Below, piece by piece: positions 1-64,000 of a stretch of DNA of 64,000 nucleotides (the stretch's first letter is position 1; each line of letters opens with the position of its first letter). The stretch is taken from the IMG/VR virus record IMGVR_UViG_3300045020_000158, positions 1 through 64,000 of that record; one strand, given 5' to 3'. This stretch comes from a virus (Duplodnaviria > Heunggongvirae > Uroviricota > Caudoviricetes). The translations under genes and the position numbers were made by a program. Below the pieces are notes generated by a model. The model was not told where the DNA came from. It made no database searches and saw only the letters and a program-made list of their open reading frames with translations.

Positions 1-561
1 GCAACCTTCGCGATACTTCCATTCGATTGATTCGCGTACGTGCTTGCAGCTTCGGCATTCGATCGTACCGTCGTGATTCAGGAAAAAAAGCTGGCTGCGC
101 AGGTACATTCGAAGACCCACTCCGGGCGCCTGATCTGGAAATCATGCTCCACTACGTCGCCCAAAGAGGTCTCCCAAATGAAAAGGCCAACCCGAAGGCT
201 GGCCTTGTGAATAATCGCCCGATACTCGCCTCGGTGCCGGGCTTACCGCTGGTATCGCCCAGACGTTCGAAGCGGCCGGACTGATTACCGGCAGGTTTGC
301 ATGCTTCCGTCGTGCTTAGCCCCTTGCGGAGCGCCCATACACTACACCCAGCTTGCGCCAGTGAAATAGGGACATCGACCCCTATACCTACGGGCCGCTT
401 GCGCGGCTGCTTACCTCATTCGGACTCACTGAAATTCCATTGGTCGGCTGATACTCCGGGGGTTTCGGCAGCCGACGTAAAATCTCTTCGAGCGTGAAAA
501 GAATCTTCTCAAGAATCAGCGCCTCGCGCTCATCTTCCCCCAGCTTCCAGCGCACAAGCGC

Positions 562-918
562 TTAGGTTTTGACGGCTGCGGCCGAAGCGGGCGCCGTGAC
601 GGGCGTAACGCTGATGCCGGAAGTCGGCAGGAATGTCGGCGGCGTGCCCACTTCGGTGAAGCTTTGAGTTACCGGGGTTCCGAGGGTCGCGCCGCTGACA
701 TCAAGATCAGTCGCGACGACCGTGCCTGCGCCGGGATTTACCGAAGTCGTGAACGACCAAGGCGTTGCCTCCTTGCCCGTCAACAGCACCGCAGGCTGCG
801 CTACGCCGCTTGAATCCGTCACCACGACGCTGGTCGAGGCAAATGCTGCGCCAGTCGGCGTAACGATGGATGGGCCTTTGGAGATCGTTACGACGACCTG
901 AATCAAATTTGAACTCAT
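562..918 (-). CDS. hypothetical Thr/Val/Ser-rich protein
   Basis: 118-aa ORF. Its stop lies just upstream of the next minus-strand ORF. Low-complexity T/V/S/G composition; no recognisable motif. Confidence 0.35.
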   Translation of the reverse strand: MSSNLIQVVVTISKGPSIVTPTGAAFASTSVVVTDSSGVAQPAVLLTGKEATPWSFTTSVNPGAGTVVATDLDVSGATLGTPVTQSFTEVGTPPTFLPTSGISVTPVTAPASAAAVKT

Positions 919-927
919 AGAAATTCC

Positions 928-1155
928 TCAGGTGACAGGTTTATCAGGCGCCGCGAGATCTGACCATCGCGCGAACGCAGGCTGATAGCCAGAACTCTCC
1001 GCGACCTTATCAGCTCCGCGTGACGCATTCTTTTCAGCGAGCACGGCGCGTAGTGCCTTCAAATCCTCCAACAGCTGAACGTATTTCGCTTCCAGATCGA
1101 CAATACGTTTCTGGTGTGATTGAAGCTTCTGTTCGAGCTGCTGGAGGGGGTTCAT
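928..1155 (-). CDS. hypothetical coiled-coil protein
   Basis: 75-aa ORF with heptad-like LEQKLQSHQKRIVDLEAKYVQLLEDLKAL; 3 nt from the upstream ORF. Confidence 0.35.
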   Translation of the reverse strand: MNPLQQLEQKLQSHQKRIVDLEAKYVQLLEDLKALRAVLAEKNASRGADKVAESSGYQPAFARWSDLAAPDKPVT

Positions 1156-1158
1156 CCA

Positions 1159-1737
1159 CTATTCCGGCGATGGACCGTTGATGCCGCCTGCGAGGTCAGT
1201 AGATGCTTCGACAGCAGAAGACACTTCAAGATCCATAACGCCATTGGCCTGATGTAAAACCTGATTCAGTGTCCCATTCTGCGAATCGACCGAATATGGA
1301 TTTCCCTGCGCCTGATTGAAACCATACTGTGATGCGATCAGAGATCCGGCGAGCTGCTCCTCTGCATTGCTCAATGTGACCTCAGCTTTAGCCGCTTTGT
1401 CCTCCGGCAGCGCCGGGGGCGCCTCAAATTTCGAGACACTGTACCATTGGCGAAACGCTGCGATCAATTCGCCATCGCGGGTGAAAAGCAGATCGCCGTT
1501 CTTGGCAATCTCGAAAGAGTGAGCTGAAATCCAATCGGATTCGTTCGATGCCGTGGGAGTGCTCCATTCGACGATGTAATCGGACAGTCCTCGTTGAGGC
1601 ACCGTTTCAACGGAGACAGTCATGTTCTTCCGCGGCCGCCCCGGCTTGCGCTTCACCGGAACGGATTCAGCAAAGGACTGCTCGGCCTTACGCGGCCGGC
1701 CTGGTTTTCTCTTCATGATTTTCTCGGGTGGTGACAA
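1159..1737 (-). CDS. AT-hook DNA-binding protein
   Basis: Two KRKPGRPRK AT-hook motifs in the first 40 aa; no other recognisable domain. Confidence 0.5.
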   Translation of the reverse strand: MSPPEKIMKRKPGRPRKAEQSFAESVPVKRKPGRPRKNMTVSVETVPQRGLSDYIVEWSTPTASNESDWISAHSFEIAKNGDLLFTRDGELIAAFRQWYSVSKFEAPPALPEDKAAKAEVTLSNAEEQLAGSLIASQYGFNQAQGNPYSVDSQNGTLNQVLHQANGVMDLEVSSAVEASTDLAGGINGPSPE

Positions 1738-2815
1738 AGGACAGGAATTTTAGCAGCAATTTTCAGGCCGCTTCGCGCTTTTTCTTTTTCTTCTCACGCC
1801 ATTCCGAATAAGCGACAGCGGCACGTTGTTTTTGATCGGGAAAGTCTTTGTTGGCTCGCTTGCTTCCCATGTAGCGCGAAATAAAGGAACTGAGCTTTTC
1901 GCCCTTTTCAACGGACGGCATTCGATACCTCTGCGTCAATTTTTGCAGCAATCTTTCGCGCCATTTTCTGAATCATGCGCTCCTGCTCAATTTCCCATCC
2001 CGCGCCGCGCCGATGGTTGCACTTACAGCGCTCGCACCAGATCAAATCATCTTCGCCGGCGAACTTCTGGTTCACGTCGGGGCCGGAGTAGGGCTTGAGC
2101 GCTTCGGGCGAAAACTCTACCGTGAATTCGTGTTTCACTTGGCCTTCACATAGAGACGCACAGGCGTGACGTAAAAAGGCTGAGGCGACGCCATCTCGAA
2201 GCGAATCTGCATCACTCGCCCTTCCGCTGTCCGCGCCACCCGCGTACGTTGGTTGCATCGCCGCCATCCGGAATCGACGCTCGAGCTCCACTCGGGCCAC
2301 CCACCTTCACGGCCGGCTCGGCACGCTGGGGCTGCGTGCCGGGAACCACATCGATCTGATTGACCGGCGCGGGCCGGTTGCCGAGGACTGCCGCGGCAGT
2401 TTGCGCGCCGGTCGATTTGGTCGGCATCGGGCGCGGGAGGCCGGATGAGGTGTTTTCGCGGTCGTAGGGGATGCCGGCGACGCCGATCAGCATGGGAATT
2501 CTCCGTGGAACATGGAAAGGCGGATCGTGAAAAATAAATCCAAGTTCATGACGCGATTGGATTTAATCCGAATCGCGCTATTCCTTGAGTGTTCCACGAA
2601 CCACCGACTTATCGGGATGCTCTTCGGTCATATGGAACCGTACACCGCCGCTGGTCGCATGGCCGGGCGAGCCGCAATGCAGGCCGCTCTCGCCTTCGAT
2701 CTCGGCGACCGTCTCGGAGCCGCGTCCGCCCTTGGTGTCATTCGACAGCGCGGCCGACTCAGCGTTTTCGTTCGGGGTCATTCGCATGGGAAAATCCTTG
2801 AGTTGGAGCGCCCGC

Positions 2816-3298
2816 TCAGGACGCAGAGGCAGTTTTACACGCTTGCATAGACTTATCACAAAGCTGCCGTTTTTGTAAAGCCTTGGCTTCCCGGACCTGA
2901 TAAAACTTGCGCAGCGCGACAATTTTGCCGCGGGCAACGCGCTTGCGCAGGGCATTGGCCGTACACCCGAACAGTTCGGCTTTTTCTCCGACCGTCCAAT
3001 AGCCGCCCTCAGGCTTGGTCTGAATGACGTACCACACGAACAGTGCGCGGCGATAGCGGACCCGGAGCATCTGGACCGCCAAATTGACCTCGTAGACGCG
3101 CGGCGACATATCGGCGCAGAGAATCCTCGAGCCGGCCGGCTGGTCGCTCATCATCGCGCAGAAAGCCGCTTCCCGCGGCAGGACGGCGTCGGCGAAATGG
3201 CGCTCGTGCCAGGCGCCCCATTCGCGCAGCAGGCTGTCTAGGTGCTCGTATTCGGCTGAGGTGTGGGACAAATCGGATGCTCCCCGCAAACCGCGCAT
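2816..3298 (-). CDS. putative transcription regulator with sigma-70 region-4-like HTH (late regulator or antiterminator-like)
   Basis: C-terminal TVGEKAELFGCTANALRKRVARGKI resembles the sigma region 4 / LuxR-type HTH; 160 aa. Confidence 0.4.
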   Translation of the reverse strand: MRGLRGASDLSHTSAEYEHLDSLLREWGAWHERHFADAVLPREAAFCAMMSDQPAGSRILCADMSPRVYEVNLAVQMLRVRYRRALFVWYVIQTKPEGGYWTVGEKAELFGCTANALRKRVARGKIVALRKFYQVREAKALQKRQLCDKSMQACKTASAS

Positions 3299-3498
3299 TT
3301 GAATATGTCGTTGCCGATGGTATAGACCTCGAAGCCGAATTCACAGAAGGGGCAGGCGACCGAGCCGGCCTTGATGGCTTTCTCGCGGCGGTCGCGAAGG
3401 AGTTCCTCGATGGTCATTGCGGCTCTACCCGACACAATAACAATCGCAGTTCCAGTTTCGAATTCTCGTCGATCATATCGGGCAGCACCTCCATGCAA
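3238..3498 (-). CDS. small zinc-ribbon protein
   Basis: CPFCEF...CAVCGEHPIC motif with four Cys; overlaps the downstream ORF start, so its boundaries are uncertain. Confidence 0.3.
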   Translation of the reverse strand: MHGGAARYDRREFETGTAIVIVSGRAAMTIEELLRDRREKAIKAGSVACPFCEFGFEVYTIGNDIFKCAVCGEHPICPTPQPNTST

Positions 3499-3731
3499 AG
3501 AAGCGTCCGCAAACCAAGGCTCGCCAACTTCATGATTTCTTCCTGCGCCACTTTCACCTTTTCGCTTTCAATCTGCTCGCGCTCGAAATATTTCGTCGAT
3601 TCGGCGAAGGATCTGGAAGCGGCTGCCTTTTCCAGGAGGCGATAGACTTCGCCATCGTGCGCGGCGCGAACATCTGCGGTCTTGAGTTTCAGGCTGACAT
3701 GGGCGATGCAGCCGTCGGAAATATTAGTCAT
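3414..3731 (-). CDS. hypothetical protein
   Basis: 105-aa ORF; 4-nt start/stop overlap with the upstream GroES-like gene (translational coupling). Confidence 0.3.
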   Translation of the reverse strand: MTNISDGCIAHVSLKLKTADVRAAHDGEVYRLLEKAAASRSFAESTKYFEREQIESEKVKVAQEEIMKLASLGLRTLLCMEVLPDMIDENSKLELRLLLCRVEPQ

Positions 3732-4420
3732 TCGATCACCGCGACAATATCTTCCTCACGGATCACCAACACTTCCTCCCCGTCAATCTGGACTTGAGTG
3801 CCCAGACTGAACCAGATTCGATCGCCGGCTTTCACATCGAGTGGGACAGCGTTGCCGCTTTCAAGCAGCTTGCCCGGTCCGACCGCAACGATTTCACCTC
3901 GCAAGTAGGGCTCGCGTTCAGTGTCGACCAAATGAACGCCGCCACGCGAAATGGTCTCGCGCTCCAGGCGCCTCACAATCACGCGATCATGTAACGGGCG
4001 CGCTTCGCCGGTTTTGGCATCGAATGCGATCGCGACATCGGCCTCACGTGTGGAAATGATAACATCCTTGTTACCCCACAAAACTCGTGTGAAAAGATAG
4101 CCATTCAGCTCGAGGCCGCCAAGATCGACGACATCGCCGGGTTTGATGTCGCACGGCGTAAAATGTTTCGAGTCCCACGACTTCGTACGCTTGCCCTTCG
4201 GGCCGTCATAACGCTTCTGGAAATGACCTGGCCCGACAGCCAATACTTTCCCGCGGACAGGTTCGCCTCGATAAACCAACTCCATCATCGTCCCATGATC
4301 AATATCCAATGGCTCGACCACAATGTGATCGCGCAGGCAGCGGATGGTTTCGTCTTCGCGGACGAAGGTCAACAGGGCGTTGGATACGCGGACACCGCGG
4401 TCGATGAGAGGTTGGTTCAT
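3728..4420 (-). CDS. tandem GroES/Cpn10-domain co-chaperonin (Cpn20-like)
   Basis: The C-terminal half is canonical GroES (LHDRVIVRRLERETISRGGVHL...GEIVAVGPGKLLESGNAVPLDVKAGDRIWFS...DGEEVLVIREEDIVAVIE). The N-terminal half is a divergent second copy (LRDHIVVEPL...GKVLAVGPGHFQ...DIKPGDVVDLG) with an insertion. Confidence 0.75.
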   Translation of the reverse strand: MNQPLIDRGVRVSNALLTFVREDETIRCLRDHIVVEPLDIDHGTMMELVYRGEPVRGKVLAVGPGHFQKRYDGPKGKRTKSWDSKHFTPCDIKPGDVVDLGGLELNGYLFTRVLWGNKDVIISTREADVAIAFDAKTGEARPLHDRVIVRRLERETISRGGVHLVDTEREPYLRGEIVAVGPGKLLESGNAVPLDVKAGDRIWFSLGTQVQIDGEEVLVIREEDIVAVIE

Positions 4421-4623
4421 TTATCGTCACTCGCGATATTCCGAATTCTCAAAGGATCACTCCAGCGCAGCAATGCATTCGGACCGTCAAAACCATAGAC
4501 TTCGTAAAGCGTTCGATCGACCCATACATGATCGCCTATTTGCACTTTGAGCAGACATTGCGGATCTGCATTCAGATCCAGCTGTCCAGCGGAAACAGAA
4601 TCATCACGTTCTTGGCGGGTCAT
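4417..4623 (-). CDS. hypothetical protein
   Basis: 68-aa ORF coupled by 4-nt overlaps on both sides. Confidence 0.3.
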   Translation of the reverse strand: MTRQERDDSVSAGQLDLNADPQCLLKVQIGDHVWVDRTLYEVYGFDGPNALLRWSDPLRIRNIASDDK

Positions 4624-4847
4624 TCCGTTTGCCTCTTTTCTTCATCAGTCAAAGGCGTTACATGCCAAGGCTGAGAAATCTGACGCACCTCCCAAGCAAC
4701 CGGTTCACCCTTCTCATCAACATCGATCGTAATCGACGGAATGCCATTTTTATCGAGCCATAATACTCGCGCGCGATACATGTAGCGCGGGCCACTATCG
4801 CGACGAAGCATCACAATATCGCCAATGGCGTAATCAGAGTTTTTCAT
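4620..4847 (-). CDS. hypothetical protein
   Basis: 75-aa ORF coupled by 4-nt overlaps. Confidence 0.3.
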   Translation of the reverse strand: MKNSDYAIGDIVMLRRDSGPRYMYRARVLWLDKNGIPSITIDVDEKGEPVAWEVRQISQPWHVTPLTDEEKRQTE

Positions 4848-5137
4848 CCCTTAACCAAAGCCAACTTAACAGCTCCCTTCACATTCGTCGCCGGATCAAC
4901 CGGTGCATCCAGATCGTTCGCACGAAGCATCGCCAGCTTGAAATGGTCCCGCGTCCCTCCGCACAACTCGTGCTTTTTGAAAAACTTCTCCGCGGCGCGC
5001 CGCTCGGCGCAATGCTCGAAAGGGCCATCGAAGCGTGTCGCATAGAGCAGTGCGTCCGATTGATTGGCGCCGCAGACGGTGCAGATGAAGTACATGGAAT
5101 TGCCGAGGATCTGGGGAGTGCGGGAGTTGTCAGTCAT
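4844..5137 (-). CDS. hypothetical Cys-containing protein
   Basis: Internal Met (MTDNSRTPQ...) gives an ATGA overlap with the upstream stop at 5134-5136; CTVCG...HC...C motif. Confidence 0.3.
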   Translation of the reverse strand: MTDNSRTPQILGNSMYFICTVCGANQSDALLYATRFDGPFEHCAERRAAEKFFKKHELCGGTRDHFKLAMLRANDLDAPVDPATNVKGAVKLALVKG

Positions 5138-5859
5138 GTGAATTTCCTCTCCGCTTCCATCCGATCCAGCGCATCCTTCATCGACTCGCCATGCTTCCAA
5201 TCCCAACTGCAGCCGGTTGTGCCGCCCTTCCATGAGCCAGTGCGCTCGCCAGCCTCGCCATCGAATTCAACGTTGATCACGCGGCGCACCAGACGCGGCC
5301 AAGGCAATCGCCGCAACCATTTCCAACGCCATTCGCGTTCTTCGCCATTCACGGTCGCAATGCGCTTCTGAAGTTCGCCTGAATTGAGCTTGTAGGTATA
5401 GAGAAACTTTTCTTTTGTTTCTTCTGGACCAGAGTATTCGTGCGGCAATGGAGCGTGATGCAGTGAACCATCAGGATTCAGATAATCGTGGCGGATATGC
5501 TCCCAACTCCATGGCAAGCGGATATGCCAGCTCGTCTTGGGATCAGCGCTGCGACCGGTATCCTTCCCCCATTTCCAGACAAATGTATCTTCGAAGAAGT
5601 AAAAGCCATAAGTCGGCCCGGAGCATTGGCCTTCATCGGGCACAACTTTGTGCCATGAAAAGCTGAATGCAATACTGAGAATACCGCAGCCTAGTCGAAT
5701 CCAGGCGCGACGATGCTCGTGCCAGTCGGAGGGGAATTCGATCTCGGCTCGCGGGCCGCGAATACCTAGCACTGCATAGGCGATCTCGCCTTCGTGATAG
5801 TCGTAATTCCAGCAGCGGAGCATCAAGCTGCGGCGTTCTTTTTCGATTGCGAATTTCAC
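5134..5859 (-). CDS. hypothetical protein (Trp-rich)
   Basis: 241-aa ORF coupled by 4-nt overlaps to its neighbours; no recognised domain. Confidence 0.4.
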   Translation of the reverse strand: MKFAIEKERRSLMLRCWNYDYHEGEIAYAVLGIRGPRAEIEFPSDWHEHRRAWIRLGCGILSIAFSFSWHKVVPDEGQCSGPTYGFYFFEDTFVWKWGKDTGRSADPKTSWHIRLPWSWEHIRHDYLNPDGSLHHAPLPHEYSGPEETKEKFLYTYKLNSGELQKRIATVNGEEREWRWKWLRRLPWPRLVRRVINVEFDGEAGERTGSWKGGTTGCSWDWKHGESMKDALDRMEAERKFT

Positions 5860-6239
5860 GGCTCAATCCTCAACAGCGCATACCCTCGCGGTAGCAAATG
5901 CCACGGCACTTTGCCTCGGGCTAAGATCACGGATTTGCACATCTCACAGACTTCGAAACGATAAAACTCAGCGCCGAAAGCCTGGTGATACCATGAGCCT
6001 CCACTTCCATTGTGTTTGCACTTCAACTGCTTCGCGTTGGGAATCGACACCAGCGGCGGAGGCGGTTCCGAATCAGCCTCTACGATGGTTTCACCGGGCT
6101 TAACCATTGCGATAGCGCCGTTCTTCGACTCGGCTGAGCCATTAATCTCCCACTCATGCGTTGAATCCGCGCGACTATACAACGTCCACGCATAACCACC
6201 CCAGACGTTGGGATTGAATCGGATCGCGACCTCAGCCAC
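5856..6239 (-). CDS. hypothetical protein
   Basis: 127 aa; C-terminal CKHNGSGGSWYHQAFGAEFYRFEVCEMC cysteine cluster. Confidence 0.35.
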   Translation of the reverse strand: MAEVAIRFNPNVWGGYAWTLYSRADSTHEWEINGSAESKNGAIAMVKPGETIVEADSEPPPPLVSIPNAKQLKCKHNGSGGSWYHQAFGAEFYRFEVCEMCKSVILARGKVPWHLLPRGYALLRIEP

Positions 6240-6555
6240 AACTTCTCATCCCATCATCATCCGCACGCATTTGCGCGAGCCAGTCATCGCGACTTAGTTC
6301 GAACAACCATGGCCATTCATCACGGAGAAGTTGAAGAGTTCCGCAAATCCATGGCCCGAATCCGAAAGGCATTCAATCAGCTCCTGTCCGCGCCGTCTGC
6401 AGGCCTAGAATTCTCTCGTAAACGAATCATTTCAGCCTCCTCCCGACGTTCCAGCTCATACACCCGTGTCACCGCCCACTCAAACTCCGCCCGGTCGACG
6501 TGCGCGCCGACCAAGCCTTGGCGGATGCTTGCACGGAGGGCTTCGGATTCTTTGT

Positions 6556-6822
6556 TCACTTGTGCCAGGCCCGCGAGAGCGGATTGTCGGGAACATGGCG
6601 TTCATCATGCAGGGCGGCGCATTGACAGGTCGCGCAGTGCTGACCTTGCTCGCGATGCGGCGAGCTGTTCACAGCACCAACAGTCCGCGCAACCGCGATG
6701 CCGTGCATGTCGATTTCACCATCTGAGCCGAATGCATGATCATAGCCTGCAGCGCGCATCTGCTCGGCGATTTCGCGATAGGCCGCGTCGCTAAGTCCCA
6801 TGAGAACATACGTATGAGTCAT
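6556..6822 (-). CDS. hypothetical protein
   Basis: 88-aa ORF; 4-nt overlap with the upstream ORF. Confidence 0.3.
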   Translation of the reverse strand: MTHTYVLMGLSDAAYREIAEQMRAAGYDHAFGSDGEIDMHGIAVARTVGAVNSSPHREQGQHCATCQCAALHDERHVPDNPLSRAWHK

Positions 6823-7199
6823 CTCTTTTTCCCCACCGATGCAATCGACAACAATCGCTGCGCGGTCACGGCCATGTCTTTCGCTTTCCCGATGCGAACG
6901 ATCTCGAAAATCTCTCTCGCTTCAGCCGCATTTCTGGCGCGAACCGGAAGTGGACTCTGCAGCCCCGGCACTTTCCGCCGCAGCGCGCTTTTTGCACGGC
7001 TCCGGCGCCGGATTTCGGAGGGCAACGCATTTACATGCCCGCAATCGCGGCACTGCATGACGTAGTGCGTCGTATCCTTACCGCACTGCAGGCACCATTG
7101 CGTGCTGAATTGGCGGATGCTCATTTCCCGCAACACTCCCGACACCAGAATACCTTGTTCCGGATCTTGCCGCCGCCCAAAGGCTTCAGCAAGCCACAT
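6819..7199 (-). CDS. zinc-ribbon protein
   Basis: CLQCGKDTTHYVMQCRDCGH motif; start uncertain. Confidence 0.3.
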   Translation of the reverse strand: MWLAEAFGRRQDPEQGILVSGVLREMSIRQFSTQWCLQCGKDTTHYVMQCRDCGHVNALPSEIRRRSRAKSALRRKVPGLQSPLPVRARNAAEAREIFEIVRIGKAKDMAVTAQRLLSIASVGKKR

Positions 7200-7242
7200 T
7201 TGCGGCAGGTGCGGCGGATCGTGGTCAAGGGGACGAAATGGA

Positions 7243-7401
7243 TCATTGAACTCGTGTCGACTCGCTCAATGTGACTTTCTGCTGTCGGCCGTCAGGCCAG
7301 CGAAGATACAGAACACCAGCCTCACTTTTGAGTTCACGCGAGAGTTCGGAACTAATGAAGATGGATAACTTCACCTTTTTAGGCTTGAGTTTTTTATTCA
7401 T
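7243..7401 (-). CDS. small basic protein
   Basis: Internal Met MNKKLKPKKVK gives an ATGA overlap with the terminase stop. Confidence 0.3.
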   Translation of the reverse strand: MNKKLKPKKVKLSIFISSELSRELKSEAGVLYLRWPDGRQQKVTLSESTRVQ

Positions 7402-8906
7402 CCCATCCACGCTTCCGAATGTCCCTGATGAAACACCGACCGCTCCCGCGTCTCCACGCGCTTTTTCGGCTCGCACTCAGCGCGGGTTTTGGCGATGCGG
7501 CGCATGATACAAGCTATTCTTGTGGCACTGAGCAAATCATCGTGTTCTTTTACGACAATACCATCTTTCCGATGGTAAAGCATGAATTCCTCCTGCCATT
7601 CACGCAGTTCGCGAAAAACCAAAAGGCGTCCAGTCTGAAAGCGTTCAAGCATTTCGGTAATGCCGGCCTCAAATCCATATCCGCCCGCCTCAAATGTAGC
7701 GTGTGTCAAATGCATTTTGAGCCCGTGCTTACGATAAATCTGGGCGAGCTCCGCCTGATCTTGCACGCCGAACTTACCTCCCGACTGATGACCATCATGA
7801 GGCCACGCCCAGGGAATCCATTCGCCCCAGTGCTTCACGGCCCCCGTAAACATCATCGGTGTCTGTTCGCGCGCGCGATGACAGGCAGTCACATAGAGTT
7901 CATCGGTATCGCGATTGTAGGCCAGTCGGACGGCCGCCGTAGGATGGTCGAAGCCGAAATCGATCGCGCAAAGCTGAGCCCAATGGTCTGGTATTGGGAA
8001 ACTGTCGACAAGAATACTTTCCAATGTAACGGGGAACACGGCGCCGCTGCCGCGCGAAGGAATGCCCTTAGTGCGAGCCTCGCGCTCATGCTCCGGATAG
8101 CTAGCAATAATCGCGAGCCGTTGCTCAGGTGTGAAGTGCGACGCGTCGTCGATCGTCATATTGACAAAGTGAGTTCCGGGCACTTTGTCGATGATGAACC
8201 GACGCACGACTTTCGTAACGCCAAGCAACGGAGTAAACGTCAGAAGAATCGGACCCATTGTCACGTTGGTTCGTGTTAGAACCTCCGTGTAAATCTCCTC
8301 CTCGCATTCCTCGTCAAGCCAACATCCTTGCAATGTCTCGCCTTGGAATTTCTCTCTGCCTTGCACATAGCTCTTGAACGCGCATGTCGATTCCCCGCCA
8401 CTAACATGGCGCACTTTAACCATGTCAACACCATCAGCGACGGAGCGATTCCGCGAAGGATCGCCAATGATGCATTCCTTCGGAATCATGCCGGTTCCCC
8501 ACTGACCGACACGCCCTAATAGAATGCGCTGCGGATTGTCGCGAGTGGATTCGGCCGTGATTCCGGCGACCCACCAAGGACCTGGTTTGTCGAAACGCAG
8601 GCCACTCCAATCGGGGGGATATCGGCCGGTCAGGTGCATCGCGACTTCGGCACCGGCTGAAAAACTTTTGCCCGTTTGATTGCTTGCGATCAGGCAACGT
8701 TCGCGCGCAAAACGGCCCGCGTCATGGAATTCTTTCTGCTTTGGATAGGCGACATATGAGGCGAGTCGATTCTCCGCCTCACGCCGCTCAATAGTGCGCG
8801 GAATCTCCCGCAACGCCGTCTGCAGCACCTCCGGCGCAATCTGGTCGAAGATCTCATCGAGCGCGTCGAAGTTCACTGACCAGTGCTCGCGAAAATAATC
8901 TGACAT
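7398..8906 (-). CDS. terL: phage terminase large subunit
   Basis: 502 aa. N-terminal ATPase region (KQKEFHDAGRFARERCLIASNQTGKSFSAGAEVAMHLTGRYPPDWSG; Walker A-like NQTGKS). C-terminal nuclease region (DDASHFTPEQRLAIIASYPEHEREARTKGIPSRGSGAVFPV), as in Terminase_6-type TerL. Confidence 0.85.
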   Translation of the reverse strand: MSDYFREHWSVNFDALDEIFDQIAPEVLQTALREIPRTIERREAENRLASYVAYPKQKEFHDAGRFARERCLIASNQTGKSFSAGAEVAMHLTGRYPPDWSGLRFDKPGPWWVAGITAESTRDNPQRILLGRVGQWGTGMIPKECIIGDPSRNRSVADGVDMVKVRHVSGGESTCAFKSYVQGREKFQGETLQGCWLDEECEEEIYTEVLTRTNVTMGPILLTFTPLLGVTKVVRRFIIDKVPGTHFVNMTIDDASHFTPEQRLAIIASYPEHEREARTKGIPSRGSGAVFPVTLESILVDSFPIPDHWAQLCAIDFGFDHPTAAVRLAYNRDTDELYVTACHRAREQTPMMFTGAVKHWGEWIPWAWPHDGHQSGGKFGVQDQAELAQIYRKHGLKMHLTHATFEAGGYGFEAGITEMLERFQTGRLLVFRELREWQEEFMLYHRKDGIVVKEHDDLLSATRIACIMRRIAKTRAECEPKKRVETRERSVFHQGHSEAWMG

Positions 8907-9151
8907 CCATGAGCATCGAAATACAATGTCTCAGGAAATCCACCGCCGTCATCACATCGATCGCAAAGAATCTCCACCGTCTGGGTTCCGGGCAAATCCG
9001 TTTCAGCACGCGGCATGATTTTTTGGCGCTTACATTGCGGGCAGCGCAGTCGAATCCAACAGCCACATCCATCATTCTTTTTTCGCATTGCAAATCGTGT
9101 AACGCGTAGTTGAGTCGACCAGGCGATTGATGCTCACCGCAACCCGCCGCT

Positions 9152-9724
9152 TTATACAGCCAATGGCGCCTCCGCCAACAATTCAATCAGTTTGTTCGCC
9201 ATGCGGGTATAGCACTCCGATCTGGCGTCGGCGGCGGCGTAGGCGGCGGCGGCGGCGGCGTTTCTCGCATTCCTCCGCGCCTCGATCGCCGCTTCGCGAT
9301 CGGCCGGGCCGCCTTCGATCAGTGGCACCAGCACACACGCGCAAGCTTTGATTTGCTGGGCCACGCGCGGATTATCGCGTCCCGCCAGGTCCTGCGTCAG
9401 AATCCAATACAGGAATTTCCAACTCACTCGCGACAGGTCCGCACCAGGCTGGATCGCCGCCAGAAAGCGCGCGGGGAAAGTCTTTGCATCGCCATTCTTC
9501 TGTCCCTCGAACAACGTGTCTTCCAAGCGCGCCAACATCCTCGGGATGCCGAGTTCCGTCTCGAACGCGGCATGCTCCCCACTGTGAATCGTGCAGCCAA
9601 CGGCGCAGCCCTTTCCATTCTCCCAGTAGCTGCCGTGAATGATCTCGTCAGCCGCAGCATGCGCTTCGACTCGCGCGAGATATTTGGCTTTGATTTCAGA
9701 TTTCCCGTGGTAGGCGACAAGCAT
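9152..9724 (-). CDS. hypothetical protein with poly-Ala tract
   Basis: Start taken at MLVAYHGKSE. Contains an AAAAAAYAAADA run encoded by a (GCC/GGC)n trinucleotide repeat at about 9228-9262. Confidence 0.4.
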   Translation of the reverse strand: MLVAYHGKSEIKAKYLARVEAHAAADEIIHGSYWENGKGCAVGCTIHSGEHAAFETELGIPRMLARLEDTLFEGQKNGDAKTFPARFLAAIQPGADLSRVSWKFLYWILTQDLAGRDNPRVAQQIKACACVLVPLIEGGPADREAAIEARRNARNAAAAAAYAAADARSECYTRMANKLIELLAEAPLAV

Positions 9725-9798
9725 TGTATTTCTCCGACAATTATTAATTTGGAACTGGCGAGTTGAATTTGCAATAAATATCAAAGCGTGTCAAATAA

Positions 9799-10035
9799 TT
9801 ATCTCAACCGCCGCTTCCAATCACCCGAGTAATCGCGCTTCGGCTTGCCGATACCTCGCGGCCAGTACGTCTGCGACAGCAGATAATCGCGCGTCTCGAT
9901 CAGCAATTCGCGCACAGCCTCATGCTTCGCCAGCTCGGGATTGAACAATCCGCCGCCGGCCAGATATTCGGTGATGCGGGCGATCAGACGGTCACGTTGA
10001 TCGGAAGGCTTGACGGTCATGCTCGCCGATTCCAC
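9799..10035 (-). CDS. hypothetical protein
   Basis: 78-aa ORF between the Lar-like gene and the poly-Ala gene. Confidence 0.35.
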   Translation of the reverse strand: MESASMTVKPSDQRDRLIARITEYLAGGGLFNPELAKHEAVRELLIETRDYLLSQTYWPRGIGKPKRDYSGDWKRRLR

Positions 10036-10271
10036 GCAATCGCCGCGCTCTCACGTGTAGCATAATGTTGCCGCGTTCTAACTCCGCACGAGGTGTTGGA
10101 ACAAACAACCGCGACCGTGTAGTTATCATTCTGCCCGCGCCGCTCGCCATCGTTGAACGCGCCTTCATGGCCGCAGAACGGCCAGCGCTTCAGACTCGCA
10201 TCGGTATCCAGATAATGGAAATGATTTTTCGCGAACATCTCAAGGCCGGCGACGGTGGTAATTTTGTTCAT
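10017..10271 (-). CDS. Lar-family restriction alleviation protein
   Basis: WPFCGHEGAF...VVCSNTSCGVRTRQHYATRESAAIAWNRRA matches the Lar/Lar_restr_allev pattern (CPFCG...C..C...WNRR). Confidence 0.6.
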   Translation of the reverse strand: MNKITTVAGLEMFAKNHFHYLDTDASLKRWPFCGHEGAFNDGERRGQNDNYTVAVVCSNTSCGVRTRQHYATRESAAIAWNRRA

Positions 10272-10443
10272 CGCGCTTCCTCCACAGGAATCGGGCAGAT
10301 TCGCTCGAGGAATTTGCGCACGACAAGTTTCTTACGCTGATCTTCAAGTTGGATTCGCAAAAATTCAGGCCACGAATTTTCAAATTCGATGTTGGCCTCG
10401 CGGCGAGCGAGATCCAGCAATGCAGCATAGTTCAATGGCTCAT

Positions 10444-10893
10444 TCATGGAGCCACATCCGGCTTTCCGACAGTTTCCGCAACGGGCGCAGGCACCAGCTC
10501 AATCGCCTGCGCCTTCTGGCGCGCGACGTAGCGCTGAGCTGCGGCCAGCACGATCCGCAACGCATCGTTGTCGAGATCATCCAGGGCATTCGTGACCTCG
10601 AGCTCGCGGGGGCAGAGTTTGACGATGGCGCCCACGTAGGCACGCGGATCTTCCTTGCACAGCCGCTCAATCGCATCGACGCCGTTTTTTTCGAAGTGCG
10701 CCGCCAAAGCGTTTAGGAAGTCCCCGGTGAGGCGACGACGCGCCCCCTTTGCTTGGCCCCCGGGATTTCCCGATTGGCCTTTCTGGAACCACGTGCTTCG
10801 CGGAGGGGGGACTGGATTGGGATTTCCTGAGCCGATCATCGATTTATGCCCGATCTCTGCTGCTGAGGCTGCAGCGCAAGCGGCGTATACCAC
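10444..10893 (-). CDS. DUF5681-like phage protein (possible terminase small subunit-like)
   Basis: Contains the WFQKGQSGNPGGQAKG motif typical of DUF5681 phage proteins. Confidence 0.45.
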   Translation of the reverse strand: MVYAACAAASAAEIGHKSMIGSGNPNPVPPPRSTWFQKGQSGNPGGQAKGARRRLTGDFLNALAAHFEKNGVDAIERLCKEDPRAYVGAIVKLCPRELEVTNALDDLDNDALRIVLAAAQRYVARQKAQAIELVPAPVAETVGKPDVAP

Positions 10894-10924
10894 ATCGCGA
10901 GCGAAAACGGAAGCGATTTTCTCA

Positions 10925-11095
10925 GTCGTCTCAAATCAAGTGGAACCCCGCGAGGGCTCGCTTTCTATCCCAAGCTTTTGATAAATCTAAAAAAAATCAT
11001 TAAAAGGTGGAACCCGTGGAACCCTGATAACAAAGTTGTCCATAGCGCGCGCATGTAAAAACTTTGTTTAGAGGATTCCACGGGGTCCACTTTGT
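10925..11095. repeat. iteron-like repeat cluster (candidate replication origin)
   Basis: Motif GTGGAACCC(C/G) occurs at about 10931, 11006 and 11015 (tandem GGTGGAACCCGTGGAACCC) and inverted (GGATTCCACGGGGTCCAC) at about 11071, in an AT-rich spacer immediately 3' of the primase-helicase gene. Confidence 0.5.
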
Positions 11096-11114
11096 CCATT
11101 CCAAGTCCATGATT

Positions 11115-13823
11115 TCATTCATTTTCATGGTCGTTCTCCGGCTCCTTTTTTTCGCCATAACGGGTATTATCCGACGCCGGAACCGCCTTCAGATTTAGAC
11201 TGATTCCAAGAAAGGAATTGCCCGAATTCTTGACTGCCTTCGGGTATCCGAGCTTCGCCATCTCCCGCGGAAGGTCATTGGAATTGATCCATTTGAGTCC
11301 GTTAATCGCACAGAAACGTTGGTAGTGCTTGAAGAAAGTACTCGTTTTCTCATGCTTGCCTCGACCCAATGCGCGCTCATTTTTCGGATCAGAGTCGCAA
11401 CACTCTTCAATGAATTTTCCCAAAGTATCGGAATTTTTCCGATAGGCCTCGACGGCATCCAGAACGGCTTGTGGTGGATTCAATTTTTTCAATCTCTGCC
11501 ATTCCAGACATCCTTCCACGCACCACTTGAGAATACCCGACATTTCGTTCTGTTTGATTTCGGTGAGCAGGTTCGAATTTTTGATAGCTTCCGGCACTGG
11601 GATTTCAAACGGCACGAGCTGAACCCGACGCCAGATTCCTTTGTCGCGCCCGCTGATTTCCGGCTTGTGATTGCCGCGGAGAACCAACTTGTGAGTGGGT
11701 TGAAAATTAAAAGCTTCCTTGTATTTGAATTCACCGCGCAACGTATCTCCGCCAGTCATGTTCTTGAGCTTCTGCTCATTGAATTTCTGGCCTTCGCTGG
11801 TCTCGTTCATGATGCACAGCCGTGCTCCGCGAAGCTGGGCGATGTCATTTGCGATGTCTTTGACGTGGCCTGTCGCCATGAGCATGGACGGATCGCCGGC
11901 GACCGCATAATCAGCCAGGACGGTATGTAAAACCTCAGAAAACACAGACTTTCCATTTTCCCCTTCACCGTGAAGAAACAGGAATATCTGCTCAGAAACT
12001 TCGCCCGTCAGGCAATATCCACAGACACGTTTCAAATATTGGTAAAGCTCCTGGCCGCTTTGTTTCGCAGCTGCATCTTCTGAATTGGCGCCAGTCGATT
12101 GCAACATGAAAGATTCCCACCGCTCGCATTCCGCGTGGGGGTAATATTCGATGGGCACCAGTTTTGTAATCAGGTTTTCCCGATCGTGCGGATGAAGCTC
12201 TCCAGTTTTCAGATCCAACGTTCCATTCGCTACATTCAACAACCAGGGATTGGTATCGAACTCTGAAAATTTCCGGGGGATGCCCTGCTCCGAACGCGCC
12301 ATGTACAGCATTCCCTCAATGCCTTTTTTGGATTCACTTCGCTTGGCATGTTGGAAAATTTCATCCCGATTCGAAGCAGTCGACAATTCGTCAAAAATAG
12401 CCAGCGCGGTCTCCTTTGCACGAGCCTGAATAGCGACAGCTTTGGGGTCCATCTCCCAGCGTTTGCCGTCCCATACCAGCCAATCCGTCTCGGCCGTATA
12501 GGCAATATTTTCTCCATGCCGCTTGACGAGCCGTACTCCATTAGCGATATCGGTATCATTGAATCCCGCAGGCTCCCGGAATGGCCCGCGCAAGTTTGAC
12601 TTATCCTTTTTTGATTCGAGCGTTTTTTGTCGCTCTTTGCGCAGAGTATCAAGCGTTATGACGCGCGCGCCCAGTTCCTTTGCAACCTGTTCGCGAATGC
12701 GGTCATAAGAAAGATCATCCAGTCGCGCAAGTTGATCAATCCGGTCAGCTTCAGGAGTTGGCGCAGGCGCTTCAATAACTCCATCTTGATTAGCAGCGCG
12801 ATTTTCAGTGCTTTCATTGCCTGATAAACGGGGACGACGTGACTCCCCATATTTACGAACCGCCGTTTCGGCGTAATCGCCTGCGCGTTCACTGAAATTG
12901 ATTCCATCCGCGTTGAGCGAATTCGGCCCAAGCAATTCCTTGAGAAGCGCTTCGATATCTCCCGCCAGCATCCCTTTGGCTGCAAGTCTCGAACTCAGCG
13001 ACAGGCAGCTCTGATGCCGATCATGCCCCTCCCGGATATTCCGCCGCAGTTGCTCGTCCGTGGTCTCATCCCGCGCATGCGTGCCGTTGGCCTTGAATCC
13101 GGCGTAGTACTGCGGCTCGAGATCCACCGCCTGATCGACGCACCGGCCCTCGATCTGATACACCTGATAGTCAGCGCCGCGGACCCGGCCGATATAGAAG
13201 GATTGACTGAGCGTGAAGGATTCCCGGCTCGCGATGCCGCCCAAGGCGCGATTGGCGCGCGCCAGGTATTCCCCGCGCTTCTCTGGTGGGGCTGCTTCCG
13301 AAAACGGCAGGATGGCCCGCCAGCGCGGCTTGGCGGGGGTATGCGAAGGCGATGTATAGATCACGGTGCACAACCGGGCCGCTTCCAGCATGGCGGCGCC
13401 ACGCTCGGGCGAGATCAGCTCACCGTCATAATCGAGTTCCGCCCCATAAGCACGAACCACATTCGCCGCATGCCGCAGGATGGGCCGCGTTGCGCTGTTA
13501 CTGAGCAGCGTCCCATACTCGCACAAACTGACGAGTGGGCAATGCGCCTTATCAGGATAAGCGTCGCTGGAGCGGATCTTTCCGACCAGTTCTTCCCAGG
13601 CCACATCCGAGCGATCAATCTTAGTTTTGGGCCATACGTCGGGGAAAAGCGTATAACTGATCAGCAAGCGGCCGGTATCAGCGCCGTTCTGCAAAATCTC
13701 CATCGCTATCCTTCGGCGACGGAGTTTTCCATTTGAACGCGTGAAAATCGCTCGCCGAGCCTGATTTCCAGCTCCAGAAGCCGCAGCATGGCCTCCGGAA
13801 TCGTATTGATGCCGGCATGCCAC
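11115..13823 (-). CDS. DNA primase-helicase (D5/P4-type; primase plus SF3 helicase)
   Basis: 902 aa. C-terminal P-loop LFLHGEGENGKSVFSEVL and D5_N-like region (DGKRWEMDPKAVAIQ) typical of phage/plasmid primase P4-family C-terminal domains. N-terminal primase-like region. Confidence 0.85.
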   Translation of the reverse strand: MACRHQYDSGGHAAASGAGNQARRAIFTRSNGKLRRRRIAMEILQNGADTGRLLISYTLFPDVWPKTKIDRSDVAWEELVGKIRSSDAYPDKAHCPLVSLCEYGTLLSNSATRPILRHAANVVRAYGAELDYDGELISPERGAAMLEAARLCTVIYTSPSHTPAKPRWRAILPFSEAAPPEKRGEYLARANRALGGIASRESFTLSQSFYIGRVRGADYQVYQIEGRCVDQAVDLEPQYYAGFKANGTHARDETTDEQLRRNIREGHDRHQSCLSLSSRLAAKGMLAGDIEALLKELLGPNSLNADGINFSERAGDYAETAVRKYGESRRPRLSGNESTENRAANQDGVIEAPAPTPEADRIDQLARLDDLSYDRIREQVAKELGARVITLDTLRKERQKTLESKKDKSNLRGPFREPAGFNDTDIANGVRLVKRHGENIAYTAETDWLVWDGKRWEMDPKAVAIQARAKETALAIFDELSTASNRDEIFQHAKRSESKKGIEGMLYMARSEQGIPRKFSEFDTNPWLLNVANGTLDLKTGELHPHDRENLITKLVPIEYYPHAECERWESFMLQSTGANSEDAAAKQSGQELYQYLKRVCGYCLTGEVSEQIFLFLHGEGENGKSVFSEVLHTVLADYAVAGDPSMLMATGHVKDIANDIAQLRGARLCIMNETSEGQKFNEQKLKNMTGGDTLRGEFKYKEAFNFQPTHKLVLRGNHKPEISGRDKGIWRRVQLVPFEIPVPEAIKNSNLLTEIKQNEMSGILKWCVEGCLEWQRLKKLNPPQAVLDAVEAYRKNSDTLGKFIEECCDSDPKNERALGRGKHEKTSTFFKHYQRFCAINGLKWINSNDLPREMAKLGYPKAVKNSGNSFLGISLNLKAVPASDNTRYGEKKEPENDHENE

Positions 13824-13936
13824 GATTTGACATAGACGGGATTGCGGTAGAGGATGCGGCCGACTTCGGGCGGGGTAAGCTTGTGCGAACGCATAAGCTG
13901 CCGTAGCCGCTGGGTGCGGCCGTCGAATTTGGACAT
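13706..13936 (-). CDS. small HTH DNA-binding protein
   Basis: LTPPEVGRILYRNPVYVKSW helix-turn-helix-like segment; 76 aa; sits upstream of the primase. Confidence 0.45.
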   Translation of the reverse strand: MSKFDGRTQRLRQLMRSHKLTPPEVGRILYRNPVYVKSWHAGINTIPEAMLRLLELEIRLGERFSRVQMENSVAEG

Positions 13937-14244
13937 GAGACCCCCGGAACGGGTTAGACTTTCTGCTTAGCTAGCGAATCTAGCGCTATCGGGGGCTGGG
14001 CACAAGGGGTTATGACAAAATTACTTCGCCATCCCGCCAGCCCTCAAACGCCCCGCAGCGCCTGCCTCCGACGCGCGTGCGTGCGGTTACCTCGGCACCA
14101 TGGACAGCCGCCACGATGGCCGCAGGAGCGCGAGGCGTGCTGGGATTCGCCGTCGTGCAGGGGCTTGCCCGTCTTACGGTGTTTGCGTTTGGTCCGGCTC
14201 ATAATCGTCTTTTCGGGTAGTGGGTCAGTTTGAATTTCCGACCG

Positions 14245-14523
14245 CTAGCGCCAGCTCACGATCCTCGTGAACAGCACAAGGGGCTCCAGCTTGAGCGCCT
14301 TGGCGATCTCCATAAATTCGACCAGGTCGAGACGGCGCCGCCCGGTTTCTACTTTCGCAAGTGTCGTCTGATCCCATCCCAGCCACTTGGGTAATCGCTC
14401 GACCAAATCGCGCTGCGTCAATCCTGCCTCTCGACGGCTTGCCTGAATAATCGTCACAACGGCGCGGTTCTTTCCGCGCCACGAGCTGGTCAACATGTGG
14501 CTCTCGAACCCCGAGGAGCGCAC
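14245..14523 (-). CDS. XRE-family HTH transcriptional regulator
   Basis: IIQASRREAGLTQRDLVERLPKWLGWDQTTLAKVETGRR is a classic Cro/C1-type HTH. Confidence 0.65.
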   Translation of the reverse strand: MRSSGFESHMLTSSWRGKNRAVVTIIQASRREAGLTQRDLVERLPKWLGWDQTTLAKVETGRRRLDLVEFMEIAKALKLEPLVLFTRIVSWR

Positions 14524-14598
14524 ACATTCCCCTATCGCCTCTCGAATGCTAATTTGACGTTATTGATGCGAATATCGCATCGACGGCAGGAAGCGGCA

Positions 14599-14976
14599 AT
14601 GCAACCAAAGCCCCGTCACCGGCTCCACGTCCACGTCTCCATGTTGATCTCAATCGGCCTCACGGCAGGGTGCGTGACGAACCCACCGATTCCAATAGCA
14701 GACGACCTATCGGTGCCCGTGGCACTCGTACGGCCGGTATGCGAGACGTGGGACTATCCGCACATCGCGCCCGGCGCACACTGGGACGGCCACGCACGCT
14801 TTGTATGGACCACCAATAAGGAAGTAATAGCTGTCGATTGCTCGCTGACCCGCGTAGGAACCGACGGCCTGGACACCGTGGAAACGCGCGTTGATATTCG
14901 CGAGGAACGGGCGAAGGCGCTACGGGATTTCCTGACTCAGAACGATATTCCTGTACGAGCACCTTGGGAGCAATAG
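14599..14976 (+). CDS. putative lipoprotein
   Basis: Internal ATG gives MQPKPRHRLHVHVSMLISIGLTAGCV, i.e. a signal peptide plus an LTAGC lipobox. Confidence 0.45.
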   Translation: MQPKPRHRLHVHVSMLISIGLTAGCVTNPPIPIADDLSVPVALVRPVCETWDYPHIAPGAHWDGHARFVWTTNKEVIAVDCSLTRVGTDGLDTVETRVDIREERAKALRDFLTQNDIPVRAPWEQ

Positions 14977-15026
14977 ACTTGCGCAATCATATTGAGGATA
15001 CGCCGTAGTCGTGGGAGACTTCCGCC

Positions 15027-15248
15027 ATGCCTAACCGTTCAAGTAAGCGCCCACGGGACATCAACAGCCTCGCCAAGTTCATTACGGACGTGGCGACCGG
15101 AGCTATTGAGCCGGGCAAGAGCGCCGCTCCAAATCAACGTAAGGGCGGCCTAAAGGGTGGCAAGCGTCGCGCCCAAACTCTCACACCCGAGCAGTTGTCC
15201 GAAATTGCTCGGCTTGGTGCGCAAGCCCGTTGGAAGAAGAAGACCTAG
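15027..15248 (+). CDS. small basic protein
   Basis: 73 aa, Lys/Arg-rich C-terminus; function unknown. Confidence 0.3.
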   Translation: MPNRSSKRPRDINSLAKFITDVATGAIEPGKSAAPNQRKGGLKGGKRRAQTLTPEQLSEIARLGAQARWKKKT

Positions 15249-15781
15249 GCAGCCTTGTCGTCTTCGTCGGGCGCATTCTTGCGCCATGTAACATCTAACG
15301 TCAGGTCCAACGACAGATTAATCGGGTCCTCATCGGCGTGGATGCTATTCCAATGATCTGCATCCAGTGATAGTTGCAAGCCATCGCCGACCATTTGTTC
15401 ACGACGCTGAACCAGCGACTTGAGCATCGGCCCCCTGTCGATCTCATCGATGTCAACCCACAGAGTGAACTGATGGGCACCCGTTCGCGTGGTAACTGCG
15501 TGATTTGCCCGATAGGGCTTGCCTGTCACGCTGTCGTGCCGAATTTCTTCGCGCGCGGCCTCTGAAAACTGCTTCGCGAGCGCATCCCGGGGATCAGTCG
15601 GCTTTGGAAGCGGCCAACCTTTTTTGATCGCGAAGTCTACAACTTCGTGCATGTCGATCTCGCGAGCACCTGTCTCTTCTTTGTACAGACGGATTACCCG
15701 CTGCATTTGCCTTTTCTTAGAAAGCATCGAAGTGGTCATCCTTACGTTAGAAACCAACCGGGGCAATATCGCCCCAGCCAT
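15245..15781 (-). CDS. hypothetical protein
   Basis: 178-aa ORF downstream of, and overlapping, the HTH-ImmA gene. Confidence 0.4.
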   Translation of the reverse strand: MAGAILPRLVSNVRMTTSMLSKKRQMQRVIRLYKEETGAREIDMHEVVDFAIKKGWPLPKPTDPRDALAKQFSEAAREEIRHDSVTGKPYRANHAVTTRTGAHQFTLWVDIDEIDRGPMLKSLVQRREQMVGDGLQLSLDADHWNSIHADEDPINLSLDLTLDVTWRKNAPDEDDKAA

Positions 15782-16886
15782 CGACCATCGCGCTGGGCGC
15801 GATGCAAGATCTAATTTTTACCAAATGATTTCTGAATCGATCATATCTCCCCAGGTAGTGCTGTAATTGCCCAGCAACCAGACCTGGGTGCACGCCCAAC
15901 GTCTTGGCGAATCCAAGAATGTCGCGCTCCGCAAAGAAAGGATTTTTTCTAATAACAAACTCAAGAAGATCGCTGCGTGAGATACAGAATTCGGCAGCGG
16001 CCTCGTTCGCTACCCGCTCTTCTTCGGGGATATCTGCACCTGTACCCGCACGCTCACCTTCTAGCTCTGTATCGAGATATGCAGCTGCGCGACCGTGCCC
16101 TTGCAGAACATGCTCTATTTCGTGGCGTAGAACGAACCAGAAGTTATCAATGCGATCATGACGAAGCGACATGCCAATGACTGGGGAATGCTCATCGAGC
16201 CAGAAACAAACACCATCAATTTTTGCCGATGGAAGAGATTCAACAATTGCGAATCGAATTCCGCACTCGGCAAGTATGCGCGGAACTTTACGCGCCTCTT
16301 CTGGGGCGGAAAGCAACCCTTTCAACTTCGAGAGCGCGGAACGTAAGGGCGCCACAGAGTAGCGCGGTACAACCATCTCACTAGTGATCTCTTTCACCCG
16401 ATACAGCCACGCCAGTTGAGTAGAGGTTACCTCCATGGCCACCTGTGTCTTCTTTGCTGCGTGAGGAAGGATCTCAATGTCATCGACGGATTGAGCGCCA
16501 AAGAACTTCGTCAGTGCGCGTTCTACACCTTCGACATTGCGCACATCATCGACATCAGTTAGCCATCCGCGCTTAATCATCTCAGCCACAGGCAGCCCAC
16601 CAAACAGATGGGCGCGTTTATTCCGGCCCGGGTCGGGTCGTGCCGCAATTCGGGCTTTCGCTAGGTCGTATGCCTTCTGAAGCTCCAAGAATCTCTCGGC
16701 AGCTACGTTAAATACGTCCTGCAACTGCAGCGCGATCTCAGCCGTAAATGGACGCTTGTCGGCCGCCAGCTTGTTAACGGCGGTCTCATCCATGCCGAGC
16801 ACTATGGCGAGGACTCTTTGAGTCCAACCCTTTGTGCTCAGGAGGGATATAAGTAATTGACCAGGCGTGCGAAATTCATCATCCAT
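15747..16886 (-). CDS. XRE-HTH / ImmA-IrrE family metallopeptidase fusion regulator
   Basis: N-terminal HTH (GWTQRVLAIVLGMDETAVNKL). C-terminal zinc-peptidase HEXXH (FVLRHEIEHVLQGHG), as in ImmA/IrrE anti-repressor proteases. Confidence 0.8.
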   Translation of the reverse strand: MDDEFRTPGQLLISLLSTKGWTQRVLAIVLGMDETAVNKLAADKRPFTAEIALQLQDVFNVAAERFLELQKAYDLAKARIAARPDPGRNKRAHLFGGLPVAEMIKRGWLTDVDDVRNVEGVERALTKFFGAQSVDDIEILPHAAKKTQVAMEVTSTQLAWLYRVKEITSEMVVPRYSVAPLRSALSKLKGLLSAPEEARKVPRILAECGIRFAIVESLPSAKIDGVCFWLDEHSPVIGMSLRHDRIDNFWFVLRHEIEHVLQGHGRAAAYLDTELEGERAGTGADIPEEERVANEAAAEFCISRSDLLEFVIRKNPFFAERDILGFAKTLGVHPGLVAGQLQHYLGRYDRFRNHLVKIRSCIAPSAMVDGWGDIAPVGF

Positions 16887-16932
16887 AAGCTTATACTATA
16901 GAACCTGCGCAATTTAGCAAATTGACCTAAAT

Positions 16933-16959
16933 GCTTGACTGAAACTGATTCAGTCAAGC
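16933..16959. promoter_or_regulatory. perfect palindrome (candidate operator) in divergent intergenic region
   Basis: GCTTGACTGAA-ACTGA-TTCAGTCAAGC (11-bp arms) between the HTH-ImmA gene start and the transposase start. Confidence 0.4.
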
Positions 16960-16962
16960 ATA

Positions 16963-17829
16963 ATGGTCACATTGAAGGATGTGGCCATGAACAAGCTCAG
17001 TATCAAAGAACGCGCCCGAATCCTCGCCTGCCTCGTCGAAGGCAATTCCATTCGCGCCACGGTTCGTATGACCGGTGCGGCCAAGAACACCGTGGTCAAG
17101 TTGCTGGCCGATGTCGGCGCGGCTTGCGCCGCCTATCAGGACAAGACGCTGCGGAACCTGCCGTGCAAGCGCCTCCAGTGCGATGAAATTTGGTCGTTCG
17201 TATACGCGAAGGCGAAGAACGTCCCGACCGCGAAAGCCGCTCCAGAAGGCGCTGGTGATGCCTGGACGTGGACGGCCATTGACGCCGACACTAAGCTCGT
17301 CGCCGCGTGGATGATCGGCCCGCGCGATAGCGGCGTCGCATACGACTTTATGCAGGATCTGGCTGGCCGCTTGGCCAATCGGGTGCAACTTACGACGGAC
17401 GGACTGAAGGCGTATCTGGAAGCCACGGAAGCCGCCTTCGGTTCTGACATCGACTTCGCGCAGCTCGTGAAAATCTACGGAGAGCCGGCGAACAAGGGGC
17501 CGGAGCGCAAGTACAGCCCTGAGAATTTTTGCGGGACCAAGGTGACGACCGTGACCGGCGATCCCGATGCCAAGCACATCAGCACGAGCTACGTCGAGCG
17601 CCAGAACCTCACGATGCGGATGAGCATGCGGCGGTTCACGCGCCTGACGAACGGCTTCTCAAAGAAGCTGGAGAACCTCGGTCACGCCGTGGCGCTCCAC
17701 TTCATGTACTACAATTTCGCGCGCATCCACCAGACGCTGCGCGTAACCCCCGCCATGGAAGCCGGGGTTTCTGATCACGTTTGGGAGCTGGAAGAGATCG
17801 CGGCCTTGGCCGATGGAAATTCAAACTGA
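16963..17829 (+). mobile_element. IS1-like family DDE transposase gene (no terminal inverted repeats identified)
   Basis: N-terminal HTH. CDEIWSFVYAKAKN...WTWTAIDADTKLVAAWMIGPRD...TTDGLKAY...ERQNLTMRMSMRRFTRLTNGFSKKLENLGHAVALHFMYYNFARIHQTLR parallels IS1 InsB (DEMWTFV...WLWYAYD...TDGWPLY...ERHNLNLRQHLARL...HYLNIKHY). Confidence 0.55.
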
Positions 17830-18171
17830 CCCACTACCTCTTTTCGCCACACCTTCACCGCCAGCTCCGGCCAGACATTCTCATACCGCGTCGGACTCAC
17901 CCTTCCGTGCCGCCGCATCAGCACGCGCTGGTAATCGCGATAGCAGTCCTTGTCGTGGCGCACCGGTAAATTATGGAGCGGACAGAGGATCACGATTTCT
18001 TCTCGACTATTCTTCGCAGTTCCACCACGTTCTCCGACGTCGGGCTGCGCCATCCTTCCCAACATCCGCAGAATTTGCCTATCGCCGCCATGTCAACGGC
18101 CGCGAGCTGTATTTTCAGCGTCTCGACCTCAAGGCGCAGACGCTTGAGTTCGGTCCGAGGCCATGTCGTTT

Positions 18172-18576
18172 TCATTGACCCATAAGAAAATTACGCAGCT
18201 TGCGCAAGAAACTGCGCGGCTTTACAGTGATCTTCGGAATCATTCCATCATCCGGACGTTCCTGAAATTTCACCCCATCCGCATAGGGCGAATGTCCCAG
18301 CCGCTTAGCGCATTTCAAACACCATCCCGAAAAATAACCATTGAAGGCGTTGCATCGGCACTGATCCGAGATGGCCGCCACAGAATCACCGAGTTGAACT
18401 GAATCAGGCACCCAGATCAGCCATCGCGGACCGACTTCGTAGGTATGGCAATTCGCGCAACGACCGCCGTGATGATCTTGCTCTGCGCGCAATCCCGCGA
18501 TCAATCCTAAACATTGGGCGGCTTCATCCACCGGTATTTCTTTGGGAGGTGGCGTTTCTTGCATTCGAATATTCAT
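18172..18576 (-). CDS. hypothetical Cys-rich protein
   Basis: 134 aa; RCANCHTYE...CRCNAF...WCLKCAKRLGH cysteine cluster. Confidence 0.3.
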   Translation of the reverse strand: MNIRMQETPPPKEIPVDEAAQCLGLIAGLRAEQDHHGGRCANCHTYEVGPRWLIWVPDSVQLGDSVAAISDQCRCNAFNGYFSGWCLKCAKRLGHSPYADGVKFQERPDDGMIPKITVKPRSFLRKLRNFLMGQ

Positions 18577-18821
18577 GATTTTTTCCTCAATCTCTTCATC
18601 GCCTTCAATTGCAACGCCACGGTCTTGCGTGCCACAATCGGCGCATGTCTCCGTTTATTCATCGTTGCCCGATTGTTGCGGCTGATCTTCATCTCAACGC
18701 GCCCGCTGCGGATACGGAATTGCAGCCGGTGCGTCAAACAACAATCGCAGCATTCCAGCCAGAAACCCTTCATGATCGGCCGATACCAGCGGTCTTCAGC
18801 ATTGATATAACTACCGGACAT
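18573..18821 (-). CDS. hypothetical protein
   Basis: 82 aa; WLECCDCCLTH motif; 4-nt overlap with the downstream ORF. Confidence 0.3.
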   Translation of the reverse strand: MSGSYINAEDRWYRPIMKGFWLECCDCCLTHRLQFRIRSGRVEMKISRNNRATMNKRRHAPIVARKTVALQLKAMKRLRKKS

Positions 18822-19186
18822 CTTCGATTCTCACTCCCATCGGCCAATAATCTGCCAAAATGCACCGCGTGACATACCGCGCCGCCTCGGTCGGATCGGC
18901 AAACGTCGCGACCCACATGCGGTCGGAGATAACGCGTTCCTCTCCATGGCAATGTTGGATGCGCAATGTATTGGGATCGACTGGCTCAAGAGTGCGTGTC
19001 ATCGCGGCCAATATCCCCGCTTCTCCAGATTAGCGAGCCAGTGAATCCCTAACGCGAATCCGCTGATGGCAATGATGTGAATGGCTTCTATCCATGTGAT
19101 ATCCGGCCATCCGAGCAATCGACTCAGCAGTTTTCCGATGAGAATTCCGCCCGACAGCAAGATCCATACGGTTTTGCGGGAGATGA

Positions 19187-19669
19187 TCACGACACTTCCT
19201 CGGTCACTTTCTTCGGCCTCCACTCGCACAACCTCCATTCTGTCGTTTCCGCCGTGTCATCGACTTCGCCATCGCGCCGTGGCGTCAGCGCCCATGCCGG
19301 CGCGCTCCATGTGCCTCCAGGGAGCATTCCCGGACGGCCTTCGACCTCAACAAGGTAATCCGCACCAGGATGGATACCGCTGTTGAACTTGCGCATGAGC
19401 CATGTGATCCGTTTTTCAACAGTGCCGGCGTGCCGTCCCACCAATGGCGGAACGATATCCTCGCGGGTGCAATGGACCCGCACGGGATCACCACGTTTGA
19501 AGATCACGGCTCCTCCACCGGCCGCTTGCGCGGCGTGAAATGCTTCGGCCATCGGCCGGGCATCGCATAGACATGGCGCCAGTGCCGCTCCAATTCGGCC
19601 CAGGTCGAAAACATTGAGCTGCAATCCGGACACGCAATGAAGTGCGGCATCAGATCCAGGTTGTGCCAT
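19187..19669 (-). CDS. hypothetical protein
   Basis: 160-aa ORF, no recognised motif. Confidence 0.3.
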   Translation of the reverse strand: MAQPGSDAALHCVSGLQLNVFDLGRIGAALAPCLCDARPMAEAFHAAQAAGGGAVIFKRGDPVRVHCTREDIVPPLVGRHAGTVEKRITWLMRKFNSGIHPGADYLVEVEGRPGMLPGGTWSAPAWALTPRRDGEVDDTAETTEWRLCEWRPKKVTEEVS

Positions 19670-20122
19670 CTTATACGTTCGTCCATATGCCCCTCGGTGC
19701 GAATTACGTTCGCAGACGCTAACATAATGGCTACTCGAATTCTACTTTCGATTTCACATCGTAATGGATCACGATCAAATCCTGCCGCTCCGTGCGGCGT
19801 CCGCGTGCGATGTCCCTCAGTTGAGCCTGTCGCTGCGTAATCGGCAGCAGATCCCGCGGGGTACAGACCTCGCAATATTGCCGTTGATACCACCGCTCAC
19901 CGATGCGGGGGTCCATGAAGACCGCGTGTCGCTTACTCAACGCCTCGATCTCGATCGGCCACCGGAGTCCCATTTGCTCCAACGCTTCCAGATTCTCATG
20001 ATTGAAATTAAGGATGTGGCGCCAGATGCCGTCCTCACATTTTACGTTGAAACAATTACCATGTGGGTAGGGTGGCGTGCCGTAGATTCCGACCATAGTG
20101 ACGTTGCCGATCTCTAGCGCTT

Positions 20123-20350
20123 TCACCGTTTTTTTCCTGTTTTGAGCCGGAATAACTCCCAGAATGCAGCGCGCATCGGAGTCACGTCGAGTTCGAAGTC
20201 CTGCCAAGTACGATAGGAGACACCGATCAGCTCAGCCGCTTCCTTGCGACTGAGACGAGCTTTGAGTCGGCACTCCCTGATCTGAGCGCCGCTCGGTTTA
20301 GCTGACGAACGCACTGATGGCCTGAGGGAGGGACGCGTCCATGCCCACAA
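20123..20350 (-). CDS. small HTH-like protein
   Basis: ECRLKARLSRKEAAELIGVSYRTWQDFE resembles an XRE-type HTH; overlaps the 3' end of rsr. Confidence 0.4.
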   Translation of the reverse strand: MWAWTRPSLRPSVRSSAKPSGAQIRECRLKARLSRKEAAELIGVSYRTWQDFELDVTPMRAAFWELFRLKTGKKR

Positions 20351-21950
20351 AATTCATACACTGCTCGTCACTCGGATCGATCAGACTCGACTCCGTTGCC
20401 GTGAACGCCACGAATCCCAACTTAAGCGGCCCGACTTCCTTTCGGTAGCCGGCCAGCTCGACCGCTGCATGCGTCGGACCGCGCCACGTCTCGTTATCCG
20501 TAAATGCCAACACTGCGTCAGCGGGCGTCTTCGTGGTCCGTGCCCAGCGCACTGGAATCGCACAATCCGTACCACCGCCATTGTTGATAGCGGTCTTGCG
20601 CAGCACGTCATTGAGCGAGTCCTTCGCCGTGATCTTCAGATCCACCAACCCCTGGTGGAAACCGAACGTGTAGCACTGCGGCTCCGTGCGCACAACGATC
20701 ATGGCAAACGCCGCGGCGGCCTCGCAGACGCGGATATTGGAGCCGTCAACGGTGGAAGACATGCTGCCCGAAACGTCGATGCCGATGATGAACCGCTTGC
20801 CGGTGGGCGCCACATTGTGGAACGACAGGTCGAATGCCCCATCCAACGCCGCCACAATCTGCGGCACTACGGTCCAGGTGCCCGAACCCCGGAAGCCATG
20901 ACCGGCCGCGTAGGTGCGCGAAGCCAGCAATACCGCCCAGGGATGCACGCGTGCTTTGCGGATAGCCTCGCCGTCGCTCAACTGACGTTCCACATACTTC
21001 GCCGCCGTAGAAAATACGGTCATCAGGCCGCACTTGGACAGGTTGCCCAGATTGCGGATCAGCGCGGTGTATTTGAGATTCGGCAGCAACGCCTCCCAGA
21101 CCACACCGTGATTCAGGAGCTCGGTCGGCACGAACTCGCGCTCGAGGCGGTGATCCGAAATGATCTTCGCTGCATCTGCGGGGTTCAGGCCGGTCGTCCG
21201 CAGCTTCAGCCATCCATCAATGAACGGCGCAATTTCCCGCACCCCATTCCAGCCGGTCGCGATCATCTGCCGATCGGTCGTGGTCTTGCGGGTCCGCGGC
21301 AGCTGCCGCTCACCACCGGCTTCCGGTGCGCAGATAGCATCCAACACGAGCCGCGTATGGCCGTCATCGGTTGCCGGATGCGCCAGGCGCAATACATCCC
21401 GGTGCGAGATGCCGCCGCGCTGGCCGTACTTGATCGCCTGGTAAGCGATCTCGGAGGCTTTGCGCTGTGTATACCATCGCGAGATGGCCGTGCGCACGCC
21501 GCGGCCCCAGCCGCCTCCGAGGGCCTCACGGTAGGCCACGAAGGTGAACAGATGCGTACCGATGCGGCAGATCTGCGGCAATGCCGCGAAGGCTGCTTTG
21601 CGGGTCGGCTCATCGCCTTTCACGGACGCCAGTGCCAGCACGAAAATGGCCGGATCATTCTTCGGCGCCAATCCCTTGTCGGAAGTCTCGGCGGCTTCGC
21701 GCACGACGCGCGGGCCGTCGATCTTCAGCAGGTTCAGGACGACTTCAGCGTTTTCGAGAGTGAGCTGCTTTTCGGAAGCATAGTACGTTCCCTGACTCGC
21801 ACCGAGCAGCAAAAATCGCTTGAGCCGATCCCAGTCGTTGAGTTCGTAAACGTAGCCTCCGGCTGCGTTCTGGATCATGGGCTCGCGAGGGAGTGGTTGA
21901 GTCTGCGGAATATTCTGCGCAGAGAGGTGACGTGCGTAGTTCGTAGTCAT
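20298..21950 (-). CDS. rsr: Ro60-like ribonucleoprotein Rsr (TROVE domain plus vWA/MIDAS)
   Basis: N-terminal TROVE-like region (YELNDWDRLKRFLLLGASQGTYYASEKQLTLENAEVVLNLLK). C-terminal vWA with MIDAS DxSGS (FIIGIDVSGSMSS); 550 aa. Confidence 0.85.
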   Translation of the reverse strand: MTTNYARHLSAQNIPQTQPLPREPMIQNAAGGYVYELNDWDRLKRFLLLGASQGTYYASEKQLTLENAEVVLNLLKIDGPRVVREAAETSDKGLAPKNDPAIFVLALASVKGDEPTRKAAFAALPQICRIGTHLFTFVAYREALGGGWGRGVRTAISRWYTQRKASEIAYQAIKYGQRGGISHRDVLRLAHPATDDGHTRLVLDAICAPEAGGERQLPRTRKTTTDRQMIATGWNGVREIAPFIDGWLKLRTTGLNPADAAKIISDHRLEREFVPTELLNHGVVWEALLPNLKYTALIRNLGNLSKCGLMTVFSTAAKYVERQLSDGEAIRKARVHPWAVLLASRTYAAGHGFRGSGTWTVVPQIVAALDGAFDLSFHNVAPTGKRFIIGIDVSGSMSSTVDGSNIRVCEAAAAFAMIVVRTEPQCYTFGFHQGLVDLKITAKDSLNDVLRKTAINNGGGTDCAIPVRWARTTKTPADAVLAFTDNETWRGPTHAAVELAGYRKEVGPLKLGFVAFTATESSLIDPSDEQCMNFVGMDASLPQAISAFVS

Positions 21951-21999
21951 GGAAAGGACCTCGAAGTGTGTTGTTTATCGTTCTACATACAAAAATCAA

Positions 22000-22294
22000 A
22001 ATCGAGCGTGGAGAAGAAATACAATTTGCCTTTACCAATAGGCGACCGGCTTAGATAGACCGGACAAGATTCGAACTTGCAGATCGTTTGCGCGATAATG
22101 TATCCCAAGCGGCTCGAAACCCAATCCAAAATCGGTCGTGGAATGAAATCTGCTTAAACCTCCCTTTCGAGAGGTTCTCGGATTCGAACCAAGTTTAACC
22201 AGATAACAGACATCGTCGGACCGAAACTCAAAGAAGTCGTGAAAAATGACCCCGCAGCTTTGTCTCCCATAGATAACGCGGCGTCGTTCGGACC
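22000..22294 (-). ncRNA. candidate Y-RNA-like ncRNA unit 2 (partial tRNA mimic)
   Basis: Minus strand carries a T-arm CTTGG-TTCGAAT-CCGAG (+22167-22183) directly followed by the hairpin AACCTCTC-GAAA-GGGAGGTT (+22147-22166). A second T-arm GCAAG-TTCGAAT-CTTGT lies at +22063-22079. GGTCCGA motifs occur twice. The unit ends in the repeated CGATTTTGATTTTG motif. Boundaries uncertain. Confidence 0.3.
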
Positions 22295-22539
22295 TCAAGT
22301 CAAAATCAAAATCGGGCGTAAAGAATGGCCAGCGATGTCAGAATGGTAGATAACGCTGGCCGGTCGGCCCGAAGCTTTCAAATAGGCGCGGGACCCCTAT
22401 CAACTCAATCAGAACGTAGTCCAATCGTGCACGGGGTACCCGCAGTTGATGCACAATTCCCGGCCCAAAAAACTCAATGAGGCGTGAAAATGATTCAGCA
22501 GTTTTATCTTAACAGGATAATGCTAAATCTTTCGGCCCC

Positions 22540-22700
22540 CAAACCCAAAGACGAACGTGAATTGTGAAACGATATTTTAAGCTGTTGCTCTACCGCTGAG
22601 CTACCAAGTCTTGCGACCTGAACGGGAGTCGAACCCGCGACCATCGGCGATAATCGTTGCATGTCGGCTCGTCATTTTGCGAAGGTACACAGAAACTGTG
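22540..22700 (-). ncRNA. candidate YrlA-like Y RNA with permuted tRNA-like module
   Basis: Minus-strand order is: T-arm GCGGG-TTCGACT-CCCGT (+22622-22638); then a 6-bp hairpin with GNRA loop, CAGGTC-GCAA-GACTTG (+22605-22620); then the D-arm GCTC-AGCGGTA-GAGC (+22587-22601). This matches the tRNA-mimic domain described for bacterial YrlA RNAs encoded next to rsr. Ends approximate. Confidence 0.45.
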
Positions 22701-22706
22701 CGGCAG

Positions 22707-22946
22707 TCAAGCGAACCAGCGGATGTTCAGTGCTTCCAGCGTCGGCATGTCGAGCTGTCCTGGAATTACAGCATCGATCTCGCAATTCGGGCAGAGCGCA
22801 GTGCTATCGTTGTCGACCCACAATTTAACCGCATTTGCAAGACTTATGGTCATACAGAAATAACAGCTCACATGCGTCGCAGCCTGCATCGCTTCGCGAT
22901 GATTGGTCGACAGCAGATGCACGCGTTCGATTTCCATTTTATTCAT
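22707..22946 (-). CDS. hypothetical Cys-rich protein
   Basis: Start at MNKMEIE; C..C...C..C pattern (CYFCMT...CPNCE). Confidence 0.35.
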   Translation of the reverse strand: MNKMEIERVHLLSTNHREAMQAATHVSCYFCMTISLANAVKLWVDNDSTALCPNCEIDAVIPGQLDMPTLEALNIRWFA

Positions 22947-23239
22947 GACCTTCTTTCCATTCGAATTCAGCTTTCGCCCGATCCACATACCGATCGTCGC
23001 ACAATACGCGGAATGCCTGCTCAAGATAGTACTGCTTGCGTTCGGCGCCCTCGGTGGTGAGACCCAGAAGCAATTGGATAACGCATTCCTTGAGCGTATC
23101 TTTTGGCGCTATCACATGGAATTCCGATGGTTGTAAATTACGTTCGCGTACGCTATCATTTTTCGCGGCATAGTTCAACGGAGCATTCAATCGTGCGCGA
23201 GCGGGACCTGATCCACTTAGCTCAGCCAGAGGAAAGCCA

Positions 23240-23554
23240 TTGACCCGCCATGAACAAGAGTGCTGGTGCTGGTTGCGTAAGCAACTTGAGGCGGAACTCG
23301 GTATTCGGGCATTCAAGCGCCGCAGAAAACCACCGTTGTCAGCGCGAGCCCTGGAAGTCTACGCGTACATCCGCGAATGCGTCCAAGCCGGGGCAGCACC
23401 CAGCGTGCGGCAGATCTCAAAACATTTCGGCTGGAGCGCTCACAACGCCTCACAACGGCATATCACATCACTGGTGCAAGCCGGGTTGCTTGCGCGCCAG
23501 CCGGCCGAAGTGCGCAATCTGCGGCTGACTGGAGATTCTCGTGACTCAGTATGA
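23240..23554 (+). CDS. LexA-DNA-binding-domain-like winged-helix protein (no peptidase domain)
   Basis: ARALEVYAYIRECVQAGAAPSVRQISKHFGWSAHNASQRHITSLVQAGLLAR parallels the LexA N-terminal DBD ([50 protein letters not shown]). Confidence 0.5.
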   Translation: MTRHEQECWCWLRKQLEAELGIRAFKRRRKPPLSARALEVYAYIRECVQAGAAPSVRQISKHFGWSAHNASQRHITSLVQAGLLARQPAEVRNLRLTGDSRDSV

Positions 23555-23864
23555 GATGAACTGCATCCGCTGGCTCAAGCGCCAATTGCGTCTCGAGCTC
23601 GGCATCCCGTTTGACGGACCCGGTCCGAGGCCGCGCCTGAGCCGGATGCAAGCGGCGAAGATACGGGAAGTGATGGCCGCTATCCCGGTAGGCCAGCGCA
23701 CCGAGGCGACCCTACGCCTGGCGCGGGAGTTCAATGTCGGCCGCACGACGATCCAGCGCGCGGTCCGCGGACTGCGTCCCTGCTACAGGGGCGGCGTTTT
23801 TGCGCGCCGCTTTCCCGAGCTTTTGACCGGCGCCGAAAGTAAACCGAATTCGGCGTCACAATGA
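23541..23864 (+). CDS. paralogous small HTH protein
   Basis: N-terminus NCIRWLKRQLRLELGI matches the upstream gene's ECWCWLRKQLEAELGI. Contains an HTH (VGRTTIQRAVRGL). Confidence 0.45.
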   Translation: MTQYEMNCIRWLKRQLRLELGIPFDGPGPRPRLSRMQAAKIREVMAAIPVGQRTEATLRLAREFNVGRTTIQRAVRGLRPCYRGGVFARRFPELLTGAESKPNSASQ

Positions 23865-23973
23865 CGGCATTTGCAGTGCGTAGCGTCTTTGTCCAATGGC
23901 GCGTTGACCGCCGTGCAGTTCGGACAGGGCGCCCATCTGCGGCCGGTCTTTGTGACATTGACCAGAACGTTTT

Positions 23974-24273
23974 TCACGCCGATACTTTCGCGTTCAGCGT
24001 ATTCAACACATCATGCTCCGTGCGCCATACAATCAATCTCGCACCTCTGCGGAATGCCTCGGCCCGAAATGCTTTCTGCGCTTCCGTGAATTCATCCGCA
24101 TGTCCCTCGCAGTTCGGATCTTTGATTTCAATCAGTTCCCAGCGCTGACGCCAGAACAGCAGCCAGTCGCAGGGCTCATCGATGGGAATGAGCCACGCAC
24201 CGAGGCGTTCGGCGAACTTTATCAATTGGGGCTCATTCTTATCGCGCCGTTTGGCGAAACGGTTGATCGACAT
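23974..24273 (-). CDS. VRR-NUC domain nuclease
   Basis: PD-(D/E)xK-like D...ELIEIK motif and overall VRR-NUC pattern (WELIEIKDPNCEGHADEFTEAQKAFRAEAFRRGARLIVW). Confidence 0.6.
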   Translation of the reverse strand: MSINRFAKRRDKNEPQLIKFAERLGAWLIPIDEPCDWLLFWRQRWELIEIKDPNCEGHADEFTEAQKAFRAEAFRRGARLIVWRTEHDVLNTLNAKVSA

Positions 24274-24279
24274 GAAATG

Positions 24280-24657
24280 CTATTCCTTGCCCATCTTTTG
24301 CGCCATCTTGCGATACTTGCGCAGCTTCGCCGACCATTTCGCAATCGCCCGGTGTGCTTTGCGCGGCGGTAATTTCTCTGCCTCCTGCAGATGCTTCTGC
24401 GCATTCCGCAGTAACCATACCATCTGCTGAGGTGTGATCTGTTGTTGATTGGCCTTGTCGATGCGTATGAAGTCGTGCAATTTCTGCAGATCCTCGACAT
24501 GGGTCAATCCGACGCCATGCGTGGTATAGGCGTACAGGCTCTCGCGCCGCATGCCCACCAGATCCGCAATGATCTCCTGGCGCCGATGCGAGTGTTTTCG
24601 CAGGTAATCAATGACCTCATCGCGCGATGCCAGAAAATCAACAGTGCTCTCAACCAT
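24280..24657 (-). CDS. hypothetical protein
   Basis: 125-aa ORF with a basic C-terminus; function unknown. Confidence 0.3.
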   Translation of the reverse strand: MVESTVDFLASRDEVIDYLRKHSHRRQEIIADLVGMRRESLYAYTTHGVGLTHVEDLQKLHDFIRIDKANQQQITPQQMVWLLRNAQKHLQEAEKLPPRKAHRAIAKWSAKLRKYRKMAQKMGKE

Positions 24658-24766
24658 TCAGGTACCTTACCATACGTTCCAGCGCGCGCACAAATTTCAG
24701 AATGCTTGCATGCTTCGGTTTTGTGTGCGAGCATGCGAACGTTCACTAACGGAATAGGATGCAATC

Positions 24767-24955
24767 ATGCTGGTTATTTCTCGCAGAGTGCTGGAAACCC
24801 TCATTATCGGCGACGGACCTGAGCAGATTGTCGTCAAGGTACTGGGCGTCCACGGAAATCAAGTCCGCGTAGGCGTCACGGCGCCGAAGCACATCAGTGT
24901 TGATCGCGCAGAAGTCAGAGCCCGGAAGGATGCGGAAAAGGCAGCCTCGACATGA
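24767..24955 (+). CDS. csrA: carbon storage regulator CsrA homolog
   Basis: [17 protein letters not shown]...[27 protein letters not shown] aligns almost position-for-position with CsrA ([47 protein letters not shown]). Confidence 0.8.
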
Positions 24956-25200
24956 ATCCCGAACGTCTCCAACGCATCGCTGACCTTGTCGACAATCCCC
25001 ACTCCGAAGGCGGCTTTCAGCCGGTCTATAAGATGGCCCTGTGCGAGTCCATTCCCGAATCCGACGATTATCCCGCATGGCTCATGAAACTCATTGATCC
25101 GCGCGTGAGTGATGCGGAAATCGGAGCATTGGCGCGCGAGATGGCCTGCGCATATGTGGAGGAAGTGGCGGCGCAGCGCGGGGATGATCATGGATCTTAA
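24952..25200 (+). CDS. hypothetical protein
   Basis: 82 aa; ATGA overlap with the csrA stop. Confidence 0.35.
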
Positions 25201-25296
25201 CCAAGTCCGCACCGAGGCGCGCAAGCAGCTTGAAAAAGAACGCTTCGACGAAGCCGTGCGCACCGAAGTCCAGCGCTTGAAAACCTGGAAGCCCTG

Positions 25297-25545
25297 GTGG
25301 CATATACTTTTCCCGTTCAAAATTACTATCGAGAGACGCAAATGAATGAAGTCACCGATTTGAAACCCAGCTACAAAGAAGTGGTCGCGCGAGCCAAGCG
25401 CGAAGTGCAGGAAGAAAACGTGAAGAAGGCCGTTGAGACGTTGAAAGGCAAACTCCGCGAGCGTGATCGGGCTCAAACGGTACTGGCCAATATCGATCGG
25501 GAAATCGCGGAACTTGAGCTGAAGATCGAGCAGGGTAATCTGTAA
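25297..25545 (+). CDS. hypothetical coiled-coil protein
   Basis: 82 aa, charged heptad-rich. Confidence 0.3.
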   Translation: MAYTFPVQNYYRETQMNEVTDLKPSYKEVVARAKREVQEENVKKAVETLKGKLRERDRAQTVLANIDREIAELELKIEQGNL

Positions 25546-25704
25546 TTGCGGCTCGATGGTCCAAGATTTCTGTCTCGCCCGCTTGGTGTTCACTGGGCGG
25601 GATGGGAGACTACGACCTGTCGGTTGCAGCAATGTGGCTGGGATCTGGCGGTGGAACACGTATTTGACAGGAACGAATATTGCCTACTCCTGCATCATAA
25701 GGAA

Positions 25705-26142
25705 ATGTCGCTCTATGCTTATACCGATGTCATAACGATCGAGCGTATCATGCAGGACCCGTGTCACTATCATGAACGCATGCCGGTATTTCAGGTGCGC
25801 CGCATTGCTAAAATGCTATACTCGCAATGGACAGATATGCGCTTGAATTTCTCTGCTTTCCAACAGATCGATGCGACACCGCAAATCACCGAGCATAAAA
25901 TCCAATGTGTCGAGGATTTCAACATTTTTGCACTCGCGCGAAGTAGGGCGGAAGAAGTTTTGGTGAACCGGGCCGACATGACGGTCATTGAGCATCTGGA
26001 AGCCATTAAGGCGCTGCAGGAGCCGCGGCAGCATGAGATCCGGCAACGGATGCTTCAAGAGTCCAACAATGCGTTGCCAGTTCGAGGTATTCCCAAATTG
26101 CAGCTCGTGGCACAATTGATTCATGTTGAAAGCGCGGCGTGA
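25705..26142 (+). CDS. hypothetical protein
   Basis: Start chosen at internal ATG (MSLYAYTDVI); the upstream part of the ORF looks non-coding. Confidence 0.35.
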   Translation: MSLYAYTDVITIERIMQDPCHYHERMPVFQVRRIAKMLYSQWTDMRLNFSAFQQIDATPQITEHKIQCVEDFNIFALARSRAEEVLVNRADMTVIEHLEAIKALQEPRQHEIRQRMLQESNNALPVRGIPKLQLVAQLIHVESAA

Positions 26143-26145
26143 TTT

Positions 26146-26514
26146 GTGGGCCTTCGCGTCCTGGTCTGCGGCGGCCGAAACTATAACGGCAGCGATGAAT
26201 GGAACCACGTCATCGGCGTGCTCGCTGATATCCATCGACGCGAGACGATCGTCGCCATCATCCAAGGTGGCGCGTCCGGCGCGGATCTTCTCGGACGTTG
26301 TTGGGCAGGAATGTACAATGTGAAATGTGTGACGGTCCGCGCCGATTGGCACACGCATGGCCGCGCTGCCGGCCCGATTCGGAATAAGCGCATGTTGGAC
26401 GATTTCAAGCCAGATCTGGTAGTGGCATTTCCTGGAGGTCGCGGAACTGCGGATATGATTCAGCAGGCCGAAGCTGCAGGCGTTGCAGTACGAAAATATC
26501 CCAAGCCCGACTGA
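26146..26514 (+). CDS. SLOG-family / DUF2493 protein
   Basis: VLVCGGRNYNG...IIQGGASGADLLGRCWA...VRADWHTHGRAAGPIRNKRML...AFPGGRGTADMIQQAEAAGVAV fits the DUF2493/SLOG pattern. Confidence 0.65.
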   Translation: MGLRVLVCGGRNYNGSDEWNHVIGVLADIHRRETIVAIIQGGASGADLLGRCWAGMYNVKCVTVRADWHTHGRAAGPIRNKRMLDDFKPDLVVAFPGGRGTADMIQQAEAAGVAVRKYPKPD

Positions 26515-26581
26515 AGGCACAGTTGAAGCGCTCGCTTGTTTGTGTTAGTATGCGCGAACATTAAAAACCACCGAGGCCATC

Positions 26582-26803
26582 ATGTCTGAAAAGAAACCGC
26601 GCGCCACCCGTATCTATATTGTCACCGAACGAGGCACCGAAAAGCCCGTCGCGCTGATTGAAACCATCACCGAGGCCGCAGCCCGGAAATGGCATTCGGA
26701 CAAGACGGTGAATGTGCGGCACGCATCCCAGAAGGATATGGTCGCGGCGACCAAGGAGGGAATCGAGATCGAGGCGGCGACTGCGGCCGAAGAATCGGAA
26801 TGA
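26582..26803 (+). CDS. hypothetical protein
   Basis: 73-aa ORF; plausible RBS context. Confidence 0.35.
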   Translation: MSEKKPRATRIYIVTERGTEKPVALIETITEAAARKWHSDKTVNVRHASQKDMVAATKEGIEIEAATAAEESE

Positions 26804-27034
26804 ACCCCGACGCTGACAAAGCCCTCTTGGATGCCCTTCGCGACCGCGCTTGGAAGCGCAACTCCGTAAGGCTTGAGCAGCGGCAGAATACGAAGAACGG
26901 CTTTGCTGTTCCTAACGATCAGCTCGACAGTTGGAAGCCTTATCAACTCGCCGAGGCGCAACTCAACGAAGCGTTGCTCCGATGGGAAGCGGCGGAAGGC
27001 GTGCCGGATTAATCAACAATTCAGGAAAACGAAA

Positions 27035-27982
27035 ATGTCATCACGTTATACGAAAATAGAACAACAGCCTCAGGGATACGGTGGTCCGCCAAAGAATGTT
27101 GAAGTGATCAATCCGATTGCCATCATCCGGGATGCAGTGCTCGCACTTGCATTGCTCATCTTTGTCGTTGTGATCTGGCCATTCAATTCCGTACCGACCG
27201 GCTCGCGCGGCGTTATTACGCAATTCGGGCGCATCACGGGCATCGAGAATGAAGGACTCGCAGTGTTGTGGCCATGGCAGAAGCTCACTCTATTCTCCAT
27301 CCGCGCCGAGGCTGCAACCATCGAAGATGCTAGCGGTGCCACTTCCGATACGCAGCCCGTCGATGTGAGCCTGACGGTGCGTTATTCGATCGCACCGAAC
27401 AAAGTCTCGGAAGTATTTGAAAAGTATTCTCACGATGGTGATCTTTCATCCTACGTGCAGACCGCGACACAGGAAATCTTCAAGGCCGTGACCGCCAAAT
27501 ACGTGGCCACTGATCTGATCGGCAAACGCGCCACGGTCTCGGCCGATATCAATCAGGCCCTCGCCGAAAAGCTTTCCCGTTACGGCGCCCAGGTCATCAA
27601 CATCGACATGCGCAACTTCAAATTTTCGCAATCCTACATGGCCGCGATCAACGAGAAGACGACGCAGGAACAGTTGCGACAGGCGGCCGACAACAAGCTT
27701 AAGACCGTCGAGAGTGAGCAGAAGCAGAAAGTCGCAGTGGCTGAGGCCGAAGCGAGCGCTGTCCGGGCCAGAGCCGATGGGGAAGCCTATGCGACACTGA
27801 AAAATGCCCAGGCCGACGCCGAAGCCCTCAAAGTCAAGAACGCGGCCATTGCCCAAAGTTCGCAGGTGCTGGAGCTGCAACGCATTCAGGTCGAGCAGAC
27901 CAAGGCCGAGAGATGGGATGGGAAGCTGCCGGAAGCAATCTATGCTGGAACACCGATTCCGTTCTTTCAGCAGGGGAAATAA
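27035..27982 (+). CDS. SPFH/band-7 (prohibitin/HflC-like) domain protein
   Basis: Start at ATG 27035 after gaaaac-gaaa. N-terminal TM (AVLALALLIFVVVIWPF), then an SPFH core (GSRGVITQFGRITGIENEGLAVLWPWQKLTLFSIRAEAATIEDAS...), then a C-terminal coiled coil. Confidence 0.8.
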   Translation: MSSRYTKIEQQPQGYGGPPKNVEVINPIAIIRDAVLALALLIFVVVIWPFNSVPTGSRGVITQFGRITGIENEGLAVLWPWQKLTLFSIRAEAATIEDASGATSDTQPVDVSLTVRYSIAPNKVSEVFEKYSHDGDLSSYVQTATQEIFKAVTAKYVATDLIGKRATVSADINQALAEKLSRYGAQVINIDMRNFKFSQSYMAAINEKTTQEQLRQAADNKLKTVESEQKQKVAVAEAEASAVRARADGEAYATLKNAQADAEALKVKNAAIAQSSQVLELQRIQVEQTKAERWDGKLPEAIYAGTPIPFFQQGK

Positions 27983-28546
27983 TCGTGAGATTTACTCTAA
28001 CATTGCTAATGTGTTTTAGTCTCTGTGCCTGCGGCAAAGTCGGCGTCAGCGGCACCATCAACCGCGCCTTCGGAAGTTGGGCGCAGGTCACATTGCCGCC
28101 CGGATGCACGGCCAAGCAGATCGCGGCCGACGAGCACGGCGGTGTGTCAGTGCTATGCGAAGATGGGCGCGTGTTTCATTGACATGAACAAGCGCGCTGA
28201 CCGTAAGGAAGTTCCCTTATTTTCTCTGCGAGAAGCGGCCTCGCGCGGTGTCAGCAGAATTCGGCAATCCAACTGGGCTCATCCAATGGATCACATCAAG
28301 ATTGATATCTTATCCAATGGCGACATGGGTCCATGGGCACATATCTATTCGCCGCTGAATCAAGCTATCAATGGGCGCGATCCCGTCGATATGTTATGTA
28401 TCACAAGCATGGGTATCGATCCCGATGCCAAAGGTGGATATGCCTATGCTGGGCCATTACCGGAGTCTGAGGAATACAAGGCAGAGTCGGAACGGTTTCT
28501 TGCCGAATACAAAAATATCGGGTCAAGTTGAGTAAGCCTTAACTAC

Positions 28547-29431
28547 GTGTTAGCATCCGCACGTAATTTCACCACGGATATTTTCATGAACGACAAACAA
28601 GTCCCGATTCATCAACAGGATCATACGACCCAACGCGTTGCCTCCTATCCTTCCGCCGCCTCATACAGTTTCGAGCAGATCCAACGGATGGCCGCTGCAT
28701 TTGCAAAGTCGAGACTTTTCGGCGTGCAGGATGAGAACCAGGCGTTGAGCCTCATGCTGTATGCGCAGGCCACCGGCAAGCATCCGGCGCTCATCATGCG
28801 CGATTACGATGTGATTCAGGGACGGCTGGCCAAGAAGTCCGAGGTGATGCTGCGGGACTTCCAGGCGAGTGGCGGCCGCGTCGAATGGGCCAAATACGAT
28901 GACACGGGCGTCACGGGTATCTTCACGCATCCATTGGCACCGAAACCTCTGGAGGTCGGTTGGGACATGGCAAGAGCGACTGCGGCCGGTCTCGCGGGCA
29001 AGGACGGCAGCATGTACAAAAAGTACCCGCGCGCCATGTTCCGCTCGCGGGTGATTTCCGAGGGCGTCCGGGCGACGGCGCCGGATGTGACCGAACAGAT
29101 GTATACACCCGAGGAAGTGCGGGCGATTGAAGAAGAGCAGGCCCCAATGAGGATCGATGTCGCGGTCACCGAGACCGCCAAGGAATCCCGCAACGCCCTG
29201 CCGCCGGAGGAATTCGAGGAACTGCTGAAGTCCCTGGATGCCCAATCACTCGCGGTTCTCACGACAGCCTTCGGTAGGGCTTATACGCGCGCCAAGGCGG
29301 CTGGAGATGAGATCGCGAAGAAGAAGCTGAAAGCCCGGTACGATGAGCGCAAGGACGAGATTGCGGCGGAAGCGGCCAGGGAGGCTGAGACGGAACGGAC
29401 GGCGATTGAGGGGGAGGGGGTGCAGTCGTGA
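28547..29431 (+). CDS. RecT-like single-strand annealing protein (putative)
   Basis: Central region (FEQIQRMAAAFAKSRLFG...ALSLMLYAQATGKHPALIMRDYDVIQGRLA...GKDGSMYKKYPRAMFRSRVISEGVR) resembles RecT/Redbeta (compare RecT GPWVTHWEEMAKKTAIRRLFK). Start uncertain. Confidence 0.5.
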   Translation: MLASARNFTTDIFMNDKQVPIHQQDHTTQRVASYPSAASYSFEQIQRMAAAFAKSRLFGVQDENQALSLMLYAQATGKHPALIMRDYDVIQGRLAKKSEVMLRDFQASGGRVEWAKYDDTGVTGIFTHPLAPKPLEVGWDMARATAAGLAGKDGSMYKKYPRAMFRSRVISEGVRATAPDVTEQMYTPEEVRAIEEEQAPMRIDVAVTETAKESRNALPPEEFEELLKSLDAQSLAVLTTAFGRAYTRAKAAGDEIAKKKLKARYDERKDEIAAEAAREAETERTAIEGEGVQS

Positions 29432-30359
29432 GCGAAGTTGTGGACGTTTCGCCGAAGCCACCTATCGCTCCGGTGTATTTGGGTGACGGCGTCTATGCAT
29501 CTTTCGACGGTTATCAGATTTGGCTACATCTGGGTGATCACACGATTCCCGGAATTATTGCCATAGAACCGAAAACTTTCGATTCGCTGCAATTGTATGC
29601 TCAGCGAGCATGGGAGAAAAATCGGGGGGGGCTGATAACTGGACGAAGTGTCCACAATGTGGCCGAGAGACGCTGCCAGAATATTACGAGATCGGCATCG
29701 TGAGAGATAAATTCGAAGTTCATTATGGAGCCGAATGCCGTTACGATCGCTCCAAAGGGTGTGGTTTCAAGTTTTCCTACAAGTATAGTGAAGCACTGCA
29801 AATCAATGTGCCGTTCGCGGATCAGGCACCATGATGGCGACTGATCTGGTGAACAGATTACGTAGCGAGCATTCGCACGGCCTTTCCGACGATGCAACCA
29901 ACGAGATTGAGTTGTTGCGAGGAATTCTCCCGGATGCTGCGCCACCGGGGATCGAGGACTGGTGCGATGAGTGCGGCGGCAAAGACGAGAAGTGTCCCGA
30001 GACCTGCTGGATACGCCGCGCACGAGTGGCACTTAAGGATGTCGCATGAGCATGCCCCACGCCTGCGTTTGCGGAATCTGTTATCGCGAGATGGTCCCGA
30101 TGTTCATAGAGCCGCCTCCCAGGCCGCCGCATTGGACCTGCAAAATACACGGCGATTTTGACGCCATGCGCGCTGTTGGCTGCCCTGAATGCACGCATCT
30201 CATGCGCAAGGCGCTGCTTCGTGCGTTCGACGAGCACGGCCATCGCTACAACTGTAGCGCCTCCAGAGGGCCGCACAGCGATTGTACCTGCGGTTGGCTG
30301 GAAGTGATGGAGTTGGTCAAGGTAATGCACTCAAATCATCGCGCACGAAATTCTGCACC

Positions 30360-30863
30360 ATGACGCGCCTCTTCGAACTCGCCCAGGAATACCGCGTCCT
30401 ATCTGAGCTGGAATCTTCCGACGACCTTCCACCAGAAGTCATTGCCGATACTCTAGAAGGATTGACTGGCGAGTTTGAAGATAAACTCGTGGCGATTGCA
30501 AAGTTTGTCCTGTCGCTGGAGTCCAGCGCGGAGGCCATCAAGGCCGTCGCCGAAGCACAGGCATTGCGCGGAGCTCGCCTGCAGAAGCGAGCGGAATCGA
30601 TCCGGCAGTATATGCTCCTGCAATGCCAGTTCGCAGGCTTCAATAAAAAGATCGAGACGCCTGAAATCGTGATCCGGCGTCAGAACAATCCGAAGGCCAT
30701 CAGTGTGTTTGATGAGAAACTGGTGCCGGATGAATACTGGCACCAGCCACCGGCACCGCCGAAGCAACTGGATAAGAAAGCCATCAAGGATGCGATCGAA
30801 GCGGGGACTGCGGTGGAGGGATGCTATTTGAGCCAGGGGGAGCGCATCGATATCAAGGTCTAG
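30360..30863 (+). CDS. Siphovirus Gp157 family protein
   Basis: MTRLFELAQEYRVL...DTLEGLTGEFEDKLVAIAKFV...PDEYWHQ...KKAIKDAIEAGTAVEGCYL matches the Sipho_Gp157 pattern. ATGA overlap with the upstream stop. Confidence 0.65.
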   Translation: MTRLFELAQEYRVLSELESSDDLPPEVIADTLEGLTGEFEDKLVAIAKFVLSLESSAEAIKAVAEAQALRGARLQKRAESIRQYMLLQCQFAGFNKKIETPEIVIRRQNNPKAISVFDEKLVPDEYWHQPPAPPKQLDKKAIKDAIEAGTAVEGCYLSQGERIDIKV

Positions 30864-31294
30864 ATGAATCCGGGAATTCCGGCGGATCTGGAATTCCCAT
30901 CGCGCGTAATTTCTGTCGAGCTGCTTTTCCGGCCGCAGTGCATTCGCTTTCGCAAGCCACGCACCAACCTCTGTTTGATAGACTACGGACATAGTGAGTG
31001 CAACACTCGCAACGATAATACGGATGCTGATTGCCGTTTTTGAGCAGTGGATATTTCTCAATCATTGTGTGATCCACACCCGAATTGTGCCGTGCGTGGC
31101 GAGGGCATCGATCAATTCCTTGGCACCGTGACGAGTCTCGGCATTATCAGCCCCGGCGTAAACACCTTTCAAAAACGGAATGTCCTTTTCCGACAGCACG
31201 GCATCGCGGCCATATTCTTCCCAGATTGCCATTGCCAGGCGCGAGCCCAATGATTTGGGAGCGGGTTTGTAGATTTCCCAGAAGAGTGCAATGG

Positions 31295-32011
31295 TCATGA
31301 TTTACTTTTTGCTGATGCATGCAGGCGCTGGGCCTTGTACGCCAGTTCAGCGATATACTTGTGGGCCTCTTGAACCTGCTCGAGAGTTTCAAAGCCGAGT
31401 ACCAGGCGATATCCCCGCAAATACGGCTCGCTGACTGCGAAGCAATGATCCAATAGGGGATTTGAAGTTTCGTGCTCCACAGGGTGAGCACGCAAATACT
31501 CGATACAGTCCAGGGCTACTGCTGGCTTTTTGCGCGTCACCAGGAGTAAGGACTGTCCATCAATATCCTTGTCATATGGGCTCATCCATACCCAGCAGCG
31601 CTTGGGAAATTCCGGCTTATTTATGGTTTCGCGAGGCGCGACACTAATCCGCGCGTATGCTTCCTGAGGGGTCGCACTCGGAAAGCGATTCTGGCATTCG
31701 TTACATATACAACGTGGTCCTGGATGAACTGACGCTGCCGGCCAACGAGTAGCTGAATCCAAGTTATTTTTCAACGCATTCCGTTCCAGCCGTGCCGCTG
31801 TCAGATCGTTCCGCAGCTCCGCCACCTCCTGGTCGCGCTTTTGGAGGGCGGCGCGCAGAGAGGCGTTGGCAGTGTCGATTTTCTCGATGACCTTGGCTGA
31901 CTGAGCGACAAGAGATTGCAGAACCAGGTGGCTGCATGCCGATCCCATTGCGGCCGCGCCTTCGAGTTGAGCCAACAACGGATTATATTGGCCCATCAGT
32001 GTCTCGCTCAT
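31295..32011 (-). CDS. hypothetical protein
   Basis: 238-aa ORF within the minus-strand block downstream of the XRE repressor. Confidence 0.35.
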   Translation of the reverse strand: MSETLMGQYNPLLAQLEGAAAMGSACSHLVLQSLVAQSAKVIEKIDTANASLRAALQKRDQEVAELRNDLTAARLERNALKNNLDSATRWPAASVHPGPRCICNECQNRFPSATPQEAYARISVAPRETINKPEFPKRCWVWMSPYDKDIDGQSLLLVTRKKPAVALDCIEYLRAHPVEHETSNPLLDHCFAVSEPYLRGYRLVLGFETLEQVQEAHKYIAELAYKAQRLHASAKSKS

Positions 32012-32370
32012 ACCTTCGCTCCCAACTCCCGCAATCGCGCCTCGCTCATTTTGGAAGTTTCTCGTGGTAATTTAGCCCCCATCAATACCCGGAGTGCTTC
32101 GAAAAAGGCATCGGCATCCCCAAAACGACCGGCTACGCAAAGCTGGATATTCAATTCTCCGGCTTTCATCGGCTCTTCGTCGTCACCACCTATTCCTATG
32201 AACATGCCCGCATCGCTGGTTTCACCGAAGCGACGGATATGCTTGGCAAACTGCGTGATAGCAATATAACAATCGCCATAGGACATTTCGGAACGCAAGA
32301 TCGATTGAGTCATTTCAATGCTCCAAGTTCTTTCAGCCGTTCCCCGTTCACCTCGAGCAGTCAGCTTCAT
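32008..32370 (-). CDS. hypothetical protein
   Basis: 120 aa; 4-nt coupling with the downstream gene. Confidence 0.3.
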   Translation of the reverse strand: MKLTARGERGTAERTWSIEMTQSILRSEMSYGDCYIAITQFAKHIRRFGETSDAGMFIGIGGDDEEPMKAGELNIQLCVAGRFGDADAFFEALRVLMGAKLPRETSKMSEARLRELGAKV

Positions 32371-32662
32371 TTAACTTGGGAATTGGCCTCTTGCGTGGCG
32401 GTTTTTTGCCCGCCTCCCGGATCAGAACCTCCATGCTGAGCCCGGTCACTTCGCTCATCCTGCGTAGCAACCCGACACTGGGAACGCGCTTGCCCGCCAG
32501 AATCAACGAGGCATACGAATAATTGATATTTAGGGCCTTGGCGAGCTCCGCCTGGCCCCACCCGGCATCCAGCATGTAATGTCGTACGGATATCATGAGA
32601 TGACTATACGTCAAGTGTGATCCATCTTCAATAAATAATTCTTGACTGGAAGGCGATGCCAT
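32348..32662 (-). CDS. XRE-family HTH repressor-like protein
   Basis: GWGQAELAKALNINYSYASLILAGKR HTH; sits at a divergent junction with plus-strand genes. Confidence 0.65.
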   Translation of the reverse strand: MASPSSQELFIEDGSHLTYSHLMISVRHYMLDAGWGQAELAKALNINYSYASLILAGKRVPSVGLLRRMSEVTGLSMEVLIREAGKKPPRKRPIPKLNEADCSR

Positions 32663-32719
32663 GGTCAGATATCCCCCATCGGATCGACGCGTTTTTTCTT
32701 ACCCATTCAGGAGAATCCC

Positions 32720-32953
32720 ATGCTGGTGCAACTTGATCTGACTCCCGCAGAAATCGAGCGCATGCGTGCGGAGATCGATCAGATTCCGATCCGCTGGGCA
32801 CCGACCGTGATCGCGAAAATAGCGACGGCATTGCCGATGGTGGAAGAGAATTCGACATCGTCCCAAGCTTTCCGTAAATTCTCGACCGAGCTCGCCTGGA
32901 TCGTGGAAAACGGGCAGCTTGTTCCGATTGAGCCAGAAGAAACATTCATATGA
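32720..32953 (+). CDS. hypothetical protein
   Basis: Start MLVQLDLTPAE preceded by an aggaga RBS; divergent from the XRE gene. Confidence 0.35.
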   Translation: MLVQLDLTPAEIERMRAEIDQIPIRWAPTVIAKIATALPMVEENSTSSQAFRKFSTELAWIVENGQLVPIEPEETFI

Positions 32954-33101
32954 CGCGGCCTCACAATCTGAAACTCCGTATCAATCCGACCGGCTTCGCC
33001 GACCGTAGAACGCTGGAACAGTTGAGGCATTCGGATTCAATCGTGGAGAAGCGATGGCGCTGGCGGGTTGTGGAGAATGAAAAGCGACGGGCGGCCAAAT
33101 T

Positions 33102-33341
33102 GTGACCGATCGAAAATTGTCTGTCGGCATGGTTCACGAAATTCGCACGCGTCGGTTCACGGATTCTTATTGGGCACGGTGCCTTAAAGTAACCAATGGA
33201 ACAGTGCGGCGCGCGCGGACGGGCGAAACCTATGCGGATCATCCGACGTCTGCGGATAGGGCTCCGCGCGATGGCACCGGCCGCGGCAACAACCGCATCG
33301 CCAAGGCCGCCCGCGTGCGCAGGAGTTATTTCCGTGAGTAA
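33102..33341 (+). CDS. small HTH-like protein
   Basis: 79 aa; basic, with a possible HTH (CLKVTNGTVRRART). Confidence 0.3.
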   Translation: MTDRKLSVGMVHEIRTRRFTDSYWARCLKVTNGTVRRARTGETYADHPTSADRAPRDGTGRGNNRIAKAARVRRSYFRE

Positions 33342-33472
33342 CAAGTTGGCCGCGCAGATCTACGGCGTACTGCGCAGGGCGGCCGAACGGTATGACGCCG
33401 AGAAACTTGATGCGTGCGCGGCTTACGCGCGCGAGTTAGCACACAAACTTTTCACTGACGGGGAATCATTCA

Positions 33473-33886
33473 ATGAGCAGATTTATCAAAATCTCGTCCA
33501 CCGGCGAGCGCCTTCCAGGCGACGCGTTAGATTGGGTCGCGGTATTGGACGAAAAGCAAGGCTTGATGTGGGCCAAGAATCACATTGCGGTCGACAACTA
33601 CAAAGAGGCGACTTCGGCTCTTGACGGGTTTGAGCTGGCGGCCGCGAAGGACTGGCGACTGCCTACAGTCGAGGAGTTATTTCTTCTCGTCGATCGGACT
33701 CGGACCGGCCCTGCAATCGACGTTGCGTATTTCCCGGACTGTGCATCGGACTGGTACTGGAGCAGCACGCTTTATTCCGCGTCCCCTGGCGATTACGCCT
33801 GGGGCGTCGACTTCAACGTCGGCTACGCCGGCTGGGGCAGCCAGTACGGCAGCGGGTTCGTCCGCGCGTGCCGCGCCGGTCAGTAA
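33473..33886 (+). CDS. DGR target protein 1 (DUF1566 / Lcl C-terminal domain) carrying VR1
   Basis: DWRLPTVEELFLL...YWSST...GFVRACRAGQ fits DUF1566. The C-terminal 34 codons are the variable repeat. Confidence 0.8.
   Translation: MSRFIKISSTGERLPGDALDWVAVLDEKQGLMWAKNHIAVDNYKEATSALDGFELAAAKDWRLPTVEELFLLVDRTRTGPAIDVAYFPDCASDWYWSSTLYSASPGDYAWGVDFNVGYAGWGSQYGSGFVRACRAGQ
33779..33880 (+). repeat. DGR variable repeat VR1
   Basis: 102 nt aligned to the TR. About 14 mismatches, all at TR adenines (AAC codons to GGC/GAC/GTC/TAC/AGC). Identical GC-rich 3' end gggttcgtccgcgcgtgccgcgccggt. Confidence 0.8.
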
Positions 33887-33918
33887 TTCGGTCATTGGTC
33901 TTTTCATCAGGAACCAAC

Positions 33919-34461
33919 ATGGAATCAATCAGTAACGAATTGCGCAGCGTAATTGAGCGACGCCTCCGCGCAGCATCGCCGCGCGAGGTGCTCACGATAG
34001 CCAGTGCCCTTTGCGCTGACGAGCCCGTGCGCGGCACGGCTTGCGTTTTCGGTGAAGCGTCGAAGCCCGCGCGATTCGAGCTACGTGGCGATCTCGTCAT
34101 AGACCACCGCACGGGATTGATGTGGACGCGCGAGAACGTCCCCGGTGGGCGAATGGATTGGGCAGCGGCAAAGAAAGCGGCCGCGGGGGTTGCTTATGGT
34201 GGTCATACGGACTGGCGTCTGCCGACGGTTCGTGAACTCCTGACCATCGTCGACTACGAGCGTCATCAGCCATCGATCAATACTGATGTCTTCAAATGCG
34301 AAGCATCCTGGTATTGGACCTCAACCCCACTCGTCTCGTCCCCTGGCGATTGCGCCTGGTGCGTCGGCTTCAGCAACGGCGACGCCTACTGGGACGGCCA
34401 GTACAGCAGCGGGTTCGTCCGCGCGTGCCGCGCCGGTCAGTCTGTTGAGAATTGGTTCTGA
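33919..34461 (+). CDS. DGR target protein 2 (DUF1566) carrying VR2
   Basis: Start MESISNEL. DWRLPTVRELLTIVD...WYWTST...GFVRACRAGQ. VR2 lies 7 codons before the stop. Confidence 0.75.
   Translation: MESISNELRSVIERRLRAASPREVLTIASALCADEPVRGTACVFGEASKPARFELRGDLVIDHRTGLMWTRENVPGGRMDWAAAKKAAAGVAYGGHTDWRLPTVRELLTIVDYERHQPSINTDVFKCEASWYWTSTPLVSSPGDCAWCVGFSNGDAYWDGQYSSGFVRACRAGQSVENWF
34337..34437 (+). repeat. DGR variable repeat VR2
   Basis: Aligned to the TR with about 13 substitutions, all at TR adenines. Same conserved 3' end as VR1. Confidence 0.8.
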
Positions 34462-34471
34462 GGTCTGACCC

Positions 34472-34900
34472 ATGCGCGGACTCCCAACGATAGTAAAGCA
34501 GGCCGAGCGACTGATGGCGGATATCGAGATCGCCGTCTCTCGCTTCCCGCGCCGGCATCGCTATACAGTTGGGGCTCGCCTGAGCAGTTTCTCGATGGAG
34601 GTCGCCTATTCAGCCCATCAGGCGTGGCGCATACAGGTTTCCCAGACGTTACAAGCATTGGACGAGTCCATCGATCGCCTGAAGCTGCAACTGCAATTGG
34701 CGCAGCAGATTCACGCCTTCGCCAGTTTTGAGCAGTTCGAATTCTTGGCTCGGGCTGCAAATGATCTCGGCAGGCAGTGTGGAGGATGGCAGAAGAAACG
34801 GAATTCCAAGCGGCAGAATGAGCAGGAAGCACAGGCCCCTCCAGCACAGCGTCCGCAGATACTGAGTTCCCATGGCGCCTCAAGCGAGGCAAACACATGA
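34472..34900 (+). CDS. avd: DGR accessory variability determinant (Avd-like four-helix-bundle protein)
   Basis: 142-aa helical basic protein (MRGLPTIVKQAERLMADIEIAVSRFPRRHRYTVGARL...) placed between the targets and the TR/RT. ATGA-coupled to the RT ORF. Confidence 0.7.
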   Translation: MRGLPTIVKQAERLMADIEIAVSRFPRRHRYTVGARLSSFSMEVAYSAHQAWRIQVSQTLQALDESIDRLKLQLQLAQQIHAFASFEQFEFLARAANDLGRQCGGWQKKRNSKRQNEQEAQAPPAQRPQILSSHGASSEANT

Positions 34901-36198
34901 CGAAGCTGTGCTACCCCGTAGGATGTGCGGCTGGGTCCGAAGTACATGGGATAGGAGCGTCCCCTGGCGATTACGCCTGGAACGTCAACTTCAACAACGG
35001 CAACGCCAACTGGAACAACCAGAACAACAGCGGGTTCGTCCGCGCGTGCCGCGCCGGTGAGTGTCAGGATTCCGTACCTCTTCGCACCCTCTATGCTGCC
35101 TGGCGGGCAGCGCGCCGAGGCAAGAAGCCGAGCGCAAATCAGCTCGACTTTGATTCCCAGTGGATCGACGGACTGCTCGATCTACAGAAACGCCTAAATG
35201 CTGGTACGTGGTCGCCCGCTCCTGCGACTTGCTTTATCGCGAAACAGCCAAAGGCCCGCGAGATCCACGCGCCAGATTTCTTTGATCGCATCGTGCATCA
35301 CTGGCTCGTCCCGCAGCTTGAAACGATCTATGAACCGATTTTCATTCATGATGCGTATTCCAACCGGCGTGGGAAAGGCACCCACGCGGCGGTAGACCGG
35401 TTGCGAGATTTCGTGCATCAGGTCCACAACGGCCAAGGCGGCGGCTGGTATTTACAGCTCGATATTCGGAACTTCTTCAACTCGATACACCGGCCAACTC
35501 TCTATGAACTGTTGAAGGAGCGCATGAGTCGACACGGGGTTCCGCTGCCCGCGCGACGTGCCGTCCATGCGCTCCTTCGGCGCTCGACCGCTAACGGCGA
35601 AGTTATTTATCGCTGCAGTCCTGAAGAGCGCACGGCAGTACCCGCCTACAAGCGCCTGGAAAATGCAGTGCCCGGGTGTGGGATCGCGATCGGCAACCTG
35701 TCGAGCCAGTTCTTCGCCAACGTCTACATGAATGAGTTGGATCAGTTTGTGAAGCACGGACTCAAGGCACAGCGCTATATCCGCTATGTCGATGACTTCG
35801 TGCTGGTGCATGAGAGCCGCGCACAACTCATGGCGTGGAGGGAGCAGATCACATGCTTTCTGCGAGACCGGCTGCAGTTGGCATTGAAGCCGGATCAGCG
35901 TCTCGAGCAACTCACAAGCGGCATCGATTTCCTTGGCTACATTATCTTCCCCAGACATACGCTCGTCCGTCGCCGTGTCGTAATCCATGCCGGCGAGAAG
36001 CTCGACTCCTGGAAGCGATGCCATGTCCGCCACGGTCGTGTCAGTGCAAATCCATATGAGATTCAGCAGTTGCGTTCAATCTGCGCAAGCTATGCCGGGC
36101 ATTTCTCCCACGCCAACTCTTGGCGACTGCGCGCGAAATTTCGGCGCCGCTATCCGTGGCTAAAACAGGCCCTGCGCCTGCATGATCATTGCAAATAG
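34897..36198 (+). CDS. DGR reverse transcriptase (start uncertain; ORF includes TR)
   Basis: RT motifs: LYAAWRAARRGKK N-terminus, AIGNLSSQFFANVYMNELD (DGR-type SQ motif), YIRYVDDFVLV (YxDD). No in-frame ATG/GTG/TTG between the TR and the RT core. Confidence 0.85.
   Translation: MTKLCYPVGCAAGSEVHGIGASPGDYAWNVNFNNGNANWNNQNNSGFVRACRAGECQDSVPLRTLYAAWRAARRGKKPSANQLDFDSQWIDGLLDLQKRLNAGTWSPAPATCFIAKQPKAREIHAPDFFDRIVHHWLVPQLETIYEPIFIHDAYSNRRGKGTHAAVDRLRDFVHQVHNGQGGGWYLQLDIRNFFNSIHRPTLYELLKERMSRHGVPLPARRAVHALLRRSTANGEVIYRCSPEERTAVPAYKRLENAVPGCGIAIGNLSSQFFANVYMNELDQFVKHGLKAQRYIRYVDDFVLVHESRAQLMAWREQITCFLRDRLQLALKPDQRLEQLTSGIDFLGYIIFPRHTLVRRRVVIHAGEKLDSWKRCHVRHGRVSANPYEIQQLRSICASYAGHFSHANSWRLRAKFRRRYPWLKQALRLHDHCK
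34957..35058 (+). repeat. DGR template repeat (TR)
   Basis: AAC-rich segment (aacgtcaacttcaacaacggcaacgccaactggaacaaccagaacaacagc) homologous to VR1 and VR2. Lies inside the 5' end of the RT reading frame. Confidence 0.85.
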
Positions 36199-36526
36199 GA
36201 AAAACCCCATGATTGAAGCGCATTTGAAACTGCTGGGCACGGTGATGAAAGACCGGGTTACAGGCATCAAAGGTATGGTCGATTCGATTTCATTCGATGC
36301 TTACGGCTGCGTGCAGGCGTCACTGCGCCCGCCGGCTAACAAAGATGGCACGTTGGTGCAAGGGCATTGGTTCGATGTGAAGCGGCTGGAGGTGGCTGGC
36401 AAAAGAATCATGTCGGTACCGGCATTCGTCGAGCCAGGTAAAGAGATTGGCGCCGCTGACAAGCCGTGTCGGAGTGTGTGAGGCGATGTTGGCCGAACGT
36501 AACCACTTGAATAACAAAGGTACCTT

Positions 36527-37354
36527 GTGATGGAAAGTTCACCTGTCAATCGTCCTCTCTGCATCTATCACGGCGGTTGTGATGATGGTTTTGGCGCCGC
36601 ATGGGTCGTGCATAGAGCCCTCCGGGGCACAGTGGACTTCCACTATGGGATCTACCAGGCCGATCCACCGGACTGTACCGGCCGGGAGGTACTGGTGGTG
36701 GACTTCAGCTACAAACGGCCGGTGATGCAGCGTATGGCGGCACAGGCGAAGACGCTGACCATCCTTGACCACCACAAGTCGGCGCAGGAAGACCTGCAGG
36801 ACTTCATCGGTGGGCTTAGCGGAGCGCTAGGCGAATTCGACATGACCCGCAGCGGTGCCGCAATGACATGGGATTGGTTCCACCCAGGAATGCCGCGACC
36901 ATGGCTGGTCGAATATATCCAAGATCGCGACTTGTGGCGCAAGCAACTACCTGGGTCAGACGAAGTGATCATGGCGCTGCATTCCTATCCCCAAGACTTC
37001 GACGTGTGGACGAAGATCTGCGAAGCGGGACCAGATGCCCTCTGCACCGAAGGGAGGGCCATTCACCGGTACTATCGCACGATAGTTGATTCACTGAAGG
37101 CCAATGTCGTGCGAGCGGATATCGGGGGAATCAACGTGCCCGTCGTCAATTCACCCTTTCACTTCGCATCGGAGCTTGCTGGCGAGCTCGCAGAGGGTGA
37201 GCCGTTCGCGGCCTGCTATTGGAATCACGCGCACGGCACAACCTACAGCCTGCGCTCACGCGATGGTGGAATGGACGTATCCCAAGTGGCCGCTCAGTAC
37301 GGCGGTGGCGGCCATCGAGGCGCGGCGGGATTCAAGACAGAGAAGCCGCTATGA
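36527..37354 (+). CDS. DHH-DHHA1 family phosphoesterase (NrnA-like)
   Basis: N-terminal CIYHGGCDDGFGAAW (DHH region, DDG). C-terminal YGGGGHRGAAGF (DHHA1 GGGH motif). Confidence 0.65.
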   Translation: MMESSPVNRPLCIYHGGCDDGFGAAWVVHRALRGTVDFHYGIYQADPPDCTGREVLVVDFSYKRPVMQRMAAQAKTLTILDHHKSAQEDLQDFIGGLSGALGEFDMTRSGAAMTWDWFHPGMPRPWLVEYIQDRDLWRKQLPGSDEVIMALHSYPQDFDVWTKICEAGPDALCTEGRAIHRYYRTIVDSLKANVVRADIGGINVPVVNSPFHFASELAGELAEGEPFAACYWNHAHGTTYSLRSRDGGMDVSQVAAQYGGGGHRGAAGFKTEKPL

Positions 37355-37839
37355 CAGGTAACCAAACGCAAACCGAAGCGCCGACCACTGAGAAGCGCCT
37401 CAATTGCGCTCTGCGCCCGGATGCGCAGCGGTTCGACGAGGTACGCATCGTCACCGTGCCGCGGTACAAGCAGAGCGGTCTTTCGGGCGACGAGTGGCGC
37501 ATCTCTGGAGCGATCCAGCTCTATCGCAAAGGGAAGCTCATACACGAACGCCACGTCCGCAACGTTGAGATGGGCTGCGTCTTTGCCGCTGGGACCCTCT
37601 ACGAAGCCCAGGACGACGGCAAAGGATATTTCGCGGGTGATGGCGTCCATTGCGACCAAGAAGGCTGCGCGGATGCTGCCACGGTCCGCTATCGCAAGAA
37701 AGCCGACTACTGCCGTGAAGCCCACAAGACGGAGCCGTTCGAACCGAGCTACCGCCATTTCTGCGACCGCCATAAAACGCGCGGCGACTGCGGGTTCGAT
37801 GACTCGGACGCGAACTATGTCGAGGAGCCGCTGAAATGA
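37351..37839 (+). CDS. hypothetical Cys/His-containing protein
   Basis: Start MTGNQTQTE with ATGA coupling to the DHH gene; HCDQEGC...HFCDRHKTRGDCG. Confidence 0.35.
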   Translation: MTGNQTQTEAPTTEKRLNCALRPDAQRFDEVRIVTVPRYKQSGLSGDEWRISGAIQLYRKGKLIHERHVRNVEMGCVFAAGTLYEAQDDGKGYFAGDGVHCDQEGCADAATVRYRKKADYCREAHKTEPFEPSYRHFCDRHKTRGDCGFDDSDANYVEEPLK

Positions 37840-38271
37840 AAGAAGACGAAGTCACGGCCTTTCGCTGTCCGCCTGAGCAAGCCAAGGAGACTTGCGAGCC
37901 GTTCGAGGACCCGCGCTCCCATGACTTTCAAGGATGGGTCGAGTTTGACGAGGGGCGCGGGGGCACAACTGTATGTACTCGCTGCGGTATCAGCGCCCTC
38001 TCCCATTCAATGAGGTACGCGCCGTGAGCGATGTTAACCGGACCGAAGAAACGCTTCTCAAGCCTGGCGAGCCCAACCACTGCCGGTTTTGCGGATCGCC
38101 TTACTCGGAGATTGACCGGATGGCGGCAAAGATCGAGCGGCTACACGGCGCACTGGAGATAGAGCGGCAACGATACATGTCACTCGCCGATCGGCAAGCC
38201 AAGAGAGGTAAGGACGAGGCAGCCCAGGAGCTCTGGGACAAGGCCGAGGCTATCGCGAAGGTGCTGAAGTC

Positions 38272-38589
38272 ATGACATCGGAACAACACTTCAACGGCCT
38301 GACACCGAAGGAAGCCGAGCTGCTTGCGCTGCTATCCGAGGAATGCGGCGAGCTGATCCAGGCGGTAGGCAAGATCCTGCGGCATGGCTTTGAGTCCGTG
38401 CACCCGGAGGGTCGCGACGAGGGGCGAACCAACCGTGAAAATCTCGTGCGCGAGATGGGTGACGTATCAGCAGCGATCGAATTGCTCATCGGACAGGACA
38501 AGGTGAACGGCGGCAGCGTACATCGCGCGATGGTGAGCAAACTGGATCGGGTGGGCAAATGGCTTCACCACGTTGGGGATGCGTCATGA
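38272..38589 (+). CDS. MazG-like nucleotide pyrophosphohydrolase
   Basis: LTPKEAELLALLSEECGELIQAVGKILRHG...NLVREMGDVSAAIELL: EExxE-type MazG helices. Confidence 0.6.
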   Translation: MTSEQHFNGLTPKEAELLALLSEECGELIQAVGKILRHGFESVHPEGRDEGRTNRENLVREMGDVSAAIELLIGQDKVNGGSVHRAMVSKLDRVGKWLHHVGDAS

Positions 38590-38900
38590 CCAAGGACCAG
38601 ATCGTATCAGTCGATAGCCGTGGCGCTCACGACGTGTTGATGGAACGCAAGCGTCAGATTGTGGCGGAAGGCTGGACGCCAGCGCACGACGACCAGCACA
38701 GCACCGGCGAGATTGCCCTCGCGGCAGCCTGCTACGCACTCCATCGAGCACCAGTGCTTTTTACAGCCACCGACTATTGGCCGTGGGACCCGTCATGGTG
38801 GAAGCCTAGGAGCCGCCGTCGCGATCTTGTGCGAGCTGCTGCACTGCTGATCGCTGAGATAGATCGGCTTGACCGTGCCGAGGAGAAATCGACGCCATGA
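38586..38900 (+). CDS. hypothetical protein
   Basis: Start MTKDQIV overlaps the MazG stop (ATGA). Confidence 0.3.
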   Translation: MTKDQIVSVDSRGAHDVLMERKRQIVAEGWTPAHDDQHSTGEIALAAACYALHRAPVLFTATDYWPWDPSWWKPRSRRRDLVRAAALLIAEIDRLDRAEEKSTP

Positions 38901-39697
38901 CCTCAAAACAGCAGTTCACTCCCGAGGAGCTGAGATTTCTCGCTAGCGAAATGTATAGGGCCATCAGTATCAGCGATGCTCCTGACCCGCTGTGCGAGAG
39001 CATTCGCACCAAAGCCATTGCGATGCTAGCGTCACCGGTCGAGACGACGGCGCTTCCCCACGCATCCGCCGCGCTGAAAGACTTCATGGCTCATCTAGGC
39101 GAGATCATGAGCATGGAGGATGGCGCGACGCCCGCTGACTACCTGCAGCGCGCCCGCGATATTCGCCAATGGTGTCACGACCATCAATCCGTCGAGACAC
39201 TCAACCGAGTGGCCACCGCGTTCTATAAACGTATTGCCGCGCGCGTGCCTGGATTGCTCGAACAGATTGAAGATGTCGCTAAGCCCCTCCGCGTGGAGCT
39301 TGGCATGGAAAACTCACCGGAGGAACCGACAGGTAAGACAATCCACTTCCGGGAAGATTCTAGGTCCGGTGAGTTGTTGGTAGCTGACTCACCGTTGAAA
39401 GCCTCAACACCTCTTTGCGGCAATCCTGTAATGATCAACTCCGAACGATACCGGGGATGTCAGTTAGCATCGGGGCACGCGGGGGATTGTAGGAATCTAT
39501 CCGCCGAAGCTACCCAGACTTACGGATCGAAAGCCCCTGCAGAGTGCAATGAAGGGCTGGGCCAGTCGAGAGAGCGCGCTAGTAACGCTGGTCCGGGTAG
39601 CTCTGCCCCTACTCCCCTCACGGCTGAAGCCGCCCGAGCCTACGGGGAAGCGATGTTCCAGGCAGGAAGGCTCCAACAGAAGGAGAGTGGCAAATGA
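38897..39697 (+). CDS. hypothetical protein
   Basis: 266 aa, coupled to both neighbours. Confidence 0.35.
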   Translation: MTSKQQFTPEELRFLASEMYRAISISDAPDPLCESIRTKAIAMLASPVETTALPHASAALKDFMAHLGEIMSMEDGATPADYLQRARDIRQWCHDHQSVETLNRVATAFYKRIAARVPGLLEQIEDVAKPLRVELGMENSPEEPTGKTIHFREDSRSGELLVADSPLKASTPLCGNPVMINSERYRGCQLASGHAGDCRNLSAEATQTYGSKAPAECNEGLGQSRERASNAGPGSSAPTPLTAEAARAYGEAMFQAGRLQQKESGK

Positions 39698-39978
39698 CCG
39701 TGTTGAAACGAATCTTCGCTTGGATCTTAACGGCGTTTGGCCTATTCATGATGTTGGTAGCCATCACAAACTTCGTAGCTTGGGACGAGGGCGTCGGAGG
39801 CGGGGCATACGCCGTGATCGGCGCCGTCGTCCAAACGCCTGTCGTGCTCTACCTCTGGGCATGCGACGTATTTGCATGGTGCGTGGCTCACTTGCTGTGG
39901 ATATTTCTCGGAGGGATTGCTGCTGTGCTGGGCATTGCGTTGAATCGGCGGCCAGGACAAGTGAACGGGCGGAGTTAG
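39694..39978 (+). CDS. small membrane protein
   Basis: Three hydrophobic segments (ILTAFGLFMMLVAI, GAYAVIGAVVQTPVVLYLWA, LLWIFLGGIAAVLGI). Confidence 0.35.
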   Translation: MTVLKRIFAWILTAFGLFMMLVAITNFVAWDEGVGGGAYAVIGAVVQTPVVLYLWACDVFAWCVAHLLWIFLGGIAAVLGIALNRRPGQVNGRS

Positions 39979-39979
39979 C

Positions 39980-40237
39980 TTGATCCAGAGTCCAAAGACC
40001 TGTTTAAAGTGCGGTAAGCAGGCTGGATGCACCAACTCTCGCCGCCGAGAGGGACATGTCATACGGCGATATGTCTGCGATTGTGGCGAGCGCTGGAGCA
40101 CCGTGGAAACACGCATGGATGATGAAGACTCACTACCAAAGACACGCAAGGCAGCGGCTCATCTCAGGAATCTGGGGCGGGAAAATGCACGCGCGGTAAT
40201 TTCCGAAGCAATCAAGCGCCTGAGCGCTCTGCTGTGA
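39980..40237 (+). CDS. Ogr/Delta-like zinc-finger transcription activator
   Basis: CLKCGKQAGCTNSRRREGHVIRRYVCDCGERWSTVE matches the Ogr/Delta C2C2 pattern (C..C....SR.....R.Y.C..C...F.T.E). Confidence 0.5.
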   Translation: MIQSPKTCLKCGKQAGCTNSRRREGHVIRRYVCDCGERWSTVETRMDDEDSLPKTRKAAAHLRNLGRENARAVISEAIKRLSALL

Positions 40238-41517
40238 ACGAGGACAGAACGTAAATGACTCTGTGCAATGTGCTTGGCTACACGGGAATACGCGGGTGGG
40301 ATCTGATCAATGGCGAATGGTGCTGGGTGATTCCTGGTCCAGACCGGGACGCTGCAAATGACGAGTGTTTCTCGGAGAGCGAGGTCAGCACCGTGAATCG
40401 ATACGTACCAACAACTTCCTGGTGGACGCACGACAGAAACGGCAACTGGAAGGACAGCGGCGGCAGCCCTATTGCGACAGTGCCGATGCAAGGCGATTTC
40501 AAACGCGTTCCTGAGATAATCGCCAAAGAGGCATACAAGGAGTACGCCGATCAAGGGCACGGAAGTCAGTCTTTCGCTCGACTTCACGAGCGCGGTGGTT
40601 TCAGCGCGGGAGAGATCATCATGTTTTTGTACGAGCGTATCAAGCGGTTAAACGCTGAGGGCAAGTCGGAGAAGCAGACATGATGAGAGTAGTCACGATC
40701 TACGACCCGCCACCGATCCCGGATCGACGCTTCGATTGGAAAGTCATCTGGGATGGCTATGAAGGTGGTGACCCGATGGCATTCGGCTCAACAGAGCAAG
40801 AAGCAATTGAGGATTTCAAGGAATTGATGGGAATCGCGGAAGTGGAAGTCATCGGGAAAGATCGAGCCGCTCCACAGGACAAGACATGAGGTCGATCACA
40901 GCCGTCCCTTGCGAGTGCGCCCGCTGTCAGTGGGATGGCGTTACCGGCGATTGCGAGGCGAATGACAGTGGTGATCTGTGCTGTCCTATTTGCCTCAACC
41001 CCGTCGTGATCGACTGCAGCGAGCAAGAAATGCAACCTCCACAGCACTCCGAGAGTCAATCGTGACGTTCGATGACGACTTTGCCGAGGTGCCCTTTCTT
41101 ACTGGAGTAAGACGCGTCACCTTACGCTCATTGGGTATCGAATGGCCGCCTCCAGAACGCTTGGAGATCATGGGATTCGGCTTCCAAAGAGTTTCGATGT
41201 CTGAGATTAGTGACGAAGCGCGTGCTTCCATGTCTCATGTCGCTCGGGGCGCAGCCTACGAATCGGAAACGCATCCGCCGGCCGATTCGATCTTTAGAAA
41301 TGCAGATTCCATAACAGCGAGTCAGGAGAAATCGCATGGCACTTGAATGCCCATTTCCATGCGCCGACTGGGAACAGAACATCAGCATTCTGAATGCGCC
41401 TACTATAGAGCAACAACAGGTCTGGAGTACTCTCGCGCCGTTCCGTTTTTGCCCGTGGTGCGGCTCCGGCTTACAACTGGCTCCCAAAAAGAGCTGTAAA
41501 TCCGCAGGCATTAAGGA

Positions 41518-42240
41518 GTGAGAGTACTTGGCGAATTCTCCGGTATCGGCGGACTCGAGCTCGGACTGCAGCGAGCCGGAATGCGGATCGTCGCCGTCTG
41601 CGAGCTTGATCCCTTCTGCAGAGCCGTGCTCCAGGAGCACTTCCCCGAAGCGGGGCAAACTGAAGATGTACAGACGCGACGGCATAGCCCGGGCGAAGCA
41701 GATATCCTCGCAGCCGGATTTCCTTGCCAGGATATCAGTCGCGCCGGTTTCGGCGCCAGACTTGAAGGGGCTCGCTCAGGACTATGGCGGGAAGTTGTAC
41801 GCACCCTGCGCGTGGTTCGACCGCAGTACGGGCTATTGGAGAACGTGGCAGACCTGCTTGGTCGAGGGATGGGCAAGATTCTCGGAGACCTGGCCGAGAT
41901 CGGGTATGACGCGGAATGGCATTGCATACCAGCTTGTGCCGTTGGTCTCCCTCACCTCCGCGATCGGATCTGGATTGTTGCCCACGATCGGAGCCAACGA
42001 GAGCAAGGGCAGCGGACGCCATCGCTTTGTGGGCTCTATTCAATACCGTGGGGCGAAAATGAGCGAAGGGCTCAGGAATGGCGAAACCGATCCGATCTAC
42101 ACGGACCCTTCCTTCGCCGAAGCAGCCATGGGATTTCCGAGAGATTGGACGCTGTTGGAAACTCCGCCACCCCGCTCATCTCCGAAATCATCGGACGCGA
42201 GCTGATGCAACAAGTTACATCCTCCGAGCGCATTCCATGA
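41518..42240 (+). pseudogene. DNA (cytosine-5)-methyltransferase disrupted by two compensating frameshifts
   Basis: GTG start after aaggag. Frame 1 carries motifs I (FSGIGG), IV (GFPCQDIS), VI (ENV) and VIII (RDRIWIVAH). The +1 frame (ORF 41528-42205) carries LLPTIGANESKG and AAMGFPRDW. Frame 1 resumes with motif X (AVGNSATPLISEIIGREL). The segment between motif VIII and GFP is only about 47 aa. Confidence 0.55.
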
Positions 42241-43134
42241 CCGCACAACAGTATCGTGACCTCCTGCTCGAATGCCTCGTGACCCTCAGGCATGCCCGTG
42301 TGTTCATCGGCTCTAGGGAAAGAATGCATCCGACAGGTATTGAGCTTTACGAGAAACTCACGGCTGACGTGGAGACCGCATTGAAATCTCCTGGGCCTGA
42401 AATACCAACTGATGGTGCGACTGCGGAGCATCCATGACAACCAAACTTCCCCCGCGCAAAGTCGAGCCCACAATCAGCGACCGGGAAAAGGAACTCGAGG
42501 CGATCGTCCGCAAGCTCATGCCGGCACTGCGCGACATCGCCTGGTGCCACCTGGTGTGGAACGATCACAACTTCAGCGAGGCTGATCTGTTGCGACATGC
42601 CAAACGAGCGGGAGAAGCCATGGGCTTCAGACGAGGCGACGGCGTCGAGGCATTCAACGAATTCTGGACCCACGTCGAGCAGGTGCTGGGGCCGGAAGAT
42701 ACACCTGGGAGCCGAACATGAACTGGCGACTTGAATTCAAAAATCCCCACACGGATCGCGCGTGCACGCTGACTGTGCACAGCTCTCGTCTGCATGATCT
42801 TTCCGCGGTGGGCAGGTTGGGCGATCGCGGCGATGTGGGGAATACTCTTCCTGGCTTGGCTGTTGATCGATATGACTTGGCACCATGACTGAATACAAGA
42901 CAATGGATGAGCGTTTAAAGCGAGCCGAGGCCTACTACCAGGTTGCCGGAGAACTCAAGGTCAACGCTGAACGCATGCTAGAAACCGCGTTCATGTTGTC
43001 CGAGATGGCCGACCGCATCTGTGAGGCGAACATGAGGGAAAAACAGCCGTCTATGGCGGATTGCGTGAAGCTGGATGGGGACGGCAATCCTATATCGCCA
43101 CCGGACAGCGCAAAGTGTGTCGATGGAGAAGGAC

Positions 43135-43722
43135 ATGGGACGTAATCAATACATCGCGCGCAAGATGACAGATGCTCAATATCTGGAATATTGGAAGGCA
43201 AAGTGCGTTGTTAGCCCGAGCGGTTGCTGGGAATGGCAGGGGTTCAGGCATCCCGCGCAGGGATCTCGTCAATTGCCCTATGCCCAGGCGTCCTATCGCG
43301 GGAGGAATATGGGACTGCACCGGGCAGTCCTACAGATAAAGCTCGGTAGGCCGCTGGCGCAGGGCATGCATGCCTGCCATTCGTGCGATGTGCCCTATTG
43401 CATTAATCCAGATCACATCTTCGAAGCATCCAACAGAGACAATCAGTTGGACATGATAGCCAAGGGCCGTCATACCAAGCAGAAGCGCACGCATTGTCTT
43501 CGCTATGGCCATCCTCTCAGTGGAGACAACCTACGGATTCGCAATGATGGTCGCAGAGTTTGCAAAGCGTGCGAGACGGTCAAGAATCGGCTGAAAGCCG
43601 GATGGATGGTAGAGGAGGCTCTTTCCACGCCAATAATCCGGCCTGGCGAACGCACAGCGCGTCGAACCTTTCAGCATCGGCGCAAGGTGCAACCCTCAAC
43701 CGTGGACGCACGTAATGAGTGA
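43135..43722 (+). CDS. HNH homing-type endonuclease
   Basis: GCWEWQG...AHRAVLQIKLGRPLAQGMHACHSCDVPYCINPDHIFEASNRDN is a classic HNH_3 pattern. Confidence 0.7.
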   Translation: MGRNQYIARKMTDAQYLEYWKAKCVVSPSGCWEWQGFRHPAQGSRQLPYAQASYRGRNMGLHRAVLQIKLGRPLAQGMHACHSCDVPYCINPDHIFEASNRDNQLDMIAKGRHTKQKRTHCLRYGHPLSGDNLRIRNDGRRVCKACETVKNRLKAGWMVEEALSTPIIRPGERTARRTFQHRRKVQPSTVDARNE

Positions 43723-43859
43723 GGATAAAGAGCCGATCGAGGATAGCAACTGGCTGACTGATCCGGCCTTCTGGGATTTATGCGACGAACACGAAACAAC
43801 ATTTCCAATGGGCTCGCATTGCCCAAAATGCTTACCAATCCCCACGTCCGGTTCTACCG

Positions 43860-44339
43860 ATGCCGATCAAGTCTGAAAACAAGGCGCTCTACCCTCCGAA
43901 CTGGCGCGAGATCAGCCGCCAGGTCCGGGAGCGGGCAAAGCATCACTGCGAAAGCTGCGGCGTGCGCAACTACTCAGTGGGCTATCGCGACGCTGAAGGC
44001 CAGTTCCGTAGGCTCTCTGGAAGCGGCCCATGCGACTGCGCTGGCGAGGGGCTGCAATGGCCCTCCTTGAATCCGATCACCTACCGTGAGGCCAAGGAAT
44101 TCGCCGACGCGAGCAATACGTGCTCAGATGGGAAGGATGATGAGGGTAACCGCTGGTTTGTCATTGTACTAACTTGCGCCCACCTGGATCACGATCCGCG
44201 GAACTGCGAGCTCACAAATCTGAAAGCGCTCTGCCAGCGATGCCATCTCCGATACGACATTGAACATCACGGCGAGACAGCCTATCGGACGCGGCGCAAT
44301 GGGAAAGTTGTCGCCGATCTGCTTGAGGACAAGCCATGA
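43860..44339 (+). CDS. HNH endonuclease
   Basis: HHCESCG...CAHLDHDPRNCELTNLKALCQRCHLRYD (HNH with zinc-binding Cys pairs). Confidence 0.7.
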   Translation: MPIKSENKALYPPNWREISRQVRERAKHHCESCGVRNYSVGYRDAEGQFRRLSGSGPCDCAGEGLQWPSLNPITYREAKEFADASNTCSDGKDDEGNRWFVIVLTCAHLDHDPRNCELTNLKALCQRCHLRYDIEHHGETAYRTRRNGKVVADLLEDKP

Positions 44340-46604
44340 CGATCCCATTCCTAGCCACCGAGAAAGGCATCGATCTGTTTGTGAATCTGTTAGTGCTCAT
44401 GGGCGCCATGTGCCCAAAGTGCGGCCATGGGACCCGTGTAACCTCCAAGCGCTGGGCGAAGTGCAAAAAGTGTGGCGAGCGATGCCAAAGGCGTGAGTTG
44501 CCATGAGCGGCATCGTCGGCGACGGCAGCGTCTATACCTGCAAACACCTGATGCGGGTGAAAAAGACTGAGGAATGTGTGTTCTGCCATCGGGATCAATT
44601 GCAGCAGGAGAACGAGCGCCTGCGGGCCGCGCTCCAGGCAGCCGTTGAGGACATGGATGCTCACGGAATCATCCGCGATAACCATCCCGCGAAAGTGGCT
44701 TTGCGACATTCACCACAGCAGGAGAAGTGATGGACCTGGTCACACGTCTGAGATATCGATCGAGCACCGACCTTTATCCCAGGGATACCGCTCTAACTTT
44801 GATGGCCGAGGCCGCAGACGAGATCGAGCGGTTCCGCGCACTGCTCACCCAGGCGCCGATCGCTAAGGTGATGGTGCGTGAGGATGGTCCGGCCGATGTC
44901 GTGCTCTACGCTCCTGGCCTGCCCCCTGGCGAATATGACTTGTACCTGATGCCATCGGAACCACAGTCTGCGCCTCATGCTGCTGCGCCAGATGCGAAAT
45001 AGTTTGACGGCCATTAAATGATCCTGTAATATCTCTCACATGGTCGAGATGTCCTCGACGGGGAGAAGAAGATGAGCAGCAAAGGCACTCTGACACGTGA
45101 GCAAGCCATCCAGGCCGTTGGCATTGAGCTGGTGAACAAGGTTGACGGCATGAACTGCGAGCCCACCAATCGCGTCCAGACAGATGGAGATAATAGCGTC
45201 GAGTATTCAGCGTCGGTCGAAACCGGTAACGATGAGTATGGCCACATGACGTTGACGGCCTACTACTACCAATCACCCGCCGATCTTGATGGCGTCGAGG
45301 ACCTGAGCAACCTCGAGTGGACCGTTGCCAGCTACGGACTGACTTGAGATGTCCTCGACGGGAGAGCAAAGATGGAAATCGAAAACAAGCTGATCCAGAT
45401 TGACACAAGCGGCCAGGGGCATGCGTGGCGGACTGCGGATGAGGACAACTGCCCTGCCAATGTGCATGCGGAGATCGCGGCCGAGATCATCGACGGTGGC
45501 CAGACCGAGTGCGCCAACTACCGCGCCAGCAACGGGCTGAGCTACCGGTGGTAAAGAGGAAGAAGGCCGGCCGCACGCCCTCTCCGGAGGGCCGTGTGGC
45601 GCTGAAGTTGACCGTCCCGCCCTACGTGGCCAAGCGCCTCAAGGCGTCTGGGAATGCGTCTGCGGCGGTCAAGGCACTCGTGGATGCGGAGTTGGCGAGA
45701 GCACAAGACAACCAAACAGGTGACAAATGAGCCAAGAATTCACGATCGACGGTGACCACGAAGAGATGGTCCAAAACTGGCTTGATGAGTGCAAGGCAAA
45801 CGGCTGGGACCCGGACACAGGCGCGCCGCTCGGGCCAGCTAGCAAACCAAGCCCGTGGGCCTGAGCTTCCGACCAACTATCGGAGCGCCGAAATGGAGCT
45901 GAGTGAGATCATGGTCCCTCGTGGGTTCGAATGGGATCCGACTGGCTGGGGCACCTCACGCTGGACTCATTTCGAGCTAGAAATCACGTGTCTGAGACAA
46001 CCCTACATGAGCGACCTGGAATGGGAAAGGGAACAGCGGCGATGCGCCGCGATTGCCGACCAGAAACTTGGGCGCTCTTCTGATCAACCATGAGCGCTTA
46101 CCAATATCCTGAAGTTCTCCCTGGCGAGACGCTAGAGCAATATAGAATACGCATCGGGCTGTGTCCGAAGTGTACGAAACCGCTCAAGAAATGCTGCTGT
46201 ACGAAGCAAAAGAAACGCTGATAACTCAACATGAATTCTGACTGATCCATGAGTGCACCCCGAGAAAATTGGCGCCACATCGGAAATAATGTCTACGTTG
46301 TTCGAACGCAAGCGGGATTCAATCAGGCGATAAAACACTTCTGGGGTCCTTTGTGCAAAGGCGAGCGACGTCCAGAGACGTTCGGCTATCCTCGGAAATA
46401 TCCGAGCCTTGTGGCGCTATCGGTGTACTACCACGGCGGAAACGACGTGCGCGCGCAATGCGTGCCGGTTAACAAAGTACTTGAAGAAATTCAAGCTTCG
46501 GATAAAACAGAATGAAGTCACAATGGAAAAAATAATCCGCTCATTAAAATTCCTATGGTTGTTGCTGACCGGTAGATCATAATTCACCGAATTCGAGAAA
46601 AATC

Positions 46605-47393
46605 ATGAGCAAATTGGGCGAAACCGTGCTGTCTAGATTAAGTCTTTCTCCCGGAGAGCCGGAATATCTGAATAATACCTACGAGGAAAGACACATCGAT
46701 ATTAATGTCAATATAAACGATTTCAAACGTACCTTCCCCAGTATAGAAAAACTTATCGCTGATAAACATGTATTGGACATTGGCTGTAGCGAAGGCATCG
46801 AAACATTTGCGCTATGTAAACTAGGCGCACGTTCAGCCTATGGGATCGATATCCGCATTCCTCAGCCTCAACACAAGTTGACTCTGGAAGTTTACGAAAA
46901 CTACGATACGCAATTCTCCATCATGGATGCAGCACATATGTCCTTTCCAGATGCAAAGTTCGATGTTGCTGTAACTTGCGGTTCCTTCGAACATTTCAAT
47001 GATCCATTTTTAGTATTGCGAGAGTGCCGGCGAGTGGTTAAACCAGGCGGATTGATATTGCTGACCTCGGGGGTCTGGGCTCATCCATGGGGTGCACACA
47101 TGAATTTCTTCACGCGCGTACCCTGGGTGCAGTATCTGTTCTCGGAACGCACGATCATGGATGTACGCAAACGCTTTCGTAATGATGGTGCTAATCGATT
47201 TCACGAAGTTGAAGGCGGACTCAACAAGATCGGAATCCGCGCTTTCCATGATATGATCGAGGCGTTGGACCTGAAAATTGACTATCTGAAGTTGCAGCCG
47301 GTAAAAAATCTGACGGCCTTGACCCGCATCCCGTACATCAATGAGCTATTCACCAATCTGATTATCGCTATCCTACGGACGCGGTCGGAATAA
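46605..47393 (+). CDS. class I SAM-dependent methyltransferase
   Basis: Motif I VLDIGCSEGIE, motif II FDVAVTCGSFEHF, motif III VVKPGGLILLTS. Region is visibly AT-richer than its flanks. Confidence 0.7.
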   Translation: MSKLGETVLSRLSLSPGEPEYLNNTYEERHIDINVNINDFKRTFPSIEKLIADKHVLDIGCSEGIETFALCKLGARSAYGIDIRIPQPQHKLTLEVYENYDTQFSIMDAAHMSFPDAKFDVAVTCGSFEHFNDPFLVLRECRRVVKPGGLILLTSGVWAHPWGAHMNFFTRVPWVQYLFSERTIMDVRKRFRNDGANRFHEVEGGLNKIGIRAFHDMIEALDLKIDYLKLQPVKNLTALTRIPYINELFTNLIIAILRTRSE

Positions 47394-47441
47394 GCTGCGC
47401 TATGATCAGATCAGGACTTTTCTATTTCAAAAGGCATTCTC

Positions 47442-48611
47442 ATGAAACGATTCCTTTCCGCGTTAGTCATTTTCGGATTTGCATCAACGAGCTGGAGCGC
47501 TCCAGTTCCGACCGCCGTCACTGGCAGCGTTGCGGCCGGACAGACACTCACAATCAGTGGCTCGAGTTTCGGCGCGATGGGGCCGAATATCGTTCTGATG
47601 GAAGATTTCGAACGTGATATAGCCGGTCAAAAAGTTGTCCTCGCCGGAGCTCCGGTCGGGGCTTGGACCGGCTACAATAGCAGCAACACATTTCTCGCAA
47701 GTCCGAATGCACACACCGGGAATGTCGGATTCCATGCTTATGACTATGCCGGCCAGGGAGCCAATATTCTGAATCTCGCCTTGGGGGCTCAATATCAGGA
47801 AATTTTCATTTCCTATTGGGTGACGATTCCTGCGGGAAAGACTTTTCCCGGCATGTGGGGACCTACCGGCGCTGCACCGCCGCCGGTAGCAGGCCAATTC
47901 TCCAATGACAGCTCGTGGAAACTATCCTGGATATTACAGACTTCTTCGATGGTGGCGACGCAGTTTAATATGATTCCGTTGTCATATGCTGGTAGTAATC
48001 AATTCACACCGACGCAGAGCGATAGCAATTATGCGATGTTCATCCAACCTGGCAACTATTGGGAAAATTCAAATAATATCAGTACATCATGGTGGTCGTG
48101 GATAGGCTGGAATCGGATCTCCACATGGATGCGAGGTAATTCTACAGTACCCATCGGCGCTATTGGGGGATTCATCCAGACGTTGAATGTTCAGAATGGT
48201 ATGTTCACATGGAATTTTGGCAATCCGGTGACCTATCCGACATCAGCGATGTTTCAGAAAGGCGTGCCACAATATTTCACTCAAGTGAATGTGCCGGGTT
48301 GGGTGCGGGAGAACAGTGGGCCGAATGCAGATCCGACGTATGATGATATCTACGTCGCGGTTGGTCCAGGCTCGGCGGCGCGGGCAGAGATCACGGATGC
48401 GGCAACATATGCAACATCGAAGCATTCAACACTGTTGCGGCCGACCGCGTGGAGCACCGGACAGATTACGGCGACCGTCCCGAAATCTGGATTGGATTTT
48501 ACGGGAGCAGCTTATTTGTATGTGACCGATTTGACAGGTGCTACGAATGCGGCGGGATTATCGATTGGGACGGTGGGCGCAGTATCACCGCCAATATGTA
48601 CGTGCCCCTGA
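47442..48611 (+). CDS. secreted protein of unknown function
   Basis: Signal peptide MKRFLSALVIFGFASTSWSAPVP; 389 aa; Asn/Ser/Thr/Trp-rich; ends CTCP. Confidence 0.5.
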   Translation: MKRFLSALVIFGFASTSWSAPVPTAVTGSVAAGQTLTISGSSFGAMGPNIVLMEDFERDIAGQKVVLAGAPVGAWTGYNSSNTFLASPNAHTGNVGFHAYDYAGQGANILNLALGAQYQEIFISYWVTIPAGKTFPGMWGPTGAAPPPVAGQFSNDSSWKLSWILQTSSMVATQFNMIPLSYAGSNQFTPTQSDSNYAMFIQPGNYWENSNNISTSWWSWIGWNRISTWMRGNSTVPIGAIGGFIQTLNVQNGMFTWNFGNPVTYPTSAMFQKGVPQYFTQVNVPGWVRENSGPNADPTYDDIYVAVGPGSAARAEITDAATYATSKHSTLLRPTAWSTGQITATVPKSGLDFTGAAYLYVTDLTGATNAAGLSIGTVGAVSPPICTCP

Positions 48612-48693
48612 TATAGCGATCGGGATCAAAGCCATTGCTCGCGCGGTATGGGCAGGCGGATCCGATTTTGGTATGTGATTGGAGGTGAATCGG

Positions 48694-48764
48694 TTCAGGG
48701 ACTAAGACTCGAACTTAGATCGTTGGCTCCAAAGACCAATGTCTTACCGTTAGACGATCCCTGA
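48694..48764 (-). tRNA. tRNA-Gln (anticodon TTG)
   Basis: 71-nt minus-strand cloverleaf: acceptor TCAGGGA/TCCCTGA (U1:A72 as in bacterial tRNA-Gln), D-arm GTCT-AACGGTA-AGAC, anticodon arm TTGGT-CTTTGGA-GCCAA (U33, UUG), T-arm CTAAG-TTCGAGT-CTTAG. Confidence 0.65.
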
Positions 48765-48773
48765 ATAGACTGT

Positions 48774-48845
48774 ATCTGGAGGTGTGGGTCGAACACACAT
48801 TGACGGAGTCAGGGTCCGTTATCCTACCGATTAGATGACTCCAGA
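48774..48845 (-). tRNA. tRNA-Gln-like (anticodon CTG; atypical C33)
   Basis: 72 nt: acceptor TCTGGAG/CTCCAGA, D-arm ATCT-AATCGGTA-GGAT, anticodon arm ACGGA-CCCTGAC-TCCGT, T-arm GTGTG-TTCGACC-CACAC. Position 33 is C rather than U. Confidence 0.45.
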
Positions 48846-49191
48846 GAATATGACGGCCAGTCAGTGGGTCGAACACTGCTCAGTGGATTTGGATTTCACG
48901 TTGCTCCCGGAGTCCCGGCCGAAAATGGCGGACAGCAGTCAACACGATTGACATGCCGCAAGCGACACGATCCGGCTTCCAACCGGTCCCAGCGCCCTGG
49001 CTGGTTTACTGTCCAAGATGGCGGAGAGGCAGCGAGTCGAACGCTCACAGCGAAAGCCGTGTCATGCCGGTGTTCAAGGCCGGTTGCCGTCCACACGGCG
49101 AGGCTCTCCAAGATGGCGGAAGGCGGAGTATCGAAACTCAGGAGCGCAAGCCCCTCATCTGTTTTCGAGGCAGCGACAGGCTACCTGCCTG

Positions 49192-50193
49192 CTACACCTT
49201 CCGCACAATGCACGTCAAATACGGCGTATTTTGCGGCGATGCAGCGGCCTTGAATGCGTCGTCGTCCATCAGAGCAATGTAGCTCAAGATATGGTGACTG
49301 CACCCCAGATTGACTTCAATCTGGAGTTCATCATTCGCCGGTCCGAGGTCAACCGTATTGGGCAGATGCTCATATCCCAGTGAAATGGGAACCTTTGGCA
49401 CGATATCGGATGGATTTTTCACGTGCCAGTGATCGGGAATCGCGGCTGCGACCGCGCCGACGAATTCAGCATTGCCGGGATGCGGGCTTGCCCAGATGCG
49501 CAGCGAAACCTGGCCTAGAAGCGCATTCGCCAGGTCGTAAGCGACCATGGTGGCCAACGCCGACCCTAGCGAGTGCCCACAGACCACCGCCGTCCCGGAA
49601 CCGATCAAAGTCTTCAGAGAAGCCACGAGCGGTGCGTCCATGCCATTTGGTGCCCGATAGAGCAGGGTTTCGGCGATGCCGGTAAAACCCGCCTCTGTGA
49701 GCCCTGGATAGCGGCTTTTGATGGGGATTCCTTCCAGGTCTTCCCCCCATTCTGCCCAACCCGTTGTGCCGCGGATCACGACCGCGAACTGACCGGCCGT
49801 CGTGCGAGACTCGAGGACGAGCCCGTAGAATACTCGCCGTTCCCCGAGCGCCCATCGACCGAGCGCCCGGAAAATGGCGTCCATGCCAGTGATATAGCCG
49901 CGCAGATTCCAATTGATCAAGATGCGCGGGTCGATCGCCGGCTCGATGGTGCCCGATCCTTGGGCGTCGTACATCTGCTCAGCCGCGAGTACGAGGACTG
50001 CGAGCTGAGCATCCTTGGTGATGGCCGCGGCCTCAGGTGTGAGTCGGGGCGGCAGCCGAAGCCTCGAGCTTCTGTACGCTCGCAATCCATGCGCTGATGC
50101 GGGATTGCACGAGACTCTGTGCTGTCGTGAACTCGGATGCGAGCAATGCTGGCCCCTGGAGCTCAATCGTTCCCAAAAGCACTTGGGCAGCAC
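49192..50193 (-). CDS. lipase class 3 / alpha-beta hydrolase (start uncertain)
   Basis: Nucleophile elbow VVCGHSLGSALATMVAYDL (GHSLG), preceded by FAVVIRGTTGWAEW as in the Lipase_3 family. Possible internal start at MYDAQG (49974). Confidence 0.7.
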   Translation of the reverse strand: MLPKCFWERLSSRGQHCSHPSSRQHRVSCNPASAHGLRAYRSSRLRLPPRLTPEAAAITKDAQLAVLVLAAEQMYDAQGSGTIEPAIDPRILINWNLRGYITGMDAIFRALGRWALGERRVFYGLVLESRTTAGQFAVVIRGTTGWAEWGEDLEGIPIKSRYPGLTEAGFTGIAETLLYRAPNGMDAPLVASLKTLIGSGTAVVCGHSLGSALATMVAYDLANALLGQVSLRIWASPHPGNAEFVGAVAAAIPDHWHVKNPSDIVPKVPISLGYEHLPNTVDLGPANDELQIEVNLGCSHHILSYIALMDDDAFKAAASPQNTPYLTCIVRKV

Positions 50194-50343
50194 CCGGGAA
50201 GGTCAAGGCAACCTTACTGGGATCGGTGCCGAGATTGGTGACGAACGTCTGGAGGGCGGTCAGAACCTGAACGAGTGAAGGCGCGGCCGCGCCTTCAAGG
50301 GTGGTCAGAACAGGATTGGTCATGAACGATACCTTCTGTGGAA

Positions 50344-50637
50344 CTATGGAACTTTTGGGTCGGAGGATTTCTCCGGCGTAATGACAACGCCAGGGCTATC
50401 TGGCCGCTGACGGTTGTAGAGATAAGCGATTTGATCACCGAATTTCGCCAGAAAAACGCCAAGTACGGTATATGCAAGCTTTTCCGTTGTTGGGTCGAGC
50501 TTTGCGTAACCGAGCAGGATGATGACAATGAACCCGATCATCGCAATGAGGGAAAGAAACATCCCCCATACCTGCGCATGGGCTAGCAGCAGATTGTTGA
50601 ACGCACCGCGTTCCATGTCAGACCCCGATGCGGACAA
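50344..50637 (-). CDS. small membrane protein (holin-like candidate)
   Basis: Two TM segments (VWGMFLSLIAMIGFIVIILLGY and LAYTVLGVFLAKF) with a charged C-terminus. Confidence 0.35.
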   Translation of the reverse strand: MSASGSDMERGAFNNLLLAHAQVWGMFLSLIAMIGFIVIILLGYAKLDPTTEKLAYTVLGVFLAKFGDQIAYLYNRQRPDSPGVVITPEKSSDPKVP

Positions 50638-50662
50638 TGCCGCAGAATATGTATATTACTAT

Positions 50663-51007
50663 TCAAGCAACTTTCAACGCCTCTGCAACGGGCGTTTCTG
50701 GCAGCATTGCCATTTGATTGCAAACAAAATTCAGATATTGCTGAGTATTATTCTCAGTCGGGGGCGCGAGAGTTTCAATCATCTGTTGCAGCGTCATGCC
50801 ACGGCTGGCATAAAGCTGCAATTGTCGTTCTGCATCGGCCCAGCCGTCTGCATCGTTGTCGATGATGCCAATATCGTTTGCACCTTCACCAGCATGCGAT
50901 GAATTTGGACTATGTCTCAGATCCAATGGATTGTGATTCCGATTAGGCACTGATCCGGTGACGTAAAAGCCCTCTTCCTGCGCCATGACGCGTGCGAGCT
51001 TACTCAT
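50663..51007 (-). CDS. hypothetical protein
   Basis: 114 aa, acidic; lies between membrane-protein genes in the putative lysis cluster. Confidence 0.3.
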   Translation of the reverse strand: MSKLARVMAQEEGFYVTGSVPNRNHNPLDLRHSPNSSHAGEGANDIGIIDNDADGWADAERQLQLYASRGMTLQQMIETLAPPTENNTQQYLNFVCNQMAMLPETPVAEALKVA

Positions 51008-51243
51008 TTCAACACCTTCGAAAGAACCATCAGAGTTGCCGAGATTGCCCCGATCCCACCCAGCGCCCAGGCCACCGTGCGCTCCAGATACCGGATGCGC
51101 TTCTCGTGATCGGTGCCGATGCGCTCAAGGTCTTTTTTATGGTCTTCGAGCAATCCGGCGACCCTCTCATTGATTACGGGCTGCGCTGCGCCAGAGTCTA
51201 TGAGTCGATGAAGCTGCTCAGTCATGGATGTTCCACTTACCAC
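51004..51243 (-). CDS. small protein with C-terminal TM
   Basis: C-terminal AWALGGIGAISATLMVLS hydrophobic helix; ATGA-coupled. Confidence 0.3.
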   Translation of the reverse strand: MVSGTSMTEQLHRLIDSGAAQPVINERVAGLLEDHKKDLERIGTDHEKRIRYLERTVAWALGGIGAISATLMVLSKVLK

Positions 51244-51491
51244 AGCGCCTCTAGATAATCATACAATTGGGTACGCTGTGCAAGCGTCCATTCCCGATCC
51301 CACAAAATCGTACAGACCGCCATGGCCGTGTTGTTGCCCACGATCCCCTCGACAATGTGATACAGCGTAAATGCTTTACGCAACTGCGCGTCAAATTTCG
51401 GATATTCCGCAGGATCACTGGGAATCCCAGAATATTCCAGCACCGCGTTGCGTTCTACCTGACATGCTAAACCGCCAATGATCCTTCTCCT

Positions 51492-52004
51492 TTACTTTCT
51501 AGGTTGATATTCCAGATTACCCGTCGGCCCTTTGGCCACATCAGCGGGTGTTTTGAAGCCTTCTCTGATCAACAGTGCATCATGATCCTGCAAGAGCACG
51601 TCCCGCACATTCACCTCATGGACCAGGCGCGTGATCTCGCGATTATTCCATTGACGATCGATTTCTGCATCATGCATGCACCACAGCGCCATCACAAAGG
51701 CTGCGACCGCAAGTCCAAAAGCTATCACAGATAATGTGCGTTCTGAAATCTGCACCCTCTGATTGGAGATGTGAGCGCTGTCGCATGCCCTGATGGATTC
51801 GTCTTGACTATCGCGAGAAGAACCGATTCGATTCATGGGATGCCCCGATACCGCGGTTCCACCAGCTTTTCGATCTTGTCTACCTGGGCCTTGAGGTCTG
51901 TCACTTCCTGGCGAAGCGCCGATACCTGCATTGCCTGTACCACATTTCCGATGATTCCCGAAACCGCCAACGTCACCAGACCCGGAATCGCATATTTGTC
52001 CCAT
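51492..52004 (-). CDS. membrane-anchored protein (spanin-like candidate)
   Basis: Single TM VIAFGLAVAAFVMALWCM. C-terminal region rich in Gly, Pro, Arg and Ser. Confidence 0.3.
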   Translation of the reverse strand: MGQICDSGSGDVGGFGNHRKCGTGNAGIGASPGSDRPQGPGRQDRKAGGTAVSGHPMNRIGSSRDSQDESIRACDSAHISNQRVQISERTLSVIAFGLAVAAFVMALWCMHDAEIDRQWNNREITRLVHEVNVRDVLLQDHDALLIREGFKTPADVAKGPTGNLEYQPRK

Positions 52005-52272
52005 TTGCCGCCGCCGCCCTCATGATAATGGCCGGTAAACCGAAATCCACGCTGTTCCCGATCAATCTGCTCAATCTGCCCTTCGAGTTCACGCAACTTG
52101 TATTCGTAGTCGATTTCTTCATGCGTGTCGGGGTGGCGGCGTATCTCCAACTTCCGCACCTCATTGAAATAAATGACAGTGCGATCCCAAAGCTTCTGGA
52201 TTTCGGCCTTGATGATCTGCAGCAGATGCATTTCGCAATCTTCCTGCTGATGCTGTTGTTCAAACAATGCGG

Positions 52273-54231
52273 TCATGCAAGCCGTCCTCCAAAACTCGTT
52301 CGCCACGAGGTGGCTGTGGCACCTGACAGGACAGACACTACCTTGGTTCCTCCGCTCACCTGGATATTCGGATAGGCCGTGTCATTTTTGTTCATGAATG
52401 CCCGCAAGGTCGCTGTCAACATGCCCCCGCTGCCGAAGACGTTGAATGGATTGAGATTGGCCAACTGATAACTCTGTACAGTCGTCACCAGAAAGGCCTG
52501 AGCGTTGGTGTGACTTGAAGTCAATCCACTCAATGTCAGAGTCACAGTGAATTCGTAGATGCCCGTGACAGGAGCCATAAAAACTCCGGTGGCCGCATTC
52601 ACTGCATTGGAAAAATCATGATCTTCGGTCACCGCCGCCGCATTCAGCGCATAGATCGTGCCATCTCCTGTGACACTAGACGCATTCGAGGTGAGCCCAC
52701 ACAGAAAATCAGCATTATCAGCACAGATTAGAGCTCCCAATGGGGCTCTGAGCATGTAACCAGCGGAATCCACGATCCCCGTGCCAAGAAGATCATAAAC
52801 ATATCCGGAATTTGGGTTGATGATCGCAGTTGATGCAGAACTGGCAGGAGCTTCCGAGGCTATAGTTACATGCCCTGCATTGCCATTCATGTTCAACATG
52901 CAGATCGCATAATTGGTATGCAAATGACAACCGATCATCTGCAGATTGAATGAATTGTTGAATACCCCGACGCCTGAAGTGGAATTCTCGAACCAGGTTC
53001 CGCTGAAATACAGATTCTGGATCGGCGTACCCGCCCCGGTTACAAAGTCTGTGCCATTGTCGTGGAAGACTCCTCCAAAAAATTTCCATTCACTGCCGTT
53101 GCCCTCAACCAGCAATCCCACAGTATTGGTAGAGATAGTACACGATCGTACCTGATAGCTCGCTCCATAGCCTCTCAATCCGTTTACGCATCCATAGATA
53201 TAGCAATTCTCAAAGATAGTATCATTGGCAAAAGGATGGGCGGGGCCTAATCGTGCGCCTCCCAGATAGATTCCATCTCCGATACCCGCGTTGATACAAC
53301 GAACTACTGCGCAATTGCGGAATACACTACGCCAACATCCAGAAGAACTGGTGTTAGAATCATTGAATACTTCTATTCCTGTAGTGGCGAGTGAATTGCC
53401 ATCGAAACAGATCGCATCGACCAACGTGTTAGAGAATGAGATGCCGGTAGCAGTATTGTTATTCGAATTTGAGAAGAGTGTTCCGCCAACTGCGCCAGTC
53501 CAGCGGAAGACCGTCCGCGGCAAGCCTAGAGGCGTAATTGATTCATCACTGGAGGCACCATTGATCTTACCTACCAGAGCTTGTCCGGCTGATTGCATGT
53601 ATATCGTGCTACTGATCTTGTATACTGCCTGACCGGGAAATCCATCGTAGACAAAGGGATTCGCGAGCAATGCGGCATTGATCGCTATCGTAGAATCATT
53701 GACACCGGTAGGATCAGCTCCATAGCGCAGGATATTTCCGGGTGCATATCCAAAGTTAGTTGGCGTTATTGAAGCCATTCTCTCAGCGGTTGTCTGCGTG
53801 TAATAGCCAATATTGCCGCTGACGGAATCGAGTACCGGAGCCGCGTTTGGACCTAAATATAGATTCGCCCATGAAAAAGAACTATTGCCCAATGTCCAAG
53901 TATTGGTGGGATTCGGGATCAATGAAGCACTGAAGGGCAATGCACCTAGACCACCTGGAATATTATCCACCGGATACCCAGGCATCGTATTGCCAAACTG
54001 ATCGGTCAGAACGAATTTGTAGGTCAGTGAAGGATTAAGCCAGAGGGCACATGTCCCGAAAGCTGTCAAAATAACCGGGTTTGTATTGGGCATATCACCC
54101 ATGCTATCAACGTAACTTGGAATTTTAGTCGAGGTTCCCGCTGCATATGTGTATAACTTGCCATAAGAAAGCGGCAAGCCATTCGGGTCCCAGGCACGGA
54201 AAATCGGAGATGGCGCGAGTTGTGTTGTCAT
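52273..54231 (-). CDS. tail fiber / tailspike (beta-helix-like)
   Basis: 652 aa. N-terminal about 95 aa are paralogous to the next gene. The C-terminal region is rich in short repeats of G, N, S and T, like right-handed beta-helix tailspikes. Confidence 0.6.
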   Translation of the reverse strand: MTTQLAPSPIFRAWDPNGLPLSYGKLYTYAAGTSTKIPSYVDSMGDMPNTNPVILTAFGTCALWLNPSLTYKFVLTDQFGNTMPGYPVDNIPGGLGALPFSASLIPNPTNTWTLGNSSFSWANLYLGPNAAPVLDSVSGNIGYYTQTTAERMASITPTNFGYAPGNILRYGADPTGVNDSTIAINAALLANPFVYDGFPGQAVYKISSTIYMQSAGQALVGKINGASSDESITPLGLPRTVFRWTGAVGGTLFSNSNNNTATGISFSNTLVDAICFDGNSLATTGIEVFNDSNTSSSGCWRSVFRNCAVVRCINAGIGDGIYLGGARLGPAHPFANDTIFENCYIYGCVNGLRGYGASYQVRSCTISTNTVGLLVEGNGSEWKFFGGVFHDNGTDFVTGAGTPIQNLYFSGTWFENSTSGVGVFNNSFNLQMIGCHLHTNYAICMLNMNGNAGHVTIASEAPASSASTAIINPNSGYVYDLLGTGIVDSAGYMLRAPLGALICADNADFLCGLTSNASSVTGDGTIYALNAAAVTEDHDFSNAVNAATGVFMAPVTGIYEFTVTLTLSGLTSSHTNAQAFLVTTVQSYQLANLNPFNVFGSGGMLTATLRAFMNKNDTAYPNIQVSGGTKVVSVLSGATATSWRTSFGGRLA

Positions 54232-54234
54232 GTG

Positions 54235-56151
54235 TCAACTGTATTGAAACACAACGAATCCCGGACCCTGACCGCCAGAACCGGCCGCAATGCCTTCACC
54301 TCTGCCTCCATTGGCACCTCCATAGTTGATCCCAGATACGCCTACGCCGCCTTGGCCACCCGTGCCGCCTCCTGAAAATGGCAGCCCGGTGTTTCCGGCG
54401 TTTCCAGTGGTATTGATCGTTCCACCCGTTGCGGCGCCTCCTGCGCCTCCTGCACCTGGAGAAGCGGCCGATGTCGCGTTGCTTCCCGCCAAGCCGCCAT
54501 TGGCCGTAAGTGTAGTCAGTGAAAAAGTTCCAGAACTGACCGAACTGGGATTGCCATTCAAACTGAAAACTCCTGCGGCTCCTACAGTATATTGGATCGT
54601 GTTGCCATCTTGACCGGCGACTGACACATTGGTGCGCGTGTAGCCTCCGGAACCGCCGCCACCACCACCCGCGGTATTGCCACCCGTATTGGTAAACTTC
54701 TCCCCTCCTCCCGCGGGTGAGCCTCCTACTTCGATCAGACAATTCGTATAACCCGAAGGAATTGTCTCAAAGGTGGTCGTTGGCGTGGTATAAATCCGTG
54801 TCAGTGTGCCTGTTGCGTTCTTCTGCGCCAGGAGATTGGCCGTCAGATACGAACCGGCCCGCAATGTCGTATTGCTCGCGGTGCTGGTAGCCTGCGCCCA
54901 TTGCAGTCCGAATGTGCCCGCAGTGGTGAGCAGCAGACTTCCCTTGTACACAACCCCGTTGCCGTTGGTTGCGGTCGATACTGAAGAATAGGAAATCGTG
55001 TTGCCGACAAAGGACTCGAGCTTTGGACCATATGCCGCGCTATTGATTGCACCCGTTGCGACTGAAGGTGACATACCGCGCGAATCGACTGCCGTACCCA
55101 TCGATTGAAATTTGAAACCGGCGCCTGCAGTCGCGGAATCCAGCAGCATGAAAAGCTCATATTCATATTGGCCAGTCAGTAGCGTGAGTTGCAGATCCGG
55201 ATCGGCCGTCAGTGTGGAATTGGAGACGATGGCCGTGTCGGTCGCCTTGATCGCGACAGTACCAGCGCTCGCAGCCACGGAAGCGTATTGATAAAACAGG
55301 ACACGCCAATCGCCATTCCCCATGTATTCGGCGATGAAGGCATCATTGGCACTGGTCGTGACGTTGTTGCCGCCTGGGAGAATCAAAGCCGCAGAATACG
55401 TCAGTGTGCAGGTGCCGGTGAAACGGCCGATGTAGATCGGCGCGACGAGCTGCGCAGAAGTGCCGAAGGAGGAAATCGTCGCGTTACCAACAATGCTCAC
55501 GTTGTGGCCGCTGACGCTGCCGAGATCGGCTGTGGCCGCAGCGGTCAGGGGTTGTTCGGTGCCGAATGTTCCAATGTTGACCCCGACACCCGAACCGCCA
55601 TAAAGCTGCCAGATGCCGTTCAGATAAATTGTTGAAACAAATTGGCCGGCGATGATCTGGTTGGCGCCCAGTTCGGTGCCATTTGGATTCAGAATCGGTT
55701 GCGGACCTGCACCATTTGCATTGAGTGTGCTTGGACCGGTATTGCTGTTCGAAGGGACCCAAAAGATGATAGTCCCATCGGTATCTGTTGGAAGTGGAGA
55801 ATCGAATGTTACGATATAGGAATTTACTGAACCTGTATCTATTCCTGCATAAATGCTGAGCAAAGCAGCATCAATGATTTGATCGACGGGATATCCTGGA
55901 AGTTGATTTCCATTTTGGTCGAAAACTGAAAATTTCAACCCGACGTTCGGCGGAATAAAGATAGACGCACTGCCATATGCATCCAAGATGATTGGATTGG
56001 AATTTTCAGTAACGCCACTCGAATCAGTATAGGTTGGCGCAGGAGTTGTTGAACCAGCCTCATACGTATAAACCTTGCCATAACTGAGAAACTGCCCATT
56101 CGGCGCAAAAAATTGCTGGCGTGTGAAGGGCGCCAGATAAGTAGCGGTCAC
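54235..56151 (-). CDS. tail fiber with glycine-rich C-terminus
   Basis: N-terminus (LSYGKVYTYEAGSTTPAPTYTDSSG...LPGYPVDQI) matches the 52273-54231 N-terminus. The C-terminal 150 aa are Gly-rich (GGGGGSGGY...GAGGAGGAATGG...GGGTGGQGG). Confidence 0.6.
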   Translation of the reverse strand: MTATYLAPFTRQQFFAPNGQFLSYGKVYTYEAGSTTPAPTYTDSSGVTENSNPIILDAYGSASIFIPPNVGLKFSVFDQNGNQLPGYPVDQIIDAALLSIYAGIDTGSVNSYIVTFDSPLPTDTDGTIIFWVPSNSNTGPSTLNANGAGPQPILNPNGTELGANQIIAGQFVSTIYLNGIWQLYGGSGVGVNIGTFGTEQPLTAAATADLGSVSGHNVSIVGNATISSFGTSAQLVAPIYIGRFTGTCTLTYSAALILPGGNNVTTSANDAFIAEYMGNGDWRVLFYQYASVAASAGTVAIKATDTAIVSNSTLTADPDLQLTLLTGQYEYELFMLLDSATAGAGFKFQSMGTAVDSRGMSPSVATGAINSAAYGPKLESFVGNTISYSSVSTATNGNGVVYKGSLLLTTAGTFGLQWAQATSTASNTTLRAGSYLTANLLAQKNATGTLTRIYTTPTTTFETIPSGYTNCLIEVGGSPAGGGEKFTNTGGNTAGGGGGGSGGYTRTNVSVAGQDGNTIQYTVGAAGVFSLNGNPSSVSSGTFSLTTLTANGGLAGSNATSAASPGAGGAGGAATGGTINTTGNAGNTGLPFSGGGTGGQGGVGVSGINYGGANGGRGEGIAAGSGGQGPGFVVFQYS

Positions 56152-56458
56152 GTTGCGACTACCTGATTATTGTCGCATTTGCAATTGCCCACAATTGCGT
56201 TATACTGCGCGAACGTTAATTCGGAGAAAATGCGATGTGGCATATCATTGGATGCATCGTTGCGGCGATCGTGATATTCGACGCATGGTTCATATTTTGC
56301 CGTCTCTGGACTACACGCCATCTGACTGAGAGATAACGAGGAAACGATCATGGTTTGGCTTTTCATCTTGGGCATCATTTCGCTTGCCGTATACAACCGG
56401 GGATTCCGCAAAATTCTGCTATGGGGAAGTCCGGTTTGGCTCATCATCGCCCTATCGT

Positions 56459-58513
56459 TCATGGGTTAGGGATTACGCTGGAGAGCGCGGATTGTCCTGA
56501 TGGAACGCCAGCAGGCGTTGGTGCAGTCTGACTGGGTCTCAGTACCTTCAATCCACCATAAGGATCTAAGAATTCCTTAGTGGCTTTCGCGGCGGCACGT
56601 TTATCCAACTGTCCACGAACCCAGGTTCCCAACACAGGAACACCGACTTTAGCGCCCGCGGCATTGACTGCCACTTCGCCACCGGTTTTCGCTGCCTGCG
56701 CCAAAGCGCTGACTGTCGTGTTGGAGTTGTTGACAAAGGCACCCTTCGGCTGAATCTGCTGATAACCCGCGACGCGTCCCAGAGTTTCCAAATGCTCTGT
56801 TGTTTGCGGGTCAAATAAAGATGGCATTTTTGGCGACATTGCATTGAGCTGCTTATTCAATGCTGACTGACTGACATTCCCAGTGGTGCCTAAAGAAGCA
56901 CGCCGAAGCTGATCCAAAGCTGCAACCCCCATGGTCTGGGCCGCGACTGGATTATCTGCAAGATTGGCACGCATTGTCGCTACGCCATCTCGTGTCGCAG
57001 TCGGACCCGTCACATATTTCTGAGTGAAACGATCCGGTGGCGTCAACCCATTGACAGCATCATTGTAAGCAGGATCGGCTTCCAGAGCTTGAAAATGGGC
57101 TCTCGCCAACGCGCGCGCCTGGTCGAATGGCTCTTTGAATTCCCGCGCCCAGGGCAATAAATCAGAATCTTCTACGACACTACGGATCTGATTCGCAGCA
57201 AAGCGCGTGCTCCCATCATTGGATCGGGCCAGTTCTGCCAGTCGAGAACGCAGTCCCTCGAATTGTCCCGCAGTAATGTCTTTCCCGCTGGTAACAATAT
57301 TCTGCAATCGCCGCATGATATCCGGCGGAGCGCTTTCGGTTGCCCATTTATCTTCCAGGCGCGCATTCACGTTATCCAAAAGAGATTGAGCGCTCACGAC
57401 GGGAGTAGTCGAAGGAATGGCATCCCGAGCCGTGCTGTACGCTTGATCGATAGCCGCTCGTGCTACTTTATCTTTCGCCTGATAGGCATCGATCAATGTA
57501 TCGCCATGTTCTACGGGATTCGTCGAAAACACATCCGGGCCGACGCGCTCACGCAAAGCATCGAAATTGTCGATGAGATTCTGATTCTGATCGTTATAGA
57601 GCTGTGCACGCTTTCCATCGGTGCCGCGCAAATTCTGCTCTTCCGAAATCAGACTCGGATCGCCCGAAGATTGTCCTGGAGTCAATCGCGCCTTGACCGG
57701 CAAGCTCTCTGCATCCTGAATGCGTTCGGCCGCAGTCGGATTGATCGCACCGCCAGTCTGCTGGGCCGCCTTTCGGATACCTTCCTGAAATTCTGGACTC
57801 GCGTTCGTGATCGGCGCCGTTTTAGCAGCACCCATAGACTGTTGAGAATTATTCACGCCAGAGGCAGCAGCAGATCCTTCCGCAGCAACAGCTTCCGGAT
57901 CATCCATGCTATTGACGATTCTTCGGCCGATGCCTGCAATATCTGCACCTCGTGCGACAGGCAGCAATTTGATCGCATCCCCAGCTATATCTGCAACTCG
58001 AGGCCCCGCTATGCCAGAAACGGCCTGGTGAAGTTTATCAGCAGCCCAAGTAATCGGGCTCGTCAGTGTTCTCAATCCTTCCAAATAGGGTTGCGCCTCT
58101 GGACCTCCACGGTAATTCAATATCGGATCTTGCGAAATCTGGGTTTCGAGTTGGGCTCGGCTGCCATCGGAATCGGGCAGAATGTCATTGGCAGCATGCG
58201 TCATACCTCGCAGAACACCCGCACCGGTCGCTAATGTGGCTTCACCTAGACCTGTGAACGAACCGCCGCCATTGCCGGTTGAAAATCCTTCGCCCTTGAA
58301 CTGTTTGAAGTTCGCCAATTCAGTGGGCGACGGATCGCGGCCGACACGTTTGCGAAACAAATCGGCGTCGTATACGGTGGAATCGTTGTCGTCTTTATGT
58401 TCGGGTTGGGTTAAATATGCACCAGGATCAAATGCGGGTTCAGCATTCGATTGATTTGTAACAGGCTCATCATTCGTCTGAGTTAGATAAGCTCCGGGAT
58501 CAAAATCCGTCAT
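56459..58513 (-). CDS. large virion-associated protein (unknown function)
   Basis: 684 aa; N-terminal duplicated motif FDPGAYLTQ; position inside the structural block. Confidence 0.45.
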   Translation of the reverse strand: MTDFDPGAYLTQTNDEPVTNQSNAEPAFDPGAYLTQPEHKDDNDSTVYDADLFRKRVGRDPSPTELANFKQFKGEGFSTGNGGGSFTGLGEATLATGAGVLRGMTHAANDILPDSDGSRAQLETQISQDPILNYRGGPEAQPYLEGLRTLTSPITWAADKLHQAVSGIAGPRVADIAGDAIKLLPVARGADIAGIGRRIVNSMDDPEAVAAEGSAAASGVNNSQQSMGAAKTAPITNASPEFQEGIRKAAQQTGGAINPTAAERIQDAESLPVKARLTPGQSSGDPSLISEEQNLRGTDGKRAQLYNDQNQNLIDNFDALRERVGPDVFSTNPVEHGDTLIDAYQAKDKVARAAIDQAYSTARDAIPSTTPVVSAQSLLDNVNARLEDKWATESAPPDIMRRLQNIVTSGKDITAGQFEGLRSRLAELARSNDGSTRFAANQIRSVVEDSDLLPWAREFKEPFDQARALARAHFQALEADPAYNDAVNGLTPPDRFTQKYVTGPTATRDGVATMRANLADNPVAAQTMGVAALDQLRRASLGTTGNVSQSALNKQLNAMSPKMPSLFDPQTTEHLETLGRVAGYQQIQPKGAFVNNSNTTVSALAQAAKTGGEVAVNAAGAKVGVPVLGTWVRGQLDKRAAAKATKEFLDPYGGLKVLRPSQTAPTPAGVPSGQSALSSVIPNP

Positions 58514-60036
58514 TGCCCACGACTCTCGAATTCTTTAATTTTCTGCCAAGTAGGAATCATTTGTTCCTTAGTAAGTCCATGCCTCTTGAGAAACTCATCC
58601 GCTTCCTTCGGATTGCGCGCAAGGCCATACTCATAACCCTCGATCAAATTCGGAATGTTGCGGAAGTCGCTCTCGTTCTTTGCCAATAGGCCCGGGTCCT
58701 GCGTCTTGGATTGCACGCCCGCGTAGGCGGCAAGGGCTTTTTCCGTCGCCAGCGATTGGGTCACGACTCCTTTCAATGCCTTGTTGTCGAGCGACACATT
58801 CGGGCTGCCATTATGAGCCAGTTCACGGGCGGCATCAGTGCCTCCGAGACCCGCCTGGGTAGCTCGAGCCGCCTCGTACCGCGCCAGATTCTTGGCCAGC
58901 GTATTGGCGTCATCCGCGCCCTTGGTATCAATGCCAGCGCTCGACAGAAAGTTCATGATGGCTTTCTTGTTCTCGAAACCCGCCCCGGTATCGGGACCTT
59001 CCGGGTTGTCAAGAATTGCACGTGCTCGGCTCAGAGCATCCTGTGCCTGAGAAGTGTTGTTCGCTGCCGCCTGGGCCTGTGAGACACGCTCGGTGACACC
59101 TTTGGCAAGCCCCTGCTGCGTTTCGACCTGAGCGCGCGTGGGGTTGAGATTCGGCATAGGCTGAGACGTTGGGGGAGGGACCACTGCGGCAGTTGGCGCT
59201 GAAGTACCCTGGGGAGGCAGAGACAGCGCGCCCGTCGCCGGATTGCGATTGCCAATCTGGCCTGTGGGAAGCGCAATGGGCTCTGGGGCTTTCTTAATGG
59301 GCGTCCCAGCGGCCGTGAAACCGCCGCCGGCGGCGGCAGGAGCCTGAACGCCGGGCTGAATGATGCCCCCATTGTCAACCGTTGTCGGCGTCCCATAGGT
59401 CTGCTCACGCTGTTTGGCCGCATCCAGCGCCTGCAGCTGCCAATTGCTCAGCATTTCAGGCAGTTTGGCCGTTTTGCCGCCGGCTACCAGATTCTGCACC
59501 AGTGGCTTATAAACAGACGCCACGCGCTCCGCATCCGGACCGCCGGATTGAGAAAATTCGTCAATCGCATCGAGAACCTTGCCGGCGCCCTGCGCAGTGC
59601 CTTGCTTCACATCCGGATCATTCGAAAGACCGCCGACGTTGTCGTAAAACTGCTGGCGCAAAGTTCCATTCAGCCCAGCCAGCTTCGTTTTCGCGTCCAA
59701 TTGCGCGTTCTTCATGTCAATCAGGCTTTTCGCAATCACGGGATACGCATCCCCAGTTGCCTTCAGTTGCGGATTGGTCAATGCCTGGTCGAGGTCCAGT
59801 GTGCCGTCCTCTCCGACATGCGCACCCACATCGTAATTCTGAAAGAAATTCGCCGCCGCCTGGCGTTGCCGAGCGTCCTGTTGATTCTGTTGCAGCAGAG
59901 CTTGGGCATTCTGCTGGTTGATAGCGCCGGTCTGCAGATTCTGCTGGGCCTGGCGAAATCCAAGAATACTGGAGAGCTGTGAAAGTCCCTGATTGGGATT
60001 GGGTGGCTGAACCATCGCTCCCACAGGTTGAATCAT
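58510..60036 (-). CDS. large structural/internal virion protein
   Basis: 508 aa, Gln/Ala/Pro-rich, coupled to its neighbours. Confidence 0.4.
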   Translation of the reverse strand: MIQPVGAMVQPPNPNQGLSQLSSILGFRQAQQNLQTGAINQQNAQALLQQNQQDARQRQAAANFFQNYDVGAHVGEDGTLDLDQALTNPQLKATGDAYPVIAKSLIDMKNAQLDAKTKLAGLNGTLRQQFYDNVGGLSNDPDVKQGTAQGAGKVLDAIDEFSQSGGPDAERVASVYKPLVQNLVAGGKTAKLPEMLSNWQLQALDAAKQREQTYGTPTTVDNGGIIQPGVQAPAAAGGGFTAAGTPIKKAPEPIALPTGQIGNRNPATGALSLPPQGTSAPTAAVVPPPTSQPMPNLNPTRAQVETQQGLAKGVTERVSQAQAAANNTSQAQDALSRARAILDNPEGPDTGAGFENKKAIMNFLSSAGIDTKGADDANTLAKNLARYEAARATQAGLGGTDAARELAHNGSPNVSLDNKALKGVVTQSLATEKALAAYAGVQSKTQDPGLLAKNESDFRNIPNLIEGYEYGLARNPKEADEFLKRHGLTKEQMIPTWQKIKEFESRGQ

Positions 60037-60082
60037 GTCCGGAATGGCGGCATTCTCCTATTCTTTTGACTTTCCACCATTT

Positions 60083-60853
60083 TCATCCGCCGATGCCCGC
60101 GGTCGGATTGGAAGTCTGATACGGATTATTGGCTGATGCATTGAGAAGCCATGGCAACGATGCCGAACTCAACCCACCGGAAATCGCATTCGCGGCTCCA
60201 ACAGTTCCTCCAGCCAACGCGGTACCGATATTCGTCGCTGATTGTGCAGCAGAGCCCGCAAGTGCGGTGCCTTGCTGACCGGTATTCGCCGCAGCATTCT
60301 GACCCAACTGCGCGACGCCTGACAGACGTGAATAAGTATTTCCGAGTTGCGTCTGGTATTGGTTAAACGCATTGTTGTAGGCGGTATTCGCGTAATTCTG
60401 ATTGTACGCCGTCAGATCCTTGAGCGCAGCTCCTGAGAGCGCACCTTGACTCGCCGCATCCTGATTCAACACGCCTTGCTGACCCTGTTGCAATTGGAAC
60501 TGATAGGCAGGCGAATACTGTTGCATATACGAAGCTGTGAAAGGTTGCAGAAGGCTACCATAACCACCGCCAGTGCTCGAAGAGGCAGTACCCGGCGTTC
60601 CGGTCGCAGTGCCTCCAGCGCCCGGTGTACCAATACCGAGCAGATAATTGAGTTGCGACTGCGCCCCATAGCCCGCCTGCATGTAGGGCGATTCTTGCTG
60701 CGTGATCGTGTTGAATTCATTTTCAGCAATCTGTTGCGCGTTCTCCGCCGCGCCGGCCTGTTCACTCGCAGCCTGTCCCGCTGCATTGGCCTGTATCGCG
60801 CTCCCTGCTAATCCTGCGACGGCAGTTGCGCCGATTGCCCAGCCGATTGGCAT
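60083..60853 (-). CDS. Gly/Ala/Gln-rich structural protein
   Basis: 256 aa with low-complexity A/G/Q composition and an N-terminal hydrophobic segment. Confidence 0.4.
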   Translation of the reverse strand: MPIGWAIGATAVAGLAGSAIQANAAGQAASEQAGAAENAQQIAENEFNTITQQESPYMQAGYGAQSQLNYLLGIGTPGAGGTATGTPGTASSSTGGGYGSLLQPFTASYMQQYSPAYQFQLQQGQQGVLNQDAASQGALSGAALKDLTAYNQNYANTAYNNAFNQYQTQLGNTYSRLSGVAQLGQNAAANTGQQGTALAGSAAQSATNIGTALAGGTVGAANAISGGLSSASLPWLLNASANNPYQTSNPTAGIGG

Positions 60854-60854
60854 T

Positions 60855-61397
60855 TCAATGCTCCTTTACACAAACGATCAGAGTAACCCTGTCGAAATCA
60901 GAATCGTTAGTTACCCAGTGAGGATGAGAATTCTGAAACCAAAACAGATCACTGTCGTGAGTGATCAAACATTCGCTCTCAAAATGAAACGCCTGCTTCT
61001 CATTGCCGTGAATCTGCAATCCGTATTTGTCAAAAGTCCTGGCATGCCAACCGATGTCGACATGTGGATAGACCTGCTTCCCCGCCGGAATTCTGGTGAT
61101 CAATACGGCACCGATATCACGGCCATTAGCCACACATTCCGCCAACCGACGCGCTTCAGTGAGCACATCCACAACCGGATACCATTCGCTCACATGCACA
61201 TCATTGAACTTCCGGATATCGCCGTGATAGTTCTCAATCGGGTTGTAGCGCATCCAGATATCCGATACTTCCCGATGCGGCGAACGCGGATCTTCCGTGC
61301 GCAGGCGGATCGTATTCCAGACTTCCGGATGTGCCACAAGCTGTCGCTGCAATCCTGTCACATCGAAAGCCTTTTCCTTAACCATCCGCAAGCGCAA
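60855..61397 (-). CDS. cupin-fold Asp/Asn beta-hydroxylase-like protein
   Basis: YPHVDIGWH...LFWFQNSHPHWVTNDSDFDRVTLIVCV resembles the AspH family (H.D...H, FDDS..H.V.N.SD..RVVL). Confidence 0.5.
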   Translation of the reverse strand: MRLRMVKEKAFDVTGLQRQLVAHPEVWNTIRLRTEDPRSPHREVSDIWMRYNPIENYHGDIRKFNDVHVSEWYPVVDVLTEARRLAECVANGRDIGAVLITRIPAGKQVYPHVDIGWHARTFDKYGLQIHGNEKQAFHFESECLITHDSDLFWFQNSHPHWVTNDSDFDRVTLIVCVKEH

Positions 61398-61860
61398 CTT
61401 GTCTCTCCCGCAATCGTTGAATCAACTCGGTATTCTGAACATTCAGCGCTGCCAATTCCGCATGGCGTTCCGCATCAAACGGCCGTTCCAACAGATATTC
61501 ATAGATCAACGCTGGCTCAGTGAAAACCTTGCGCCAATGGCAGTGCATACCCTGGATGCGATCCAACGCGGTGAAATCGTAATCGCCCCGGATGCCCAAT
61601 TTCTGCATGGACTCGCGAACTTCCTTCGGATCTCGATGAAGAATCAGCTTACGCGCGGGATGCCGATTGACCCATTCCGGATTCTGACCCAGCACAGTAC
61701 AGGCAATCCCAAGCATTTTGACTGAGCGAATGTCACTCAGTTTGTCCAAACGATAACGGGCCAGAGGCTCATGTATGCAGAGTGTCGTGTCGGTTGACAG
61801 CCAGACTGAGCACCATGCTGTTGCCGAACGCGGCGCGCCCAGCACCATGAACGCGATCAA
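61378..61860 (-). CDS. P-loop sulfotransferase-like protein (short)
   Basis: N-terminal VLGAPRSATAW resembles the sulfotransferase 5'-PSB loop (GxPRSGTT). Only 160 aa. Confidence 0.3.
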   Translation of the reverse strand: MIAFMVLGAPRSATAWCSVWLSTDTTLCIHEPLARYRLDKLSDIRSVKMLGIACTVLGQNPEWVNRHPARKLILHRDPKEVRESMQKLGIRGDYDFTALDRIQGMHCHWRKVFTEPALIYEYLLERPFDAERHAELAALNVQNTELIQRLRERQVALADG

Positions 61861-62189
61861 GTCGGTACAAACACCATCGAGGGAGCGGCTGCGTACGTCA
61901 CTGTCAACTTGTCCCCCAGCGAAACCGGGAACGTTCCGGATGCCATTCCAGTTGAATATGTGCCACTCCTTGTAAATTGGATATCCGATACCGTGCCACC
62001 CGTGAGGATCACAAACCCCTTTTTGGATGCTTGATAAACGAAAGGCGATGCAGTTACTGTGATGACAGCCTCAGCCGATGGCGGTGTCCCGACATCCGTA
62101 TCATGCATCCACCGATACCAGCTCGCCGAGAGATTCAGTCCTTGGGTCAGCGGTTGCGTGTATGTCGGAAGGGCTCGAGGCGTGGTCAC
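61857..62189 (-). CDS. hypothetical small structural protein
   Basis: 110-aa ORF coupled to both neighbours. Confidence 0.3.
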   Translation of the reverse strand: MTTPRALPTYTQPLTQGLNLSASWYRWMHDTDVGTPPSAEAVITVTASPFVYQASKKGFVILTGGTVSDIQFTRSGTYSTGMASGTFPVSLGDKLTVTYAAAPSMVFVPT

Positions 62190-63925
62190 GTCGTTGCCGG
62201 CTCCATAAATGCCGTGGCACCGATAATGTCCCGTGGTACCGGATCAGTAAAGGAGGCCTCCCACACACGATCGCGGTCCTCTCCCAGCAGATACCAGATC
62301 GCCCGATTGCGGGTCTCGCCGGCCGCACCGATCGTCACCCATTGCTCGGTGGACCACGTGAAACCCCCGTCCGAGCTCCACCGCAACATGCATTGTGGAT
62401 TGGAACCCTGACCGGTTTGCAATCCCACACCGGGTGTGAATTCGATCTGGAGCTGCGAGAAGAAAACCCGGCCGCGGTTCTGTTTCTGCCAGACATGCGG
62501 CGTGCGGCGCAGTGCGCGCAGCGGATTACCGGCATCAGTGTAGAACTGTCGGCTCATCTGATAGAAATTGCCATTCTCATAATCGCCGACAATCCGCACG
62601 TCACCGAAATCCATGTAACAATTGCTTCTATGCCGGTGATAGACCGCCGCATTCGGGTCCCACGAGAGCCGCTTGTGCCACTGGCTCGTGACGGCGTCAT
62701 AGCACCAGGTAACATCTGCGGTCGGAAAGGTCAGCATGTAGAAGAGATGGCCTTCTTCTTCATAGGCATAGCCGATCGCATCATCAACCACCGGATACTG
62801 CGAAATCGCATGCTCAACGCCATGGTTGGAAATGCGCTGCCAACTATATTGAGCAGTCATCACCACCAGATTCTCACCCTGCTCATTTTTTGCAAGCCAT
62901 GCGAGTTGGGCGCCCATGCGCGTGATCGAATTCACCGCCGCACAGCCAATCTGAGGACCGACGCCCGGAATGCGCGAAAATGCGAAGTTGGTGAGTCCGG
63001 CGTTGTACCAGATCTCCATGGTGCGTTCGCCGATCAGAAACAGCTCACGGTTATTCTCAAAGAGCGTGATCAGATTATCTGTGCTCGAATCCTTGAGCGA
63101 ATAGAACGCACCCGGAAACAGAATCGAATAGGGCGTCGGACCAGTCGTGTAGAAAGTTCGGGTGCCGGGCTGGTTGAAAATCAGCCACCCTTCAATGAAG
63201 GCAATCCGTTGGGCACCCAGGAAGCCTGCGTCCGTGATCTGGCCGAACGGCGGAATCGTCAGCGTGATCGTCTCAGGCGAACTCGTCTGTGTCGCGTTCT
63301 GCGACATGGTGATCGTCAGGCCGATGGTATCGACCGAAAGAATCTGCGTGCCGGCCGGGATATAACCATCAGCATCTGACAGTGTCGGGGTCGATGCCAC
63401 GATCAGGCCGACTGGCAGATCGCCCGGCAATGTGATCGTCGGCGAATTGATCGTGACGGTGCCCTGGAACTGGTTGCTGTAAGTTGTGCCAGACAACAGG
63501 TAGTAATAACCGTAAGTGCCATCCACAATGATGGCGTAGCCGCCTTCACCGTTGACCAGCACGCCATTGTCGCGGATGCAGACCGGACCGGCATTCGTCA
63601 GCAACGTTCCGACCTGGGTCACGGAATATTGCGGGATGCTTGTCTGCGTCGCAGCGACCGTGATCTTGACCAGATAGACGACGTTGGAAACGACGATCAG
63701 TACCTGTTGGCCGCCGGGCAAAACCCATGCACCGCGGGCTTGGCCGGCGATGGTGGTCCAGAGAGTGTTGAGACCGGGGCAGCCGAGTAAGGCCAGTGGC
63801 TCTTTCGGACGTTCTTCGGGATCTCTTTCCAAATAAAAATTGATAGTGTCTTGAGCATCCTGCAAAACCATCGGGGCAACATAACTAGGGCCGCAAAAAC
63901 CAAAGTCAGTTCCACTAAACGCCAT
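62186..63925 (-). CDS. virion structural protein (unknown function)
   Basis: 579-aa ORF, beta-rich composition, inside the structural block. Confidence 0.45.
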   Translation of the reverse strand: MAFSGTDFGFCGPSYVAPMVLQDAQDTINFYLERDPEERPKEPLALLGCPGLNTLWTTIAGQARGAWVLPGGQQVLIVVSNVVYLVKITVAATQTSIPQYSVTQVGTLLTNAGPVCIRDNGVLVNGEGGYAIIVDGTYGYYYLLSGTTYSNQFQGTVTINSPTITLPGDLPVGLIVASTPTLSDADGYIPAGTQILSVDTIGLTITMSQNATQTSSPETITLTIPPFGQITDAGFLGAQRIAFIEGWLIFNQPGTRTFYTTGPTPYSILFPGAFYSLKDSSTDNLITLFENNRELFLIGERTMEIWYNAGLTNFAFSRIPGVGPQIGCAAVNSITRMGAQLAWLAKNEQGENLVVMTAQYSWQRISNHGVEHAISQYPVVDDAIGYAYEEEGHLFYMLTFPTADVTWCYDAVTSQWHKRLSWDPNAAVYHRHRSNCYMDFGDVRIVGDYENGNFYQMSRQFYTDAGNPLRALRRTPHVWQKQNRGRVFFSQLQIEFTPGVGLQTGQGSNPQCMLRWSSDGGFTWSTEQWVTIGAAGETRNRAIWYLLGEDRDRVWEASFTDPVPRDIIGATAFMEPATT

Positions 63926-64000
63926 ATGATTTCAATGTTACGTTGGTCATCGGAAGCCTCCATCGATCACGAAGGAAGCGTCATTGTGATTCGCATACAC

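What the first reader, a model, noticed from the sequence alone, without database searches (positions are those of the whole stretch)
20298..22700. Phage-encoded Ro60 (Rsr) with adjacent tRNA-mimic Y-RNA-like ncRNA modules
The 550-aa minus-strand gene has a TROVE N-terminus and a vWA/MIDAS C-terminus. It is followed, on the same strand, by about 650 nt without credible ORFs. Three canonical T-arms on the minus strand are GCGGG-TTCGACT-CCCGT, CTTGG-TTCGAAT-CCGAG and GCAAG-TTCGAAT-CTTGT. Two of them are immediately followed by a GNRA-capped helix (CAGGTC-GCAA-GACTTG; AACCTCTC-GAAA-GGGAGGTT). One is then followed by a perfect D-arm (GCTC-AGCGGTA-GAGC). The T-arm, closed acceptor-like stem and D-arm order is the circularly permuted tRNA mimic described for YrlA-type bacterial Y RNAs that partner with Rsr. 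Two roughly 300-nt units each end with the motif CGATTTTGATTTTG preceded by a hairpin. GGTCCGA motifs, reminiscent of the Ro-binding helix, occur twice in unit 2.
Basis: partly seen in the sequence, partly recalled or inferred. Interest (0 to 1): 0.7.

Follow-up and report, generated by a model that had tools for sequence, protein, structure and literature searches.

The report
Phage Ro60 gene with Y-RNA array
A phage-like genome carries a Ro60 (Rsr) RNA-binding protein gene preceded by six or seven back-to-back small Y-RNA genes, some tRNA mimics and some resembling animal Y RNAs, which is a larger and more mixed version of a partnership already known in bacteria and phages.

Summary
ORF 20298-21950 (-) is a Ro60/Rsr protein (TROVE + Ro60 vWA). 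The ORF-free stretch lies upstream (5') of rsr, not after it. It is not two ~300-nt units. It is a head-to-tail array of six clear Y-RNA-like units plus one degenerate unit (21998-22675, minus strand).

Each unit is closed by a 5-7 bp basal helix with the junction 5'-stem-C|CGA ... (C/U)AC|G-stem-3'. Each carries UUAUC after an upper stem and ends in a U-rich linker. U1 is a full YrlA-type permuted tRNA mimic. U7 is a variant of it. U6 has only a T arm. U2, U4 and U5 are short stem-loops.

Covariance models built from relatives hit only this array in the 64-kb window. Ten related contigs carry 4-9 such units upstream of rsr, with abundant compensatory changes. Rfam YrlA scores stay below gathering threshold.

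Phage Ro60 with Y RNAs is already known (mycobacteriophages, Thermus phage phiLo). The size and mixed composition of the array appear new. So does the link of the short units to an rsr-adjacent RNA class that reaches the Rfam threshold for nematode stem-bulge (Y-like) RNAs in distant loci.

The parts
20298..21950 (-). rsr: Ro60/Rsr orthologue, 550 aa (TROVE/HEAT ring + vWA domain with a DxSxS MIDAS motif)
   Evidence: Pfam TROVE 1.5e-35 and vWA_Ro60 1.9e-44. phrog_850 RNA-binding protein 2.1e-65. PDB matches: human and Xenopus Ro60 at E~1e-104/5e-102, D. radiodurans Rsr at 9e-101. D392, S394, S396, T461 and D485 are invariant in 22 homologues.
21951..21997 (-). Leader between the last Y unit and the rsr ATG. 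It contains a block that is nearly identical in the five closest loci (21983-21954, with GAGG about 8 nt before the ATG). No terminator-like site is present.
   Evidence: Alignment A2 columns 989-1020 are almost all identical in 5 loci. No terminator-like site between the array and rsr.
21998..22120 (-). U7: YrlA-type unit. Basal helix UCGAGC/GCUCGA with CCGC...CCAC|G, upper stem, UUAUC, small V hairpin, T arm (22080-22064), short acceptor-like hairpin, D-like arm GCCU-AUUGGUAA-AGGC, then tail UUUUGAUUUUUG.
   Evidence: R2 64.3 bits, E=6.9e-14. Rfam YrlA 18.4 bits, E=0.72. The MFE fold shows all arms. Orthologues are present in L161-L163.
22128..22227 (-). U6: T-arm-only unit (YrlB-like). Basal helix UCGGUC/GACCGA, 5' GGUCCGA, UUAUC, T arm (22193-22177), 8-bp GAAA-capped helix (22176-22157), no D arm.
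   Evidence: R2 46.4 bits, E=1.8e-9, with the D-arm positions deleted. R1 26.6 bits. Fold z-score -2.32. Compensatory change UCGGUU/AACCGA in L163.
22229..22299 (-). U5: short stem-loop Y unit. Basal helix GAGGUC/GACUUC, 5' GGUCCGA, upper stem, UUAUC loop, UUUUUCAC|G.
   Evidence: R1 29.2 bits, E=1.9e-5 over the whole window. Basal helix covaries: GAGGUC/GACCUC in L161 and GAGGGC/GCCCUC in L163.
22308..22375 (-). U4: short stem-loop Y unit. Basal helix UCGGGC/GCCCGA, CCGA, 8-bp upper stem GGCCAGCG/CGCUGGCC, loop UUAUCUACCAUUCUGACAU, then tail UUUUGAUUUUG.
   Evidence: Fold z-score -5.01. Member of alignment A4, in which 12 of 15 pairs show double-sided changes. R2, built without window sequence, gives 24.1 bits.
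22406..22471 (-). U3: possible seventh, degenerate unit. It has a 9-bp upper stem AAUUGUGCA/UGCACGAUU, AUCAAC in place of UUAUC, and a weak basal helix. A small conserved hairpin follows at 22376-22405.
   Evidence: R2 22.5 bits, E=0.0013. Fold z-score +0.43, so there is no thermodynamic support. Conserved in L162.
22474..22543 (-). U2: short stem-loop Y unit. Basal helix GGGGC/GCCUC, GCCGAAAG (fits the published GNCGAAN0-1G motif), 9-bp upper stem, UUAUC pairing with GAUAA, UUUUCAC|G.
   Evidence: R1 41.7 bits, E=1.1e-8 over the whole window. Fold z-score -3.63. Orthologue at L164:126-193.
22547..22675 (-). U1: full YrlA-type permuted tRNA mimic. Basal helix GACGAGC/GUUCGUC (7 bp), CCGA, upper stem AACGAU/AUCGUU, UUAUC, T arm (22638-22622), 7-bp acceptor-like stem closed by GCAA, UA, D arm (22601-22587).
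   Evidence: R2 86.9 bits, E=1.9e-19. Rfam YrlA 37.5 bits, E=2.3e-6 in a local search, against a gathering score of 69. Motif positions.
22682..22710 (-). Promoter-like element in front of U1: TTGACT (22710-22705), a 17-nt spacer containing the inverted repeat CACAG-N3-CTGTG, then TACCTT (22687-22682). The predicted start is about 2-5 nt before the U1 basal helix.
   Evidence: Read directly. The -35, the 17-nt spacing, TACnnT and the inverted repeat are conserved in L161, L162 and L163 (A2 columns ~33-62). The consensus scan did not report it because the -10 matches only 3 of 6 positions. This part is inferred.

Best explanation
This is an rsr operon of a phage, led by a polycistronic array of Y RNAs.

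Transcription probably starts at a conserved TTGACT-17-TACCTT element just before U1. It then runs through seven structured units into rsr.

The units are separated by short U-rich linkers (UUUGAGUUU, UUUUGAUUUUG). These are the likely 3'-end or processing sites. Endonucleolytic cleavage would match M. smegmatis, where YrlA and YrlB come from one precursor. Weak termination after each basal helix is an alternative.

In each released RNA the 5' and 3' ends pair. The helix ends in the conserved junction ...C-CGA / (C/U)AC-G.... This is the counterpart of the GGUCCGA bulged helix and the bacterial GNCGAA motif that Ro60/Rsr contacts. Each unit should therefore load one phage Rsr ring.

The apical modules differ between units: a full permuted tRNA mimic (U1, U7), a T-arm-only module (U6), and plain UUAUC loops (U2, U4, U5). 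They would tether Rsr to different host partners. Candidates are PNPase or other exoribonucleases, and tRNA-elbow-binding enzymes. They could also gate the Rsr cavity. The net effect would be to redirect host structured-RNA decay or quality control during infection.

Shown here: the protein family; the unit anatomy; the helices (by covariation); strand and position linkage to rsr; conservation and unit turnover among relatives.

Inferred, not shown: transcription, processing, Rsr binding, the partners and the benefit to the phage.
For: Protein: TROVE + vWA_Ro60, with close matches to solved Ro60/Rsr structures.

Array in the window:
- Seven (C/U)ACG + U-tail anchors.
- Six units fold with a closing helix at the same junction.
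- The descriptor is enriched about 100-fold over shuffles.
- R1 and R2 hit only 21998-22675 (-) in 64 kb on both strands. R2 contains no window sequence.

Relatives:
- All ten close loci (59-86% Ro60 identity) have an ORF-free gap of 360-1280 nt directly upstream of rsr.
- These gaps hold 4-9 units.
- Units are gained and lost between loci.

Covariation on structure-blind MAFFT alignments:
- Short units: 91.9% of cells paired versus 31-49% when slid; 12 of 15 pairs with double-sided changes.
- Long units: 97.2% versus 32-49%; 24 of 29 pairs.
- 56% of YACG anchors have a CCG partner with 5/5 flanking pairs, versus 0-3% in controls, using 14 different stem sequences.

Linkage to rsr: all 116 R1 hits and all 95 R2 hits across 1.09 Mb of rsr loci are on the rsr strand. 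88 of 92 distinct R1 hits lie upstream, at a median of 76 nt.

Known systems: R2 and R1 find YrlA plus a short unit upstream of Ro in Gordonia phage BearBQ and Mycobacterium phage I3.

Literature:
- YrlA/YrlB lie upstream of rsr and come from one precursor; the GNCGAA motif; the YUAY motif (PMC4201824).
- Thermus phage phiLo Yrl1/2 bind phage Ro60 and host PNPase (PMC12135203).
Against: - There are no expression, processing or binding data.
- No unit reaches the Rfam YrlA gathering score (37.5 and 18.4 versus 69).
- Thermodynamic z-scores of U1, U5 and U7 are unremarkable (-1.0 to -1.3), and U3 has none.
- The promoter is weak by consensus and the scan did not call it.
- The 3' side of the junction (CAC-G) differs from the ACUUG of animal Y RNAs and of most distant rsr-linked RNAs, so Rsr recognition of both strands is assumed.
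- The host and the effector proteins are unknown.
Confidence: 0.75

Rival explanations
1. The array acts mainly in cis. It would be a long structured 5' leader of the rsr mRNA whose Ro-site-like helices bind Rsr to autoregulate rsr translation or stability, rather than a source of stable trans-acting Y RNAs.
For: There is no terminator-like site between U7 and rsr. The last unit ends only 47 nt before the ATG. A nearly invariant 30-nt leader precedes the RBS. In most distant loci one unit sits about 55-76 nt upstream of rsr.
Against: In the studied systems the upstream units are excised and accumulate as Rsr-bound small RNAs (M. smegmatis YrlA/YrlB, D. radiodurans; PMC4201824). Seven different apical modules, including conserved tRNA-elbow mimics, are more than autoregulation would need. 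Conserved U-rich linkers sit between every unit. The two roles are not mutually exclusive.
Confidence: 0.12
2. The tRNA-like units work independently of Rsr. They would be decoys or substrates for host tRNA-directed enzymes, for example anticodon nucleases or other tRNA-targeting defences, or modification enzymes. Their position next to rsr would be incidental co-regulation.
For: The phage carries tRNAs. In distant loci rsr and its Y-like RNAs are embedded in large tRNA arrays. [quoted passage not shown] U1 has a 7-bp acceptor-like stem, the feature linked to RNase P cleavage in M. smegmatis.
Against: Every unit, including the three or four without any tRNA-like part, has the same Ro-site-like closing junction. 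The mimics lack an anticodon arm, which is the target of anticodon nucleases. The strict same-strand linkage to rsr (211 of 211 model hits) argues for a functional pair.
Confidence: 0.08
3. The T arms and the D arm are decayed remnants of ordinary tRNA genes or of an attachment site, with no function of their own.
For: T-arm and D-arm sequences are close to the tRNA consensus. Weak tmRNA/tRNA-clan hits occur in relatives.
Against: ARAGORN and Rfam find no tRNA here. The arms are in permuted order, inside closing helices that covary. The same architecture recurs upstream of rsr in ten relatives and in isolated phages. Helices keep pairing through 24 of 29 double-sided changes, which decay would not preserve.
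Confidence: 0.02

Closest known systems
YrlA/YrlB-rsr loci of Mycobacterium smegmatis and mycobacteriophages (Chen et al. 2014, PMC4201824)
   Same: The Y RNAs lie upstream of rsr on the same strand and, in M. smegmatis, come from one precursor. YrlA has the order T arm, closed acceptor-like stem, D arm inside a 5'/3' helix, with a 5' GNCGAA-like motif and YUAY at the start of the V loop. YrlB has only a T arm, like U6. Model R2, built from this clade, scores 69.5 bits on Mycobacterium phage I3 and 84.1 bits on Gordonia phage BearBQ. A short R1 unit lies between that RNA and Ro in both phages.
   Different: Those loci have two units. Here there are six or seven (4-9 in relatives), of at least three architectures. 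The 3' strand of the Ro-site helix is recognisable here as (C/U)AC-G, whereas the paper says only the 5' strand is recognisable in M. smegmatis and Salmonella. The Rfam YrlA gathering score is not reached.
Thermus phage phiLo Ro60 with Yrl1 and Yrl2 (PMC12135203, 2025)
   Same: It is a phage-encoded Ro60 with Y-RNA-like genes directly upstream. They have a stem-bulge-stem layout with a CGAA motif. Binding to phage Ro60 and formation of a complex with host PNPase were shown experimentally.
   Different: That protein is only distantly related (E=3e-9 versus ~1e-100 for Xenopus, human and Deinococcus Ro60). phiLo has two Yrls, with no tRNA-like module reported in the passages I read.
Deinococcus radiodurans rsr with Yrn1/Yrn2 (four small RNAs a-d upstream of rsr)
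   Same: Several small RNAs are encoded upstream of rsr. Both strands of the Ro-binding helix are retained. Yrn1 has a T arm and a tRNA-like core in the natural (unpermuted) order. A unit of that order exists in relative L165:3061-3196.
   Different: No window unit has the Yrn1 order. The Deinococcus_Y_RNA model does not hit the window.
Salmonella Typhimurium rsr-yrlBA-rtcBA operon
   Same: Rsr is partnered with a YrlA tRNA mimic and a second, simpler Y RNA, all transcribed together.
   Different: There the RNAs lie 3' of rsr, and the operon includes RtcB/RtcA under RtcR control. No RtcB family hit appears among the called genes within 4 kb of rsr in eight relatives or among the window ORFs I scanned.
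Animal Y RNAs and nematode stem-bulge RNAs (Rfam RF01656 ceN72-3_ceN74-2; Kowalski and Krude 2015, PMC4726728)
   Same: The modular plan is the same: a lower helix with GGNCCGA on the 5' strand, an upper stem, a UUAUC motif opening the loop, and a U-rich 3' tail. UUAUC is present in all six clear window units. The short RNA just upstream of rsr in distant loci passes the RF01656 gathering score (39.2-41.0 versus 38), and a close relative reaches 35.1 bits.
   Different: The window's own short units do not hit RF01656 or the vertebrate Y_RNA model even at E<=10. Their 3' junction is CAC-G rather than ACUUG. The transcription machinery and partner proteins (Pol III, La) differ. Whether the likeness reflects common descent or convergence on Ro60 binding is open.

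Membership tests
Ro60/Rsr (TROVE-domain ring protein) | N-terminal TROVE/HEAT-repeat domain | tested here: met
   Pfam PF05731 at 1.5e-35, 123.7 bits versus cut-off 23. Full-length matches to solved Ro60/Rsr chains.
Ro60/Rsr (TROVE-domain ring protein) | C-terminal von Willebrand A domain with MIDAS residues (DxSxS...T...D) | tested here: met
   PF25045 vWA_Ro60 at 1.9e-44. D392-V-S394-G-S396, T461 and D485 are invariant in 22 homologues.
Ro60/Rsr (TROVE-domain ring protein) | Binds Y RNA on the outer surface and single-stranded RNA ends in the central cavity | not testable with these tools
   Needs EMSA, RIP or a structure.
YrlA (Rfam RF02553; Chen et al. 2014) | Score at or above the Rfam gathering threshold (69 bits) | tested here: not met
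   U1 scores 37.5 bits (E=2.3e-6 in a 1.1-kb search) and U7 scores 18.4 bits. Nothing reaches the gathering score in the window or in ten relatives. The best relative scores 48.7 bits.
YrlA (Rfam RF02553; Chen et al. 2014) | Permuted tRNA-like core: T arm, then a closed acceptor-like stem, then UA + D arm, enclosed by a helix formed from the 5' and 3' ends | tested here: met
   U1 aligns over the full model length to YrlA and to R2 (86.9 bits). U7 has a variant D arm (64.3 bits). U6 lacks the D arm. All five helices covary in relatives.
YrlA (Rfam RF02553; Chen et al. 2014) | 5' GNCGAAN0-1G motif (presumed Rsr site) and YUAY opening the V loop | tested here: inconclusive
   YUAY is met (UUAU in UUAUC) in all six clear units. 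The exact GNCGAA motif occurs only in U2 (GCCGAAAG). U1 and U4 have GCCGAC, U5 and U6 have GUCCGA(A/C), and U7 has GCCGCU.
YrlA (Rfam RF02553; Chen et al. 2014) | Encoded within 4 kb of a Ro60 orthologue | tested here: met
   The array ends 47 nt upstream of the rsr ATG on the same strand.
YrlA (Rfam RF02553; Chen et al. 2014) | Bound by Rsr; modified by TruB/DusA; tRNA-like L-shape | not testable with these tools
   Requires experiments. The T-loop UUCGA(C/A)U and the D-loop GG are present.
Animal Y RNA / nematode sbRNA (RF00019, RF01656) | Score at or above the Rfam gathering threshold | tested here: not met
   There is no hit to either family in the window region even at E<=10. The threshold is met only by the homologous short RNA of distant rsr loci L022, L030, L051 and L054 (39.2-41.0 versus 38).
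Animal Y RNA / nematode sbRNA (RF00019, RF01656) | Lower helix with a bulged C (5' GGUCCGA / 3' UUGACC), an upper stem, and UUAUC at the start of the loop | tested here: inconclusive
   The 5' strand and UUAUC are present (GGUCCGA in U5 and U6; UUAUC in 6 of 6 units). The 3' strand is CAC-G instead of UUG. The upper stems covary.

The most novel reading that the evidence does not exclude
The short units (U2, U4, U5) may belong to a widespread, undescribed class of rsr-linked RNAs in prokaryotes and phages that is the true counterpart of animal Y RNAs and nematode stem-bulge RNAs. The classes share a lower helix around GGNCCGA, a G-rich upper stem, UUAUC opening the loop and a CACCAACUUGNCCG-type 3' strand.

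On this reading Ro60 and its Y RNA moved together between bacteria, phages and animals. UUAUC would be an ancestral element: it occupies the variable-loop position of the tRNA-like YrlA units. Phage arrays would be the place where tRNA-like and plain Y RNAs interconvert by gain and loss of the tRNA core.
Probability: 0.3. Interest if true: 0.8.

Novelty: new variant of a known kind. Interest (0 to 1): 0.55.

Why it matters
Ro60 and Y RNAs are studied mainly as a human autoantigen complex and as a bacterial RNA-decay adaptor. The partner of the tRNA-like YrlA domain is still unknown, and so is the role of the UUAUC motif. A phage operon with six or seven different Y RNAs for one Ro60 ring amounts to a natural panel of effector modules on one binding scaffold. 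Units are swapped in and out between close relatives. That makes it a compact system for several questions: which host enzymes a phage recruits through Ro60, how Y RNAs are cut out of a precursor, and whether plain and tRNA-like Y RNAs derive from each other. The link between the short units and an rsr-adjacent RNA class that scores as nematode stem-bulge RNA gives a concrete way to test whether animal and prokaryotic Y RNAs share ancestry. A 2015 review states that they do not (PMC4726728).

Tried and rejected
- blastn of the locus against GenBank phages gave no match.
- A single-protein scan of IMG/VR gave none. An alignment-based scan was needed.
Close relatives had to be fetched one by one.
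- The genome-contig scan found no close relative, so the host stays unknown.
- Rfam at gathering threshold found nothing in the array. An Rfam search restricted to the short units gave only noise.
- The MAFFT alignment of all 29 short units was out of register, and RNAalifold recovered only the basal helix. I replaced it with a 10-sequence subset (A4).
- My first sequence-only anchor heuristic picked wrong 5' anchors inside basal stems and gave a meaningless cognate/non-cognate contrast. I replaced it with the CCG/YACG test using reversed and shuffled controls.
- The consensus scan found no promoter or terminator in the array.
- The 2020 Annual Review on bacterial Ro60 (PMC10870794) is not held. 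The claim that known loci have at most about 2-4 Y RNAs therefore rests on the papers I could read.
- I considered and rejected coding potential for the small ORFs in the array (22032-22298, 22504-22662), because units are inserted and deleted between close relatives.
- The tRNA-remnant/att-site reading is treated under rival explanations.


Full report
**1. What is in the sequence**

The 550-aa minus-strand ORF 20298-21950 is a Ro60/Rsr orthologue.
- It hits Pfam TROVE (1.5e-35) and the Ro60-specific vWA domain (1.9e-44), and PHROG 850 "RNA-binding protein".
- It gives full-length matches to solved human and Xenopus Ro60 and to Deinococcus Rsr (E about 1e-100).
- The MIDAS residues are invariant in 22 homologues.

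The surrounding window is phage-like. It has a terminase large subunit, a primase/helicase, a head-closure protein and three tRNAs. Relatives of the Ro60 gene sit on IMG/VR viral contigs.

Two points need correction. On the coding strand the ORF-free stretch 21951-22706 is upstream of rsr, not after it. The "two ~300-nt units ending in CGATTTTGATTTTG" are a partial view of a finer repeat.

**2. Anatomy of the array**

A (C/U)ACG anchor followed by a U-rich tail (UUUGGGUUUGG, UUUGAGUUU, UUUUGAUUUUG and similar) recurs seven times on the minus strand of this region.

Folding each interval shows that six of them close with a 5-7 bp helix formed by their own 5' and 3' ends. The helix always stops at the same junction: 5'-stem-C|CGA(or CGC) ... 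(C/U)AC|G-stem-3'.

Inside the basal helix there is a second, upper stem. It is followed immediately by UUAUC in all six clear units.

The units, read 5' to 3' on the minus strand, are:
- **U1 (22547-22675).** UUAUC, T arm, a 7-bp acceptor-like stem closed by GCAA, UA, then a canonical D arm.
- **U2 (22474-22543).** A plain stem-loop with GCCGAAAG.
- **U3 (22406-22471).** A degenerate copy.
- **U4 (22308-22375) and U5 (22229-22299).** Plain stem-loops.
- **U6 (22128-22227).** A T arm and an 8-bp GAAA-capped helix, but no D arm.
- **U7 (21998-22120).** A T arm, a short hairpin and a D-like arm.

A strict descriptor of the closing junction gives 7 hits in this 810-nt region. It gives 6 in the other ~127 kb of both strands, and a mean of 0.058 in 1000 shuffles.

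**3. Independent detection**

Rfam finds nothing at gathering threshold. In a local search its best two hits in the region are both YrlA: U1 at 37.5 bits (E=2.3e-6, full model length) and U7 at 18.4 bits.

I built two covariance models.
- **R1** comes from ten short units, one of which is the window's U4. Over the whole window and both strands it hits only U4, U2 (41.7 bits, E=1e-8), U5 (29.2 bits) and U6 (26.6 bits, with the T-arm block as an insertion).
- **R2** comes from ten long units of relatives only. It hits only U1 (86.9 bits, E=2e-19), U7 (64.3 bits), U6 (46.4 bits, D arm deleted), U4 (24.1 bits) and U3 (22.5 bits, E=0.0013).

Nothing else in the 64 kb matches either model.

**4. Relatives**

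The protein search found homologues of 59-86% identity. I fetched ten of their contigs.
- All have an ORF-free gap of 360-1280 nt directly upstream of rsr.
- Combining R1, R2 and the descriptor gives these unit counts: 7 in L161 and L163; 4-5 in L162; at least 4 in the truncated L164; 9 in L165; 4 in L166 and L081; 5 in L167 and L168; 6 in L082.
- The arrays are modular. L162 lacks the U5 and U6 equivalents. L164 lacks U7. L161 and L163 carry extra tRNA-like units.

Basal helices differ in sequence but keep pairing.
- U5 is GAGGUC/GACUUC here, GAGGUC/GACCUC in L161 and GAGGGC/GCCCUC in L163.
- U6 is UCGGUC/GACCGA here and UCGGUU/AACCGA in L163.
- Of 80 YACG anchors in the eleven arrays, 56% have a CCG partner with 5 of 5 further pairs. 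The figure is 0% with the 3' flank reversed and 3% with it shuffled. Fourteen different stem sequences are used.

On structure-blind MAFFT alignments the covariation is strong.
- Short units: 91.9% of cells paired, versus 31-49% when partners are slid. Double-sided changes occur in 12 of 15 pairs, including all nine upper-stem pairs.
- Long units: RNAalifold recovers basal stem, upper stem, T arm, acceptor-like stem and D arm. 97.2% of cells are paired versus 32-49%, with 24 of 29 pairs compensatory.

Thermodynamic z-scores alone are convincing only for U2, U4 and U6. The case for U1, U5 and U7 rests on the models and on covariation. U3 remains doubtful.

**5. Linkage to rsr across a wider sample**

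I searched 168 rsr loci (1.09 Mb, both strands).
- All 116 R1 hits and all 95 R2 hits lie on the rsr strand.
- Of 92 distinct R1 hits, 88 are upstream of rsr, at a median of 76 nt from the start. 80 carry UUAUC and 87 carry CCG.
- Most distant loci have one to four units. The large arrays are concentrated in the window's clade.

In isolated phages (Gordonia phage BearBQ, Mycobacterium phage I3) R2 finds one YrlA-type RNA (84.1 and 69.5 bits). R1 finds one short unit between that RNA and the Ro gene. This is the two-unit layout published for M. smegmatis. No RNA is annotated in those records.

**6. How it probably works**

*Established for related systems.*
- Y RNAs pair their ends into a helix that Ro60 binds, mainly through the 5' strand.
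- Bacterial Y RNAs share GNCGAAN0-1G near the 5' end.
- M. smegmatis YrlA and YrlB lie upstream of rsr and are cut from one precursor.
- The second module tethers Ro60 to an effector such as PNPase (PMC4201824; bioRxiv 10.1101/312249).
- For Thermus phage phiLo, two upstream Yrls bind the phage Ro60 and host PNPase (PMC12135203).

*Inferred here.*
- A conserved TTGACT-17 nt-TACCTT element at 22710-22682 has an inverted repeat in its spacer and is kept in L161-L163. It probably starts a transcript a few bases before U1.
- That transcript would run through all units into rsr. No terminator-like site intervenes.
- The U-rich linkers resemble RNase E-type cleavage contexts (my own knowledge, not tested). 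They also follow a helix, as weak terminators do.
- Each excised unit would load one Rsr ring through the C-CGA / YAC-G junction.
- The different apical modules would direct the ring to different host partners or gate its cavity.

I put 0.75 on "an array of Rsr-binding Y RNAs co-expressed with rsr". I put much less on any specific partner.

**7. Comparison with what is known**

A phage-encoded Ro60 with neighbouring Y RNAs is not new. Chen et al. listed 22 phages. 371 GenBank phage records carry a Ro-like protein. phiLo has been characterised biochemically.

To my knowledge, and from the papers I could read, three things are new.
- The size of the array: six or seven units here and up to nine in a relative, against two in M. 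smegmatis, Salmonella and phiLo and up to four small RNAs in Deinococcus.
- The mixture of architectures in one operon: YrlA-type, T-arm-only and plain stem-loops. One relative also has a unit whose tRNA-like core is in the natural D-anticodon-T order (L165:3061-3196).
- The rapid gain and loss of units between close relatives.

Membership in Rfam YrlA fails on the curated score but is met on architecture. I therefore describe U1 and U7 as divergent YrlA-type RNAs rather than as Rfam family members.

**8. An unexpected lead**

The short units connect, through R1, to a highly conserved RNA about 55 nt upstream of rsr in many distant loci. Its consensus is UCUGCGGGCCGAAGAACAUGGGUUAUCACUCGAAAUGACAUCCCACGUUCACCAACUUGUCCGCAGUU.

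- That RNA passes the Rfam gathering score of the nematode stem-bulge RNA family RF01656 in four loci (39.2-41.0 versus 38).
- A unit in close relative L166 reaches 35.1 bits.
- The family consensus printed by cmscan (UCGGUCCGGaG...UGGGUUAUCa...CCCA...CACCAACUUGACCG) shares the lower helix, the G-rich upper stem, UUAUC and the 3' strand almost letter for letter.

Stem-bulge RNAs are regarded as Y-RNA homologues, and UUAUC is a conserved motif of both (PMC4726728). The same review calls bacterial Y RNAs non-homologous to the vertebrate ones.

The window's own short units do not hit RF01656. They use CAC-G instead of ACUUG. For this window the link is therefore indirect, and convergence on Ro60 binding remains a full alternative. 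I found no paper in the held library that reports the resemblance.

**9. Verdict**

The object is a new variant (an expanded, mixed array) of a known kind of system. Interest is moderate to good.

Noticed in passing
window 33780-36198: A diversity-generating retroelement. The reverse transcriptase ORF is 34897-36198 (+) (RVT_1 1.5e-16; phrog_1423). There is an AAC-rich template-like repeat at 34958-35077 and two variable-like copies at 33780-33899 and 34337-34456. Their differences from the template fall almost only at template adenines (A>G 13 and A>T 4; A>G 11 and A>T 4). There appear to be two target genes. The template copy overlaps the listed start of the RT ORF, so the true RT start is probably further downstream.
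   Followed up: partly
L165:3061-3196: In a 74%-identical relative, one array unit has a 10-bp basal helix with the usual CCG/CAC-G junction and UUAUC. Its core is a tRNA-like D arm, anticodon-like hairpin and T arm in the natural, unpermuted order. Rfam tRNA gives 50.3 bits over model positions 5-66, ARAGORN finds nothing, and the fold z-score is -3.19. This resembles the Deinococcus Yrn1 arrangement and sits beside permuted YrlA-type units.
   Followed up: partly
L022, L030, L051, L054 (rsr at ~3001 in each): In distant rsr loci the gene is embedded in long tRNA gene arrays. These arrays are interspersed with several sub-threshold YrlA hits and Deinococcus_Y_RNA hits (42-47 bits versus a gathering score of 80). 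The short RNA just upstream of rsr passes the Rfam gathering score for nematode sbRNA family RF01656.
   Followed up: partly
window 22682-22710 (-): The spacer of the promoter-like element holds the inverted repeat CACAG-N3-CTGTG, conserved in L161-L163. It could be an operator. A LexA_DNA_bind-domain gene lies about 1.7 kb away on the opposite strand in L161 and L162.
   Followed up: no
window 21954-21983 (-): A 30-nt leader, TAGAACGATAAACAACACACTTCGAGGTCC, is nearly invariant in the five closest loci although the flanking units vary. It contains CACUU...GGUCC, which are pieces of the two strands of a Ro site in reverse order, next to the RBS. It may be a site for Rsr autoregulation. This was not tested.
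   Followed up: no
window 20123-20350 (-): A small helix-turn-helix ORF (HTH_31, 5.7e-6) overlaps the rsr stop codon. The same Ro-then-HTH gene order is annotated in Gordonia phage BearBQ and is seen in L165.
   Followed up: no
L171 (Mycobacterium phage I3) 2175-2425; L169 (Gordonia phage BearBQ) 2201-2421: In the GenBank records the YrlA-type and short Y-like RNAs are not annotated. In phage I3 they overlap two annotated hypothetical protein genes (241 and 242), which are therefore probably mis-called.
   Followed up: no
window 22707-22946 (-): The ORF just upstream of the array encodes a small protein with two CxxC pairs (CYFC ... CPNC), which looks like a zinc ribbon. It has no Pfam hit. 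Its stop codon lies inside the -35-like hexamer of the array promoter.
   Followed up: no

Follow-up and report, generated by a model that had tools for sequence, protein, structure and literature searches.

A phage diversity-generating retroelement with its template repeat inside the reverse transcriptase reading frame and a structured RNA on the 5' side of the repeat

The mechanism of diversity-generating retroelements (DGRs) is understood almost entirely from the BPP-1 system (mtd-avd-TR-brt), in which the template repeat (TR) is assumed to be untranslated and a long non-coding 3' spacer serves priming, processivity and termination. In BPP-1 the spacer between TR and brt is 144 nt long and contains an Avd-binding stem-loop, the primer A56, a thumb ring and a bRT-binding stem; moreover, cDNA synthesis needs the upstream avd RNA. 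TR has been stated not to be translated in vivo (Wu et al., 2018) and to be "in most cases intergenic" (Roux preprint). Two-target cassettes represent about 13% of DGRs, and about half of the targets in category 'd' are short and consist of DUF1566 only (Wu et al., 2018).

The locus analysed here belongs to a phage genome, and by the window we mean the whole stretch of DNA analysed, 64,000 nucleotides in length; all the features reported below lie on its + strand. A preliminary description had proposed that it carries a complete DGR, and all the parts of such a cassette, namely TR/VR pairs, Avd, a DGR-type reverse transcriptase (RT) and two targets, were in fact found. We consider it probable that this is a functional DGR of the Avd type, located in the phage early region and of compact organization, whose RT is translated through TR and which relies on an RNA element 5' of TR without a spacer.

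By exact ungapped alignment, TR (34958-35058, with homology out to 34957 and 35062), VR1 (33780-33880, with homology out to 33779 and 33884) and VR2 (34337-34437) share one register, in which position 33780 of VR1 corresponds to 34337 of VR2 and 34958 of TR; the two VRs form the final 34 codons of target genes 1 and 2, respectively. The coordinates first proposed (TR 34957-35058, VR1 33779-33880, VR2 34337-34437) proved right, as did the claim that the differences, about 14 and about 13 in number, all fall at TR adenines: this holds for 27 out of 27, with 14 of 14 mismatches between TR and VR1 and 13 of 13 between TR and VR2. TR contains 24 A in 101 nt, including 10 AAC codons, and the probability that every mismatch falls on A sites by chance is about 4e-11 for VR1 and 3e-10 for VR2. 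The non-A positions are the same across TR, VR1 and VR2 (77/77), and in the VR frame all 24 TR adenines occupy the first or second position of a codon. The conserved GC-rich, IMH-like 3' end noticed earlier after each repeat is a block of 27 nt, gggttcgtccgcgcgtgccgcgccggt, identical in the three copies. Past it the homology continues for 4 nt with a single non-A difference, G35059 in TR versus C in the VRs, which looks like the pattern expected of IMH* versus IMH. An inverted repeat or hairpin (GGTCAG...CTGACC, 34435-34470) lies directly 3' of VR2, placed like the IMH-adjacent hairpin of BPP-1, and no clear counterpart occurs downstream of VR1. A search of the 64-kb window with TR carrying A->N, and with the IMH core at up to 5 mismatches, returned only the three known copies, TR, VR1 and VR2.

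Ahead of the VRs the two target genes share 46% nucleotide identity, so that the complete agreement of their non-A positions within the VRs points to recent retrohoming into both. It is extremely improbable that the cassette is an inactive relic with VRs fixed long ago; the lack of a clear hairpin downstream of VR1 would suit such a fate, but all ORFs are intact, the catalytic YVDD is present, the non-A identity occurs in otherwise divergent paralogues, and variation at A sites is ongoing in close relatives, together with transfer from TR to VR. In particular, the VRs of two strains that are 97% identical (L046 and L089) differ at 16 sites, 15 of which are TR-A sites while the sixteenth copies a TR substitution, and the same pattern is seen in the pair L111/L113. 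Judged from the sequences, the DGR is probably functional and apparently active. The relatives of the clade, whose RTs are 55-83% identical (83% for the nearest to the window RT), come from chromosomes of Stenotrophomonas, Xanthomonas, Rhodanobacter, Dyella, Dokdonella and Lysobacter and from many soil and freshwater metagenome contigs. No synteny of flanking genes was found between the window and these relatives, which indicates that the cassette is modular, and no RT of the clade was found in the isolate phages of GenBank or in the plasmids of PLSDB.

Target gene 1 (33473-33886) encodes a stand-alone Lcl_C/DUF1566 C-type-lectin-like protein of 137 aa (Pfam PF07603, E 7e-25, residues 24-134), matched by phrog_16004/4245 of the function unknown category. 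Target gene 2 (33919-34461) encodes a protein of 180 aa, with full-length homologues of 172-190 aa, in which an N-terminal two-helix hairpin is followed by the C-type-lectin-like domain (PF07603, E 2e-30); both targets are therefore DUF1566-like, as had been suggested. Searching the PDB by sequence gave no match for target 2, and the best PDB fold match of its AlphaFold model (pLDDT 88) is the Legionella Lcl C-terminal domain (8q4e), followed by snake-venom and NK CTLDs. Both VRs sit at the C-terminus of C-type-lectin-fold targets.

The target genes are flanked on one side by a repressor-like HTH gene and RecT and on the other by DHH, MazG and methyltransferase genes, with HNH also nearby; this is the phage early/DNA-metabolism region, outside any tail module. 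The further suggestion of a receptor-binding or adhesin function for the targets finds no support in this early-region location or in their domains, since no tail or adhesin domain is present: neither a tail-fibre nor a signal-peptide nor an anchor domain was found in the 137- and 180-aa proteins, PHROG gave no tail annotation, and the two-helix N-terminus of target 2 is the sole feature outside the lectin domain. A Mtd-like tail-fibre or receptor-binding target was discarded for want of a virion-attachment domain and because the genes are not in a tail module, and a reading of target 2 as a lipoprotein or signal-peptide protein (…LTIASALC…) was dropped on inspection of its poor lipobox. A megablast comparison of 30-40 kb of the window with GenBank phages gave no match.

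The avd gene (34472-34900, 142 aa), which ends with the stop codon TGA at 34898-34900, lies upstream of TR as the preliminary description stated, and its product is recognized by PF22296 bAvd (2e-11, 44.7 bits against a cut-off of 40), by phrog_3206 'Avd protein of DGR' (3e-19) and by NCBIfam NF033474 DivGenRetAVD (5e-16), where its 58.9 bits are under the equivalog cut-off of 80; a sequence search of the PDB gave no match. The RT ORF (34897-36198, 433 aa, PF00078) consists of a leader (codons 1-20), TR (codons 21-54), a linker (codons 55-57) and the RT fold from about codon 58 (35068). The YVDD (35785-35796) and SQ motifs reported for it are both present, the latter as IGNLSSQ (35689-35709), corresponding to the IGxxxSQ motif of DGR RTs. 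The best PDB match is Bordetella Brt (8ub7, E 3e-33), with query residue 64 on Brt residue 17 and with GIAIGNLSSQFFANVY aligned to GIPIGSLTSQLFANVY of Brt. The enzyme can be classed as a DGR-type RT by the Brt match, by the IGxxxSQ motif and by phrog_1423 (3e-93).

The position of TR within the RT reading frame is the distinctive trait of the cassette. A start-codon scan agrees that TR lies in frame in the 5' end of the RT ORF, that this ORF is joined to avd through an ATGA overlap of the ATG at 34897 with the avd stop, and that no alternative start separates TR from the RT core: no ATG, GTG or TTG occurs in frame from codon 1 to codon 133, apart from the ATG at 34897, the sole earlier start. 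The RT ORF reads TR in the VR frame, the homology to Brt begins right after TR, and the N-terminal extension is present in 120/120 of the best protein homologues. The comparison was extended to 69 non-redundant clade loci from Xanthomonadales genomes and metagenomes (RT at least 55% identical), in all of which TR is within the RT open frame; on this comparison the layout is clade-wide and not peculiar to the window. One might hold that the long ORF is an annotation artefact, that translation of RT begins internally or at a non-canonical codon, no earlier than the TR 3' end, and that TR is non-coding, its frame being open only because TR copies a coding VR. TR is indeed bound to lack stops in the VR frame, many relatives have GTG or TTG in the GC-rich 3' part of TR as possible alternative starts, and the untranslated TR of Wu et al. 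(2018) would agree with it. This is nevertheless quite unlikely: in the window, CTG and ATN are also missing between codons 19 and 90; the frame stays open in 69/69 loci despite indels in the leader; the ATGA junction is kept in 65/66 loci, preceded at 8-11 nt by a GAGG/GGGG motif; and the alternative starts are themselves inside TR in 61/69 loci, an in-frame start 3' of TR occurring in only 8/69. Furthermore, a subclade (L049, L051 and P0120) reads TR in the +1 frame and retains the ORF through paired, compensating indels that restore the RT frame.

Codon-position periodicity is only weakly positive in the leader (0.75/0.85/1.08 versus 0.73/0.55/1.31 in the core), a point in favour of an artefact; the reason for the weak signal is that constraint at the RNA level overlaps the coding signal. 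Given that this test is weak, the evidence for leader translation was taken from frame conservation and compensating frameshifts. The ATG is also kept in two outgroups (L136 and L180) where RT does not directly follow it, and the RNA element described below therefore accounts for part of its invariance.

The N-terminal peptide of RT, about 55 residues long, appears from structural modelling to be a disordered passenger, with pLDDT of 34-47 for residues 1-55 and of about 90 or higher for residues 58-430 in the AlphaFold model. A function of its own, as a mimic of the target C-terminus, a regulatory tail or a contact for Avd or RNA, would be consistent with the 89 of 91 TR-VR pairs in which the RT ORF reads TR in the VR frame and with the conservation of the leader residues Y6, G9 and S14. 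It seems very unlikely, however, as the frame-shifted subclade has an unrelated Thr/Ser-rich peptide and yet an intact RT, the model gives the peptide no structure, and those leader codons that are conserved fall where P1 and P3 pair, in a region of suppressed synonymous change, which indicates a constraint at the RNA level.

In fact, the synonymous sites of the RT ORF are constrained only in codons 2-53, and a structured RNA element of three helices, revealed by covariation, is located directly 5' of TR (34857-34962). It begins with an invariant ACUGAGU (34861-34867) and comprises P1 (34869-34875 with 34944-34950), P2 (34877-34880 with 34887-34890), which contains the SD-like GAGG (34886-34889), and P3 (34905-34911 with 34925-34931), so that avd stop, SD and RT AUG are all enclosed. 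In RNAalifold, compensatory changes were seen in 14 of 17 pairs; 96% pairing and 119 double changes compare with 20-51% and 11-21, respectively, in slid controls, and 0/500 shuffles reached this level. The window's own fold agrees with the model and is no more stable than its shuffles (z -1.2), which makes the support for the element comparative. A covariance model found one copy per locus in 81 loci, always abutting TR, and Rfam 15 gave no match at E<=1 on both strands of 33300-36300.

That the element is only a device of translational coupling or attenuation, setting the Avd:RT ratio while RT-Avd recognition occurs elsewhere or is minimal, we regard as a rather improbable possibility. In its favour, the SD-like GAGG is paired within P2, and both the AUG and the avd stop lie inside P1, the classical arrangement of coupled genes. 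In the two outgroups mentioned above, by contrast, the element still abuts TR although avd ends before it and RT follows 1.3 kb further on behind other ORFs, which implies that the element is tied to the template, not to the RT start. The attenuator role alone would also leave the system with no other constrained RNA in or after RT, and it fits poorly with the need for upstream avd RNA in BPP-1. The scaffold and attenuator roles are, in any case, compatible.

On the 3' side of TR, a non-coding spacer of about 140 nt, as in the RNA architecture of BPP-1, is absent, and about 10 nt separate TR from the RT core. The only constraint at the nucleotide level is GUGAGU.UCA (35057-35066), invariant in the clade, within a 17-nt mini-hairpin at the TR 3' boundary, CC(GG)UGA[GUG]UCAGG (35052-35068); about 12 nt are invariant at this edge. 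The mini-hairpin, predicted in about 40 of 56 clade members and weak in the window itself, may be a fold-back or priming element. Beyond it, RNAalifold over 90 nt and folds of single sequences gave no structure 3' of TR, a gene-wide scan of synonymous sites showed no Sp-like element inside or after RT, these sites are free to vary between about codon 58 and the end of the ORF, and no conservation is seen in the 3' flank. The invariant ACUGAGU and GUGAGU at the two ends are alike and not complementary, and no pairing partner was seen by eye.

Mutagenic retrohoming is established for the DGR family and is inferred for the window. On the preferred reading of a functional DGR with RT translated through TR, the avd-TR-RT region would be transcribed, RT-Avd would copy TR into cDNA, misincorporating at adenines, and this cDNA would replace the last 34 codons of both paralogous targets, at VR1 and VR2. 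From the AUG at 34897, a ribosome would first pass through the leader of 20 codons and then through all of TR, and only at about codon 58 would it arrive at the RT fold. The 5' element would sequester the SD, and RT synthesis is probably coupled to translation of avd, because a ribosome terminating there would open P1 and P2. This element would probably act as an RT-Avd scaffold, as a stop of cDNA synthesis or as both, and the priming nucleotide is predicted within or beside GUGAGUGUCAGG (35057-35068). A given RNA molecule would then be either translated or used as a template, never both at once, which would give feedback control. A more far-reaching proposal, which we put forward only tentatively, is that the template RNA is the 5' coding part of the RT mRNA and that the 5' three-way junction and the 3' fold-back hairpin replace the spacer as RT-Avd scaffold, cDNA stop and primer; as the 5' structure hides the RT ribosome-binding site, each transcript would be either translated, in coupling with avd, or reverse-transcribed. 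If true, the hypermutation system would have a built-in autoregulation.

The clade is large and apparently active, it is distributed among soil and water Gammaproteobacteria and their phages, and it combines a missing spacer with a TR inside the RT reading frame and with a structured RNA, the only conserved one, 5' of TR. If this picture holds, the RNA architecture of BPP-1 is not universal, and a much more compact unit of about 215 nt would be available for study or engineering. It raises the questions of where cDNA is primed, how one RNA can serve both translation and reverse transcription, and for what small, cytoplasmic-looking, lectin-fold phage proteins of the early region are diversified. 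For annotation, DGR finders that seek intergenic TRs or trim RT starts will mis-describe such loci.

In comparison with known systems, the cassette is an ordinary DGR in kind. Like BPP-1, it is phage-borne and has the order target, avd, TR and RT; the target ends in a VR of CLec fold, TR and VR differ specifically at adenines, a putative IMH/IMH* pair rich in GC is present, the accessory gene is of the pentameric-Avd type and RT is homologous to Brt. It differs in that the spacer of BPP-1 lies 3' of TR, whereas here the constrained RNA is 5' of a TR placed in the RT ORF, in that RT is about 30% identical to Brt, and in that two small stand-alone proteins outside the tail module replace a single target, the tail-fibre Mtd. 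With the category 'd' DGRs of Wu et al. (2018) (DUF1566/CLec2, e.g., Legionella pneumophila LdtA) it shares a VR in a DUF1566/Lcl_C domain and the architecture type B (avd, TR, RT). However, LdtA is a surface lipoprotein, whereas the targets of the window have no lipobox or signal peptide, and the RTs of Legionella plasmids match only from residue 53, with 33% identity, thus lacking the TR-containing extension. A full-text literature search, which covered few papers from subscription journals, found no explicit description of a TR within or overlapping the RT gene, and an earlier description may exist; within this scope, the TR-in-ORF layout is an undescribed architectural variant. The chromosomal DGRs of Xanthomonadales/Lysobacterales resemble that of the window in serving one or two DUF1566 targets, in joining avd to RT by ATGA, and in having the leader, a TR within the RT ORF and the RNA element 5' of TR; they occupy other genomic contexts, whereas the copy in the window resides in a phage genome.

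The cassette consists of two target genes, avd and a reverse transcriptase (RT) gene. Target 1 (33473-33886, 137 aa) and target 2 (33919-34461, 180 aa) both match the Pfam family Lcl_C (PF07603, formerly DUF1566), with E-values of 7e-25 and 2e-30, respectively. The AlphaFold model of target 2 (pLDDT 88) has an N-terminal two-helix hairpin followed by one domain, whose top match among solved structures is the C-terminal domain of Legionella Lcl (8q4e), followed by classical C-type-lectin-like domains. The Avd-like gene recognized before the template repeat (TR) in the preliminary description (34472-34900) matches bAvd (PF22296) and PHROG 3206 'Avd protein of DGR', with NCBIfam DivGenRetAVD below cut-off. 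The RT (34897-36198) is an RVT_1 protein with the Brt enzyme of Bordetella phage BPP-1 as closest solved relative (8ub7, E 3e-33); it contains the expected YVDD and the SQ motif typical of diversity-generating retroelements (DGRs), in the form GIxIGxLxSQxxANxY.

The phage nature of the window is marked by a large terminase, a primase and a head-closure protein, and no close relative was found among GenBank phages. The cassette lies in the early, DNA-metabolism region, where it is flanked at one end by RecT and a repressor-like HTH gene, and at the opposite end by genes for a DHH phosphoesterase, a MazG-like NTPase and a DNA methyltransferase and an HNH gene. Because of this location, the short DUF1566-only class to which the target homologues belong, and the lack of any tail-fibre domain or, by inspection, of a signal peptide or anchor domain, the earlier proposal that the targets are receptor-binding or adhesin proteins is unsupported. 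Short DUF1566-only proteins make up about half of the 'category d' DGR targets (Wu et al.). A 99-aa ORF of unknown function (36182-36481, phrog_37639) shares 17 nt with the 3' end of RT; since a homologue occurs in just 1 of 85 clade loci, it probably belongs to the phage rather than serving the DGR as an accessory. Elsewhere, the minus strand carries three clustered tRNA genes, Gln(UUG), Gln(CUG) and Ser(UGA) (48692-49109), a 550-aa protein of the replication region (20298-21950) matching phrog_850 'RNA-binding protein' (E 2e-65), and four consecutive large ORFs (52273-60036; 652, 638, 684 and 508 aa) without PHROG match at 1e-5; these ORFs lie near the head-closure gene (62186-63925) and probably encode tail or structural proteins, in a phage lineage that has been little sampled.

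An ungapped three-way alignment (register VR1 33780, VR2 34337, TR 34958) reproduced exactly the coordinates first assigned to the TR (34957-35058) and to the variable repeats VR1 (33779-33880) and VR2 (34337-34437), as well as their 14 and 13 mismatches, all 27 at TR adenines. With 24 A in 101 nt, the probability of adenine-only mismatches by chance is about 4e-11 for VR1 and 3e-10 for VR2. The TR holds ten AAC codons, and all 24 adenines fall at codon position 1 or 2 of the target frame. The GC-rich, IMH-like 3' end is a 27-nt block identical in the three repeats; beyond it, homology extends for 4 nt with one non-A difference, G35059 in the TR versus C in the VRs, which in the alignment corresponds to the expected IMH*/IMH distinction. 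No further VR copies were found within the 64-kb window. About 250 nt upstream of target 1, within an ORF at 33102-33341, an inverted 23-nt partial copy of the GC-rich IMH segment (33199-33221) is 83% complementary, and 94% over a 16-nt core, in comparison with 33859-33881, 34416-34438 and 35037-35052; it may be due to chance in GC-rich DNA, or be a remnant or target-related element.

A rival reading, that the cassette is a relic, is very improbable. Upstream of the VR the two target paralogues share 46% nucleotide and 39% amino-acid identity, and within it both match the TR at 77/77 non-adenine positions, an identity which, at the sequence level, is explained only by recent copying from the TR. 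Moreover, two related loci 97% identical overall (L046 and L089) differ in their VRs at 16 sites, 15 of them at TR-A positions; at the remaining site, a substitution in the TR has been transferred unchanged to the cognate VR. A second pair (L111 and L113) shows the same pattern. These pairs, 93-97% identical and derived from different metagenomic samples, are, as far as sequence comparison can tell, evidence of ongoing retrohoming of the clade in nature.

The distinctive feature of the cassette is the position of the TR, in frame inside the RT ORF, whose AUG (34897) overlaps the avd stop as ATGA. No ATG, GTG or TTG follows in the RT frame between codon 1 (34897) and codon 133; near-cognate starts are also absent from codons 19-90. 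Homology to Brt begins directly after the TR, at RT residue 64 (Brt residue 17), and the extension MTKxxYPxGCAAGS...SPxDYAWNVNFNNGN...VRAVRxGEC is present in all 120 best protein homologues (61-83% identity). Among 197 related loci, fetched and scanned for TR and VR with a purpose-made scan, every one of the 69 non-redundant loci whose RT is at least 55% identical (the clade) has its TR inside the open frame of RT. An unlikely alternative is that RT is made from an unannotated downstream start; any in-frame start 3' of the TR occurs in only 8 of the 69 loci, 9/69 lack a canonical start anywhere from TR to RT core, and the ATGA junction is found in 65/66, with GAGG or GGGG at -8 to -11. A second unlikely alternative is that the TR-encoded peptide is itself functional. 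In a frame-shifted subclade (L049, L051 (=L001), P0120 and probably L057), one nucleotide has been deleted ahead of the TR and one inserted behind it, so that the TR is read as TSTSTTAT... instead of NVNFNNGN..., and the ORF continues into an intact RT; thus, selection keeps the frame open across the TR and does not preserve the peptide. The AlphaFold model, in which residues 1-55 are unstructured (pLDDT 34-47) and pLDDT exceeds 90 from about residue 58, is consistent with this reading. The TR is thus shown, as judged from reading frames and modelling, to be translated as part of a predicted-disordered N-terminal extension.

Clade hosts include Xanthomonadales/Lysobacterales (Dokdonella, Dyella, Rhodanobacter, Lysobacter, Luteimonas, Stenotrophomonas, Xanthomonas), Nevskia and Marinobacter; no member was found in isolate phages or plasmids of GenBank and PLSDB. 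The relatives share targets, avd and TR/RT, about half with two VRs, and none of the window's flanking genes, so that the cassette is modular. Below about 50% RT identity the layout breaks down: many DGRs have a stop between TR and RT, and BPP-1-like viral DGRs have 150-250 nt from TR to RT core. In a Tepidiphilus MAG (L135:2794-3501), an ORF runs from the avd region through the 5' element described below and the TR, with an ATGA overlap at the RT start (3498); in this locus it may be the upstream ORF, and not RT, that contains the TR.

The RT leader shows weak codon periodicity and frozen synonymous sites (T2 ACG 63/65, R5 CGC 41/42, Q15 CAA 48/48, I19 ATA 17/17). A structure-agnostic MAFFT alignment of 56 clade members, folded with RNAalifold, yielded three helices: P1 (34869-34875 with 34944-34950), P2 (34877-34880 with 34887-34890), which includes the SD-like GAGG and covaries between CCUC/GAGG and CCCC/GGGG, and P3 (34905-34911 with 34925-34931). 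Compensatory changes affect 14 of the 17 pairs; 96% of alignment cells are paired, versus 20-51% with partners slid, and double-sided changes number 119 versus 11-21, values reached by 0/500 shuffles. The window sequence itself adopts the fold, its folding energy alone being unremarkable. The RT start at 34897 is shown by this covariation to lie inside a predicted structured RNA that pairs its SD. No Rfam match was found, and the covariance model built from the alignment detects the element once, and only once, in each of 81 loci, including about 25 outside the training set and five outgroups, always adjoining the TR. The element could be purely an attenuator; in the outgroups L136 and L180, avd ends before it, and other ORFs separate it from an RT 1.3 kb downstream. 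Since it still touches the TR there, the element is a component of the template RNA and more than a feature of the RT start. In these two loci its conserved ATG opens a short ORF through the TR (L136:1930-2112, 60 aa; L180:2515-2679, 54 aa), which may be left over from the fused arrangement or may indicate that reading through the TR is important in its own right. Near-identical invariant heptamers, not mutually complementary, bracket the constrained unit, ACUGAGU (34861-34867) 5' of P1 and GUGAGUG (35057-35063) 3' of the TR, and could be protein-recognition or boundary signals.

P1-P3, as part of the template RNA, may act as an RT-Avd scaffold, a cDNA stop or both. Ribosomes terminating at the avd UGA would open P1 and P2 and reinitiate, coupling RT synthesis to Avd, and RT-Avd, by binding this same RNA, would shut off its own translation, each transcript serving as either mRNA or template.

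Phage DGRs with DUF1566 targets, even two, are already known. The literature searched yielded no description of the clade-wide TR-in-RT-ORF layout, of a covariation-supported 5' RNA element at the avd/RT junction or of the absence of a 3' spacer; workers in the field have stated as assumptions that the repeat 'is not translated in vivo' and that its position is 'in most cases intergenic'. The non-coding spacer (Sp) 3' of the TR in BPP-1 is 144 nt long and provides the stem-loop bound by Avd, the priming A56, the thumb ring and the stem bound by bRT, and stem-loops 'just downstream of TR' have been reported in 207/278 Avd-type DGRs. In contrast, a spacer of the BPP-1 type is absent from the clade: synonymous change within RT is reduced in codons 2-53 alone and evenly high between about codon 58 and the stop, the RT 3' flank is unconserved, and RNAalifold found no structure 3' of the TR. 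The sole constrained nucleotides after the TR are GGUGAGUGUCAGG (35056-35068; invariant GUGAG.U.UC), a region which in about 40 of 56 members, and weakly in the window, forms a small hairpin folding back on the last TR bases; by analogy, this hairpin might be a minimal counterpart of the TR:Sp primer duplex. These results, moderately surprising to DGR mechanists, do not overturn the DGR paradigm, and with them the generality of the BPP-1 RNA model becomes directly testable.
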